Below, piece after piece: positions 1 to 64,000 of a stretch of DNA of 64,000 bases. Every line of letters starts with the position of its first letter. Position 1 is the first letter of the stretch. The stretch lies in NCBI GenBank assembly GCA_048013815.1, contig CM106586.1, forward strand, positions 7,750,001 through 7,814,000. The letters run 5' to 3'. The position numbers and the translations under genes are program-made. The notes below the pieces were generated by a model, which saw nothing but the letters and a program-made list of their open reading frames with translations, did not search any database and was not told where the DNA came from. The stretch comes from Setoptus koraiensis. Its lineage: Eukaryota > Animalia > Arthropoda.

Positions 1-515
1 CGCCCGGCCGCCAGCTCGCCCCGCCAGCCGATCGCTACTTGCGACTCGCTAGGTGGCCGGCGCCCGAACCGGCGAGCGCCAGCGACTTTGTACTTTTTGC
101 ACGCGCCAGCCCGTGCCCGTCTCGTGCCGCTCGCGCCGCCCGCGCACCGCCCGAGTCCCGCTGGCCGAAGTTGGCGCGCGCACTTGCCAGCTACGAGCCG
201 GCGGCCAGCAAATGGCTGGCGGACAAAAAGAGTTTATTTATATGTGATTCATCTCATTGGCTCGTCCGGCTTGCGACGGCTCGTTTATTTGCCGCGTCGC
301 TGGCGAGCTAGTTGAGCGTTTCGAGTTTCTGGCCGCAGCCGCTGGCCCCCGCTTCCAGGGGCCCCGGCTCGCGGGCCGGAGCCTGGCAGCCGAGCGAGAG
401 TCTTGTTTCTGGCGCCAACTTAAGCGATCGTTTGGTCGCTTCGCGCACAAACCCGAGGCCGAGCGTCGCTGCTGTTGACTTGCGTCGATTCGCGCCCGTT
501 CGCGCCCGTTCGTGC

Positions 516-600
516 CGATTCCTATCGATTCCCGTCGATTCCTATCGATTCCCGTCGATTCCCGTCGATTCCCGCCGATTCCCGCCGATTCCCGTCGGTT
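516..600 (+). repeat. Tandem 10-mer (CGATTCCYRY) x8
   Basis: Visible period-10 repeat. Confidence 0.9.
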
Positions 601-2050
601 CGGCTCGGCTGGCTCCGATCGGGCGCAGTCCTTGGGGCCCGGCGTGGCGGCTTGCGCGATTCAATTGCGTTCTATTCAATTGAAACTAAACACTCGCCTC
701 GACCGTTCGCAACAGCCAGCGACGGCGAACGGGTGCCGGTTGACCCGACCAGACACCATTAGCGATCGCTTGTTAGTTGAGTCAGGGGCGACATTGGCGC
801 CCCTCGCTCACATTCAGCCGAGCAGCCGGCCCGGCCAGCGATCTATCTATCTATCCGTGTGTTTGCACGGGCTGACACTGTGTGGGCCTCGTTCAAACAA
901 TCAAGTCGCGCACCAGTTTGAAATTGCCAGTTTGCAATGAATGTTGGCCCCTCAAATGATTGATTTCTCTTAATGACCCGCAAGCGGCCGTCCGCCAGGC
1001 CCGGCGCTTAGGTCGGGCTAGATTAGGTCGGTGCGGCGCGGCTCGGCTCTGCTTTAAATAGCTCGGTTCGGCGCGGTGCGGCCACGCTCAGAGCGGGCCG
1101 GTTCGCAACAGTCACTGCTGAACAGTGTGCCGGCCCGGTGGGCCTGCCAATCGTCTAACCGGTGGCCCCCCTGTCTAAAATAACACCGAGCTGACAAGTG
1201 AGATCGCCCGTTTGATGCATTTGTTTGCCGAAAACACGGCGTCACTAAGGGGCGCGCTCGGACCGCGGGCAGCTGTTGTCGCGCACGGCCGTCGTGGGGC
1301 CCAATTTAAAACAAGTTGGCCCCCTATTTGTATACTTTTATTTATATACAAATATAAATAAAGTTGTTTGATGAATTAATCCGTGTTTGACCGGGCGCCT
1401 CAGTGAGCGGCTGCCGGACAGGCGGGCCCCACGAGCCGAGTGTTTTGGTGAGATCGGTTGGGCCGCACTAGCCACTGCCACTAATTAATGAGATCGGGGG
1501 CCCCATCGCGGCCCATGCAATGGTTTCATCACTCACTTACTGGTGCTGGCTGCTTGTTTAAGCGGCCTATTATTAGGCCGGCGTGACATGCCATGGATAG
1601 GGCCACCCAACTAGTGATAGTACTAATGGTGCCCGCGACTAATAGAGTCTAGCCGCGCCGCTGCCAATATCGCCGGGCCCCAGCCAGTTCCGCCCCTCGC
1701 GCGGTCATTATGAATAATGATAAATAGATGGACTCACTTAGGGCCACGCGCACCCGCCGGGCATTGCGTAATGCGGCGGCACCCGCCGTTGCGTAATGCC
1801 GGCTGTATTGGTAGCATCGGTGACCGGTGCTGACCATAGCGGACGGTATCACTGCATACTATGCGGTGCATGAGCGTGCAGTGGCCGCGGTCGCTATGCA
1901 CCGAGCCGAGCCGCGCCGCGCACAACTGTCCGGCCAATCGGCGCTCGCCCGTTCGGTGTCCGGCGGCCCAGACAGCGCGCCAGATATCGGATACGCGGAC
2001 AGCGGCGGGTAACATGATCCGCTTATTGAGAGAGTTGGCGAGAGCGACAA

Positions 2051-2154
2051 CAGCGCCCCAAAACAGCGCCCCAAAACAGCGCCCCAAAACAGCGCCCCCA
2101 AAACAGGGCCCCAACAGCAGCGCCCCCACAGCAGCGCCCCACATAGACACACAG

Positions 2155-2188
<34 letters not shown>
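2051..2188 (+). repeat. Tandem 13-mer (CAGCGCCCCAAAA) array followed by a (GA)n microsatellite
   Basis: Direct inspection. Confidence 0.85.
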
Positions 2189-2192
<4 letters not shown>

Positions 2193-4320
2193 CAAAAGAA
2201 ATGATTGGCTGGAATGATGCAATAATATGGCTACTTGTTTGGCGGTTTGCACGAACAGAGGTCATCAGCATCGCTCATAAATGAGCGTGTTGTGTCTTGG
2301 CTTGTGTTATATAATATTGGCCGGTTATATAATATAAATATACTCTTATATAATACACTGGCGTATATATAAAGTGCGCGCAAGCGTCATTATGTCGCCC
2401 GGCCGCATTATCCGGCCGACGGGATCGAGTTGATTCACGCAATTCGAGTGAGTGGCCAACGACGCCGGCTAGACAACAAATCATGCGACTGATGCGCCCG
2501 CTGATATATCCGCTGGCCACTAATAGCGACCAATATCGCCGGCCGCGCCGGCCGCGACATGATATATATATATAACTGAGTCACTGCGCCCGTTGCTTGG
2601 GCGCCGTCCGGCCGTTTGGGCGCCGTTTGCCGGCTCGGGGCCGTCGTGCGGCCGTCGCCAAGATGCAGATTGCTGGCCGTTGTCGCTGGCCCGTTGTCGC
2701 TGACGTTGTCGCTGGCGTTGTTGTGGTGGCCGTTGCGTAATAGCGGATAAAATAATAATAAAACGAGCCGAAACAAGCGCGGCGAGAATGAGCGACCGCC
2801 AATCCCTGTCTAAACTGGTCTCGTCATCGCCGCTGGCCGCAATGGCCGGCAATAATAATAATCATGGTCGTGATATCAAATTCCATTGTTTCACTGCCGC
2901 TGCCGCTATTGTTGTGCAAATTGTTGTGCCGGCCCGCGTCGTGGCACCGCTCGCCGCGGCCGGCTCGGTGGCGGCCCGCCACTGGCCGCCACCGAGCCGG
3001 CCGGTCGCGGACAAAACAACGGCCTGTTGTCCCGACGGCGGCTCGGGCCGGGCAAAAGCAGAGGGAAAGTGCGCCGAAAGCGGGCCGAAAGCGGGCCCAA
3101 AGTAGAGGATGTGTTTGGTTGTTTGCGGAGGTCGGGCGAGCGCGGCCGCAAACTATTAGCCGGCTCTATTAATAATAGAGGCCCCAACAAACACTAATGG
3201 ATGTAGAAAGAGTAAACTAATCACGGCCGAGGCTCTCCAGCGAGTCTCGAGCCGCAAGCGAATCTCGGGCTGCAAGCGACTCGCCGGCCCCACTATTTGC
3301 CAGTCGGGGCCGCATGTGGGCGCCTGGCCACAATTGTCTTGGCACAATTGCCTTGGCTTGCTTGCATTTTGTCGTCAAACAAACAAGCCAACAAACGACG
3401 ACGTTTGCCGACGACAAAATAAATCTCGGCGCAGCTATATTTCTGGGCGATATTTCTCTGTCTTGTGGCTCCCATTTCTAGAGCTATTAGAGACGCACTG
3501 AACTCTCACTGTGTCTGCCAGAGAGTCTCTGGTAACCGTTAGAGATGCGCCGCAGATCTATTAGCGATCTATTAGCGGGGGAGCCGCTTGAGGCGCAACA
3601 CAATGCAACAAACTGACCGTGCAACGATCTGGCTCGAATCTGTGGCAGCCGGAAGTCGCACTAAGACCCGCACCGCTCACTGGCCAGCGCAAGCGATTCA
3701 AGGAGCCCGAACAAGCCGAAGCGTGCAAAGAATCCGCAAAGACCACAGAGTCCGCATAGTGCGACCATTGCGCAGCCACGAATCCGGTGAATCGGACAAA
3801 CCGCATTCGGCGTCAATGGGCGCCCACGCAGCGTACTGTTAATAACTGTTATTAACAGGTGACGCAAGCCTCGATCAGCTGATCGGGGCAGCGAGCCAGT
3901 GACAGTTGTGGGCACCAATCAGCAATCAGGCGCCCCAAGTTGAATTTGAACGATTGTCAAGTGCGCTGTCTAGTCAGTGATTTAATGATCAGCGCCCCCG
4001 CTAACAAGCGAGTGTATTAAGCAACGGAGTCGTCAAGGTGAAGTTGTTTGCGTTTGGGGCGAGTATTATGCAAATTGACTTGCCATATTAGTGGTGTGTG
4101 GCATGCAAACAAGGTGCAAACGGGGCCCGGCGCGTTGATGAGCAGTCAAGTTGAGCTGAGCTTGCAATCAAGGCAAAGTTTGCCCCGCGGTCCGCGCGGA
4201 TTATCCGCGAGCTTAGCAAGCTCGCGACGGTTGCTAGTTGCTGGCGTGTCGTGCCAACCGTTTGAGCCCGTTTAGACCGCGAGTCGCGACAAAATGCACG
4301 CAGTTCTGGGGCAAACATCG

Positions 4321-4402
4321 GGCCGACTTTGGGCCGACTTTGGGCCGACTCTGGGCCGACTCTGGGCCGACTCTGGGCCGACTCTGGGCCGACTCTGGGC
4401 CG
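4321..4402 (+). repeat. Tandem 11-mer (GGCCGACTYTG) x7
   Basis: Direct inspection. Confidence 0.95.
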
Positions 4403-6334
4403 GCTTTGGAGGGGGGCGCATTTTTAGATTAGGTCACGAGAGATGACGCTCTGTCGGTTTGTGTCGCGAGCTCGGGCCGTATGAGGGCGCACAGATACCG
4501 CAACAGACCGCAATGGAGCATTCCCGATAGCGCACACAAACAAATTAAATTTGCAACAACAGCAACAACAACAGCAACAACAACAACGGCAACAACAACA
4601 TCGGCAACAACAACAACGGCAACAACAGCGCCGCCGCGGATAAGATTGCCGGATAGGATTTAGTTAATGCATTGCAGTGGAGGGGCGCTGCGCGTGTCAC
4701 CGTGCTCATTGGCGGCACGAGTAACGGATTGAAGCACGGACCAAAACAAAGGACGACATAACAGGTGAACGTTGCGTAATGTCGGGTGATTATTGTCACT
4801 AATACACGCCGTCGTTGTCGGTGTTGTTGTTGTCGGTGTTGCTGTTGTTGTTGTCGTTGTTTTTGCTGTTGTTGTCGTTGTCGGCTGGCACCGATAACAA
4901 CGCCGGCAACCAGCAACGACAACAGCAACGACAACAACAACGACGACAGCAACGACAACAACGACAACAGCGACGGCACTAGGCTAATGCCTGGTGCGAA
5001 TGCATTGCAGAGTCGGGGACCGGAGTAATGTCAACTTGCAGCCTAATAGCGAGCCACAATTGATAGGCAAATTAGTCGCAAACTTTGCGGCCCCAAAATT
5101 CGGCCCGAATTTACAGACGCCTGGAGCACACGCGATGAGCCAGCACAATACTCTGACACTCGGCAAGCCAATGGTGTCAAGCTCATGGGGCCCCAAATAT
5201 TCAATGAGCAGTGGAGACAGTGCAAACGCAGCACAAGTTGCAATGAGAATTCAATTTGTGTGTATGTTTAAAAAACAACAGCCAGCCAGCCGGGCCGGCA
5301 AGAAGATAGCGAGCGAGCGGGGGGGGGGGCGAAAGATATTTAGACTGGACTAGAAACAGCGAGTGGCAGCATAACTCAGCCCCCTTATCATTGTGCCAAT
5401 GTTGCATAATTGAATCACCATTACACACACACTCGGCAGCGCCCGCCAACTGACTCGCTAAGCAGCTGATCGTTCGTTTTGGGCCGCTCAATGTGCACCC
5501 CAAAAGCCGCGCTTTGCGCCGGCTCACCTGTTCGCTGGGGCCCCATTGTTGTGTTGGGGCCCGCAACTTGGGGGCGAGATCGATTGCGGCCATGGCCAAC
5601 GGCAGCAAACAACGACGCCAACAACAACAGCGCCACCACAAACAACGCCAACAACAGCAACAGCGTTCGCCCGGCGCCGGGGCCCCAGTGATTATGTTTC
5701 GCTGGCGAAAAAGCTGGGCCCAATTGCTCAAAATGGCGCCTCGTTGGATCTTGATGAATAATGATTATAATCGTCGTTCGCACGCAGCCTATTCGTTGTT
5801 TGCGCGCCGTTGATGTCACTGATTCTCTGGACTCTGGCCGCTGGCCGCCAGCCGGCAACGGTTTGGGCGCAGCCACATTTGCAGTCGGCGCCACACTCTG
5901 GCTCGCTCGCCAACGGGCCCCAGCTCGCCAACGGGCCCCGGCTCGCCAACGTGGCCAGTGGAGCCGGTTGCGCCACGCAGCCGGCAGCGGCCCCAGAGAG
6001 ATAAATGAAATCGGCTCTATTATCATTATCATTTGCTTGCCCGTGCCGCTGCCGCGTCCGTCTGGCGCAGGTCGCCTCAATTCAGCGCCGCTCGTCCGGC
6101 TCGCTCAGCTCGCTCGGCCAGAGCTCGGCTGGCAGCGGGGGCCGAGCCGCGGCCGGCCGGCGGCCCTGACGACGACGCCCACATTACATGCGACTGAATT
6201 GTATTATTGCTATTGCGACGATTGTGTGCCACGAGCAAACTGTCTCTGGCCGGCCATATATATGTATAAATAAATATGTGGGGGATATCTCGCCGCGTGG
6301 GGGGAGGGGGGGCATATATCCGCTGTTGTGTCGT

Positions 6335-6400
6335 CCGCGTGCAGTTTTATCCGCAGTCCGCGTGCAGTTTTATCCGCAGTCCGCGTGCAGTTTTATCCGC
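6335..6400 (+). repeat. Tandem 23-mer (CCGCGTGCAGTTTTATCCGCAGT) x~3
   Basis: Direct inspection. Confidence 0.95.
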
Positions 6401-9400
6401 ACAGAGCCTGTTCCGCGGGGCCCGTCGCGTCGTGTGTGGGGCGGCCTCGCTCGCCGCGCACTGCTCATTTGGCGCGCCACAGTCTCTGGCCCAGAGATAT
6501 TGTGCGCTCTGGCGAGTAGACCGTTCCAGTGCAAGCGAGCGGGGCCCAAACAAGAGACAAACAAACAAACAAACAAAGAGATCCGCTGGCCGTCGCTGGT
6601 CCATTGGACGCTAACGCATGAAAGATGATTGGATGATGAAAGATGGATTTGATATTATTTGTGCAGCTCGCCAGACGCTGCCCGCTGCCTGCGCCCGCCA
6701 TCTTGGGCCCCACTGTCAGACGGGGCCCCAACCGACTGCTGACAGGGCCGCCAGTGCAGCAGACAGTGACCGGATAATGTGTGTGCCTAGTTGAATTACA
6801 AGTGCGCCCCGCAAAATTCCCGTTGCCCAAAGTTGCCCAACATTGCTCAATATCGCCCAATATCGGCCAATATCGCCCAGTATTGCGCACTTTGGCGAGC
6901 CATCGCGGGCCATTGCGGACTCTTGTGGGCCATTGCGGGCTCTTGCGGGCCGAGCGGCGCAAAGGAGGCCGCAAAGAGGGGCCCCGAACCATGCAAACGC
7001 TAACGACCACGAGACCATGCGGCCCGTCTATCTATCAACTCTAATTACATCTACTCTTCTGGGCCCGTCCCGAAGAGCTCTCTGTGTTGCTGGCGAGAAG
7101 TTTTTGCCCAATTTCGTGCCACCGAATTGGCAAAAAACTGCAAAAAGCTCGCCGGCCCGGCCCCGCCAGCTTTCGTGCGAGCGGGCGACGTATAGAGCGG
7201 GCCCAACGGGTTGCGCGGCCCGCTCTACATGTTAACAACAATATTCCATCATGCCCGCCCGGGCACAATCCTCTAGCCGGCCCGAGCACAACACTCTAGC
7301 CGGCCCGAACAAAGTTATTTTTCACGTGCCAATATGCGCCCATGTGCGCCCGCTTTTTGCAGAGCGCGGCGCGGCGCGCAAGCCGGCACGCGAACCCGCC
7401 ACAGCCAGACCAAACGGCGCCCCAATACGAAGGGGCCTGAATAATTTATTAGGCAATCATTGATATGAATTTGTGTCGGCAATGCGCGGCGCCAATTTGT
7501 CAATGTGTGGGTGTGTGTGTGCATAACAAAGGCGCGTAACAGAAGGCGAAAACTTGACGCCTCAGCTCATCAATGGGGCCACTTTGGCGGGGGCGACAAG
7601 TTTCTTGGCGAGCCTTTTGGGGCCGGCAGCCAGTGTGGCGCCAGACGCGCTCTGGCGGGCGGGCTGCGAGTGACACGCGCATCTGGCGCCCAGCTCTAAC
7701 AAAGTCATAGGGCGAGCCGGGCGAAACGTTGGAAAACTTGGAAAAATTGAAAGGCGACAATTACTGTTGTCGGGCTGTTATTATCGGCCCGTGCGCCGCA
7801 TTGTCGGCCGAATCATCCGCCGAATCTTAGGCCGAGTTATCGGCCGAGTCGCCGGCGCGAAATTGGAGAGAACGCGTCGCATCGACTTGCCAGCAGAGGG
7901 GCCCCATTCGACATACATGAGCACGCCGGCGCGACAAGTCGCGCAACCCTCGCGGTACCCCGGCGATAATTGTTTCGGTCGTGACAATAGGTCACGGGGT
8001 CGCGCATACGCACACTGCGCCGGCAACAATGGGGCCCGCCGAGACACTTGTAAGAATGTGCTCACTGGCCGCCCGACTGGGCCCCTCGCCTGCGGTGGGC
8101 TCGGCTGGTTGGGCGCGCCGAGTCGATCGTTCCAATCGACCGTCGCCCGGCGCGCCAGACGCTCCGAGTTCGGGCCGCTCGGGCCAGCGTGGAGCCAGCA
8201 TCGGGTCAGAACAACAAGACGGACAAACAACGAGACGGACAAACGACGAGACGGACAAACAACAAGACATGGACAGCGGGCGTGAGAGTCGGGCCGCGCC
8301 GTCGCTGATCCGACTAATCGCGCGGCGCTGATCCGGCCAATTGGGGCGCTGATCCGGCCAATCGCGGCCGGATCACGGCCGGCGCGCGACCGCCACGGGC
8401 CCAATTGTTTGGCGAGGCCTGGCAATGATTTGATCGATTGGCCGGGCCTTGTAATGATCGATCATCGGGCATTACCGTGGCATTGTGTTGTTGGCCGACG
8501 CCAACTGGACAATTTGTGTTTGGGGCCGCCTGGCCGGTCAGCCAGCGTATTGCCGTGGTGTTGTTTCGTCGGGCCGGCAATCAGCGACAAATCACGGCCG
8601 GGCCGGGCCGGGCCGCACCGCACCAAGTGCAAGCGGTAGTTGGCCGCTTGCACTCGGTGCACTTGGCGGGCACTTGCATCGGCACGCAGCACTAATACCG
8701 ACGTCATACCCGTGACCGGCGGGCTCCAGTTTCGTCCGTCATTGTCGTGAGTCGTTTGTGACATGGGCACGTATTACGCAATAATCCCCCCGGCTTGCGT
8801 AATACGTAATGCGTTGTTGTTGTTTGTTATGTAGCCGCCCGCTCGAATGTTGTTGTCGCTGTTGTTGTTGTTGTTGCTGCTGATGATGTTGTTGTTGTTG
8901 CTGTCGCGGTGGCCGCTGCCGGGCCCCGCTCGCAAATCCGGCCTCTCCTCGTGTCAATCGTTTGTCGAGATTTGCACACACACACACACACTAAACTATC
9001 GACTTGCACTCACATATCGGCGCCGGTGGGTGCATGGGGCCCCACTCGCGATTTCGACATGGCGAATTTAAAAACTGACATAGCCACAGTCCAGTGCAGC
9101 CGCCCGCCGCAGAGCCCATGAGCGGCCCACTTAGCGGGCCGGCCGGCTTGCACAGCTCGCTGGCCCCTCGGAGGGGGCGCCCTCGCCAAAGTGGGAGCGC
9201 GCTCAGCCGAGCACGCGATCGCTGCGGCGCCGGACAGCGGCACCGGACAGCAGCATCGGACAGCAACCGCTGGGAGATGGGAGAGACGAGGGAGCGGGGG
9301 AGAGAAAGGGTGCCTCGGAACTTCCGAGTCAGAGGAACGGCAAGGGGGGGGGAGGCGAAAGATTGCTTGCGATTGTTTATTCGTGAATAAAGAGGCGATC

Positions 9401-9835
9401 ATTCTTTTTTGTATTTGTGTTTCGTCAGAAACACACACACACATCGAGATTACTGACAATCGATTGTGCGCTGCGGCTGTGGCCCCCCAATAATGGGGCC
9501 CTGCCGCATAATGGCGCCACGAGCGAGCGGATCCCGCGCAAGTAGCGAGTCGCAACGGGCTGTGGGGCCCCTCGCAATAACGCAGTTGCCTGATTGACTT
9601 TGTGATGGGGCCAGCTGACAACAATCGGTGCGCGGGCGAGCTCGGCCAATCGACTCGTGGGGCGCCCCCGCTAGCACGCCTCATATTTACACTGGCCGCA
9701 TATCGGCGCATATCGCCACATTGAGCCGCATTTAGCCGCATTCAGCCGCATGTCGGCGCATATATCGCCGGTTGCGCGATGCTGCGATCTGGCCAGATTC
9801 TCAGTTTTCCCGGAATCGGCAGCGGCAGCGGCAGC

Positions 9836-9868
<33 letters not shown>

Positions 9869-12717
9869 GGCGCGCAATATGTTGGCCCAGGGCTAGTGCT
9901 GGCGCGCTGTCGGCAACTTTTCAATGTTTGCGCCCGCCATTCGAAAGCCATTTTAAAATGGGGCCAAACGGGGCCCGCTTCGAGCGTGACACGCAGCCGA
10001 TTGTCGAGAGTGCCGATTGTTGGCCCTCTGCCGGCCGGGCGACAGCGGCGCCAATATTATTATCTCGCCATCTTTTCATCTTGCCATCCTTTAGGCGGCC
10101 ATTGTTTGTCGGCCGGGCCGGGCCGCGAGCCAGCCAAGTGACACAAGTCGGCGCCGAGTTCACTAGAATCCGGCGACTAGACTAAAATCTGGCGGCGACT
10201 AGATTGGCCCGAGTGACTCGGGCCGAGTCGCGAGCGCAAAACATCAACCGCTCGGCAGCTGGGCCAACTGCACGGATATATAGATATCATCTATGCAAAG
10301 GCGGATACGCGCCGAGCGCGCGCGCGCGGACCCGCGCCACACAAATGGGGATCGGGCGGCGTGCGAAAATCGCGGCCGCTCTCGACGGTCGACAATCTGA
10401 ACGTTTGGCGCTCGCTTTGTAATGAGCATTTTTTTAAATGGTTCATGCCTTAAATGGCGCAACATTAACTCTGGCTGGCTGGCCCCTCGCTGGCTGTTTG
10501 GCTGTTGGCGTTCGCGTTCGCGGCCGCGGCCGCGTGTGATAAGCATCTCATCATGCCTGATTAACATGCCATCATCTGTTTGCGGGCCCTACTTATAGGT
10601 TGCGCGCATCGCCGTTCGCCGGGTATTCGCCGTTCGCTGGGTATTGGCGGCCCGCGACGGCGTGCGTGTGCCCGCGCGATAAAAAGCCTCATGTGCGCGC
10701 AAAAGCCGGGCTGCGGCCCGGCCGGCCCGCGGACAGTGCGGTCGGCGCAGCAGCGCCGCGACCAGCGGGCCGAGCCCGGCCGACGGAACGGGACGAGCCG
10801 AGCGGGACGAGCCGAGAGCCCGAGCGGAGCGAGATGAGAGTATGAATGGCATGTTTACATGCCGATTGCGAATGGCTACAACCAATGGCTGTCACGTTAC
10901 ATAACAGCGCGGCCCCACAACAATGTTGTGCGGCCATCGGTTATTGCTGGCACTTACGAGTGTACGCGCCATTGCAACCGGCGCCCGGTCGCTTAAACAA
11001 GCCGCGACGGGCGCCAGCCCCGACAATGGGCCAGCCTATTAACTAATCCTTTTGTTCCTCTAATTTGCATAGCCGTCGCTGCATCGCCAGCGTCGCTGCA
11101 ACGCACAAGCTGCCACTGCAACGGATAAATGCGCCGCCACGGATATGCGAGACGGATAAGCCGGGCGCTGCATTGGTTATGTGAGCCGTTGCGCTGTTAT
11201 GTAAGTCAAGCGACCAATGACGACTAACTAACTATCGCGGCCTAACTAATTCGTCAGTGTCGCTAGTTACTTGTTTTGTTGCGCTGCCAATGGCTGCTTA
11301 ATGTGGCTAGAGCGCCAATGTCGCTAGGCGCTGTCGGTTTACAGCGACAGCGCCCAGCCATTTGGCGCGCCCCCTACGCGCCCTATGCGCCCCATGTGCC
11401 CCCCGTGCGTAGACTGGCTATGCGCTGGCACGACAAACCGCGACCATCTTGCCGGCGAACAACCGGCAACAGCGCTCACAGAGAGAGAGCGGCCCAAAAA
11501 TAAATAAACGAATATTACAACAACAACGACAACAACGACAACAACGACAACAACGGCGCCCACTAACAACTGCAACTAACGACTGCAGCCGCGACAACAA
11601 AAGCGGCCAGAGCGTGGAAACATTACGCAACACAACATGTAATAATAACAGACACGTCTCTTATGTAATGCCCAATATCTCTTGCCGGGCTGACGCAACT
11701 GCGCCCAGTTGGCATTGAACCCAGTTGGCAGCGACTGTGTGTCGAAACGAGACGCCGTTGCCGCCGCCGCCGACGACGACAACAGCCCGCGACAACCAAC
11801 AACAACCTACAGCCGACAACAACCGACAACAGCCAGCAACAACCGACAGCAGCCAACAACAACCGACAACAGCCGACAACTACCGGCAACAACCGGCGAC
11901 AACCGGCAACAACAACCGGCGACAACAACCGACGACAACAACCGGCGACAGCGCCAAAGAAACTGGCAAGAATCTGGGCGCCATTGCAGACGACGCGACG
12001 CCCAGATCGCATGCGAGATCCCCGTGCGCTGCCCATTGTGTTGTGAATTTTATTGTATTTTATTTCGCTTTTTGGGGCGCTGTCTGCACGTCCGTCGCCC
12101 TCTGTCTATTTGTCTGTGTGCGCCTGGCGGCGACCCACTGGCAAGTCGCCCGCGCGCCCGCCCGCCAGCCAGCGGACCCGCCAACGGACCCGGCAGCGGA
12201 CTGGCCGCCTGCAGACGCCGGCCGGGCCAAACAATTGCGCGCACTGCATATATTGTTGTATGTATATATTGTTGTTATATATGTTTGTGTGCCGCGCCAT
12301 GTATACAAACAGTGAATGGGGCCCGGCGCGTATATGCACATTCGCGACTCGCCGTTCGCGACTTGCCGTTCGCGACTCGCCGTTCGCGACAAGTGCTGGC
12401 AGCCGATGTGTTGTTGTTGTTAATTTAATGCCAACTTGATACTTATTGTGCGCGCCCGCAATTGTTTCGCAAAGTCTGGCCGGCCGACGGCGTTCGCGAC
12501 TCGCCAGCGCGACCCTAGGTACCCGGCGCGCAGCGTGTTGCTCACACAACAGTTGTCGTGCGCTGTCGTGTCCTGTTGTGCGCCGTCGTGTGCAAATAGG
12601 CACAGCGCGCATAGGGCCAACGCATGCATACAATGGCTCATCGTCGCGAATGAGCGCGCCAACAGGAACTGTGCGTGCAGTTGCATTGTCGCCGGTGTTG
12701 CGTGGGGCGCCCACGCA

Positions 12718-12872
12718 ACAGCAACCACCACGAGCTCGCCAACAACAACAGCAACAACAACAGCAACAACAACAGCAACAACAACAGCAACGACGACGAC
12801 GACAGCGCCAGCAACGACAACAGCGACAACAACGACAACAACAACAACGGCAACAAGGACAGCGACAACGTC
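12718..12872 (+). repeat. Degenerate (CAA/CAG/CGA)n trinucleotide tract, apparently non-coding
   Basis: Low-complexity run; similar tracts at 4555-4630, 4810-4977, 11515-11555 and 11790-11950. Confidence 0.85.
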
Positions 12873-15467
12873 TGCGATGCAGCTATCAATTAGACATTAT
12901 TACCTAATGTTTTCCGTTGTTTGCGCCGGCACACGAGCGCGCAGCGCGCAAAGTAATGAACGGCGAGCGCGCAGCGAGCAAAGTAACGGACGGCGAGCAA
13001 CGTAACGAGCAATGAAAAAACTACTCGCAAGCTTGTTGTTGTTTGTCATCGCACTTGTTGTCTTAGTGACAAACTGTTTGCGCCGCGCAACTAACGACCG
13101 GGCTCGCTAACTATTGTGGCCACTTCCGGACACAACGGCCAACAACAATGTGGCACACAAACACAATCGTTGTTGTTGTCGTCGCTGTTGTTGTCGTCAC
13201 TGTTGTCGCTGTTGGAGCGGGTGGCACGTTCATTTTGAGCTCGCCTCCAGTCGTCGCTGGCCGCTCGTCAGCTGCTGGCCAATGGTCATTATTCACATAG
13301 TCGAGTAATAACGAGCCACCAACTTGTTAGTACTAAGTGACTACTCAACGTTACGTCATCGCCCAGGCGCCTGGCCATTTCATGGCTAGTTGGCTCGGTT
13401 GTTGGCCGGTTGTTGCTCGTTGCGCGTTAATTCATTTCCATCGGTGGCCGATCTTGGCCCAAGACTCTGGGGCCGGACCTCGCAGTGGCGCCAAATTGAA
13501 ACCAAATTGAAACAGTCGCTGGGCGGCCGGCCAACAGAACAGCGCCGCTGGAAACACTTTGATTTGTGCGGACTTGTCACACCGACTGGCCACTGGCCGT
13601 GCGCCGTGATTGAGCGGGCAAGCGACTAATTCAATCACAGTGAGAGTTCAATGACTAACTACTAATAGCAACCATGGCTAATTTCCATAAATTGCTCGAC
13701 ACTTTTGCTGTTATTGCTCAATTGGTCGCCTTCGCGTCCGCTGCCATGTAATGCGCGCGGCTCATGATGCGTTTTTGCTGTTTATTTGATGCACTTGTTT
13801 CTCGGGTTGCCGCCAGAGTGGCTCACTTACTGGTCACTAACTGGCGACTGGAAGCCGGCTCGAATTCGGCACTGGTGCCATGACGCAATCGATGGCGAGC
13901 TAGCCGCTTTAGTTTAGTCGGGCCAGCTCATGGCACCAAGTCGGCGGGCCGGTCGGCGGCTTATTTGGCCGGCTCGATGGCGCGATGGCTGGCCTAGATT
14001 TGCCGTCAGACACGGGGTAATTAGAGGCGCACGAGTAGTTGCGTGGGCACCCGATCAAAAGTCGTGTCACGCATTATTTTGCGAGCGGAAGCATTACATT
14101 ACGACACGAGCTGTTTGTTTGTCGCGGCGTTTGGGCTGTTGGGGCGCTATGCGCCCTTTGCGCCTCTATGCGCTCTTTGCGCCTCTATGCGCTCTTTGCG
14201 CCAGTGCTTGCGCCCCTTGCGCTCACTAGATAGTGTGCAGAGTCCCACTGGATACTTGTTAGACTTAGACGCTTGTTACGTAACTTTCTCTCGCTCGCTG
14301 CACGTGAATACTAACTATACACACACGCTCAACACTGAACACTAAACACTAAACAAGATACACTTAATAATACGTACGCAAACGCGAGAGATAATCCGGC
14401 ACGCACACATGCCAGGTATTTAGCGGCGAATAGCGCGTGCGAGCCAGCGAGCCAGCGACAGCCAGTCATGAACTGAGTAGATAAACGGGCGGCCTCGGCG
14501 GCGGCCATATCATTGGCCATTTGTGCCCATCATACGCTCACATCGTTGCGTCATACGGCATTGCCAGCGATGGCTGGCTTAGAGGGCGATAGTCGGCGAT
14601 AGTCGGCGATAGTGTGCGATAGTCGGGCCCCAACTGGCGGCTGTAACGCGACCGTGGGGCCCGACTGCCGCTTGCGACTGCCGCTTGCGACTGGCGGGGG
14701 CGCGTGAAGCGATTACATCGCCCTATTGGCCGTAGTTTTAGATGTGCGATATGACACGAGATAATGAGTTGATGTGCGGCCCGTGAGCAATCTATCCGTC
14801 TGTATATTTATACATTTGTATATATACACACGTATTAGCAGCCACGATGATTGTTTAAACGCGCGGGCCACCGATCGAGCGGCGGCGGCGGCGCCCATTG
14901 CGCAACCGGCTGACCCGCCGATTGCGTAACCCGCATATTGCACATAAGCATTGCTTGAGCATATAGACAGCACACATATTAGTGCTACTTATAACTTATA
15001 GTTAGTAGTAAGTGTGTGTGTGTGTATTACGTAACGACATAATGATGCAACGGCTGCCGCTGCTATGACGCAACTTATATTTATATTAATGCTCATATTC
15101 ATATCGGTATGCGATCAGGCGGCATACCGATATGAATATGCACAACAATGCGCATTTACAGTTGGATTGGATTGCATAATCAGCGCTGGCCGTCGCGTAA
15201 TAATTGGCGAGCGTGCGATATGAATTGTCACGATCAGTTGATCACGGTTGATCACGGTTGATCACAGTTGTGATAGGCGCGCCCGTGACCAATAGGCAGC
15301 GCTGATTTGTGCAGTCGTGATACGCAGTGGTGATTTATGGCGATATGCCAATGAGCTAATTACAATTGACTAATTACAATTGTTAGCAAATTAATTGTCA
15401 ATCAAACTCTCGCTTGATTGACGCATGTCAAAAACTCTCGCTTTCATGACGCATGTCAAAAACTCAC

Positions 15468-16284
15468 CTTTCGCATAGGCGCATCGCCCACGAGGCTATC
15501 ATCCAAATGGACACCATGAACACCATCAATACTGTGCCGGGGCAAATGGTCATCAGTGTCTTGAGGACAAATTTTGTATCAAATGATATTCTGTTTAGGG
15601 CGCCTATTGAGCGCGAGCTGGCATCTGTGAACAATTTTGAATGTAACAACATAACGCGACAAATTAAATATAAACGCAAAAACATTGGCAACGACAATAC
15701 AACATCCAATGGCACTGTTGACGACACTAAGCGGCCGCCGTGATTGTTTAATTTTGTTGTCCATAAAAAATATTCCTCTATCGGTATGGGATGTATGAGA
15801 CAAACAAACAATTCTAACAATATCTGGCCAACTCTGTTGATGTTCATGGCAATACGCCAATCGTCAGCACAATTATCAATCATAAACAATTGTATCTCTA
15901 ACGCGTGATAGGCACATATTAACGCTAACAACAGCACCGTTGAACAGCTAATTATTGTTTTAATACTCAAACTATAGGTGGAGCTTTTTGTATAAATGCC
16001 CGCAGCTGATAATTCATTCTCTATAACCATTAATATAATACCTAATATGGCAAACAACAGCGCATAATCGCTAATGCGCTTCCGCTTCTCAAACAGCGCC
16101 TTCCGTCGGCCAAGCCGGTAACCAACGTTGGGCCGGTGATAATTGGCCGCCAGTGTCGAGTTGTTGGCCCCGTTGTTTTGGCACGACAAACCGCCAATGC
16201 CCGGCGCCACGCTCGTGGTGGCCGCCAGACTCAGGCCCGCACCAATGGACCCGATGCGGATGGGATAATTGCGGTAATTGTTCA

Positions 16285-16327
<43 letters not shown>

Positions 16328-17135
16328 GCTGTTGTTGTTGTTGTTGTTGTTGCTTTGGCTATTGTTGCTGTCGGCCGTTGTTTGCGCGGTGTCGCCGTTG
16401 TGCGGATGAATTTGAATAATGTCGTCCTCATTTTGACTCATCATCATCGACATGTCGCAGCCCGGCGGCAGCTCGCCCGCGCCGCTCACCGGCGTATCAG
16501 CAGTCGGCAGCGGCCCCGAATGATGCCGACAGGTGTACGGTGCCGACGAGCCCGCCTCTAGCGGCGAGCCCCTGCTGCTAACAAGCGCAACCAATTGGCT
16601 AGACTGTGGCTGCTGCTGACCGGACTTGAACAGATACTTCCGGCTCGCCGCTGTCTGCTCCAAAATGGACGGCTCTCCGGTGTGTTCGTTGTTGTCGGCG
16701 GCCATGTTGTTGCTGTCGTCGTTGTCGTACTCGCTGTCGTGGCGTGACATAATCCTATCAATTTGCTGCTGCTGCTGCTGCTGTTCTAAACTGTCATCGC
16801 TGGCCACTATTACGGGCCTCGCCGGGCCGGCCGCTGCCGGCTTTGTTGCGTCTTCCTTTTTTAGCTTATCGGCGGCGCCATCAGCCACGAGCATCGGCGC
16901 GCCCGAGCCGCCGGGCGCCGCATTATCCGGGCCGGGGCCAAACTTTTTGCCACTTTGTAGCCATTGCTGTTGCTGCTGCGTGGCCTTCTTATCTTGAGTG
17001 GATTTTGTTGTATCTGGCGGCGCGGGCGCATTTGAATAGCAGCGGCAATCGTCGGACTCGGCGTTGCTCGGGGCCAGCGGTTGTTCACTTGTAGTTGCTG
17101 TTGTCGCGTTATGATCGCTGGCCCCACTGGCGGGG

Positions 17136-17176
<41 letters not shown>

Positions 17177-17588
17177 GCTGTTGTCGTAACAAGATAAACT
17201 CGATGTAAATCTGATCACAGACGACGAATTGTCTTGTCTCGCTGGCTTGCGGCCGGCGTTCAGCTGCGGCAGTTGTTGCGGATGTTGTTGCTGTTGTTGC
17301 TGCTGTTGTTGCTGCTGTTGTTGCTGCTGTTGTTGCTGCTGTTGATTAAGTGCGGAGCTGCTGGGCGCTATCGATGATGATGATTGATTAGCCATCGCGT
17401 GATCGGCATTATGTTTCGCCGTCTTACCTCGCTGCTTGCCGTTGGCCTGGTTGTTGCTGTTGTTGTCGCTATGGTCCCCGTAATGCACGCCGCACTCCGG
17501 CGCGGCGCCACCGTGACCTAGGGCCGTTTGCGGCGCCACACAATCAAAGTGGCTGCCGTTGTCGTAACTAACGGTACCTGTGACACTG

Positions 17589-17620
<32 letters not shown>

Positions 17621-19699
17621 TTGTTGTTGTTGTTGCTGCTGCTGTTGTTGCTGCTGTTGTTGCTGTTGCTGGTAGTGTCGCGACGACGACGGCTGCCGGT
17701 ACTGCTCGTCCCCCATGCCGACTGCTACATTTTGCTGCTGCTGTTGTTGTTGTTGTTGTTGTTGCTCGCCCAATTGCGACTGACTGCCCGCCAGCGCAAT
17801 CTTGCTCGCGGGCCCCAAATTAGCCGCTTGCTGCTTGGCATTTGCATTGGCCGGCGCTGCGTTGGGGCCGCCGCCACCGCCGCACGCCGCTGTTTGGTTT
17901 GGCTGTGAGCCGGCAGCGAGCAGATTTGTTTTATTCATGATACCCAGCGAGGATAATTTGAGATTATCGAAGAGCTCGCTCTCTATTCTTTTCATCATGG
18001 TGTTCACGCTGCTCACATTTGCTATATCAATCATGGTCGATGATCTCGTCTTGCCCGCCATGGCGCTCGCCGCCGCCGGTGATGCATTAAATTGGGGCCT
18101 GGTTGTTGTCGGTGTTGTTGTTGCTGTTGTCGCGCTATCTGTTGTTGTGATGCCGCCGCCGCCACCGCCGCTATTAACGGATAACATGGTGTCGTCGCCA
18201 ACGCTGAGATTGCTGGTTAGCTGGTGCTGGTGCTGGTGGCATCTAACGGCGGACAGGGGGCGACTCGCCAACGGTTGCGGTTGCTGCGGCTGATAATGTT
18301 GTTGGCTGGTGACGTGAGCGGCGGCGCTATTTAAATTTGATGAATTCATCATTGTCGGATGTTGTTGCTGATAATGATGATGCAATTCGGTGTGTGTCTG
18401 CGAATTCAGCGGCGGCCTCTGCGCCGCCACCGACCGGCAATCGTCGCCCACTCGTTGATTAAATGGTGCCCGCTGGGGGGGACCCCTATCGGCGCTGGCG
18501 CCCAGAGAATAATTGCTGCCGCTGGTGATGCTCCTCAACGAGGACGGCATAGGCTGTTGTTGTCTAGACACTGACGGTTGCTCGTTTTTGAAAGCGATTA
18601 TCTGCTGGAGATGGTGCTGCTGCTGTTGCTGGTGCTGGTGCTGGTGTAATTGTGATTGTAGTTGTAATTGTTGTTGTTCACTGTTGTGCTGGCAATTTGG
18701 TGATTGTTCGCAATAGCATCTATTATTATTATCATCTATTAATAGTGGCGCTAAACTAGATGGAGATAACGAGGCAGATTTTATCAATTTGTTGTTGTTG
18801 TTGTTGCTGGTGTTGGTGTTGTTGTTGCTGGCGCTGTTGTTGTTTGCGCTGTTGTTGTTGTTGGCGCTGTTGTTTTGCCTACTAATTGCATCATCGTTGT
18901 TATCTGTGATTAAATATCTGTGTGCGTACTCTCTAGCTGGCTGCTGCTGCCCGAGCAAATCAAGTGTGTCGTTGTCATCGTAACCAATTAGACCGCACGT
19001 GTGGACAACGGTCTGGCCGGCCGCTGGGGCCCCCACTGGCGACGGGCTCCGTTTGAGCGCCGGCGTGCTGCTCGACGTGCATGCCGGCCCCGACGAGGGG
19101 CCCGGCGCGTCTTGGCTGTAGGAGAAGATTTTCCCGGCCAGCCTGCAGTGCTGCTGGCTGAGATTGCTTCTGAACAGGTGCCTGCTTTGTTTCTGATGTT
19201 GTTGTTGTTGCTGCTGCTGTTGTTGTTGTTGCTGTTGTTGTTGTTGCTGTTGTTGTTGCTGCTGTTGTTGCTGCTGTTGAGCAGATTGATGAGGCTGACA
19301 AGACTGGACTGTTGTTGCCTGGTGATAATGTTGCAGGTCTGCTGGCGCCCCCGACGCATTAGCGGTTGCAGTTGTTTGTTGTGCAGTTATCTCACTGGAT
19401 CGGCCAGAGCTGGCGGGGCCCGCCGCCGCCGCCGATAATACATTGGCGCTGCTTCGTTGTTGCTGCTGCTTCTGATGATGATGATGGTGATACAATTGTT
19501 GTTGTTGTTGCTGCTGCTGCTGGTGCGGCAGAGGGGGCGCCGAGGGTGTCGTCGGGCCAGGTGAGGCGCCCGACGACGCCTGCTGCTGGGCCGCGGCCGG
19601 CTGCTGATAGAGCTGCTTCAAATGCGAAAATGGCAATAGGGCGCCCCCTTTTATCTTGAGTGAATCCGCGGCTATGTCGGCTATGTCCTTGTCGGCCAT
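15468..19699 (-). CDS. SK: Small-conductance Ca2+-activated K+ channel, first coding exon (N-terminus plus S1-S5); gene incomplete in window
   Basis: ORF C-terminus [28 protein letters not shown]...LIHPIP...[32 protein letters not shown]...[15 protein letters not shown]...SWAMRLCER is the SK/KCNN signature. The ORF ends at a canonical donor AG|GTGAGT (exon ends 15468, phase 2). Pore and CaM-binding exons were not recognised in 1-15467. Confidence 0.95.
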
Positions 19700-21239
19700 G
19701 TTTGTTTGGGCGCTAGTGCTGTTTGTGTTGTGGTGCCAGGTAATTGTTATATAATGTATGCTTGTTGTCGTATATTTGGGTGCGTTTGTGTGTGTATAAT
19801 TTGTTAATAAGTTTTTAATAGCAAATCTATTTTATCCTCTGTGGTGTTCTGTCATGTGATTTAGTCATAATTTAGCACAATGTAAATTGTTACACTGCCG
19901 GGGCCCCGTAGCCGTGCATAATTTTGGCCACAAAGCCAGCTCGACAGTGTCTAATGCTATCGTGCGGGTGTAGTGCGCGAATATTTTGTGCCGCTGTTTA
20001 GCGGGCGGCGCTAATGGCGCTAATGAGCCCGATCAAGCGGCCCGATAATAATCCGGCGGCTGCCAACCGACTTTGCCAACCAACTGTAATGAGCCAAATT
20101 AGGTGGCGGTGGGCGTTGCGGGCAGCGCGGATGTGGCGGATGTAGCGGGTACGGTGTGTGTCGTGTGTGTCGTCCAGTTGGCCGTTGTTGTCTGCAAAAA
20201 ACAATTTCCTTTCTTCCGAATCATTGCTCAACTTGTTTGCACACTCTTGCACAACAACAACAACAACAACAACAACTGTGTATCACCAATGATTTGGCCC
20301 AGTTGCAGCGGTTGCGTAATTTGCCACGACAAACAATACTGCTGCGAATGAGTTGTCACATTTCATCATGTATCAATGCTGCTATTTGTGTCGTAATGCT
20401 ATTGCGATTCTATTGGGTGCTGGCGGCGATTCTCGGGGGCCTCATAAGATAACACTGAGAGATAAGGGCGCGTTGTAAACTATTGCGTCGTAATAAGTTG
20501 CAAAAGTAAATTCATTAGGCACTGGTCTGATTTGATTTCATTTCGTGTAAGCTTGTTGTTGGCGTTGTGTGTGTATTTGAATGGGGCTCGTTCGAGTGCT
20601 CGTCAGTGGCGAGCAATCTGATTTGTTTTCTCTAAACTCACTGGTTGGTTTTTTCTGTTTCTGAACAATGTGTGTGCACAATCCAATAACTGCAGGCTGT
20701 GGCCAGACCGGTGTGTGTCGTAGGTGTGTGTGTGTTGTGTCTATCACTATAGCATCAATACAACGTATAATATAATATAACGTATGAGATATAAAGTGTG
20801 TGATATATAAAGTGTGTGTGATATATAAAGTGGCCTCTCTCGCCCGCTGCCAGAAACACAAACCGGAAATGGGGCCCAACACCAAAAAACACACTGTGCA
20901 CAGTGCACAGTTTGCGAGCAGCAGTGTGTGTTGGCCAGCGGCGGCGGCGGCGGCTTGGCTAGCGGTGGCGCAGTTGTGATGGCGCCGGTAATGGCATTAA
21001 CAGTGCGGGCTGGCGGATCAATTTAATTAATCTAATAATGTAATATATGGCTTATTCAAAATAATATTAGCAGCAGTAGTGTACGTGTTGGTGGCAGCGG
21101 CCTGCGTATTGGGCGCCAGTAACAATAGTAACTGCAATCACCTTTCGCAACCAATAAATCACCACTGATTTTTTGTTTCGCGCGCCTCCCCACAATGCAT
21201 AATGTGCCTATTTGTTGTGCGACAACTTGTGACGACCCA

Positions 21240-21312
21240 ATGGCTCGATGGCTCGATGGCTCGATGGCTCGATGGCGACTGGGCGACTGGGCGACTGGGC
21301 GACTGGGCGACT
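21240..21312 (+). repeat. Compound 8-mer array (TGGCTCGA)x4 then (GGGCGACT)x5
   Basis: Direct inspection. Confidence 0.9.
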
Positions 21313-23763
21313 CTAGGCCAATGACGATGATGGGCAGCAACTAGCCGGCGCGGGCCAGTTTGCAAATAACGAGACCATCAAGTTGGTTAGCGAGTAATGG
21401 CAAATAAAAGTTGGCGCAGCCACGATACATGATACTTGCGGCACAACCGTTATGTAACTGGTGTAACTGTCGTCTGTGGCGCTGGTGCTGGTGGCGCTGT
21501 TTCTGGTTGACACAAGTTGATAATAAGCAAGTTAATAATATATATCTATATACACACTCTCTTGTCAGTCTATCACGCTAAAATTGATCGATACACTTCG
21601 TTTCCATCTGGCTGGCTCACTGTAAGTCGGCTAACTGTGACTCGCTAACTCGCAAACAACTCACAAACAACGCGCCACTACAATTAAACCCGGTGATCAT
21701 GCCCGGCCAGTTAGTTATATTTGGTCATGTTAGATAATATTAAATGGTGTAACTGCGCATGTTTTTTCGTGCAACTTGCAAGCCCGAGACGCGCCGCAAT
21801 TCGTCGTATTATTTTACATGACGTCGTCGTTGTCGTTTATAGCCACCAATGGCCGACTTTGTCCGCCCCCTTTGTGCAACACTCGCAACTACGCATAGCG
21901 ACATAGCGACATAGCGACGTGGGGACCTAGCGACATCGCGATGTGCGATATGTGCACTTCTGCGCACATTTGGCCCCCGCACACACTCCGCACACTATAC
22001 TTACTGTACACACATACAAAGGCGGCGCACGCTAGCTAGCCGCCTAGCTAGTAACCAGCCAGCCAGTTGCGCAACGAGCAACCAGCAACGAGCAACCAGC
22101 AACTAGCTTGCCAGTCGCTGCTGGCTGACAGTCGCTTGACAGTCGGCCGGCCACTGGCAAGCCATTTGCTCGTTTTACTTTTACTGCCCATTTATCTGGC
22201 GTGCAACTGCACACACACACCACGTGGCGGCATAAATGTAAAGCCGACTGGAATCATTCGAGGCGAATGATGAGTTTGCTATTGCGACCAAGTTTATAAC
22301 AAAACAAATTATACTGCCATTACATTAAAGATAGACACACACACGCTGGCACAGTGTCAGATAAATGCCAGATAAAGCATGCATTGGTTCGCTGGCGAGC
22401 TGGCGAGCTAGCTCGACAAACCGTTGCTCGCCGAGACAGAGTGGGCTCGCTTCTCATCAGCCCAACTAATGAGAAAAGAACACACACTTGCTTCTTCATG
22501 CGCACATTGAGAGCACACAATTGACAATTGTCGACTTGTTGGTGTTGCTCTTGTTTTTGTTGTCAACGTTGCGGCCCACAAACAAACGCTCGCCAATGTC
22601 GCCAAGATACTTAACACTGCCGCTGCCGCCGCCGCCGCTGCTCGATAACAACCGTCCTTGCTGGCCCCCAACCAAAAACAGTTAGCCCAACAACGACGCC
22701 AAGCGGCCTCGCCGACACTCGCGATTAAACAACCTTGAGCACCATGTACAAACAAACAAACATTCACTTGTTTGCAAACAAACAATTGCAAACAGCAAAT
22801 TGCAAACCGGCTGCCAGTGTGCGCCGTGATATTGGCCCCTCAAAGGTTGTCAGCAAAACCTATTGCATGCCATCCGTGGCCCGCAATAGGCTCGTTGCCA
22901 ATGCTCACTAATTGCAACTGAAAGCGCCCTCTCTCCCTGCCTCTCACAAGCCCATCTATGTCCCATCAACAGCTTACGATTACGTGACTTTTATCACGTT
23001 TCTCCGGGAAAATATCTGACAATCGTCGCAAATCAACGCTTTGAATTGTAACTAACAAGCAATTGATAGCCGGCGTTGACACGTGTGTCTTTTCAAAACA
23101 GAAAACGAGTCAATGGTCATCTCGATACACCCACGACTAGCACCATCGATTACAACGCCCAACTATCAATTCAAGCCATCTCTCTCTCTCTGGTATATTC
23201 ACTTGCGACGCAAGTGCAAAACGCAAGTGTCCAGACCGATCTGGCCCCCCATTATATTGAATAAAGCCGGCGATACCAAGAATAGACATGCCCCGGTGCC
23301 AATCATTAAGTCAATCAGATGGTTGTTGTCGCAAAAGCGCCACTAACATTTCGCTGCCTTTCCATTGGCTCTATATCTTGTTCTCGCACTCGCCGCCTCG
23401 GCTAGCCTTTTATAATATCCTCCGCACTATGGTTGGGCCCACTGGAACACACCTAGGTGCGATCCTAGCAGATCATAGCGGCACTATCATCAAACTTGCA
23501 GCCTTGCAGTCTTTGGCGCCATCTGTCATGTTTGGCTATTGTCAATGTAACCATGTCATTTTCACTATTGCTATTGGCTGCCTACGATATAGTGTCGGTC
23601 TGCCCATTAATAAACTACTTTACAAAACAGCTACCACCTAGGTATATTCTCTTCGAGCTAACACGTTTAATCACAACTCTATTCACTCGCCAGTTTAATT
23701 TTTGGAATAACTTCCGGCACGATGGCCATCTAATCTAATGCCGCCGACAGGCTAAAAACTTTC

Positions 23764-24481
23764 ATGTTACGTGCGTTCCATAAATATGTGCGCATTATTT
23801 CGCTCGTTATAGTTTTAGAATTGGCACACTTTTTGCAATATCAACTTGGGTGCACAAAATAATGGGCCGATCGGCCATTCACGCGATGAAAACTGCAGAT
23901 ATTTTGAAATATCCGCAAGCTCCCCAACAATCAGGTATCTCACACCGATTCCAACCGGAAAATCACAAATAACAACTAGCCAGCTGAGCACGAAAAATCA
24001 ACTGCTTCGAAGGTAGATTTCCGGTTTTCAGGAAGCCCTAGGCTCTTTGAAAGAAATAGATTGCTCATCTCACAATACAAAATATAATATAAACTGGCTT
24101 TCGGCCGATCACTCTAGTGTCTTGATATACTCTAACCAGTGTCGGATATATCAAGTTGAGATTCAAGTTGGAAGTGGGTAATTTTCTTTTGTAAACTCAC
24201 ACGACTGGTATTCATCTCTTGTATATTTCAACGGCACCAATGATAACCGAGACAAATCTATCGACAATATTACATGGAATCAACTCGATCAAGAAACTTG
24301 GATCAAGTTTAATAGGAATCAATGACAATAGAAGCTTCCTACTCACAAGTCAGACAATATAAATCAACAACTCATAGTAGAACACCCTAAAATCTACTGC
24401 GTCTTTTCAATTATGAAATCAAGAGAAATTAAATGTACTCCATTCGAGATCTTTACAAGAACTTCCTGAATAAGCTATGAG
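23764..24481 (+). pseudogene. Probable decayed gene for a secreted protein of unknown family
   Basis: ATG 23764 gives signal-like MLRAFHKYVRIISLVIVLELAHFLQYQLG. After one frameshift (~23850) a single frame runs ~210 codons to TGA 24479 with only 4 stops (24014, 24179, 24323, 24329) in AT-rich DNA. It has NGT/NIT sequons and related CRYFEI/CRIYQV motifs. Confidence 0.45.
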
Positions 24482-24643
24482 AGTAGTGAGAAACTAATCT
24501 GAACACTCGAAAAGTTTTTGCTTAGCCTTTGTGCTATTTGCACCGATCCTTTTGGTATGATACTTAACAGTCAAAACTAATAATTAATTCAGAGTTCATT
24601 GTTTATATGTAGTTTAAGGGTAATGATATTACAGTTGAGATAG

Positions 24644-26287
24644 TTAGAATTTCAAATTCTTTTTGTTTTTCATCATGTGAGAGTCTAGAGAAGACCAGAA
24701 CTTAAGAAAATTTGCTTTATCCAAATGTCTTTTGCTTCGTGATAATTGTATCACTTGAACGTTCCATTTAGCAACATTGGGGTCCAAATTCATGTCATCA
24801 AATTTTAAATGGTAGGCCTTAATTCTGGAGAAAATCTCTACAGGCGATCCTCCCCAAGGCCATCCTTTAAATTGCCAACTCGGTCCTTGAACAAATACAG
24901 CAACCACTCTATTCCAATCATCAGCGTCCAGTTTTATTGGATTATCTATTACTCTATAGGCTGAGGTGGTAGCGTCAGGTTTTTTTCTTTGAATAAGTAT
25001 TTCAGAGTCACGCTTGTTATCAGCTTTAACTTCAACAAATCTGAGATCTTGAAGAATCGCCTGAGCATTATACATGTTGATGAGCGATGTTGTTGTTGCT
25101 GGTATTATAATGATTGGAACACGCGATTGTCGTCTTTTATTGGCAGAGTTGCTAGAAGTTGAATGGTGGCCAGGTGCGCTCATTACATGACCTCTATTGT
25201 TGGACGGGACATTTGAGAAGGAGTTGATTCCAGATGGAGGTCCAGGAGGCTTATGAGATAGTCCATTAGAACCGTTAACGACTGGTTGAACCAGCGCCGC
25301 ACCTGAGCCGTGGTAAGTCAGGCGAGTATCGATATCGAAACCAAGGGTGGCATCACTAGGGTTTGCAAATCTCTCTTGATCATAACGACTATATTGTGCT
25401 GTCTGGGTGGAGGGAGGCTGCTTCATTATAGGGGCCTCGATGGGCGATTGATTGGTGGTTGCGGTAGTCTTTTTAAATGAGGCATCGTCCATTTTTGCGA
25501 TAGCTTGTATGAGAGGTAAGACTGATTTTGCGAAATTTTTTGAGTGAGCTTGTAACATTGAAGATCTAGTTCGCCAAATCTTTTCTTTCTTCTTAATATC
25601 TTCCATTAACCTTTGATCATATTCTATCAAAAGTGCTGCCTCTTTTGCAGCGCTGGAATCTTTTTGAGATGTGCCTGATTTACCAACCAATCCGATCTCT
25701 GTGTCTGCGTCTATGATCGTACTTCTCTTTTTAGCTAACCTCTTGCCACGGATTTCGGCAAGTTTGTCAGGTCCCAACTCGGCTATAGCTAGCTCATTAG
25801 CAGATGTTGACGCAGCTAGTTCTGGTTTTTTCAACTTCGGTTCATCTAAGCTAGCTGCAAATCTATCAAGTAAACGTTTGTAGTCTTGATTAGGACGTTG
25901 AAGGTTCGTCGATCTATTATCACCGGACTCTTGTTGTATAGAGGTCGACGCGGGTATTGGAGCGTTTCTGTCTATGTTCGATGAGGTATTGTTTTCTCCC
26001 GTGAGATAGGACAGAAGATCCTTTCTGTCGGGCCTGTGTACGGCGGGTACATTATCTTGAGCCGCCTTCTTGACATAGAAATGATGTGACAAGCCTTGAT
26101 TCTTTAAGAAATATAAAAGACATTCCAAAGTGTAATATTCTTTGTTTGTTTTTGACTGGCAGATTTGATAGTTCGTCTTTACATTTTTTGGCCAACCGTT
26201 TTCGCCGAATATAATAAATCCGTTCGTCTCTTTTATTTCCCTTTTATTAACGTGGAATTGACGCAATTGGGAAAGTGGGTCCGCCAT
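24644..26287 (-). CDS. CDC73: Parafibromin / cell division cycle 73 (PAF1 complex), intronless, 547 aa
   Basis: N-terminus MADPLSQLR...WPKNVKTNY...YYTLECLLYFLK and C-terminal domain SRVPIIIIP...LQDLRFV...YRVIDNP...WNRVVAVFVQGPSWQFKGWPW. Confidence 0.97.
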   Translation of the reverse strand: MADPLSQLRQFHVNKREIKETNGFIIFGENGWPKNVKTNYQICQSKTNKEYYTLECLLYFLKNQGLSHHFYVKKAAQDNVPAVHRPDRKDLLSYLTGENNTSSNIDRNAPIPASTSIQQESGDNRSTNLQRPNQDYKRLLDRFAASLDEPKLKKPELAASTSANELAIAELGPDKLAEIRGKRLAKKRSTIIDADTEIGLVGKSGTSQKDSSAAKEAALLIEYDQRLMEDIKKKEKIWRTRSSMLQAHSKNFAKSVLPLIQAIAKMDDASFKKTTATTNQSPIEAPIMKQPPSTQTAQYSRYDQERFANPSDATLGFDIDTRLTYHGSGAALVQPVVNGSNGLSHKPPGPPSGINSFSNVPSNNRGHVMSAPGHHSTSSNSANKRRQSRVPIIIIPATTTSLINMYNAQAILQDLRFVEVKADNKRDSEILIQRKKPDATTSAYRVIDNPIKLDADDWNRVVAVFVQGPSWQFKGWPWGGSPVEIFSRIKAYHLKFDDMNLDPNVAKWNVQVIQLSRSKRHLDKANFLKFWSSLDSHMMKNKKNLKF

Positions 26288-26852
26288 AGCTGATGTCTAA
26301 TAGTTGATTTAAAACCCACACAAGAGTGTATTGTCGGTGAAAACTGGATCTTTGATACAAATGCTAAAGTTGATAAGATTCTTTAAATTACACGGTGTAA
26401 AATAATTTTATAAGATTATTGTTATTGGAATAACAAAATCGAATTCAGGAGAAAACTGATGTGTTTATGTGAGAGCGCAAAGAACAATGTGAAATACATG
26501 CACGGTAAACACGCCTCTAGATATGATCAGCGCAAGCTGCAGCTGTAATTTATAGCGCTAATTTTGAATCAACGAGTCTTTTTTGCTTTGGCCATTATTC
26601 CTGCTCTTCTATGCAAAGCCTCAATCTTGGGCTTGAGCCAAGATCAAATCACAATATGGAATATGGAGCAATCACGATAGAGATTTCATTTTTTACAACA
26701 TCATCGAATCAACTCCTTACATGATAATAATTTATTTTGATACACACTTATTTTGAATACTTTAGTGCCACAAATCATATTTTTCAATCCAATTATCAGC
26801 AAGATTGAACTAGTGAATACTTCCAAACAATCTAGACGTTTATCAAAAAATT
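26288..26852. promoter_or_regulatory. Putative bidirectional promoter between CDC73 and EPRS
   Basis: 565-bp AT-rich spacer between two divergent start codons; inferred from gene geometry only. Confidence 0.55.
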
Positions 26853-29800
26853 ATGTCTTCTGCTGTCTACACAGATCTTCCCGGTGCCGTCGATGGACAA
26901 GTAGTTGTACGATTTCCGCCGGAGGCCAGTGGATTCCTGCACATTGGACATGCTAAAGCTGCTCTATTAAATTATCACTACAAAACAATCTACAATGGAA
27001 AGCTTGTTATGAGATTCGACGATACAAATCCAGCAAAAGAAAATGTAGACTATGAGGAGGCCATATTGAACGATCTCAAGTCTCTTGGTGTGGAATATGA
27101 TCATTTTTCTTACACATCGGATCATTTTGATCTCATGTTGGAGAAATGTGACGAGATGATCAAAGCCGGCCTTGCCTATGTCGATGATACACCCGGCGAT
27201 CAGATGAAAATTGAGCGAGAGAAAAAAATTGAGTCGAAGAATCGTAATAACTCCGTTGAGAAGAATCTTGGACTATGGGAGGAGATGAAGAAAGGCTCCG
27301 AAACAGGACAAAAGTGCTGTGTCAGGGCCAAACTGGACATGGCCTCGCCCAATGGCTGCCTGAGAGATCCAACTATGTACCGATGCAAAGATGAAAGCCA
27401 TCCCCGAACTGGGAAAAAATACAAGGTCTACCCGACTTACGATTTCGCATGTCCAATCGTAGATAGTATAGAAGGTATAACTCATGCCCTCAGAACGACT
27501 GAGTACCTTGATCGAGACCCTCAATACTACTGGTTCATTGATGCTTTGAAATTAAGAAAACCTCACATAGCTTCATACTCGCGCCTGAATATGATGAACA
27601 CTGTTCTATCCAAAAGAAAATTAACATGGATAGTAGATCAAAATTTTGTCTCGGGATGGAATGATCCCAGAATGCCAACAGTTCAAGGAATCCTCAGAAG
27701 AGGTCTGACCGTGGAGGGACTGAAACAATTCATTATAGCTCAAGGGTCATCTCGATCTGTTGTGTTTATGGAATGGGACAAGATTTGGGCATTCAATAAA
27801 AAAGTCATCGATCCCATTGTACCGAGATACTCGGCAGTTGAAAAGAAAGATTCTGTCCCTGTTATTCTGAGCAACAACGAGGCAGGCTTAGATATTGAGA
27901 TAGCTCTGCACCCAAAGAATAGTGCCATGGGAGTTCGCAAACTGAACATTAAAAAAGAGCTTATAATTGAACAAGCCGACGCAAAAACTTTAGAAAACGG
28001 AATTGTTGCTACTTTCATTGGGCTTGGTAACGTAATCATCGAAGAAGTATCAAAGAACGATTCTGGTTTAGTAACTTCTATCAAGGCTTCCTTGAATTTA
28101 GATAACAAAGATTTCAAAAAGACCCCAAAAATCTGTTGGTTAGAGAAAGAGTCTTGCATTGAAGCTCAATTAATATACTATGACCACTTGATAACAAAGC
28201 CAGTGCTAGGTAAAGACGAAGATTTCAAGGAATTTGTGAACAAGGATAGTAAGCACGTAACTGAAGTTTTGACAGATGCAGATATCTCAGCTCTGAAACA
28301 AAGAGAGATCATCCAGTATCAAAGAAAAGGATATTTTATATGCGACCAATCATACTCTGAAAATGTAAAAACCATTATTTTGAATTACATACCAGATGGT
28401 ACTACGAAGCAACCTACAATGTCCGCGACCGACACAGTCAAACAAGCCCCCAAGACAGCACCCGTTGATGGAGACAAAGCTAAAGATTCAAAGAAGAAGG
28501 CGAAAGCAGAGGCCAAGGCAGAAGCAAAGTCAAAGAAGCAAGAGAAAAAGGAACCCCAAAAAACTCCCGGAAACGCTAATCAAGCCTCGTCCGAGCAATC
28601 AGGAAAAAAGCAGACCAAGCTTGGTATAGAATCAAAGAAAGAAACGAATTTCGCCAACTGGTACACTGAAGTAATAACTCGTGGTGAAATGGTAGAATAT
28701 TATGATGTGAGTGGTTGTTATATATTCCGCCCGTGGTCCTATGCAATTTGGGAAAACATCCAGAAATTCTTCGATGATAAGATCAAGTCGATTGGAGTTG
28801 AGAATTGCTACTTCCCAATGTTCGTTTCTTCAACTGCTTTAGAGAAAGAAAAAAATCACATAGCAGACTTCGCCCCTGAAGTGGCCTGGGTAACGAAATC
28901 TGGCCAATCTGATTTGAAAGAGCCCATAGCCATCAGACCAACTTCAGAAACAGTCATGTATCCTGCCTATGCTAAATGGGTCCAATCCCATCGAGATTTG
29001 CCAATACGTCTTAACCAGTGGAACAACGTCGTAAGATGGGAGTTCAAAAATCCTACACCTTTTATCAGAACAAGGGAGTTTTTGTGGCAAGAGGGTCATA
29101 CTGCATTTGCCACCAAACAAGAAGCTGTGGAAGAAGTAGAACAGATACTTGAATTTTATGCTCAAGTTTATGAGGACCTTCTGGCCATTCCGGTTGTTCG
29201 AGGCAGAAAGTCTGAGAAGGAAAAGTTTCCTGGCGCTGACTTTACCTTAACTGTTGAGGGATACATTGGTGTGAGTGGAAGGGGTATTCAAGGGGCCACT
29301 TCTCATCACCTAGGTCAGAACTTTTCAAAGATGTTTGGCATAAGCTTTCAAGCTCCAGAGGATCCATCCAAGAAAGAATTCGCCTATCAGAATTCATGGG
29401 GTCTATCAACAAGAACTATTGGGGTTCTAATAATGACTCATAGTGACAATAAAGGCCTTGTTCTACCACCAAAAGTAGCGCCACTTCAAGTCGTAATCAT
29501 ACCGTGTGGTATCACTGTATCCACATCTGAGACAGACAAACTTAAGTTATTAGATCAATGCAAGAGTCTAGAAACGGAATTGAAAGCTGCGAAAATAAGA
29601 TGTAAGATAGACTCATCGGAGCACGTTTCGCCTGGCTGGAAATTTAATCATTACGAGTTGAAGGGAGTGCCAATAAGAATTGAGCTTGGTCCAAAGGATT
29701 TAGAGAAGAATCAGTGCGTTGCATGCAGACGGGATGCCACAAAAGATAAGGGAAAAGAAGTTTATCCATTGGAGAACATTTCAGACAGCATAACAAAATT

Positions 29801-30137
29801 ATTGAATAAGATCCAAATCTCATTATACGATCAAGCATTGTCAGTGATGGAGCAAATGAGATATCAGACTTGTGATTGGCAGGAATTTCTAAACAAACTC
29901 AATGATAAATGTACTCTGCTTGCACCTTTTTGCGGAAGCCCATCTTGTGAAGATAATATCAAAAAGGATAGTGCGAGGGAAGACGTTGAGGATGCCTCCG
30001 GTCCTCTTATGGGCGCCAAATCATTATGCATACCTAAAAAACAACCGGAACCAGCAATCAATGAGACTCACAAGTGCATACATCCAAAATGTGAAGGGAA
30101 GCCGCAGTTTTGGTGTCTTTTTGGACGCAGCTATTGA
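26853..30137 (+). CDS. EPRS: Bifunctional glutamyl-prolyl-tRNA synthetase, intronless, lacking GST-like and WHEP domains, 1094 aa
   Basis: GluRS: [33 protein letters not shown], ending IPDG at 28400. ProRS: [47 protein letters not shown]-terminal LFGRSY. In-frame TGA at 26814-26816 upstream of the ATG. Confidence 0.97.
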
Positions 30138-30244
30138 GACTTCCAGTTCATGTCTTAGCGAGCGAATCTGAATTAATTTATTGATAGCCAATTAAGAAAC
30201 GGCACAATTATATTTATATTGATAGCAAAATGCATAAAATTTAT

Positions 30245-31124
30245 TCAACAATTTATATAATCTGACTCGCGTAGTTGATTCCATGAAAAAGGCTCGAGCC
30301 AGGAGGAGGTCTTAAGATTGAGTATGCAGTTAAGTTTGTCTATTAATGTGTAACATTCGTTTAGATTTTCACCCTCCGAACAGAAGCTGATGATCACAGC
30401 AGCCGAGATGTGATTCTTCTCCAAGGCTTTGATGAGAGGCTTGGTGAATCCACTACCTGGAAGAAATGTCATGCCATCCATTATCGCTTTATCGCTTTTG
30501 GATGGAGGCAGAAGAGTGATGGAGGCCCTATTCCAGTCTACATCAGGCTTGAACGAGGCTGTAGTGTAGCTACGCAACAAATCTTGAGTCTCTATACCAG
30601 AACTTTTGAGGGGAATGCAACTAGAGAAAGAGCTTGATAAGATGATCACTTTTTCGAATTCAGCCTTTTTGATCCAATCAACGAGATTATTCAGATATCC
30701 TTCTTTGTGAGCCTGTGTGTGTGTGTTTGGTTGTCACAGAAAAGAATGGTCAGGTTGATTAGACGCTGTTTTATGTTGTTGTAGGATAGGCTGCAATATG
30801 GCTTAGGTGACTCACCTTAAAATAGGAGCTTCTTTGTTGTATGATAACCATCTTCCTAGCCGAATATTCGTACACTTCTGTACTAGTTGATGGTGGACCA
30901 TTCAAAGTGTAGGCATTTGGGCCAACAACAGCCATGATGGCTGGTGAATATATTCTGCCAATCAGCTTGCACTCATCATTATTGCCAATAAATGTAGATA
31001 TGAGTAAATCGACAGCCAATTGTCCGACATTGCCCACAGCACAAATGGGCATGATGAGAGTGTGGCCCGGCCATCGGTTGGAATTGTTTTTGTCCAACGG
31101 ATTATAGAATGACAACTCTGGCAT
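30245..31124 (-). CDS. PSMG2: Proteasome assembly chaperone 2; exons 31124-30816 and 30712-30245 (258 aa)
   Basis: TLIMPICAVGNVGQLAVDLLI is the PAC2 motif. Donor AAG|GTGAGT and acceptor ACACAG|GCT bound a 103-bp phase-0 intron. C-terminal FCSEGENLNE...WLEPFSW. Confidence 0.9.
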
Positions 31125-32200
31125 GGCATTAATTTACGCACTAATACTGTGTGTGTTAGGTTTAGATTAGCTGTCAGGAGATGTTGTGATGGCGATGATA
31201 AGTGAATAAGATTGTTTCTAGACTGACTACTTAACGATTCATTGATGTCACTCACTGATTTCTAGCTAATCTAATGATATTCACATGATATTAATTATAT
31301 TTGCACAGAGATTGCGACTCTTTGCACGTTGTTGACGTTCTTTGTTGTGTGGCTTATCTGCTACACACACTCACGAACTGTGCAATAAATGTGACATCAT
31401 GCCGTGCCGTTGTGTCCCGGGCCGCACACCCACGGATACGGGATCCGCGTATCTGCGTCAGCATAGAACAATTCTCGAAACATTGTAGCGAGGCCAGACT
31501 GGCGCCAATGCTGAAACTGTATCAATTATGCTCGGAATGATACACCACATCCATCAATTCCGACTAATCTAACCCTTTGTGCCCGAACTATGGTTTACGA
31601 ACACTTATTATGAGTGCAATACCGTGCAACTATTGTCATTCACTGCTATCTCGAACTATGATACTATCCTCTCGCTAATCTACTAGGGATAAATGTTGCT
31701 TATCACGCTAACATTTCACGATCAGTACTACCCAATAAACTACAGACACCAATACCTCTAGCGATAATTAGCAATCACAGTTTCGATCATGGTAACCATC
31801 AAAACTTGTAGATAGTTTGCTGAACCCGACAGTTTGGTTTCATCTTTTTCACTCGCTCTTCAATTCCGCATTTACGAGAAATCTTACACGCCCACTGTCC
31901 GCGCTGTACCGCGGCCCGAAAATTCAAAGGCTTTTGTGTGCACTGTGAATTCAAGGTGAACAGATGAACAATAATAAATTTACTTTTCCTCTCTCACTGT
32001 TGTGTTGTTATTATTATTATTTATCGCCCTATACATTGATAAGCATCATTAATATTGGCATTCGGCATACAGCCTAAACATACCATAGTAGTCATCTCTC
32101 GGCCACTGACACTATCTTACATATTCTATAATCTACCTCCAACCGATACTCAGCATCTTTAGATTTTTCTTCGGAACCTCAGCCATCCTGGAATATAATC

Positions 32201-33648
32201 ATGGGTGCTCTACTGAGTCTATGCACAGTGGGCCAGGTAAGTGTCTCGGCAAGATATCACACCATTCCAATTTTTTCTTAAATCTCAACATTCTTTAATA
32301 TTATCATCAACTCTTAAATTTTGTATTCTCTTTGTACTCTGCTTATCCACATTGACTCTAGTTGGCCTGCTGTTGCTCGAGCGCTGCTTGTAGCCTGGTT
32401 TGTTCGGGGAATTCGGCATGTAGACATTCGACTGCCACTCGTATTATGTATGCTATAATGTTACTATTGACCACCTTGTCATCATGGGTCATGCTCTCCG
32501 ATTGGCTACAGTCAAAACTCAAGAATGCGCCCTTCTGCTCCCAGATTATCGACAAATCCATTTGCGAGAACGTGGTGGGCTATTTGGCAGTATACAGAAT
32601 GTTGTTCGCCATTACAATGTTCTTCGTTATGATGTCTCTGATCATGATCGGTGTCAAAAACTCCAAAGACGGCCGAGCGGCTATCCAAAATGGATTTTGG
32701 GGACCAAAATACCTCATCCTTATTGCTGCCATGATAGGCGCTTTCTTCATTCCGGAATCGAGCAATTTCAGTAGCACTTGGATGTATTTTGGAATGATAG
32801 GAGGATTTTTATTTATAATCATTCAACTGATATTAGTGATTGACTTTGCTCATTGTTGGGCCGAAAGTTGGGTCGAAAAATTAGAGGAAACCGAGTCAAA
32901 ATGGTACTATACCGGATTGATATTTTTCACTTTTCTCAATTATATTTTAGCAATTGTTGCCATCGTACTATTCTATACCTATTACACAAATGGTGCTTGT
33001 GGATTGCAAAAATTCTTCATATCCTCAAATCTAATACTCTGCGCCTTCTTATCAGTGCTATCTATATTGCCTCAAATACAAGTTGTTCAACCAAGATCTG
33101 GTCTTTTACAGCCCTCCATATTAACATTGTATGTTATGTATTTAACATGGTCGGCATTGAACAATTCCACTAAAACCGAATGTAAACCCGCTATATTTAA
33201 TGACCCCGACCCGACAAAAAGTGGCACAGATTCGCAATCGTTGGTGGGACTATTACTTTGGTTTGTTTGCGTAATTTACTCTAGTATTAGAACTTCAACA
33301 AACAGTCAAGTTGGAAAATTAACCATGAGCGATCAGATACTTATGAAAGACACTGGTGCAGGCGATGACATCGAAACAGCAAGAAATGCGGGCTCTGGCG
33401 CACATGATAATGAGGAGGAGGAAGTTGCGTACAGTTGGAGTTTCTTTCATTTAATGTTTGCCTTGGCATCATTGTATGTTATGATGACTCTGACTAATTG
33501 GTATCAACCAAGTCATCAGGATAAACCAGACACAGTCGGCAATGACGCATCAATGTGGATCAAAATTATATCAAGTTGGATGTGTTGTGGTCTATATATT
33601 TGGACCTTGATAGCACCGCTGGCTTTACCTGATCGCGACTTCTCATAA
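32201..33648 (+). CDS. SERINC: Serine incorporator (TMS1/SERINC); exons 32201-32236 and 32362-33648
   Basis: MGALLSLCTVGQ|LACCCSSAACSL N-terminus joined by a CAG|GTAAGT...CTAG intron. Motifs AVYRMLFA, IQNGFWGPKY, SGLLQPS, YSWSFFHLMFALASLYVMMTLTNW; ends LPDRDFS. Confidence 0.96.
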
Positions 33649-34482
33649 ACTAATGGAGAACAGTTGCGAATCCCAACAATACTAACAATAATAGCCACAT
33701 ATATATATATATTATATATTCCATTTACCACCATATGTAAAGGTCTCTACGTTGTCGATAATAACATAGCAACTCATTATCACAACAAACTTAACACATA
33801 ATATACATATATCATTCTCCAATCTGGGAATTACCTATACCTATCAGATCGAAGAATTTGTATTTTAATTTTGACTTGCAATCAAAATGTTTGCAACTAC
33901 ACATCACCATAAGACGCATGTAACATCCGGCAGTGTTAATATAGTTAAAATACTACCAATGAAAATAAAGTACTTACGACCCATAAACAACAATTTGCCA
34001 AATCAAATTTTCATACAATGACGTGACATGAGAAACCAAATCTCTTTCTGGACCGAGGACTCATTCTCGAGGACGGACGCTAGATGGACGATTGAATAAT
34101 CAACCAAAGAGACAACAGTATATTGATGTGTGAATACCAATACATGTGACACTGATAGGCACTAATGTTTTCTGGACACTATGTGCCTTGAATGCACAGA
34201 GCATCATGATCATGGTGCCCATAATCAGGTGTCAGGCTTGCTGACTTGGCACTAGTCGCAACTGATAGCTGTTATGGATTGTGCCCGACAAGCGAAGTTA
34301 AATTTCCTGGTTCAAATCCGCATAACCTAATCCATTATATGTGATTATATATGTAAATATAAATTGTTCATAAGTCGCAAGCGTTTTGTGTGTGTGTTTG
34401 TGTGTGTATGGTAATGGTAATTATTTATTAAATAAGATTCTCTCTCTTTGTTTGTTTTCTCAAATATTGAATGAAAGTAGTC

Positions 34483-34950
<468 letters not shown>

Positions 34951-36240
34951 TTATATTGGTGTGGTGTGGTGTGTGTGTGTGTGTGTGTGTATTCGTGTGT
35001 GTTCGTGTGTAGCAGTACGGCGCGGTGGTGACGGCAATAGAGATAGACAGGGCTACTGCTGCTGCTTGTGCCAATAATACTGATGATGATGATGATCTAG
35101 TAATGGTGATAATAATACTAATAGGATTGGCGGCGATTGGTGGCGTCCCAACAGTGTAGCGAAATAGAGTAGGATAGTAATAATGGATGATACAGTGTGG
35201 TAGTGGGATCAATTATTATTGTTATTACTATTGTGGTGGCGAATATTATATAGTAAGTATATAGTGCAGTATATAAGTCTAGCATAAGATTGTTTGAGTA
35301 AATTCAAAATGAAAAATAGTTATAATAATAATACTGCTGGTGCTGCCTATTCTTCATATGCCGTGCGCGATAATGCACTGCGCTATACTGCCGTGTGTGT
35401 GCTGTATGCAGCATAACAGTGCGCTATTTGCCAAGTTTGCCCAACAGTTGACAGGCCGTCGTCGGGGCGGCGCTGCTCGGCCGTCCGCGACCATGGGCGG
35501 CAGTTGATTTTGGGGAGTAGCTGTCTGCAGGGTCGGCTGACAACTGACTTGTGAGGGGAGCCCGCGTACGCCCAATGTTTTTGTCTGCGTCAATGTCGAG
35601 CACTGCACTGCAGTGCACACACAATCAAAAAAGGGAAACATTTACGTGGACGATGCGCGCCTTGGGCGTGCATTCTTGGCCGACCGCAGCGCCCCTGGCG
35701 ACCCCGGCTGGCGTGTCAAACGGGCAAAGGGCGCGCGCTGGCTCTGTTAGCGACTGGCTGCAGTAGCGACGCTACTAGCATTAGTGCTGCTGCTGCTGCT
35801 GTAGTGATGGCAATGGTTGCTTGCCCCTTTTTCTCGTCGATGTTGCATTGCCGACTCCAGTGTGTCTGCACTGCACACTGCATTGTGTGCTACTCACTAG
35901 CAGTTAGTGTGTGTGTGTGTGTGTGTTGTGACAGCTACAATAGTAGCTAGCCAGCGAACTATTCTCTGGCCTGCCCCCCCCCTCGCCCCCTCCCTGCCCA
36001 TCAAGCGAATGCAGCAGCAGCACAGCACAGTATGGTGCAGTGACGGGGAAAGAGCGGGGCAAAGCGGGGCTCTCACCAGTGCGGCTCCCCCTCGCTTGTG
36101 AGTCTCGTTACGACACTCTCGTAGCGTCTGTCTGTGCGTGTGTGTGTGTGTGTGCGTTCGTCCACTATGCGCCACTGGCTGGCAAACGGCAGAAAGCGCG
36201 GCAACACGCACACTCAATACGCACACACACACACACACAC

Positions 36241-36340
36241 ACGTAACGTACGTAACGTACGTAATGCATTACGTAATGTACGTTGCAACGTACGTAATGA
36301 TGTAATAGGCACGCACGCACGCACGCTCGCACGTCAGTTG
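36241..36340 (+). promoter_or_regulatory. Candidate colmedin promoter: bZIP-type ACGT palindrome cluster followed by initiator TCAGTT (36334-36339)
   Basis: Perfect palindromes TACGTAATGCATTACGTA and GTACGTTGCAACGTAC, then a match to the arthropod Inr consensus TCAKTY ~450 bp upstream of the ATG. Confidence 0.4.
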
Positions 36341-36620
36341 TCAGTGAGCGCGCACCAAATCAACTGCTGCCAACGTTGACGTAGCCGCAGCGAGCAAGAC
36401 GACGCTGGCGAGACGCACCAACTGTGCATAGCACTCAACTAGTGTCGCGCGCAAATGTGCCGACAGTGCGATTGTGCCGACAGTGCGAGTGTGCCGACAG
36501 TGCGAGTGTGCCAACTGCAAATTGCGCCAATTGCGCCTTCCGCCTTCTTACACCGTCTTTGCAACAGTCTACACCAGTGTGCACCAGTGTACGTGAAGCG
36601 CAAATGTAAAACTGTACGTG

Positions 36621-36697
36621 CCAAATAGAGCCGCCGCACGCAAAATAGAGCCGCCGCACGCAAAATAGAGCCGCCGCATGCAAATAGAGCGGCGCAG
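36621..36697 (+). repeat. Tandem 20-mer (CAAAATAGAGCCGCCGCACG) x3.5
   Basis: Direct inspection; lies in the predicted colmedin 5' UTR. Confidence 0.9.
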
Positions 36698-36787
36698 TCA
36701 AGCCAGCGAGCCGCAAACGGAAGCACACGAAACTTTTGTTCGCAAGCGTCAATCTGCGCGCCGTGTCGCCGAGCCAGCGCCGGCCCG

Positions 36788-39700
36788 ATGCAGCCAGCAA
36801 GCAAGCCAACGACGATCGCCGCCGCCCCCACTCACTGTGGGCAGCGGCGCAAATTAACCATGCCAACAATTGATTGGTCATCGTCGTCGATAACGCTAAT
36901 TACCTGCTTTGTGTTGATATTGTGCAACATCATCTACAGTTACACCAGCAACTACAAATATGAGTCAAGTTTCGAGCGAGTGCAGCGAGAGTTGCAGTGG
37001 CTCAGGCGCACAGTTGTCGCGCTCGATTCGCGACTGTCACTCGGGCCGCCAGTTCACGACACTGTCAGCGCCAACAACAACAGCACACACAAACTAGTGA
37101 CAAACAACAACGACAACAACGACAACAACGACAACAACAGTTTTGAAAATAATCGCTTCGTTCGCTCCATATCGTTTGATGCGCCTGACAAGTCGCAAAC
37201 GTTGCCCGCTGCCAGCGAACAGCCGGCCGGCAACAGCAACAATTACATTAACAGCAACGATCAACCGCTTATCAACTACGACACGGCTGCCTCCAATCAT
37301 TACAGTGCCGCCTACAACACGATATACGGCAACAGCCACGACAACAGCGCAACAGTGTCGCAAACTGTCGACACCAACGCGCCGCAGTCTAGCCACCAAT
37401 TCAATTCACAATTGACACAATTGTCACAATTGTCACAATTGTCGGCCAGTCAAAACAGTCGCAGGCTGGCCAATTTGGCCGGCTTGCACGAGCTATACAG
37501 AGAGGTGTTTTCAACGTCGTCGTCGTCGTCGCCAGAAGCGCAGAGCAACTCGCAAACAAGCGACAACAACGACAACGAGCACAACATTTTGGCGAGCTCG
37601 ATCGGAAGTGCAGCTCGTCATGACGACAAGAGCAGACATTTTCTGGCAATGGAACAGTCGATTAAATCAAAGGTAAGCTCCAACGCCATTGATCGCATTA
37701 ACATGCGCCCGGCGCAACCAATTGTCAGGCCAACTTCTAGTTATGTAACTGCCCCGTTTCTTCAACATGTTCCACATATCTCATATCTCGCATGGCAGGA
37801 CTTTATCTGGTTCAACGACAACATTCGCATACCCGTAAGTATCTGTTTCGCTGCAATCCAGCCAAACAAAGTTTGCAATCCAGAGAAACTGTGCATGCAT
37901 GTATCTACGCACCATCACGGCAACTGTTCGAGTTTAATCTCCATTGTGCTCACAATGTTAAATATAGTTTGCGACATAAACACACAGTTGGTTGTTGTTG
38001 TTGTTGTTGCAAATCCGCCATTTGTCAGCTGCGCCAGACAACACACACACCAGGCTCACCTGAGCAACGATTGTTATGCAACGATGCGGCCATGTTACGT
38101 AACAATACGTACGTGTAATCTCATGCGCCGCCGCCGCCGAGACGAGATTACATCATCGCTTGTTGAGTTTATGTTTGGCCTTACCAATTTGTTAGTGCGC
38201 GCCAGCCAACAAGCAACATCTGCTAATAATTGTAACCTTTGGCGCGGCTCCATTCTTCTCGGCTTGACATTTCTCGTCTCGTTTCTTCGCCTGTAGGGGG
38301 TGTCTAGCGAGCGCTGTTGTACACTTACGCAACTTGTAAGTGAGCGGCGTGAAAATTCAAATTTTCCCTTTTCGCTGCCCTCTGCTTGCTTTTGTGTTCA
38401 AGCTTGCCACTCTATCATATGGCGTCTGGTCGTCGCATGACGACGACATTATCATAAAATGGATTTTGTTGTTGTTGTTTCAAATTGCTATAATAACAAC
38501 AATATTTGTTTTGTTTATCTTTTTCGCGCACACTCACACTTGTCAGTTATTACTGTAACATTACAGGACTGATTATTTATTGCGCAACATAAACAACAGC
38601 CACGTGAATATGTTTGAATGTGGTCGAACGCGCTTGGCAATACGGGGCCCCGTTGAGCTCTCCAGTGTGGCCAGTCGCTCCGGCCATCGGTCTATGGCCG
38701 GTTGTTGCTGGCCGATGCTGGCCTGAAATTCTTATCGGCGAGCCGCCAATAAGAATTTCAGGCACGTAGATGGCGCACGATGCGTCACGCCACGCAACGC
38801 GTGTATCATTTGGCTGGCATCAATGAGCAGACTGGTTTTAAGTTTGGCCCCATCGTGGGGCCCGCTGTCACTGTCGCCACTTACAATTGCGACAGTGCCG
38901 CGGGTTACGGTTGGTGCGCGGCCAGGGCGACGCAAGTGGCACGAGCACGAGTCACGTTTGCCACTCGTGCCAGCGAGTATTGGCTGTGAAATCACTCGAG
39001 TAGCTCACATAAATATTGATTAAAGTCCGGTTATTCCCCCCCCCCATTGGCCGTGGTGGCCGCGACAGTCGTTACGCGACGGTTTCGCGCTCACTCGTGG
39101 CGCCTCACTCGTCACGACGTAACGAGTATAGCGCCACGAGCCAGCTCGTGCGCCGCGTGCTCTTGGCAACGCGGCGCCACTGGTGGCTAGGTGCTGACTC
39201 GTGGCGCACTATTATTGTTATTGCCAATTGGACATGGCGCAAGCGACAATAATGATGATGATGACGACGACAGTGATAGTAGTTATAATAGTGGCGATGG
39301 TTGCTCGCTAACTCGCGCCTGTCTCGCGGTCCGCACCGGGGCGCCCCAACCGGCGGGCTTAGGCCCCGTGATCCGTCTCAAATAATAGATTGCCGTTTGA
39401 TTGTTTACTGCACACAACCGGCCGAGCCCCACCGAGCCCGGCTGATCCGCGCCGAACCGAGCCGCACCGAACCGAGCCGCACCGAACCGAGCCGCACCGA
39501 ACCGAGCCGCACCGAACCGAATTGAGCCACACCGAGCCGAGCCGAGCCAACTGAGTGACCACAGCCAGCACCGGTATGCATTGGAGTGATCCGCCACTCT
39601 GGCGGCCGTATCTATTAGCGGCGCTGCCATTGATGTCACTCTATTACCAGTTCCATTGTTGGATTTACTGGCCGGCCAACGTTGAGCTCACCATTAATCT

Positions 39701-42700
39701 TCGCGTCCCATTAGCTGGTCGCTGGCGAGCGATTCGGCGGCAGTCGGCGATTCGGCGATCCGGCGAGTTGGTGAGTCGGCGAGTTGGCGAGGCCCGGCCA
39801 ACGAGAACCAGAGAGCGAGAGAGAGCGAGAAGTAAAGAGCGAGAGGGCGCGCAAACGAGCAAACGAGGCCCCGCCAGACAGAGATGAATGGAGCCCCACG
39901 GAGTGGGAGCGCTCTATTTGCGCCACGGGCCCCAACTGAATAAACAAACAACAATGGCAACGTATCGCCGGGACACTGTTGTGCGGCATTGTTTTTGGGC
40001 GCCGTCGCTGGTCGTCTTTTTGTTTATATCGGCCGGGGAACAAAAACGTTGCATTGGCAATTGTTTTTGGCCCCGACATAAACGTTTGGCGTGCATAAGA
40101 ATGATTATTGAACCATTGCATTCACTTATCAAATCTAATAAACTCTGATGATCGAGTGGCGTGATCGGGCCTCCACGGCTCACTGGATCCGACGGGCCTC
40201 ATCGGGCGATAGTCGGGCGATAGTCGGACAATAGTCGGGCAACAGTCGGGCAATAGTCGGGCAATAGTCGGGCGATAGTCGAGTGGCGAGCACCAATCAA
40301 ATGTTGGCAGCCACCAAATTTGAACTAAATTTGAAAATTGTACGCCCGCCCTCAACATAATATATATTGAGTTAAGCACATTATACTCTACAACTGTCCA
40401 CAGTGTTCAACCGTCTATGGCATAATGCGAGTCAGACGGCGCTGTGTGGATTACGTAATGGAGCGTTGGTGTGAGAAAGGAATTAAATAGATCAATTGAC
40501 CTCTTGTCGTCGTTGCTTATTTACGGCAAGAGGCTCCCGACGCGGCGCTCCTACGACCATTTTGCTCTATCGTTGCCCACCGATCAGTGCTCAGCGGCAC
40601 AGCCATTTGCAGAGTGTCGTCGGCCGTTTCGCTGCAAATATCCGCCAGTCACTTATCCGCCAGCCAGTTTATATCGGCCAGTGTCACATTATCAGTCACT
40701 GGTGACCACCAAACCCACCCCGGCGAGCCGCCGCTATATCCGTACAGCACCGCTGCGGCCATATATGTAGCTGTGCGGCCAACGAGCCTTGTATGGATAT
40801 ATGCAACAATACAGGGATATGTCCGAGCGCAAGCTTCGATTCAGACCAGTGCTGGCGTGTCGGCTGGCGTGTCGGCCGGCGTGTCGGCCGGCGTGTCGCA
40901 GTATAGGCTGGCGTAGTATTTCTTGAGCGGTGCAGCTCCGACGTGAGCATAGCTCCGTCAGAGCGGCCCCAATGGCGAGTTGGGGCCGCCAGTGTAAATA
41001 ACTTGATTAGCAGTGTGAACGAGGAGGCCCGCGCTTTAATTTATCCCTTCGTTTAATTTATAGTCGACACACTATACATGATGTGACAACAACGACTGCA
41101 CCACTGCATGCTAACCATTTTGCAGCCTCCGCCACTCGGCGGGCCTCAGTCTTGCAAGCGCCGCATTGCTCAAATTAATTGGCTCAAGAGAATAGCACGC
41201 GCACGACGCCGACGACGACGCGACAAAAAACGCGAACCGGCGATATAAATTAACCAGAAACGGCCCCACCGACAGCTACTTGCCCCGGGCTAAAAGTTAA
41301 TTAACAACTTTGTTCTGGTCAACAACTCTGCGCTTTTTACATGTCCGTGGCTGCCCGGTTGCTGTATTTTGGGGCCCCATTTCGCCCACTCACCCACTCG
41401 CCAGCTAGCCGACGGCCGGCGCCCCACAAAATGCACGATTGTGCCGCCGTGTTTATTTTCTATCTGTCGGAACCATTCGAGATTATTATCACAGACATAA
41501 TAAATTACTGTTACCCTTTCGCCAACTTTTCCTGGCGCACCAAGGGGCAAAGTTGTCGCGTTAAATGGCCCTCACTCCGCTGCACTTGTTAACTGTCGTC
41601 TACTTCATTTGGCCAGCTTGCAAGCTGCCCAGACAAACGAAGAAGCCAAACGAAGTTGGCTTGTGCAGCAAATTAGCGGGCCCCCGAACAAACAATCGCG
41701 CCCATTGTTGACTAAACTATCGTCGGACCTTGTTGTATGCAGCGTGGGGGGCGCTTTTTTACCCGATAATAATAAACCGAAAAACATACAAAAATAACAC
41801 ACAACAATAACACAACCACATTGTTAGCTGTTTATGGTATCGGCACATCATTATCGTAGGCCAGATCATGTTTCTGTCCGCTGGTGTGTCGACACAATGT
41901 GGCCTGTCCATTGTTGAAATATAGATGATCGTGTTGGGCCCGAAATGTTGTTTTCGAGCCATGAACAGTTTCATTTTGACCCCTTTCATTTCATTATTAT
42001 TATTTCACATGGATAAAACGCAGAATTTCGTCAGCCAACCACACTCAACAACAATAAATCATTTGCCACAACCGCGGCCTCTGACACCGAGCAACCTCAA
42101 GCAGTGTGCTCGCCGTCACAATAATACTAACGGCAAAATATCTTGCTTCATATTTATACATCATCGTTTGTTTTTATGAATCTCGCACGAATTTCAATTT
42201 GCCCAAATTTTCATCAATTCACTGGCCGGCAGCCGGAAAAATGACGAAAATTCGGGCAAAGCTCGTGATGCACTGGTGTGATAAAAGTAGCGAACGTTGT
42301 TAACGATTTTTCCCATTCTTCTCTCATCACAACCGAAACAACCGTGCAAAAACATATCTGAACCGATATCCGATATTTCGCCACACATATGGCCCGGCAA
42401 ACGAAACGCACAGTTCTCGAATGTACAAAGATTTTGCTCAACAATTAAAAACTTCTGCCAGCGCAAACCAAAAGAAGCGTCTCCGCCGTCACTGAATCCT
42501 ACAAACGATATCACCTCAGCTACTGCAGCCGCCTTGTCTCCAGCCTCGTCGTTGTCGCCGGCCGCCGGTTCACCTGGCGGCAGCTCGCTGGGTGAACCAG
42601 CCGGTGACACATATTATGTCATTAACGGTTGGGGCATTCATCGCAAAATGAAACGAAGGCCACGAAGGCACAACCATCATCAATCGGATAGTAGCTTGTA

Positions 42701-43178
42701 TTCGTCGTCGCAAAATAATAATAACAGTAATCGACAACAGCAAACATTAACCTTGATTGGGCCAAAAGGCGAAAAGGGAGCCAAAGGCGACACGGGCCGG
42801 CCGGGTCTCGACGGAGTGCCCGGGCTAGATGGTGCTCCCGGCCTCGACGGGCAACCCGGCTCAGATGGGCGTGACGGCAAAGACGGCTCGCCGGGCATCA
42901 ATGGACGAGACGGCTTGAATGGCGAGCCCGGCCTTATTGGGGCGCCCGGTGCACCCGGTGCGCCAGGGCCCAAGGGTAAACGAGGCCAGCCAGGGAGGCC
43001 GGGCAGCGTGGGCCAGCCGGGTATTTGTGTATGGAGGCTACCAACACAAATACCAGGCACGAATTCTCATAGTAACAACAGCACTTCCGGTTGTGTTAGT
43101 AGTAGCTCGGTGCAATCCGATGTAAATGGGCCAGAGTTGTTGTTGGTGGCACCGTCTATCACACTGAACGATAACAGC

Positions 43179-43211
<33 letters not shown>

Positions 43212-45611
43212 TTGTTGATGGGCACAACGACAAGACAGCAGCAACACGATAATAACAACGACGACGAGCCTAGTAATAATAGTAATGGTAATAACATTGT
43301 TATGAGCGTCAAAGAGGGCGACAATGTGAGAATGATATGCGACGCTTCCGGTTGGCCGAAGCCAATAATTACGTGGAAAAGAGTGAGCATGCAGGCAAGC
43401 AATGGCGCGCAACAATCATTGCCGATTGTCTTGGGACAATGGAGTTACCTGAGCATTCAAAATAGTTTATTACAATTTAAGAATGTGACCAGATTGCAAA
43501 TGGGCCAATATGTTTGCGTAGCCAGCAATGGTATTCCGCCAATTGCACGCGAGCAAATAATTTTAGAGGTTCAACACGCTCCAATTGTCAGATTGAATGT
43601 ATCGCTAATTGATTCAGAAATTGCATCAACAAATACGGGCGCCACAACATGGCCAACAATTGTAGCGGATACAGGTGATTCAGTGTCGATAGAATGTCTC
43701 ATAGAGGCCATGCCGAACGGTTTTAATTATTGGATGTTCGGATCGGAAACTCTCATGTGGCCAGAAATGTCTGCCTCATCGGGGCCTCATAATCACAACA
43801 ACAACAACAACAACAATTACGGGAGTTATGGCGGTGAAAAGAGATACAGTGTTAACAAGTCGGTGTATATTGTTACAGAAAGCTACAGTCAATTGGTAAC
43901 TGGCTCACATGTGACCGCATTAACGCTGAACATTACACAATTGAACTCAAAAACCTCTGGCCAATACAAATGTGTGGGCAAAAATCAATTTGGCATCACC
44001 TATGGCATTGTAAATGTCTTACAATCATCATCAATTGGTCGTCATCAATCAGCGCCCACAATCCAAGAAAATCAATCGTCGACAATCGAAAATAACGGTG
44101 ATAATAGCGGCCAAAATAACAAGCTGGCATATCAAATGAGTCGCTTAGACGCAACATTGGGCTGGCCATCAGCTTGGCTCGACAATTCTTATGTAACTTA
44201 CGGTTATGTAACTTCCGGTCATGTAACAACAACAGCACCAGATTTACCTTATCCGCCTGAAATGGATGCTGACTACTATCTAAACAGTTTGATACAATCA
44301 GTGTCCCCAATTAACAAGAGCACCTGCTCTGCAAGCTTGATGGCAGCGAAGAAATGTTTGGACAATCGTCTGTTCGGTGACAATAGAACAGCAATCAATG
44401 GCAAACATCGACAAACAAGCAACTACAACAATGATTTTGGGCCCCCCAGTCAGGCCAACAATTATACCAGCAGCAGATCCAGTTATAACAACAATGACAA
44501 TGATAATATGCTAATAGATAAGACTGTAAGCGGGCTTTATTACCACGACAACAAACTTAAAAAACGCGACAGCTTCATGGTTTTGAGTCAGATTGGCAAG
44601 CCAGTTTATTTGGGTGAAACAGCCTGGCAATTTGGATGGTGGGGCACCGATTCGTATCAGCAGACTACATCTGCAACAGAACTCGTGCCAGACCAATTCA
44701 ATGGCAATGATAACAATGACAAACAGCAACAATTTAGATATTGGGCAACCGACGAGCGCAACACGAAAATATTAATGGAATTTTCCAATAGAAACGATCT
44801 ACAAGCAAACAAATTATCCAGGTCATATATTTTGGAGTTTGCATTCAGGGGCAACTCGCATCTGGTGTACAATTCTTGTTTCTATTACAATCATCATCAC
44901 AGCAATCAAGATGGCAAAATGGGCGCAGATTCCGAGAAATTAATCCAATTGAATTTGGTGACAAACGAGACGAGATATCTGGACATGTCCCAAATTGGAC
45001 GGCCATTCAATACGTATGAAAGTTTATCGTCGAGCAAGCAACCCAACAGAAACCTGTTACTGTTTGCCAATGGACACAATTTCATCGATTTAGCCAGCGA
45101 TGAGAATGGCATTTGGCTCATATATCCAAATATAGTTTACAGCGCACCCATTGGGTCAATGTTGCCTGCTGATAAAATGACAATTGATTCATCGGACATT
45201 AGCACAGACACAAGCATAATTAGAGTGACCACTGTGATCAAATTAAACGCCACTACAATGTCCATAGAGTATTTAAGTGAATTGAAATTAGACTGGCAAT
45301 TGGCTGGTGAAATGTTTATAATTGATGGCATATTGTACGGAATACAAGCAGTAAAACAACGCTATAGTAAGGTTATGTTTGCCTATGATTTATATCAGAA
45401 TAGATTATTGCCAACAAATTATATTAATGAGCCCATAATTGTGTTTACAAATCCATTTGAGGACACCATAATGATACAATATGACGCCAGACAACAAAAG
45501 CTACTCACATTGGACGGCAACAATCTACTTGAGTATCCGTTGCGACTAACCAGAGTTACAGCACCAGTGAGCTCATTGAGTGATAATAATAATAAAGGTC
45601 ACGTCGATTAG
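36788..45611 (+). CDS. Colmedin (gliomedin/UNC-122/CG6867-like): type II TM, collagen, two Ig domains, olfactomedin; exons 36788-37672, 37799-37834, 42414-45611
   Basis: TM ITLITCFVLILCNIIY, furin-type site RFVR and donor AAG|GTAAGC. The 36-nt exon DFIWFNDNIRIP|GTAAGT joins CAG|FSNVQRFCSTIKNFC. Gly-X-Y run from GPKGEKGAKG to GQPGIC; Ig motifs ICDASGWPKPIITW, GQYVCVASNG, GQYKCVGKN; OLF motifs IDLASDENGIWLIY, FIIDGILY. Start at 36788 versus 36860 is uncertain. Confidence 0.88.
39421..39547 (+). repeat. Tandem 15-mer (CCGAGCCGCACCGAA) array in colmedin intron 2
   Basis: Direct inspection. Confidence 0.9.
40201..40281 (+). repeat. Tandem 11-mer (TCGGGCRATAG) x7
   Basis: Direct inspection. Confidence 0.9.
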
Positions 45612-45922
45612 AACATAACATTACATCACAGCGGCCACTGCTAACCAATCTAACTACCAGATACTACCTGAGGTAAATTGATTCAATACAATGTAATTAA
45701 AACACATCAACAATGATTCAATGATGTTCTCCAGTCGCACAAGCAACATCGCGACTGTTCGACTATCGATAGATAATTATGATTATGACACAAAATCATC
45801 AGTGAAAAAGAAAAATACTAGTCTAAAATAAAGATAGTTTAGTATCGCCATTCGTACACTTGTGGAACACGCTGATGATGCTTCATTCAAAACTGATGAT
45901 CTCTCAATGATTATCTCTCTGT

Positions 45923-47854
45923 CTAGTCATCGACAATCAACAATTGTGAGCGCGTATTTATTGTTTCAGAGTGGAGACCATACACCAAAGTTGTTACACT
46001 GTCGCCCTCGATTTCTACACTAAAGTCTTTGTTATAATTAGTTGTAATTGTCTCATTATTACCAGCAACAATGGACTTGAGGGCGATTGAAGTGGGCCTG
46101 TCGGATAGGTTGGCCAACACTACAATCAAATGATTTGATGGTGTCACAAATGTGGCCAGCTTCACCTTTTTTTTCCATTTGCAGCTTTCAAAATTCCAAA
46201 ATTGGCCCTCACAAGACAGTTTGTTGTGAACTCTCCTCGAGCCGGGCGGAACAAATCTACTAAAGTGACCGAGAACATAAAACATGGGATTCTTGTACAG
46301 CTTCTTCTTTGCCTCGTCCACTATTATGGGCGCATCGACAAAATTGCCCGACCAGTTGGGACCGCCTTGCAAATCTAAGGCCAAATTCCAGTCTATCCAG
46401 CCGTTGACGTTTCTATTGATTGTTGCGACAATGTCATTGAAATAGGCGATGCCACGCGACCAATCGCCAATAACCACTTTTATGTCGGTCGGGCGCCAAC
46501 CGTTACAAGATTCGGTAGACAAAATAAACTCAATATCATGTTTGTGTTTCTTATGCAATGAACTAATTAAATCCAGCGGAAACAATTCATTCATGTACCA
46601 ATGAATACCTAAGCCCGACACGTAGCTTTTGGCGATTTTGTCCGCCATGATTTTGTCCACTTGCTTGTTGACAGCGCCTATGCTGTCGTCGCCAATTATC
46701 AATTTAAACTTATCCTTAGTATAACCGTATTGCATCAATTGTGGACCCAGATGATACTTGATAAAGTTGATCTGGTCAGTGGCTCTAAATTGTAAACTGT
46801 TGAAAAAATATACGGGCAAGTAAGCCATGGCCGGCTCGTTTTGCAGTGTCATTCCCCATAAATGTATACCATTTTTCTTGTACTCTTCGAGAAATTTCAC
46901 CAGATAACTAGCGTAACTGCTGTATATTGGGCCGGTCTCATTTGAGCTTCCTCGCAAAAAGCCCCGCTCAAACGCATTGTTGGTCTTCATCCATTTCGGC
47001 GGCGACCACGAACTGGCAAATATTTTCATATCTTGCCCAGTTCTCTTCTTGTACATATCTATGGCCTTCTTCATATAGGGTATTTTGTACTTTATGTCCT
47101 CATCGGCCAATTTCCATTTGGACAGCGTCAGATCCTGTTCCTCTGTGTCGTCGTAACTGTAGGCGTGCGTTGAAAAATCCGTTCCTCCGATGGGCGCCCT
47201 AGCAATGCTATAATGCAGGCCTTTTTCGCCATAATAACTGTCCACAATTACGTCTTTAAGTGCATCGGGCAAACTGTGCATATTCAAGACAGCAGCATCG
47301 GTAAATGCGCCCCCGAAACCCATTATCTCCTGATACAGTTTTGTCGGAAACAAATGCAACGCATATTCGTCGCTAAAATACTTTTTCCCATTCGTTGTTC
47401 TTTCGCAAATCTTGTTGCCGACTGAATCTATTGTGACCCTTAGCTCGCTGTGATCACAATCTATTTTGTTATGAGCCAAATGAAATCTTTTGCCCGACTT
47501 AGAGCTAGTTATCTGTAGTAACTCTCCGCTTTTGGGCCAATCAAACATCAAATTATCACAGTATTCCGTTGTACATACACACACTATCTTGGAGGCGTCG
47601 CTGAGGTCAACATTACTTGCGTTGCACGGCAGTGATCCTGCTGCAAAGTAATACAGTAGAATATACAAAGATTGATCAATTGACGAGAATTCAGATGAAA
47701 TCACTGGCATGAGATGGTGATTATTCTTAAATTAATGCCTTTAATTAATTAGCTCTGAATTACCTTTCAAGCGCAACTCCTGGTGACTGTTTTGGCAAGC
47801 CAGTGCCAGGAGGAGTATGCATGCTGTGTAAATGTACAAAATTTTGTCTACCAT
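45923..47854 (-). CDS. GBA: Lysosomal glucosylceramidase (GH30); exons 47854-47764 and 47637(or 47640)-45923
   Basis: Signal exon MVDKILYIYTACILLLALAC with G|GTAATT donor. Motifs FGGAFTDA, SSWSPPKWMKTN, WGMTLQNEP (acid/base), LSTESC (nucleophile), DWNLALDLQGGPNW, MFYVLGHFSRFV. Confidence 0.96.
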
Positions 47855-48402
47855 TGTTATTTTTGTTTGACCACTTGACTTGAATAAACTGTCAAATGAA
47901 ATCAATATCTAATGAGCATAATAATAATACAATGGAATTTTATTATAAATACTGACTTGTCGACATTGCAAGCCTACTTCCCTCTATGTGGCTATATGAA
48001 TTTCAGGTGCCAACAATGTAAAATTTTACATCATGTGAAACTTATCTTCATCAAGATAAGTTAGTGATCTAATGTTGTGAATATGTCCTCAATGTAGGAA
48101 ATATATTACTAATTATTACTACAAACTGACTTTGCACTTGTCTGATTGTCTGATACGCGGCGCACCTTCATCGTCGCAAAGTTTCGCATAGTGTCTTGTG
48201 TTTGCAAACAACTGAAGTGAAAGTAGCTGCTATTCTCATCCAGTGCAAACTGTGTAGCTGACTGTTCACAAAGCCGAGATAAGCAATCCGAAATCAAGCA
48301 ACATGTGAGACATAGAGGTGATGACGAAGCATTCAAACAACAACTGCTGTGGAGACTACTTTCCCAAGTTTGGTGATCAATCCCAAAGATACTGGCATCT
48401 GG

Positions 48403-50170
48403 TCAAAGTTCTAGTCCTTTGATGGCAACGGCGCCTCCGCAATAATCAAATGACTGCGGGGAGCGTTCTGTCCATCTGGAATTGGATTCGCAATTTTGCG
48501 AATGAGGAGAATAGAATTTGTTAGATCGTGCGCCTGACAGAGAAGAGAGTACTATGCTCCCGCATTAAGATTACCTACATGTTCTTTACTGGATCATACG
48601 CTTCCACTCGAGGGTTCCAGATACCGCGAGTAGTCTTCCCACCAACCGCGAAAAGTTGGTCGCCCAATACAACTAGACTCACATGACCTCTTGGCTCGAC
48701 CATTGGTGCTATTGGTTCCCATTTATCCTCTTGCGGGTCGTACTTTTCGCCAGAATCAAGGTAATTTACCCCATCGTACCCACCTACAACGTATATGTGC
48801 CCTTTGTAAGTTGTGCATCCGAATGCTGCCCTTGCTTCTCTCATCGGTGAGACTTCTCTCCACTCCGTCCCTGTTTCGGTGCATTCCACCAACGATAAGG
48901 CTGTGTTAAGATAACTTCCTCCAATAACATAAACATTATCAGCTAAACCTATAACGACACATTCAAGCCTTGGTGCACGTGAGCCGTCACACTCAATCCA
49001 CTCCAAGGTTTTTGGACATAACAGCTCATCACTCGAATAAGTTGACTCTTCCCTTTCTGATACAATGAAAGGGCAGCCTCTGATAGTTGTTAGCCCTGCA
49101 ATATCGCTGGCAGTTTTCAAAGGTGCCATTGGTGCTAACAAATTGAAACGGTAATTATAATAATAACATTTGACTCTATTGGAAGTTCGATCCCTGGAAA
49201 AAACATCGGCAAAATAGATGACATTATTCCAGGTTGTTAGGGCAAAATTTTCGTGCGGAACTGTCACCATGTTCGTTTTTGTCCATTTATCTTCAATCGG
49301 ATCATATCTCAAAGTGGGTCGATCTCCTCCGAAATAATAGATATATGACGGTGAGCTCTCTCGTGCGTAGGATACACGACTGTTCTCCACAATGTCAATT
49401 TCTGAAGTTTCATACGGAAAGAAGCAGAGACTTTTCATCTTAGCCATGTGTCTTCGGCATTTTCCTCGCGATTGAATGATTGGATCACATAAAATGTTCA
49501 TAAAACTCTGAGCACTCATATGAGGCAATCTGATTTGTTGAACAAGCTCCAAAATATGTTGCTCTTTGTTATTGTGCCCAGTCCACAACTTTGCTACCTC
49601 GAAAAGTTCATACTCTGAACTCAAGACCAAGTTTTCGCTCTGCATGACATCAATAATTTGTTCCAGTGAGAGCTTCACAATCTGTGCTCTCTCCAATTTG
49701 GTGAAATTTTTCAAAATGTAATCTTTGGACACCTGGGCAAACTCTTCAAGACTGAGCTTTTCAGCAATGTGAAAAAAGTCAACGCAATTTGAGATGTTTA
49801 TATTACCTGTCAGATAGTTGCCACATTTCCGCTCTAGAGAGTATATCTGCATAAATGATGCAGCCTCCACTAAAGATGCAACATTTTCGTCGTTTATATC
49901 TATTTTTCTCGTGTATAGGTAATCTATAACTGATTCTACACAAGCCGACTCTAGATGCTCCATCTCGACATGAGATTCTCTTGATTCTGTGCAGTCCATG
50001 GTTATCATGGCCTTGAAGAAGGGAGATGAGGCAGCGAGAACGAGTTTGTGGGCCCTGATTTTTGTGCCGCGGACAGTCACTAAGAAATCGCGTAGATTCT
50101 CTTCGGTCCTCAAGTCGTCCATTGCGAACATGGTATCTCTGAAATATTCTAGATCTTCGTAATCGGCCAT
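48403..50170 (-). CDS. BTB-BACK-Kelch protein, paralog 1; exons 50170-48579 and 48475-48403
   Basis: BTB AHKLVLAASSPFFKAM and Kelch repeats (IYVVGGYDG...EKYDPQEDKW). A 103-bp phase-2 intron (AT|GTAGGT...TTCCAG|A) restores KNIW-TERSPQSFDYCGGAVAIKGLEL*. Confidence 0.9.
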
Positions 50171-50618
50171 TTTATGCCTCCAGCGTTGAAAAATTGCGAG
50201 TTTATCGGGATTAAAAAACTTGCGAGATGTAAGAAAATTTTAAACATGCGAGAATTGCAGCTCGATTATGATCTCTCATTTTACGCCCTCCATTTACATG
50301 GTTGGAGTGCCTATGGTCTTACTGTCAGTATAGTCACTGATAGTGTATTAGTTGTAGAAGCCACAAGTGTCTGTCTCCTGGGTCGCAGGACACAAACAGA
50401 TTCAAAATGGTTGGCGCGATCTGATTTCTTCAACGAATGGACGCCCGCGATACGCGATGTCGATGGGATATACCCTAGTGTGCGATCGCGATAATACTTC
50501 GGGCCTCTATGGGATAGTTGAGAGAAGTTTTCGAAAAAAAACTAAAGGAAACAGATATGCGCTTTCAACAGATATAATCATAATCTTGGCATCAAGAGAT
50601 GGCGCCGCAGTCTGGGGC

Positions 50619-50919
50619 ACCACGAACTGGCAGATACTTTCATATCTTGCCCAGTTCTCTTCTTGTACATATCTATGGCCTTTTTCATATAAGGTATTTT
50701 GTACTTTATGTCCTCATCGGCCAATTTCCACTTGGACAGCGTCAGATCCTGTTACTCTCAATATCGAATGAGCATATTAATAATATAATAGAATTTTATT
50801 ATAAATATTGATTTGTCGACATCACGAGCCTACTTCCCTCTGTGCGGCTATATGAATTTTAGGTACTAACAATGTAAAGTTTTACATCATGTGAAACTTA
50901 TCTTCATCAAGATAAGTTA
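50619..50919 (-). pseudogene. Duplicated GBA fragment (135 bp of coding exon) plus a copy of the GBA upstream/core-promoter region
   Basis: 50619-50753 matches 47005-47139 at 130/135 nt; 50758-50919 aligns with 47902-48062. Confidence 0.9.
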
Positions 50920-51111
50920 AGATAAGTGAAGGTAGCTGCTACTCTCATCCAGCGCAATCTGTGTATCTGACTATTCACAAAGCCGAGATGAGCAATCTGA
51001 AATCAAGCAACTAGTGAGACATAGAGGTGATGACGAAGCATTCAAACAACAACTGCTGTGGAGACTACTTTCTCAAGTTTGGTGATCAATCCCAAAGATA
51101 CTGGCATCTGG

Positions 51112-52879
51112 TCAAAGTTCTAGTCCTTTGATGGCGACGGCGCCTCCGAGATAATTGAGTGTATGGCTGGAGGATCGTGAAGTCCATCTGCGATCGGATG
51201 TGGAATTTCTCGAAGAGAACCGAATTTGTTAGATCGCGCGTCAGACAGAGAAGAGAATGATATGCATCCAGCCACATTGAAATTACTCACATGTTCTTTA
51301 CCGGATCGTATGCTTCCACCAGATCAGCCCAACAGGTACAATTAACATTCCACACTTCCCTACCACCAACGGCGAAAAGTTGGTCTCCCAATACAACTAG
51401 ACTTACATTCATTCTTGGCTTTGACATGGGTGCTATTGATTGCCATTTATCTTTTTGCGGGTCGTACTTTTCGCCAGAACTTAGGGTTTCAGATCCATTC
51501 CTTCCTCCTACGACATATATTTCACCTTTGTAAGTTGTGCATCCGAATGAATGCCTGTTTGATTGCATCGGCGGGACTTCTTTCCATTCCATTCCATCTT
51601 CAGTTCGTTCAACCGACGATAAAGTCTGGTTTCCACATTCTCCCCCCATAACATAAACATTGTCGCCTAAATTTACAACGCCGCATCTATATCTGGGTGC
51701 ACGTGGGCTGCAACACTGAACCCAGTTCGAGGTTCTTGGACAAAACCACTCAGCATTTGACTGTGATGCGCTACCTCCTATTATGAAAGGACGGCCTCTC
51801 ATAGTTGCGAGGGCTAGATCATATCTGCCGAACTTTGAAGATACCGTTGGCGTAAACATTGGCGCAAACATATTGGAACGGTAATTAAAACATGCGACAT
51901 GATCTAAAGTACCACCGGCGAAGTAGATGACGTTATTCCAGACTGTTAAGGCGGAAAATTCCTGTTGAACCGTTAACATGTTCGTATTTTCCCAAATATT
52001 TTTAATCGGATCATATCTTTTAGTGGGACGACCTCCCCCAAAATAATAGAGATATGTCGGCGAGCAATCTCTTGCGTGGAGTGAACGAACATTTATGATT
52101 GGGTCAGTTACAGATGTATCAAATGGGAAGAGGAAAAATTTTTTCATCTCAGCCATATAGTTCTTGCATTTTTCTCGTGATTGGACGATTGGATCGCCGT
52201 TAGCTTTCATGAACCTCCAACCACTCATCTGGAGCCATCTAATATGACCAAGGAGATCCAACAAATGTTTATCTCTGTTATCGTGACAAGCCCATATTTT
52301 AACGACCTCGAAAAGCTGATATTCTGAGTTCAGGACAAGGTTTTCGCTCTGCACGATTTCTAGAATTTCTTCCAGTGAGAGCTCCACAATCTGCGCTCTC
52401 TCCAATTTGGCGAGATTTTTCAAAATGTAATCCTTGGACACCTGGGCAACCTCTTTGAGACTGAACTTTTCAGCATTGTGAAAAAAGTCAACGCAATTTG
52501 ATATGTTTATATTTCCTGTCAGATATTTGCCACATTTCTGCTCTAAAGAGTATATTTGCATAAATGATGCAGCTTCTAATAGAGATGGAGCATTTTTGTC
52601 GTTTATATCTATTTTTCTCGTGTACAGGTAATCTATAACCGATTTGACACTTGTAAATTCTAGATGCTCAATCTCGACATGCGATTCTCTCGATTCTCTG
52701 CAGTCCATATTTATCATGGCCTTGAAGAAGGGAGATGAGGCAGCAAGAATGAATTTGTGAGCCCCGATTTTTTCGCCGCGGACAATCACCGAAAAATCAT
52801 GTAGATTCTCGTCGGTCCTCATTTCGTCCAGTGCGAACATGGTATCTCTAAAATATTCTGAATCCTCAATATCGGCCAT
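51112..52879 (-). CDS. BTB-BACK-Kelch protein, paralog 2; exons 52879-51291 and 51187-51112
   Basis: Same architecture and the same 103-bp intron (AT|GTGAGT...CGCAG|A) as paralog 1; 77/100 identical over the first 100 aa. An in-frame upstream ATG exists at 52888. Confidence 0.9.
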
Positions 52880-53334
52880 TTTGTACATCCAGCGATGCGA
52901 TAGTTGCAGTTGAATTACAATTTTTGTATTATCTCTTATTTTACGCCCTCAATTTACATGTTAGCTATAGATGCGTCTATGGTCTTGCTGAAAGTACCAG
53001 TTGTACAAGCCACAAGTGCCTATATCTCCCGGGTCGCAGGACATGCACCGATTTAGAGAAAGTTTCACTTTCAACAGATATAATCATAATCTTGGCATCA
53101 AGAGGTGGCGCCACAGTCTGTGGCAACCAACAACATTTAGCAATATATGTATGTGTATTATGCAATCAAAAGTTGGCCATGCAATGAGTGAGTAACTGAA
53201 AAGTTAGTAAGAGGAAAAGTACTTTATTTTATCTTATCTTATAACCCTTGTTGGTTATAAATTGATGTGATCTGATTGATGTGACCAATGACAAGAAACA
53301 ACAACATTTAATAATTATTATTATGCGATCGTCC

Positions 53335-53775
53335 TCATAACTTCTCCAATGTTCTCGCTAATTCCTGTGCTCCCTTTTGGTCCAAAGAACCAATTTGTAC
53401 ATTGACATTCTTATTTCCTTTGTCATCGCTATTGGAATCGCTGTTATTATTATTATTATCTCTGTTAGTATTGTCGTTGTTGTAATTGTTGTTGTCACTG
53501 TCTCTGGCCTGTCTTCTATTGTTGTCGTTACTACTATTGTTGTTGCTATTATTGTTAGTATCGTCGTTGTTGTTATGATTGTTAGTTCCAGCACACAGTG
53601 TTGGTAAATTCAGTGAGAGGCCCATACTGACTCCGGCCGCATGGACCTCATTATGATAATTACTGTCGCTAATTAATAAAGCAAAAGTAATCAAGATTAT
53701 GTTGACCATCGACAATGTCAACAACAATGACACTCGTGGGGTCAATAGTCGTGGTTGTTGTCTACTCATGACCAT
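53335..53775 (-). CDS. Orphan Asn-rich protein with predicted signal peptide/anchor, 146 aa
   Basis: Hydrophobic VSLLLTLSMVNIILITFALLIS then VHA|AG cleavage-like site. An acceptor-like CTTATAACTAG lies 5 nt before the ATG. No family recognised. Confidence 0.55.
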   Translation of the reverse strand: MVMSRQQPRLLTPRVSLLLTLSMVNIILITFALLISDSNYHNEVHAAGVSMGLSLNLPTLCAGTNNHNNNDDTNNNSNNNSSNDNNRRQARDSDNNNYNNDNTNRDNNNNNSDSNSDDKGNKNVNVQIGSLDQKGAQELARTLEKL

Positions 53776-55247
53776 TATATCTAGTTATAAGATCTAGTTA
53801 TGTAAGCACATAAACAAACAACTGCTCCAAATAATTGATTTAATTATTTCTGTTTTCTTATCTCGCAATCAGTATCACTATCACATGGATGATGGTAACT
53901 ATGCACTTGCTTCTCTATCAACTAAATTAAGCTGGTAGAGGTGCCGATCGAAAATGCTCGTCATTTCCACTCGCCACAACACATCCCATCAGTTTCACAA
54001 CAACAACAACAACAACAACACATCACATCAGTTATAAATGGCTATTAATAGTTATGTCTCGACAAACAAGGACCGTTGTCATCTAACTATTTGTTATGCA
54101 GCGTCTATATTTAGCATGTTTATTTGAATAATTGCACGCTCGAAAATCAACCAAACATTGCGTTGACATATGGACGACGAGATATCGGATCGGCCGACTA
54201 TTGTCATGGGTGAAATATTGGCTATATATTGATTGTTCAATTGACAATTGTGAGATGCAAACGCCAAGTCTCGTTTCAATTGAGTCCCTCATTGAGTCCA
54301 TCGAGTGAGTGCCAGTAGGTGACCAATTGCAATATCTCACCATGGAAAATTATCGTCTCTTAGCAAAGTAAATAGTACAGCGAGTAGTAAGCGAGCTCAA
54401 TGTCACTGGCATAAATAATCAACATTCGCAAATGATCATCAGATTCATTATCAGCTGGGTGCTGATATTGAATTCATGTGTTACCATTCATTAGCTTGCA
54501 TTTATATATCATATGCCAGAAATAGTCAGCTTCCCCGAACATGTCCGCCTGCATACATACATACGGTTACGTAATGGCGTGTGATGGCCAGTGAAAGCAT
54601 TAGCCATTGCCATCGCTATCGCATAATTATCATTATGCATGGGGTTAGAATGGCATGGTCAGATAAAAGAAAGGAGTTTACCCAAAGAAAGAGTTGCCAT
54701 TACGTAAGCGGGCCAAGGAATGGAATTATACTTTCACCATTAACACACACACACACATACACTTTGCTCACTTGTTATGCTCACTTGATTCTCCGAAAGT
54801 TAGTCAGAAAAGTTGCATACAAACGTTATTTCGAGTAACGTTGATTCGAGCAGTAATCGAGTCAACAATAATAAGATAGTGCAACAATGCAAGCCATCAA
54901 TGTCGAGCATCAACACAAAGCAAATTGTTCTTGTTGCTTCCATCAAAACAACAAATTCCACTCATTTGTCGTAGTATCGTTTTGGCAAGCTCTCTATAAA
55001 TGTCTCTTATTAATGTTTGTTGTTGTTGAGCAACAACTAATATTTATTTCAATGGCAACTTGTGCGCGCGTTGAAGCAGCTCGTCTGGCAATTAAAATTG
55101 ATGATTCAATTGAACTGAATCGCGCCTACCTCAACTCGATTAGCGAAGGCTAGTGGTTGTGTGTGCTTGCCAACACACACGACAGACTTGTTTGAATGGA
55201 ATTCAATTCACCAAGCTAGCAAGGTCAAATATTCTATCCTGGTTATA

Positions 55248-55330
55248 CCTGGATATATCTGGATATATCTAGGTATGCCTGGATATGCCTGGATATGCCT
55301 GGATATATCTGGATATGTCTGGATATCTGA
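55248..55330 (+). repeat. Tandem 10-mer (CTGGATATRY) array
   Basis: Direct inspection. Confidence 0.85.
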
Positions 55331-58300
55331 ATATCTATTCTAATAATAACGGTTTCATGTTGTTAATCTTCTCCGCTTGGCTATTCTCGAGCCGCCAGGC
55401 GTTCGACGAGAATAGACGGATGGCTATTAAAAGAACTGGCTGGCTTTTTCTTTTCTCGCTTTCGCTACTCGAAATAAACTGTGCCATTGGTTAGTTCCCT
55501 CTTGCATTCGTTATCCTGACTGGTTCTCATTCGGCCAGCCATACTCGTGGCTGGCCAGAGATAGCCTAAAGAGCGACAGTCAAATATAGATATTTAGAGA
55601 AAGGGAAGTGAGTCGAGAAGAACAATAATAGTTTCGGGAGGCGCCTCGGCAAACAGGGAAAGCGGCACACTTGCCAGTCTTGTTCCTTGTTTAGTCAGGC
55701 AGCCAGCCAACTGGCAAACAACAAGTTTGCTAGTCACAAGTTGTATAACGCTGTTGCCAGCGAGCTAACCAGTTTTGCCACTTGCTCGTGGAATGAGACA
55801 AAACAAACGCGTGCATGTTATTTTATCTTGCATAAATATCAAACAAGAATCTGCTGATTCGATAATAATCCTTTGAATTGAATTATCTCTCTTTTCTTCG
55901 TTCGCTCAATATTCTTTCTCTATTGATACCTGAGCGCATGATAGCGCGATTGTTCTCCCCCAGAGCTCACGCTAATCGCTGGCACAATAGGCCATGGTCT
56001 CGTCAGCAAGATCATGCCAGGCATAATATCATAGGGCAGCATTGGCTAGGATTGCGTGCGACTCGTTCGTTGCTTCATTCATTGATTCATTCATGATTCA
56101 TTGCCAGTACGGTATTGCCAGCGTAATTATATCGAAATCGATTTTTTGTTATTTTATTAATTTAGTAACTTGCCAATCAATCACGGGTGACGCCACATCT
56201 GGCAAGCCGGGCCCGTGTGGCTGCTCGAAGCAGATTTGGCTCGCCGGGCTCACTCCCGGCTTATCTGGCGCCAATCTCACAATATTGTGATGCTGCTGTT
56301 GTTGTTGTTGTCTGACATTGCTGTTGCGAGAAGATATCACACTTTGAGAAAAACATCCACAAATCAACAGTGAAACAAGCGAGGCTCAACTGTCATATAT
56401 AAAAACACACGACACACACGAACACAACTACTTAAACGACAATTATCCATGTATGAGTACATAATGAAATCTGACAATTCCGATAACGACAGACGATCCT
56501 TAGAGCCTTTCGAGCAGGTGTGAGGGGAAAGAGCGAAATTATCATTTGATACGACGACAAAACAACAACTTGTTGTCGTTGTTGTTGTTGTTGTTGTTGT
56601 TTTGGCTGTTGTTGTTTTGTCGTCGTGGTAGCTGTTGCAGTTAACTAGGCGGCCAACTAGTTATGGTGATGGCAAAGTTCAACTGTGAGATACTGTAAGT
56701 GTTAGTGTCTCCCTATAGAATCTCTATTAGAATCGCTGAATAGGTAATTATAAAGTTAGTGCAGATATTACGTCATCGTGGTAATAGTTTATCTCTCTTC
56801 TTTTGGGAGTTTCTTCATTCTAACATTGTACACTGGCTCTGCGTACACTTGAACTACTAACAAAACCAACAAACACTGTTTTTTCTATTTATACAACCGG
56901 CTCTCTCCCTCTAGTAGAGAGTCTCTATCCACAGCGATAGTAATGTTGTTGTTGTTCTAAGGAGCGCCCCATCGAGCCAAATTACTAACTAACTAGCGAG
57001 TCAGCCACCAATATCAACAACTCTATCATGACTCATTTGGTCTGATGTCATTCAATGGAAAAACAACAACAACCATCAAACTTTTGCATAAGTCGTTGAT
57101 CGCATTACCATCCAGCATACTGCTTACAGAGAAGCGGTTTTGTGTCATCTTGTTTCATCACTTGCCAGCTTACATTAACATTAGCTAGTATTAGTGCCAG
57201 CGATAATACGCTGTGATTGACGGCTGATTGGCATCTCCATATCTCACAATATCTTTGTTAGCCCGGCTTGGATGGCTGAGATACGAAGAGCCAACCAAGC
57301 TGTAGCCCGTATAAACAATGGCCATAGTAAAATGGCGCACAAGATGGCTAGAAGAGCAGGCAAACAATTTGTCGTATCGGAATAATAATTATAATAGAAT
57401 TAATCTGTCAATGGTGTTCGGTTGCAGATGATCATGGCATTGTCATGTAAAGATAAATTGTGATTTGCCCACCATTTGTCGCCGCCGACATTCAATGACT
57501 GGCTATGGCGAGCTAGTGCTGTCGGCACCGCATCAGCGCAGTATTCGGCAGTCGGCAATCGGCGATGATTGTAAATGTATAATAATGATAGTATAATCCC
57601 AATAATAAACTAATCTGTCGGCACCGATGAACCGTCTGCCATAGGCGCTGACTAGACACCAGACTCCAGTGACAAGACTCTAGTGACTGGTGAGATATTG
57701 TGTCTCACTAGCAATTGTCAAGATAGTTGTGAATGTCAAGACGACAAGCTAGACAGGTTGACACACTCGGTGAATGTCAACATGGGCATCTGAGCAAAGA
57801 TAAGATTGATGCTAGTTCGATTGAGTGCAATCTGTGGCAAGATATGCAAGATCCATGTGCTTTGGATGATCACATCACGATAGAGGACTGATTACAATCA
57901 TTTACATTATCATTATTATTATTATCATCATCATAATTGTTATTGCTATTTCTGCGACAACACGACGCCACCAATTGAACACAATCTACTCGACATGAAA
58001 GTGTCCAGAAATAAAAGGTGTCGCTAGCAAGATTGCGAGAGTTTTGTTGCAAGCAACTTGCAACAAAGCCGCCGCATTGTTGCCATTGACTCGTCGCAGC
58101 AAAAACAACAGAATTCATTTCAATTTTTCTTTTTTAATTTAACATCTTTTTATTATTCCTTCTATCGTCGACGTTTGCGTCACCTTGTCAAAAACACACG
58201 ACGGAATTATTCCGGCGGAATACCCATCGTTCATCCTGTGCAGTTACCTGTGGAAAGCACCGCAACGCCTGCGAGATAGTTGTTGCGATTCGCAAGCTGA

Positions 58301-58420
58301 ATATCAAGCTCTAAGACAAGTGTCAAGTTGGAAAAGGTCCTTACAGGTGTATGTGTTGTAACTGTTGATTGCCGCGAGGGTGTGTGCTTACAGATTTCTT
58401 TCTAATGAGGCGATTCTTAC

Positions 58421-58729
58421 AGAGCTCGGCGAGCTGAGTACGAATCTGATAACCGTTTACCCGTTTTTCCCCTATTTCTGAGATATCATCCGGAATGCTC
58501 GTGAAATGAGTGCGTCTTCTACTGTACGAGAGCAGCCATGTTCAGCGCACTAATTTATAAAAGCAGGCAGAGGCGAACATTTTGCAATAAATGTGCGCTA
58601 GCGTCGCCCGTATTTGAGCGTATGTCACGCACGTTTTTTGAAAAATGGATGAAATTTCGGATGACATTTCAGAAAAACGCGAAAAACGGGTGAACGGTCA
58701 TCAGATTCGCGCTAAACTCGCCGGAATCT
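58421..58729. mobile_element. Degenerate MITE/foldback element with 76-bp terminal inverted repeats
   Basis: 58421-58496 aligns without gaps to the reverse complement of 58654-58729 at 61/76 positions; 157-bp non-coding spacer. The left flank reads TA|CAG (Tc1/mariner-like) but the right end is degenerate. Confidence 0.7.
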
Positions 58730-60639
58730 ATGGGCATAGATCCATTAGAAAAGAATCAGAGAGGCCTCATCAGTCAACAAGTGTCAATAAGTAACGTAAA
58801 GATATTGCGTCTGGCAATATAATATAAGTGATTTTTACAGGTGTGCTATCACTACTACCTGCTAGCTAGTGGTTTAAGCATATGGTAGTGGCTGACGACA
58901 CAACAAGTGTTATGAATAGTACAGTTGGAGTGAGCACTTGTGAATATTCACATGCGGTGTGTTGCGGTGTGCGATATGTATATGAGTATGTGATTTGCGC
59001 GAATACACAAATTGCTATACACTAAACAAATATTCGACGATGATGACGATGCTAATTTAGCGGCTTCTTGTAAGATGCACGAAGTATTGATGGATAAATA
59101 AATAAGTATCAATGTTGCTCGGTTCGGTTCAATGACGTGGCTGGCTTGTTGCGAATTCGTTGTGACGCTAGCTCTATGTCTGTCTACTGCCTGACATTTG
59201 TGAGATCGCAATAGACAGAGAAGGGGGCGATGCGAGGCATCGACTCTAGTGGTGAGTCGCCCAGCAAGTGAGCGACTCGCGATGTGCGGACTGTGTAGAC
59301 CAACCACGATAATGTGCGATATGACCGGCTATTTGGGGCTGTTTGGGGCTGTTTGGAGCTACTTGGCCCACACAATGGGGGCGTGAGAGTGCAAGAGTCA
59401 ATAATCTGACGCGGCGTCATGGTCGCTAGAGTTGACAGCTCGTACCATCTTTGGCAACCTCTGTAACTAGCAATTTGCGGTTAGCAAACTGACAAATTGC
59501 ACACTGGCCGAGGCTTGTTAGTTGCGCAAGAGTTGCTAGCAACCGACTGTTGGATCAGTCAAGTTGAATGGTTAAAATAATGCATCTCACGTTCAATGTC
59601 TAATGCAATAACGACATCTGCTGTTGCTCACTTCATGTTGTCCTATTATGTGTGTGTGTGTCGTGCTGTTTAGCGAGACACAAGCACAACAGCAACAGCC
59701 GCAACAACAGCAGCAACAACAACAACAACAACAATCAATCTATCAATCGCTTACATGGACCGATGATTGCATCATTGAGTAGGGTGTGGGCAGAGGAGTT
59801 GACTAATGGGCTGGCTCTGGCTGGCAATGCGGCTTTTCTATCTATCGTACACACAGTACAGTACAGGGATATCTAGAGAGAGAGAGAGATGGTGCATGAT
59901 AGATAGATAAAGTGAAAATAACGACAGCGAATAAGAAGAATTTGCAGCCAAACCAGCCATGTGACTGCGCTCTGCCAGACTGTGTGCCGGCTGTGTCGGC
60001 ACAGCCGAGCACAGACTGTGCCCGGCGACGCTGGTGACAGGCGCGCGGCGATTCACAGTTTGTCGGCGAGAGTGGCACAGTTTGTCAGTCAATGCGGGCG
60101 AATTGCCTCATCAATGATTGTGTGCGTGCGTGTGTGTGTGTGTGTTGTCGCCGGCAACGGGCGTTCGTTAGCACAATCCGATGCAGCAGCAGCAGCAGCG
60201 ATGCAGCAGCAACGATGCATGAGCCGCGTTGGACGCTGGATGCGCTGTTCGATGTGCGCCGCATGCTCGCACTGGCGAGTGCGGCAATTATTCGACAAGA
60301 GAGATTCGTTGAACAGAAGCAGCGGCGGCGGCGGCGGCAGTGCCAACTAATGCAAGAACTAACACGACTAATAGAACTAATGCAACCAGCACAACCGAGC
60401 CTACAACTGCAGCGCGGCGGCCGTAGCATAGCTTTGGTACGCAAACACACACACACACACACACTCTGGTACAACACAGTGCTGCCTGTAGCCTGTAACG
60501 CTAGCGCACGTCGACTGATTTACCAGCATTGACGCACGCACACACACGCACACGCCGTCGAACTAAATTACAAACGCACACACTCACACCGCGCACACAC
60601 ACACACACACACAGGCGACACATTCTTCATCTTCTTCTC

Positions 60640-60742
60640 TCCTCGACTGCAACGACTGCAACGACTGCAACTACTGCAACTGCTGCAACTGCTGCAACGA
60701 CTGCGACGACTGCGACGACTGCAACTGCTGCAACTACTGCGA
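60640..60742 (+). repeat. Tandem 9-mer (ACTGCAACG-like) x~11
   Basis: Direct inspection. Confidence 0.85.
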
Positions 60743-61280
60743 CCACACGACGACCATACGACGACCATACAACAATCGCACAACAATCATACGACCATAG
60801 TGAAGACTTTGCAACGAGCCTGCAACAACCGCACAACAACCGCACCACAACAGCGCCAACAACAACTGCAACTAGCGACGACTATACTCAAAGTGTAACA
60901 GCATGTGCGAGCGGTGTGAATGATAAGCATCGTGACGATGATATCACTATCGCACATATTCCATTAGCACTGTCGCGCACCATAGTTTAGGTAACCTTTA
61001 GTTAGAACGTTTAGTTGTGTCATAGTTTGTGTCGTCGCTCGTCGTTTGTATTTAATTATTATTTTATTATTACTATTATTATTATTATTATCATCATCAC
61101 TGTCGCCGCTATTACGCGATTATATTGCGCCAGTTGCACTCCATTTTAGTTGACTACTGTCAGTTGGCCACTTAACCACCTCACCAGCATACTCAAACTT
61201 GCACTCGCACTCGATATTATATCGATATTATATCGATATTATATATTTTTATACAATCACAATCACAACCACACCACAAC

Positions 61281-63053
61281 ATGATCAAATGGAAACACCT
61301 GGCGTTCGGGGCCGGCGTCCTATTCGGCATTCTGCTACTCGTTGTGGGCATCTTAGAGCCCCTCATCATACCCTTCATATTTGAGGGCCGCATAAAGGAG
61401 AGGCTGCCACTCAAGAACAACACCGAAGCCTATGAGCGATTTACACGCTCCAAAGTTCCTATTCATGCCAGCATATACCTCTTCAATGTAACAAACGTAG
61501 AACAAGTGCAACAGGGAGCAAAGCCAAAGCTACAACAAGTTGGACCATTTTCTTTCACTGAAACGAGACGCAAAGAAGTGACAGCCATCAAGGACAACGA
61601 GCAAACGCTCGACTACAAGCTCACCAGAACGTGGCACTTCGACGAGCAAAACTCAACGTCGCTCAACTCAATCATCACCTTGCCAAACGTGCCCGTCTTC
61701 GTAAGCATCGCCAACATCCCCCTGCCACTCGTTGCAACCCATGACACCATCCAATTAGCAACCTAATTAACCACTCACCCCCATTTTCTCTCTGTATTCC
61801 GACGCATTCCGGCACTCCGACGCGTTCCGACACTCCGACGCGTTCCGACACTCCGACGCGTTCCGACACTCCGACGCATTCCCACACACCCGCCACATAC
61901 GCATACATGCCAACAGGCGGCCCTCTACAAGGTCAAGGAGAAGAGTCTTGAGGAAGAGACGGACATCTCATACAACGTGATCACAGAGGCTGTGTCCAAC
62001 GAGAGCCTCTATCTCACCAACACCGCCGACGCGTTTCTATTTAAGGGCATGAGAATGGGATTCTTGGATGATTTAGAGGCAAAGGGCGTCCTTCCCGACG
62101 ACGCTCCTCCAAATAACACATTTGGTTTCTATTATGGAAAAAACAATACTTGGGACAAAGAAAGTGATGGTATTATATCCTTGTCCACTGGTGTTGATGG
62201 AGATTTTGCCAACATTGGCAAGGTCACTGCCTGGAATGGAAAAAAAACCATGAGCTTCTGGAAGCCAGTCAACAGCCAGTGTAACACATTTAAAGGGACT
62301 GATGGGCAATTTTTTCATCCCAGTATTAAGAAAGACGAAAAGTTAGATATATTCGCGCCTGATCTCTGCCGAACATTGACTATTGAATATCTCAAAACGG
62401 TCTCTATCAGAAGTATAGAACTTTATAGATTTGGTATATCGCCTTCATTCTTTAAGCCAGCAGATTCATTGAATGAAACCAAGTGCTACTGTGTTAAAAG
62501 AGGTCAAGACATTTGCAAACATGGTGGCGTTATTGATGCCGCTGGTTGCCGCAAGAAACCCATCGTAGTATCCACGCCACATTTTTACAATGGTGATGAC
62601 GCTCTCAGGGACAAATTTGAGGGTCTTGAACCCTCGCAAGCCGACCATGATACATATATCGACATAGAACCTATGACTGGTAACGTCTTGAGGGCAAGAA
62701 GAAGATTGCAAGTTAATTTAGCAATGAAAAGTTATGACGGGGTGCCAATGACAAGTTTCCTAGCGAAAAGCTCCTCCTTAATCCATCCAATATTATATAT
62801 TGATCAAAATGCCGTCATACCAGATGATCTAGCACAAAAGCTTGAGAGTAAATTAACTAAAAAAGTTAGAATGGCACGTATATTTTTGTATGCTGCACTA
62901 TTTACAGGACCCATCATATTAGTGGCGGCATTAATATTTATATGTTTGGACGTTCGTTCTACAGACAAAAAAGGTAGAGCGAAAAAAGTTGCACAAGACA
63001 CAGGTGGTGATTACCAAGTTGTTGCTTTGAAGCCAGTCAAAGAACAAAACTAG
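61281..63053 (+). CDS. CD36 / scavenger receptor class B family protein; exons 61281-61700 and 61917-63053
   Basis: Two terminal TM helices; motifs YLFNVTNVEQV..GAKPKLQQVGPFSF, FKGTDGQFFHP, FAPDLCR, STPHFYNGD, IEPMTG...RRLQVN. Donor TTC|GTAAGC and acceptor AACAG|GCG. Confidence 0.95.
61800..61880 (+). repeat. Tandem 18-mer (CGACGCGTTCCGACACTC) x~4 in the CD36 intron
   Basis: Direct inspection. Confidence 0.9.
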
Positions 63054-63206
63054 ATTGCTATGTGAGCATAGCAAAATCGTTGTGGCTTTTTTTCTATGTG
63101 AGAGAGATGTAAAAACTGGAATTCAGTAAATAAAAATTAAAACATTACTGTCGATTCGATTAAATTATCATGAATTTAGGAAATCAGCACTGACTGTTCA
63201 ACTTAC

Positions 63207-63814
63207 CCCTTCAAGTATCGATGCGACATCACGACCCAACCAGAAAGGATATACAGCTTCAACACGACAAACTGTATCAAATAAGTATTACTCGTTCGCT
63301 GGATGTTATGATGGTCTAAAAAATACAATCAAGGATTAGCTTCACAAAACTATGTGAATAATCATCATATTGTGAATCGAATAACAACCAATACCTACCA
63401 GCCATCATCTCGTACATCAAGACTGCCTGAGCCCACAAATCAATTCCATGCAGAACTTCCGGACGTGTAAAGTCCTGTGTATCTATGAATGAAAGGTAAT
63501 TGTCTAGCTTCAAGTTAGCGCGTTTGTGATGGAACATCAGAGCTAAGGTGACCTCAGCAGCATAAAACTTTGCTTCATTTTCGTCGTATTCAAGCGCTTT
63601 TTGTGTCTGAAACATTGGATCAAAACCATTGACGTATTCGATGGCTAAAATAATCTATCGGCAGTTTCATGATTGATCATATCGTTTTACTCATACCTCA
63701 AATAAATTCTTGGCAATGAGCGCGAAAGGCTGATTGCATAGACATGGTGTCTTTGAATTCATGTCCATTGAAAATGTGCTTTCACCTATTCGAACCAAGC
63801 TTCTTAATGAATTC
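63207..63814 (-). pseudogene. Novel-class protein kinase C (PKC epsilon/eta, Pkc98E-like) pseudogene
   Basis: C1A relic HIFNGHEF...AHCQEFI*G; kinase relics DRLF/..EYVNGFDPMFQ, FYAAEVTLALMF, NLKLDN, LMYEMMAG, VYPFWLGRDVASILEG. Stops, a frameshift, loss of HRD and DFG, and large internal deletions. Confidence 0.85.
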
Positions 63815-64000
63815 CCTGACTCGGAAGAACATTCAGAGGATATTGATAATCCTTGCTATATGGTCTGAAAGCGAGGCGCTGATTGAGGTATTTCCTGTTC
63901 TTGTCTTCGCTTTATTATAGCTTATAGTGAGCAATATGTAGCTAACGTGTGGTAGTTGAGTGAATAATAAATAAATTCCATTGATCAGCCTGTCAGTTAG

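What the first reader, a model, noticed from the sequence alone, without database searches (positions are those of the whole stretch)
26853..30137. Minimal EPRS: fusion retained, GST-like domain and all WHEP repeats missing
Seen: the protein starts ~18 aa before RFPPE with an in-frame stop 39 nt upstream. GluRS and ProRS are joined by a 68-aa Lys/Ala-rich linker (28401-28604) with no WHEP consensus. Known: animal EPRS uses the GST-like domain to dock into the multi-synthetase complex (AIMP2/AIMP3/MetRS), and WHEP repeats (3 in human, 6 in Drosophila) for non-canonical functions such as GAIT. Inference: this lineage may have dismantled or rewired the multi-synthetase complex, giving a natural test of why the fusion persists.
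Basis: partly seen in the sequence, partly recalled or inferred. Interest (0 to 1): 0.72.

Follow-up and report, generated by a model that had tools for sequence, protein, structure and literature searches.

The report
Stripped-down Glu-Pro tRNA synthetase fusion in mites
A tiny plant-feeding (eriophyoid) mite keeps the animal two-in-one enzyme that loads glutamate and proline onto tRNAs, but without the docking and RNA-binding add-ons other animals attach to it, and its other tRNA synthetases are trimmed the same way.

Summary
Window 26853-30137 (+) is one intronless 1094-aa ORF. It encodes a GluRS body, a 70-aa lysine-rich linker and a ProRS body, with no GST-like domain and no WHEP repeat.

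- **Host:** an eriophyoid mite. All 32 eriophyoid versions found have the same layout.
- **No hidden GST exon:** in six species the conserved start Met has an in-frame stop 12-81 nt upstream. No GST coding was found in the window or the genome.
- **No WHEP remnant:** sensitive HMM and profile-profile tests found none. The linker is predicted to be disordered, is always polybasic, and is under purifying selection.
- **Partly known already:** linked EPRS without WHEP was reported in 2014 for a fluke, a louse and an aphid. GST loss is not eriophyoid-specific; most acariform mites lack it in EPRS, and all those sampled lack it in MetRS.
- **New here:** all five add-ons reported as required for multi-synthetase complex assembly are missing from the ORFs found (EPRS GST, MetRS GST, ArgRS N-extension, LeuRS and IleRS C-extensions). 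AIMP2 and AIMP3 were not detected, but their absence is unproven. AIMP1 is retained.

The parts
26288..26852 (+). Intergenic region shared with the divergently transcribed CDC73 gene (24644-26287, minus strand). It presumably holds the promoter and 5' UTR. It contains the in-frame TGA at 26814-26816.
   Evidence: CDC73_N matches from residue 1, so the neighbour is complete; 8, 2 and 5 stops in the three frames within 300 nt upstream; no GST-like coding.
26853..26897 (+). Short N-terminal tail (aa 1-15) in place of the roughly 200-aa GST-like domain of other animals.
   Evidence: conserved from the Met in 15 eriophyoid orthologues; 19-38 aa precede RFPPE in all 32 eriophyoid rows.
26898..27812 (+). 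GluRS class I catalytic domain (aa 16-320), with HIGH at aa 30-33 and the LSKRK form of the KMSKS motif at aa 252-256.
   Evidence: (PF00749, E 7.6e-116), and invariant columns.
27822..28346 (+). GluRS anticodon-binding domains (aa 324-498).
   Evidence: PF03950, PF20974; pLDDT about 85-93.
28404..28613 (+). Linker (aa 518-587): a lysine-rich segment predicted to be disordered, with no WHEP.
   Evidence: no WHEP signal; the positive control passes. (pLDDT 26-33, no secondary structure). (60-114 aa, K 19-27%, net charge +8 to +15 in 32 orthologues). (dN/dS 0.037).
28614..30134 (+). ProRS body (aa 588-1094): class II core 686-860, anticodon-binding domain 879-980, C-terminal zinc-binding domain 1009-1094 with four invariant Cys.
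   Evidence: E 1e-214 to 2e-209 against solved ProRS domains; C1027, C1032, C1075, C1080 invariant.
30135..30137 (+). Stop codon TGA.

Best explanation
This is the functional, complete cytosolic glutamyl-prolyl-tRNA synthetase of an eriophyoid mite, in the most reduced form seen for this fusion in the sequences examined here.

Shown: a GluRS body and a ProRS body, both intact and under purifying selection, sit in one intronless ORF. They are joined by a 60-114-aa linker that is predicted to be disordered, is strongly polybasic, and is itself under constraint. The N-terminal GST-like docking domain and every WHEP repeat are gone in all 32 eriophyoid orthologues.

Inferred mechanism:
- The enzyme works as a free-standing ProRS-mediated dimer that charges tRNA-Glu and tRNA-Pro.
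- The lysine-rich tether keeps the two activities at 1:1 stoichiometry. It probably also supplies non-specific tRNA affinity, which WHEP repeats and other lysine-rich appendages give in other eukaryotes.
- It cannot dock into a canonical multi-synthetase complex through the GST tetramer (MetRS-AIMP3-EPRS-AIMP2), and it cannot carry out WHEP-dependent GAIT-type functions.

The loss looks stepwise and part of a lineage-wide stripping of synthetase appendages. MetRS GST was lost in the acariform ancestor. EPRS GST was lost in most acariform lineages. All EPRS and MetRS WHEPs, and the HisRS WHEP, are gone in eriophyoids. In this genome the ArgRS, LeuRS, IleRS and GlnRS extensions are missing too.
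For: - **ORF and domains:**
- **Host and conservation:** one search finds 31 homologues of 1078-1137 aa, none with GST or WHEP, including Fragariocoptes setiger and Aceria tosichella. In the tree they form a 100%-supported clade of 32 rows with the window, all with 19-38 aa before RFPPE and 0 WHEP.
- **Start codon:** the N-terminus is conserved from the Met. In six species an in-frame stop lies 12-81 nt upstream, in different gene neighbourhoods (CDC73 or Utp14 on the opposite strand, 100-720 bp away).
- **No GST coding:** 72 outgroup GST domains searched by tblastn against the window and three orthologous loci (L027-L029) gave a best E of 0.027. The genome search with the Dinothrombium GST domain gave a best E of 0.48, landing in PARP1.
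- **No WHEP remnant:** a custom HMM built from 337 WHEP repeats and run with --max scored at most 1.5 bits. hhalign of the linker profile against the WHEP profile gave probability 0.2%, against 85% for this genome's own GlyRS WHEP.
- **Structure:** the AlphaFold model has both bodies mostly at pLDDT 85-95 and the linker (519-586) at 26-33 with no helices.
- **Selection:** dN/dS is 0.041 (GluRS), 0.037 (linker) and 0.065 (ProRS) against the 92%-identical relative.
- **Rest of the genome:**
  - The only WHEP is in GlyRS.
  - MetRS is 685 aa with no GST and no WHEP.
  - HisRS has no WHEP.
  - ArgRS starts at its Arg_tRNA_synt_N domain.
  - LeuRS ends at about human residue 1059 of 1176.
  - IleRS ends at about human residue 1072 of 1263.
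  - GlnRS lacks its N-terminal domain.
  - AIMP2 models give no hit.
  - GST_C hits are only mu, delta and zeta GSTs.
- **Literature:** PMC4394549 names exactly these five appended domains as required for complex assembly.
Against: - There are no RNA data for the 5' end. No run on record is RNA, and the RNA-like contigs start 117 nt inside the CDS.
- Absence of AIMP2 and AIMP3 is not proven. The same six-frame GST_C search missed eEF1G, whose GST domain is split by an intron.
- The truncations of ArgRS, LeuRS, IleRS, GlnRS and HisRS rest on single ORFs in this genome. Unseen terminal exons are possible.
- AIMP1, a complex scaffold, is retained with an N-terminal coiled-coil-like helix, so some complex may persist.
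- tRNA binding by the linker is inferred from composition only.
- Dimerisation and activity are inferred from homology.
Confidence: 0.75

Rival explanations
1. The gene model is incomplete. An upstream exon encoding the GST-like domain is spliced onto the AG at 26835, so the real protein is longer.
For: The sequence has a TCTAG 18 nt before the ATG, with no stop between it and the ATG. The genome does have some introns, for example in eEF1G. No RNA read covers the 5' end.
Against: No GST-like coding lies anywhere in the 64-kb window, in the three orthologous loci searched (L027-L029) or in the genome. The upstream 565 bp is bounded by a complete divergent gene. In five other species the same Met has an in-frame stop 12-81 nt upstream, as close as 12 and 15 nt, within different neighbourhoods. 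Protein conservation begins at the Met. Other acariform mites, including RefSeq Tetranychus urticae, also start 13-83 aa before RFPPE.
Confidence: 0.04
2. The linker is a highly degenerate WHEP repeat, as described for Trichinella, and retains the WHEP fold and function.
For: It occupies the same position and is lysine-rich like WHEP repeats. Some orthologues have a 25-33-aa stretch free of Pro and Gly that could be helical.
Against: Pfam gives no hit at E<=1. The custom 337-repeat HMM with filters off scores at most 1.5 bits, and not in the linker. Profile-profile probability is 0.2%, against 85% for the control. AlphaFold predicts no helix and pLDDT 26-33. Length varies from 60 to 114 aa with no repeat periodicity.
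Confidence: 0.03
3. A multi-synthetase complex persists in rewired form, as in C. elegans. It would be built around the retained AIMP1 and new contacts, for example the polybasic tails or the synthetase cores. EPRS would then still be complex-bound without GST.
For: An AIMP1 orthologue is present with an N-terminal coiled-coil-like helix. LysRS, AspRS and GlnRS are reported to bind through their cores (PMC4394549). C. elegans shows that the complex can be re-architected (PMC4394549). AIMP2/3 absence is unproven.
Against: AIMP1's known partner, the ArgRS leucine-rich N-extension, is absent. All five assembly-required appendages are missing. Neither AIMP2 Pfam model gives a hit.
Confidence: 0.3
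4. The linker is only a passive spacer left by deletion of the WHEP array, and its lysine richness is compositional drift with no tRNA-binding role. The fusion persists simply because splitting it would need a new promoter and start codon.
For: Sequence conservation is low across the clade: majority-residue share is 0.61 against 0.84 in the bodies, and length varies from 60 to 114 aa. The genome is generally streamlined (PMC7738191).
Against: Composition is held in all 32 orthologues (K 19-27%, almost no Arg, net charge +8 to +15). dN/dS is 0.037, as low as in the catalytic bodies. No lineage has shortened the linker below 60 aa.
Confidence: 0.2

Closest known systems
Canonical animal EPRS1 (human, Drosophila): GST-like domain + GluRS + 3-6 WHEP + ProRS
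   Same: Same two catalytic bodies in the same order, 58-65% identical. The ProRS C-terminal zinc domain is the same. One polypeptide.
   Different: No GST-like domain, so no GST-tetramer docking to AIMP2 and AIMP3. No WHEP, so no GAIT-type RNA or protein binding and none of the mapped linker phosphosites. The linker is 70 aa and predicted disordered, against about 300 aa of helix-turn-helix repeats (PMC10618286).
Linked EPRS lacking WHEP in Schistosoma mansoni, Pediculus humanus and Acyrthosiphon pisum (Ray & Fox 2014, PMC4072531)
   Same: The fusion is kept and all WHEPs are lost, in a parasite or ectoparasite. This fits that paper's proposed link between WHEP loss and parasitism.
   Different: This is an independent loss in Acariformes, shared by a whole superfamily (32 sequences). 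Here the GST domain is gone too. The louse relative Polyplax keeps about 200 N-terminal residues with GST hits. A conserved polybasic disordered linker was not described there.
EPRS of other acariform mites (Tetranychus urticae, Panonychus, Halotydeus, Sarcoptes)
   Same: These are the nearest relatives. They also start 13-83 aa before RFPPE, with no GST domain.
   Different: They keep 1-5 WHEP repeats. Eriophyoids keep none. One unnamed relative (P0046) lost them independently.
Rewired multi-synthetase complex of Caenorhabditis elegans (PMC4394549)
   Same: MetRS without a GST domain, IleRS without C-terminal repeats, and no p18 homologue found. It shows that an animal lineage can rebuild or reduce the complex.
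   Different: C. elegans split EPRS and kept the GST domain on GluRS plus six WHEPs, and it fused a p43-like domain to MetRS. The mite keeps the fusion, drops GST and WHEP, and keeps a separate AIMP1.
Lysine-rich N-terminal tRNA-binding extensions of eukaryotic LysRS and AspRS (from my own knowledge of the family, not tested here)
   Same: Short polybasic appendages that raise non-specific tRNA affinity. The composition resembles the mite linker and the Lys-rich C-tail of the mite MetRS.
   Different: Those are terminal helices. This is an internal segment predicted to be disordered, and its tRNA binding is only inferred.

Membership tests
[quoted passage not shown] | Eukaryotic-type GluRS catalytic and anticodon-binding domains with HIGH and KMSKS-type motifs | tested here: met
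   (PF00749 E 7.6e-116, PF03950, PF20974). (HIGH at aa 30-33, LSKRK at aa 252-256). (E 1e-213 to a solved GluRS).
[quoted passage not shown] | Eukaryote/archaeal-type ProRS core, anticodon-binding domain and C-terminal zinc domain in the same polypeptide, downstream of GluRS | tested here: met
   (single ORF; E 2e-209 to the human EPRS ProRS domain). Four invariant Cys.
[quoted passage not shown] | Linker made of WHEP-TRS repeats | tested here: not met
   WHEP-less linked EPRS is nevertheless accepted as EPRS in PMC4072531.
[quoted passage not shown] | N-terminal GST-like domain | tested here: not met
Canonical metazoan multi-synthetase complex (MSC/MARS) | GST-like domains on EPRS and MetRS that form the tetramer with AIMP2 and AIMP3 | tested here: not met
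   EPRS. MetRS: the catalytic domain starts at aa 52 and there is no GST. Eriophyoid and other acariform MetRS orthologues lack PF18485 and PF00043.
Canonical metazoan multi-synthetase complex (MSC/MARS) | AIMP2 (p38) and AIMP3 (p18) genes present | tested here: inconclusive
   PF16780 gave a best E of 0.148 with a stop inside the match, and PF18569 gave nothing. GST_C, GST_C_3 and Arc1p_N_like hit only mu, delta and zeta GSTs and eEF1B-beta. The same search missed the intron-split GST of eEF1G, and no AIMP2 or AIMP3 seed sequence was available.
Canonical metazoan multi-synthetase complex (MSC/MARS) | Leucine-rich N-extension of ArgRS, and C-terminal extensions of LeuRS and IleRS | tested here: not met
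   ArgRS is 607 aa and Arg_tRNA_synt_N starts at aa 10. LeuRS is 975 aa and ends at about human residue 1059 of 1176. IleRS is 1090 aa and ends at about human residue 1072 of 1263. These are single-ORF models with no RNA support.
Canonical metazoan multi-synthetase complex (MSC/MARS) | AIMP1 (p43) present | tested here: met
   The 331-aa ORF L005:3491-4483 (minus strand) matches human AIMP1 at E 2e-67 and has tRNA_bind at aa 176-268.
Canonical metazoan multi-synthetase complex (MSC/MARS) | Physical co-purification of nine synthetase activities | not testable with these tools
   Needs biochemistry.
GAIT-type non-canonical EPRS function | Paired WHEP domains that bind the RNA element and NSAP1, and the linker phosphosites | tested here: not met
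   No WHEP. The linker is unrelated in sequence to the human linker described in PMC10618286.

The most novel reading that the evidence does not exclude
Eriophyoid mites, and in part most Acariformes, have no multi-synthetase complex at all. They would be the first animals known with free-standing cytosolic synthetases. Even so, the Glu-Pro fusion is kept across the whole superfamily, through a selected polybasic disordered tether. That would mean the fusion is maintained for reasons intrinsic to Glu/Pro charging, such as obligatory 1:1 co-expression or metabolic coupling, and not for complex docking or WHEP-based signalling.
Probability: 0.4. Interest if true: 0.7.

Novelty: new variant of a known kind. 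Interest (0 to 1): 0.52.

Why it matters
Why GluRS and ProRS are fused in animals is still an open question (PMC10618286). The proposed reasons are docking in the multi-synthetase complex, WHEP-mediated signalling, and metabolic co-regulation, and in model animals these cannot be separated.

In this lineage the first two have been removed by evolution while the fusion has been held across a deep radiation. That favours explanations intrinsic to the two activities.

It also suggests that the complex, described as conserved from Drosophila and Artemia to mammals (PMC4394549), is not universal in arthropods. The whole acariform mite lineage appears to have lost its GST hub.

On the practical side, this is a compact, intronless, 1094-aa EPRS that could be expressed to study the fusion without its appendages.

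Tried and rejected
**Searches for AIMP2, AIMP3 or a split-off GST domain that gave nothing useful**
- PF16780 (AIMP2) gave one hit at E 0.148 with a TAA inside it, which is chance level.
- The Dinothrombium EPRS GST domain, searched against the genome, hit only PARP1 at E 0.48.
- PF21972 hit eEF1B-beta, not AIMP3.
- GST_C and GST_C_3 hits were a mu GST, a zeta GST and three delta-type GST copies.
- I could not search with real AIMP2 or AIMP3 sequences. No tool supplied a seed, and I did not type any from memory.

**RNA evidence**
- No run on record is RNA.
- Runs X1 and X2 are DNA contigs spanning the intergenic DNA.
- Runs X4 and X5 cover only genic parts, with none at 26271-26898, and their last gene pieces end at 30204 and 30162. 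They show no joint inside the mite gene and look RNA-derived and unspliced. They do not reach the 5' end, so this is weak support only.
- The one joint reported (28709 to 29085, same length, diverged, depth 88-279) is another organism's ProRS matching conserved stretches, not a splice.

**Other**
- Two regex-based linker extractions failed on divergent orthologues. I replaced them with an alignment-based extraction.
- I did not use complex prediction, the large representative search, or the third word-index protein search. No claim here rests on them.
- No spliced model was needed, so no joined-exon step was run.
Full report
**What is there.** Window 26853-30137 (+) is a single ATG-initiated ORF of 1094 aa.
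- Pfam at E<=1 finds a complete eukaryotic-type GluRS: catalytic domain aa 16-320 and the two anticodon-binding domains aa 324-498.
- It also finds a complete ProRS: class II core aa 686-860, anticodon-binding domain aa 879-980 and C-terminal zinc domain aa 1009-1094.
- It finds no GST family and no WHEP-TRS.
- Solved structures match aa 6-516 (GluRS, E 1e-213) and aa 574-1094 (human EPRS ProRS domain, E 2e-209), and leave the stretch between them uncovered.

**Whose gene it is.** The word-index protein search returned one 92%-identical protein. It then returned about 30 proteins of 1078-1137 aa at 64-70% identity, all with the same six Pfam domains and none with WHEP or GST.
- The named ones are Fragariocoptes setiger and Aceria tosichella, so the window comes from an eriophyoid mite.
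- The genome is 48.8 Mb in two contigs.
- In a tree of 121 EPRS cores, the 32 eriophyoid rows form a 100%-supported clade. Every member has 19-38 residues before RFPPE and no WHEP repeat.

**Is an upstream GST exon hidden?** Five lines of evidence say no.
1. The upstream neighbour, 565 bp away on the other strand, is a complete CDC73 gene.
2. 72 GST-like N-termini from outgroup EPRS were searched by tblastn against the whole 64-kb window and three orthologous loci (L027-L029). They gave only scattered chance hits, best E 0.027.
3. The Dinothrombium EPRS GST domain and the Arc1p_N_like, GST_C and GST_C_3 models found no candidate anywhere in the genome.
4. In six species the conserved Met has an in-frame stop 12-81 nt upstream, with different upstream neighbours: CDC73 in two and Utp14 in two. 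In two species the stop lies only 12 and 15 nt away.
5. Protein conservation begins at that Met.

RNA evidence is weak. No run on record is RNA. Two runs behave like RNA-derived contigs: they cover genes only, show no joint within this gene, and end 25-67 nt past the stop. They begin 117 nt inside the CDS. I put the hidden-exon rival at about 4%.

**Is the linker a decayed WHEP?** I built an HMM from 337 WHEP repeats found in 85 outgroup EPRS.
- With all filters off, no eriophyoid EPRS scored above 1.5 bits, and nothing lay in the linker.
- Profile-profile comparison of the 32-sequence linker alignment with the WHEP alignment gave probability 0.2%. The N-terminus of this genome's own GlyRS gave 85% (E 6e-6) as a positive control.
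- An AlphaFold model built on 46 sequences folds both bodies, mostly at pLDDT 85-95. It leaves aa 519-586 at pLDDT 26-33 with no secondary structure.

So no WHEP remains, either by sequence or by predicted fold.

**What the linker is.** Across the 32 orthologues it is 60-114 aa long (median 82). It is 19-27% Lys with almost no Arg, and its net charge is +8 to +15. Its sequence is poorly conserved: the majority-residue share is 0.61, against 0.84 in the bodies.

Against the 92%-identical relative, its dN/dS is 0.037, as low as GluRS (0.041) and ProRS (0.065). It is therefore a constrained polybasic tether that is predicted to be disordered. That it also binds tRNA non-specifically is my inference, by analogy with lysine-rich synthetase appendages.

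**How the losses are distributed.**
- The 15 nearest non-eriophyoid rows are acariform mites; the named ones are Sarcoptes, Tetranychus, Panonychus, Halotydeus and Dinothrombium. All but Dinothrombium start 13-83 aa before RFPPE, so they lack GST. They keep 0-5 WHEPs.
- One unnamed relative (P0046) lost its WHEPs independently.
- Ticks, spiders, scorpions and horseshoe crabs keep about 205 N-terminal residues and 3-5 WHEPs.
- MetRS follows a related pattern:
  - Limulus keeps GST and WHEP. The spider MetRS are of similar length and keep WHEP, though no GST family is listed for them.
  - Six of the seven named non-eriophyoid acariforms have WHEP but no GST.
  - Eriophyoids and Brevipalpus have neither.
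- The likely order is as follows. MetRS GST was lost first, in the acariform stem. EPRS GST was then lost in most acariform lines. The WHEPs were lost last, in the eriophyoid stem.

**The rest of the complex in this genome.** Havrylenko and Mirande (PMC4394549) list five appended domains as required for assembly. They are the MetRS GST, the leucine-rich N-extension of ArgRS, the C-extensions of LeuRS and IleRS, and the GluProRS GST. All five are missing here.

| Component | What the genome shows |
|---|---|
| EPRS | No GST-like domain |
| MetRS | 685 aa; catalytic domain from aa 52; Lys-rich C-tail |
| ArgRS | 607 aa; begins at its Arg_tRNA_synt_N domain |
| LeuRS | 975 aa; ends at about human residue 1059 of 1176 |
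| IleRS | 1090 aa; ends at about human residue 1072 of 1263 |
| GlnRS | Lacks its N-terminal domain |
| HisRS | Lacks WHEP |
| GlyRS | Carries the only WHEP in the genome |
| AIMP2 | Both Pfam models give nothing |
| AIMP3 | No AIMP3-like GST found |
| AIMP1 | Clearly present, with its EMAPII domain and an N-terminal coiled-coil-like helix |

Two cautions apply.
- The six-frame GST search missed eEF1G, whose GST domain is split by an intron. AIMP2 and AIMP3 absence is therefore unproven.
- Apart from EPRS and MetRS, the truncations rest on single ORFs in one genome.

Earlier notes of this scan on a short AlaRS and an AsnRS without its N-extension point the same way. I did not check them.

**How it most likely works.**
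- *Shown:* two intact, selected catalytic bodies in one polypeptide, joined by a selected polybasic linker that is predicted to be disordered.
- *Inferred:*
  - It forms a free-standing ProRS-mediated dimer that charges both tRNAs.
  - The linker enforces 1:1 stoichiometry and adds general tRNA affinity.
  - It does not dock through a GST tetramer.
  - It has no WHEP-dependent functions.
  - Whether any residual complex forms around AIMP1 is open; I put that at about 30%.

**Comparison with what is known.** Ray and Fox (PMC4072531) already reported linked EPRS with no WHEP in Schistosoma mansoni, Pediculus humanus and the pea aphid, and proposed a link to parasitism. An obligate plant parasite with a streamlined genome (PMC7738191) fits that pattern.
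- The WHEP-less fusion alone is a new member of a known kind.
- The additions are the simultaneous absence of GST, conservation of this minimal form across a whole superfamily, the constrained polybasic linker, and the systematic absence of all assembly modules. The GST hub loss extends to Acariformes generally.
- I found no paper describing this.
- C. elegans is the only described animal precedent for a re-architected complex (PMC4394549). There the fusion was split and GST and WHEP were kept, which is the opposite outcome.

**Verdict.**
The domain evidence favours a dismantled or rewired complex. However, the WHEP loss has precedent, the GST loss is older and wider than this lineage, AIMP1 persists, and nothing is shown biochemically.
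- Novelty: a new variant of a known kind.
- Interest is moderate. It is a clean natural experiment on why the Glu-Pro fusion persists, and a hint that the multi-synthetase complex is not universal in arthropods.

Noticed in passing
L009:1348-3402 (+) = G000:C2 ~17.772 Mb, and L010:217-2271 (-) = G000:C1 ~2.612 Mb: Two MetRS genes on different chromosomes differ by 1 residue in 685. This is either a very recent duplication or an assembly artefact. The first 32 aa look like a mitochondrial presequence ahead of a second Met, which suggests dual targeting from one gene.
   Followed up: partly
L004:4402-6804 (+) = G000:C1 ~4.500 Mb: GlyRS (801 aa) carries the only WHEP domain detectable in the whole genome (aa 109-151). 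WHEP was therefore purged from EPRS, MetRS and HisRS but kept here.
   Followed up: partly
L005:3491-4483 (-) = G000:C1 ~0.261 Mb: The AIMP1 orthologue is retained although its usual partner, the ArgRS N-extension, is absent. The longest ORF adds 62 presequence-like residues ahead of a Met followed by a coiled-coil-like helix.
   Followed up: partly
L032:1366-3051 (+) = G000:C1 ~20.172 Mb: GlnRS is 562 aa and keeps only the last ~35 positions of the R2 region. The eukaryotic N-terminal domain (PF04558) is not found anywhere in the genome.
   Followed up: partly
window 26853-26897 and 26820-26852: Against the 92%-identical relative, the first 15 codons have synonymous divergence of 0.08, versus 0.46-0.65 in the rest of the gene. 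A short upstream motif (caaacaatctagac) is shared by the two. This may be a conserved initiation or leader element, but the sample is tiny.
   Followed up: no
P0046 and P0068 (homologues): Two other short EPRS lack WHEP and have a short N-terminus. One is an unnamed acariform relative (1141 aa), sister to a 1-WHEP form. The other is Polypedilum vanderplanki (1115 aa), whose midge relatives have 5-6 WHEPs. The second may be an annotation artefact.
   Followed up: no
L022 = G000:C2:7516905-7520219: eEF1G has its GST_C domain split by an intron, and the six-frame Pfam search missed it. This is a useful warning for any absence claim in this genome.
   Followed up: yes
window 28683-29127, runs X4 and X5: A 2186-nt contig at 9-24 times the depth of the mite contigs matches only two short conserved ProRS stretches. 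It is another organism's ProRS in the same samples, probably the host.
   Followed up: no
window 1-13000, 16000-20000 and 36000-42000: G+C swings between 0.38 and 0.61 in blocks of a few kb. The block at 16-20 kb, which holds a 1411-aa minus-strand ORF, has an AT skew of about -0.36.
   Followed up: no
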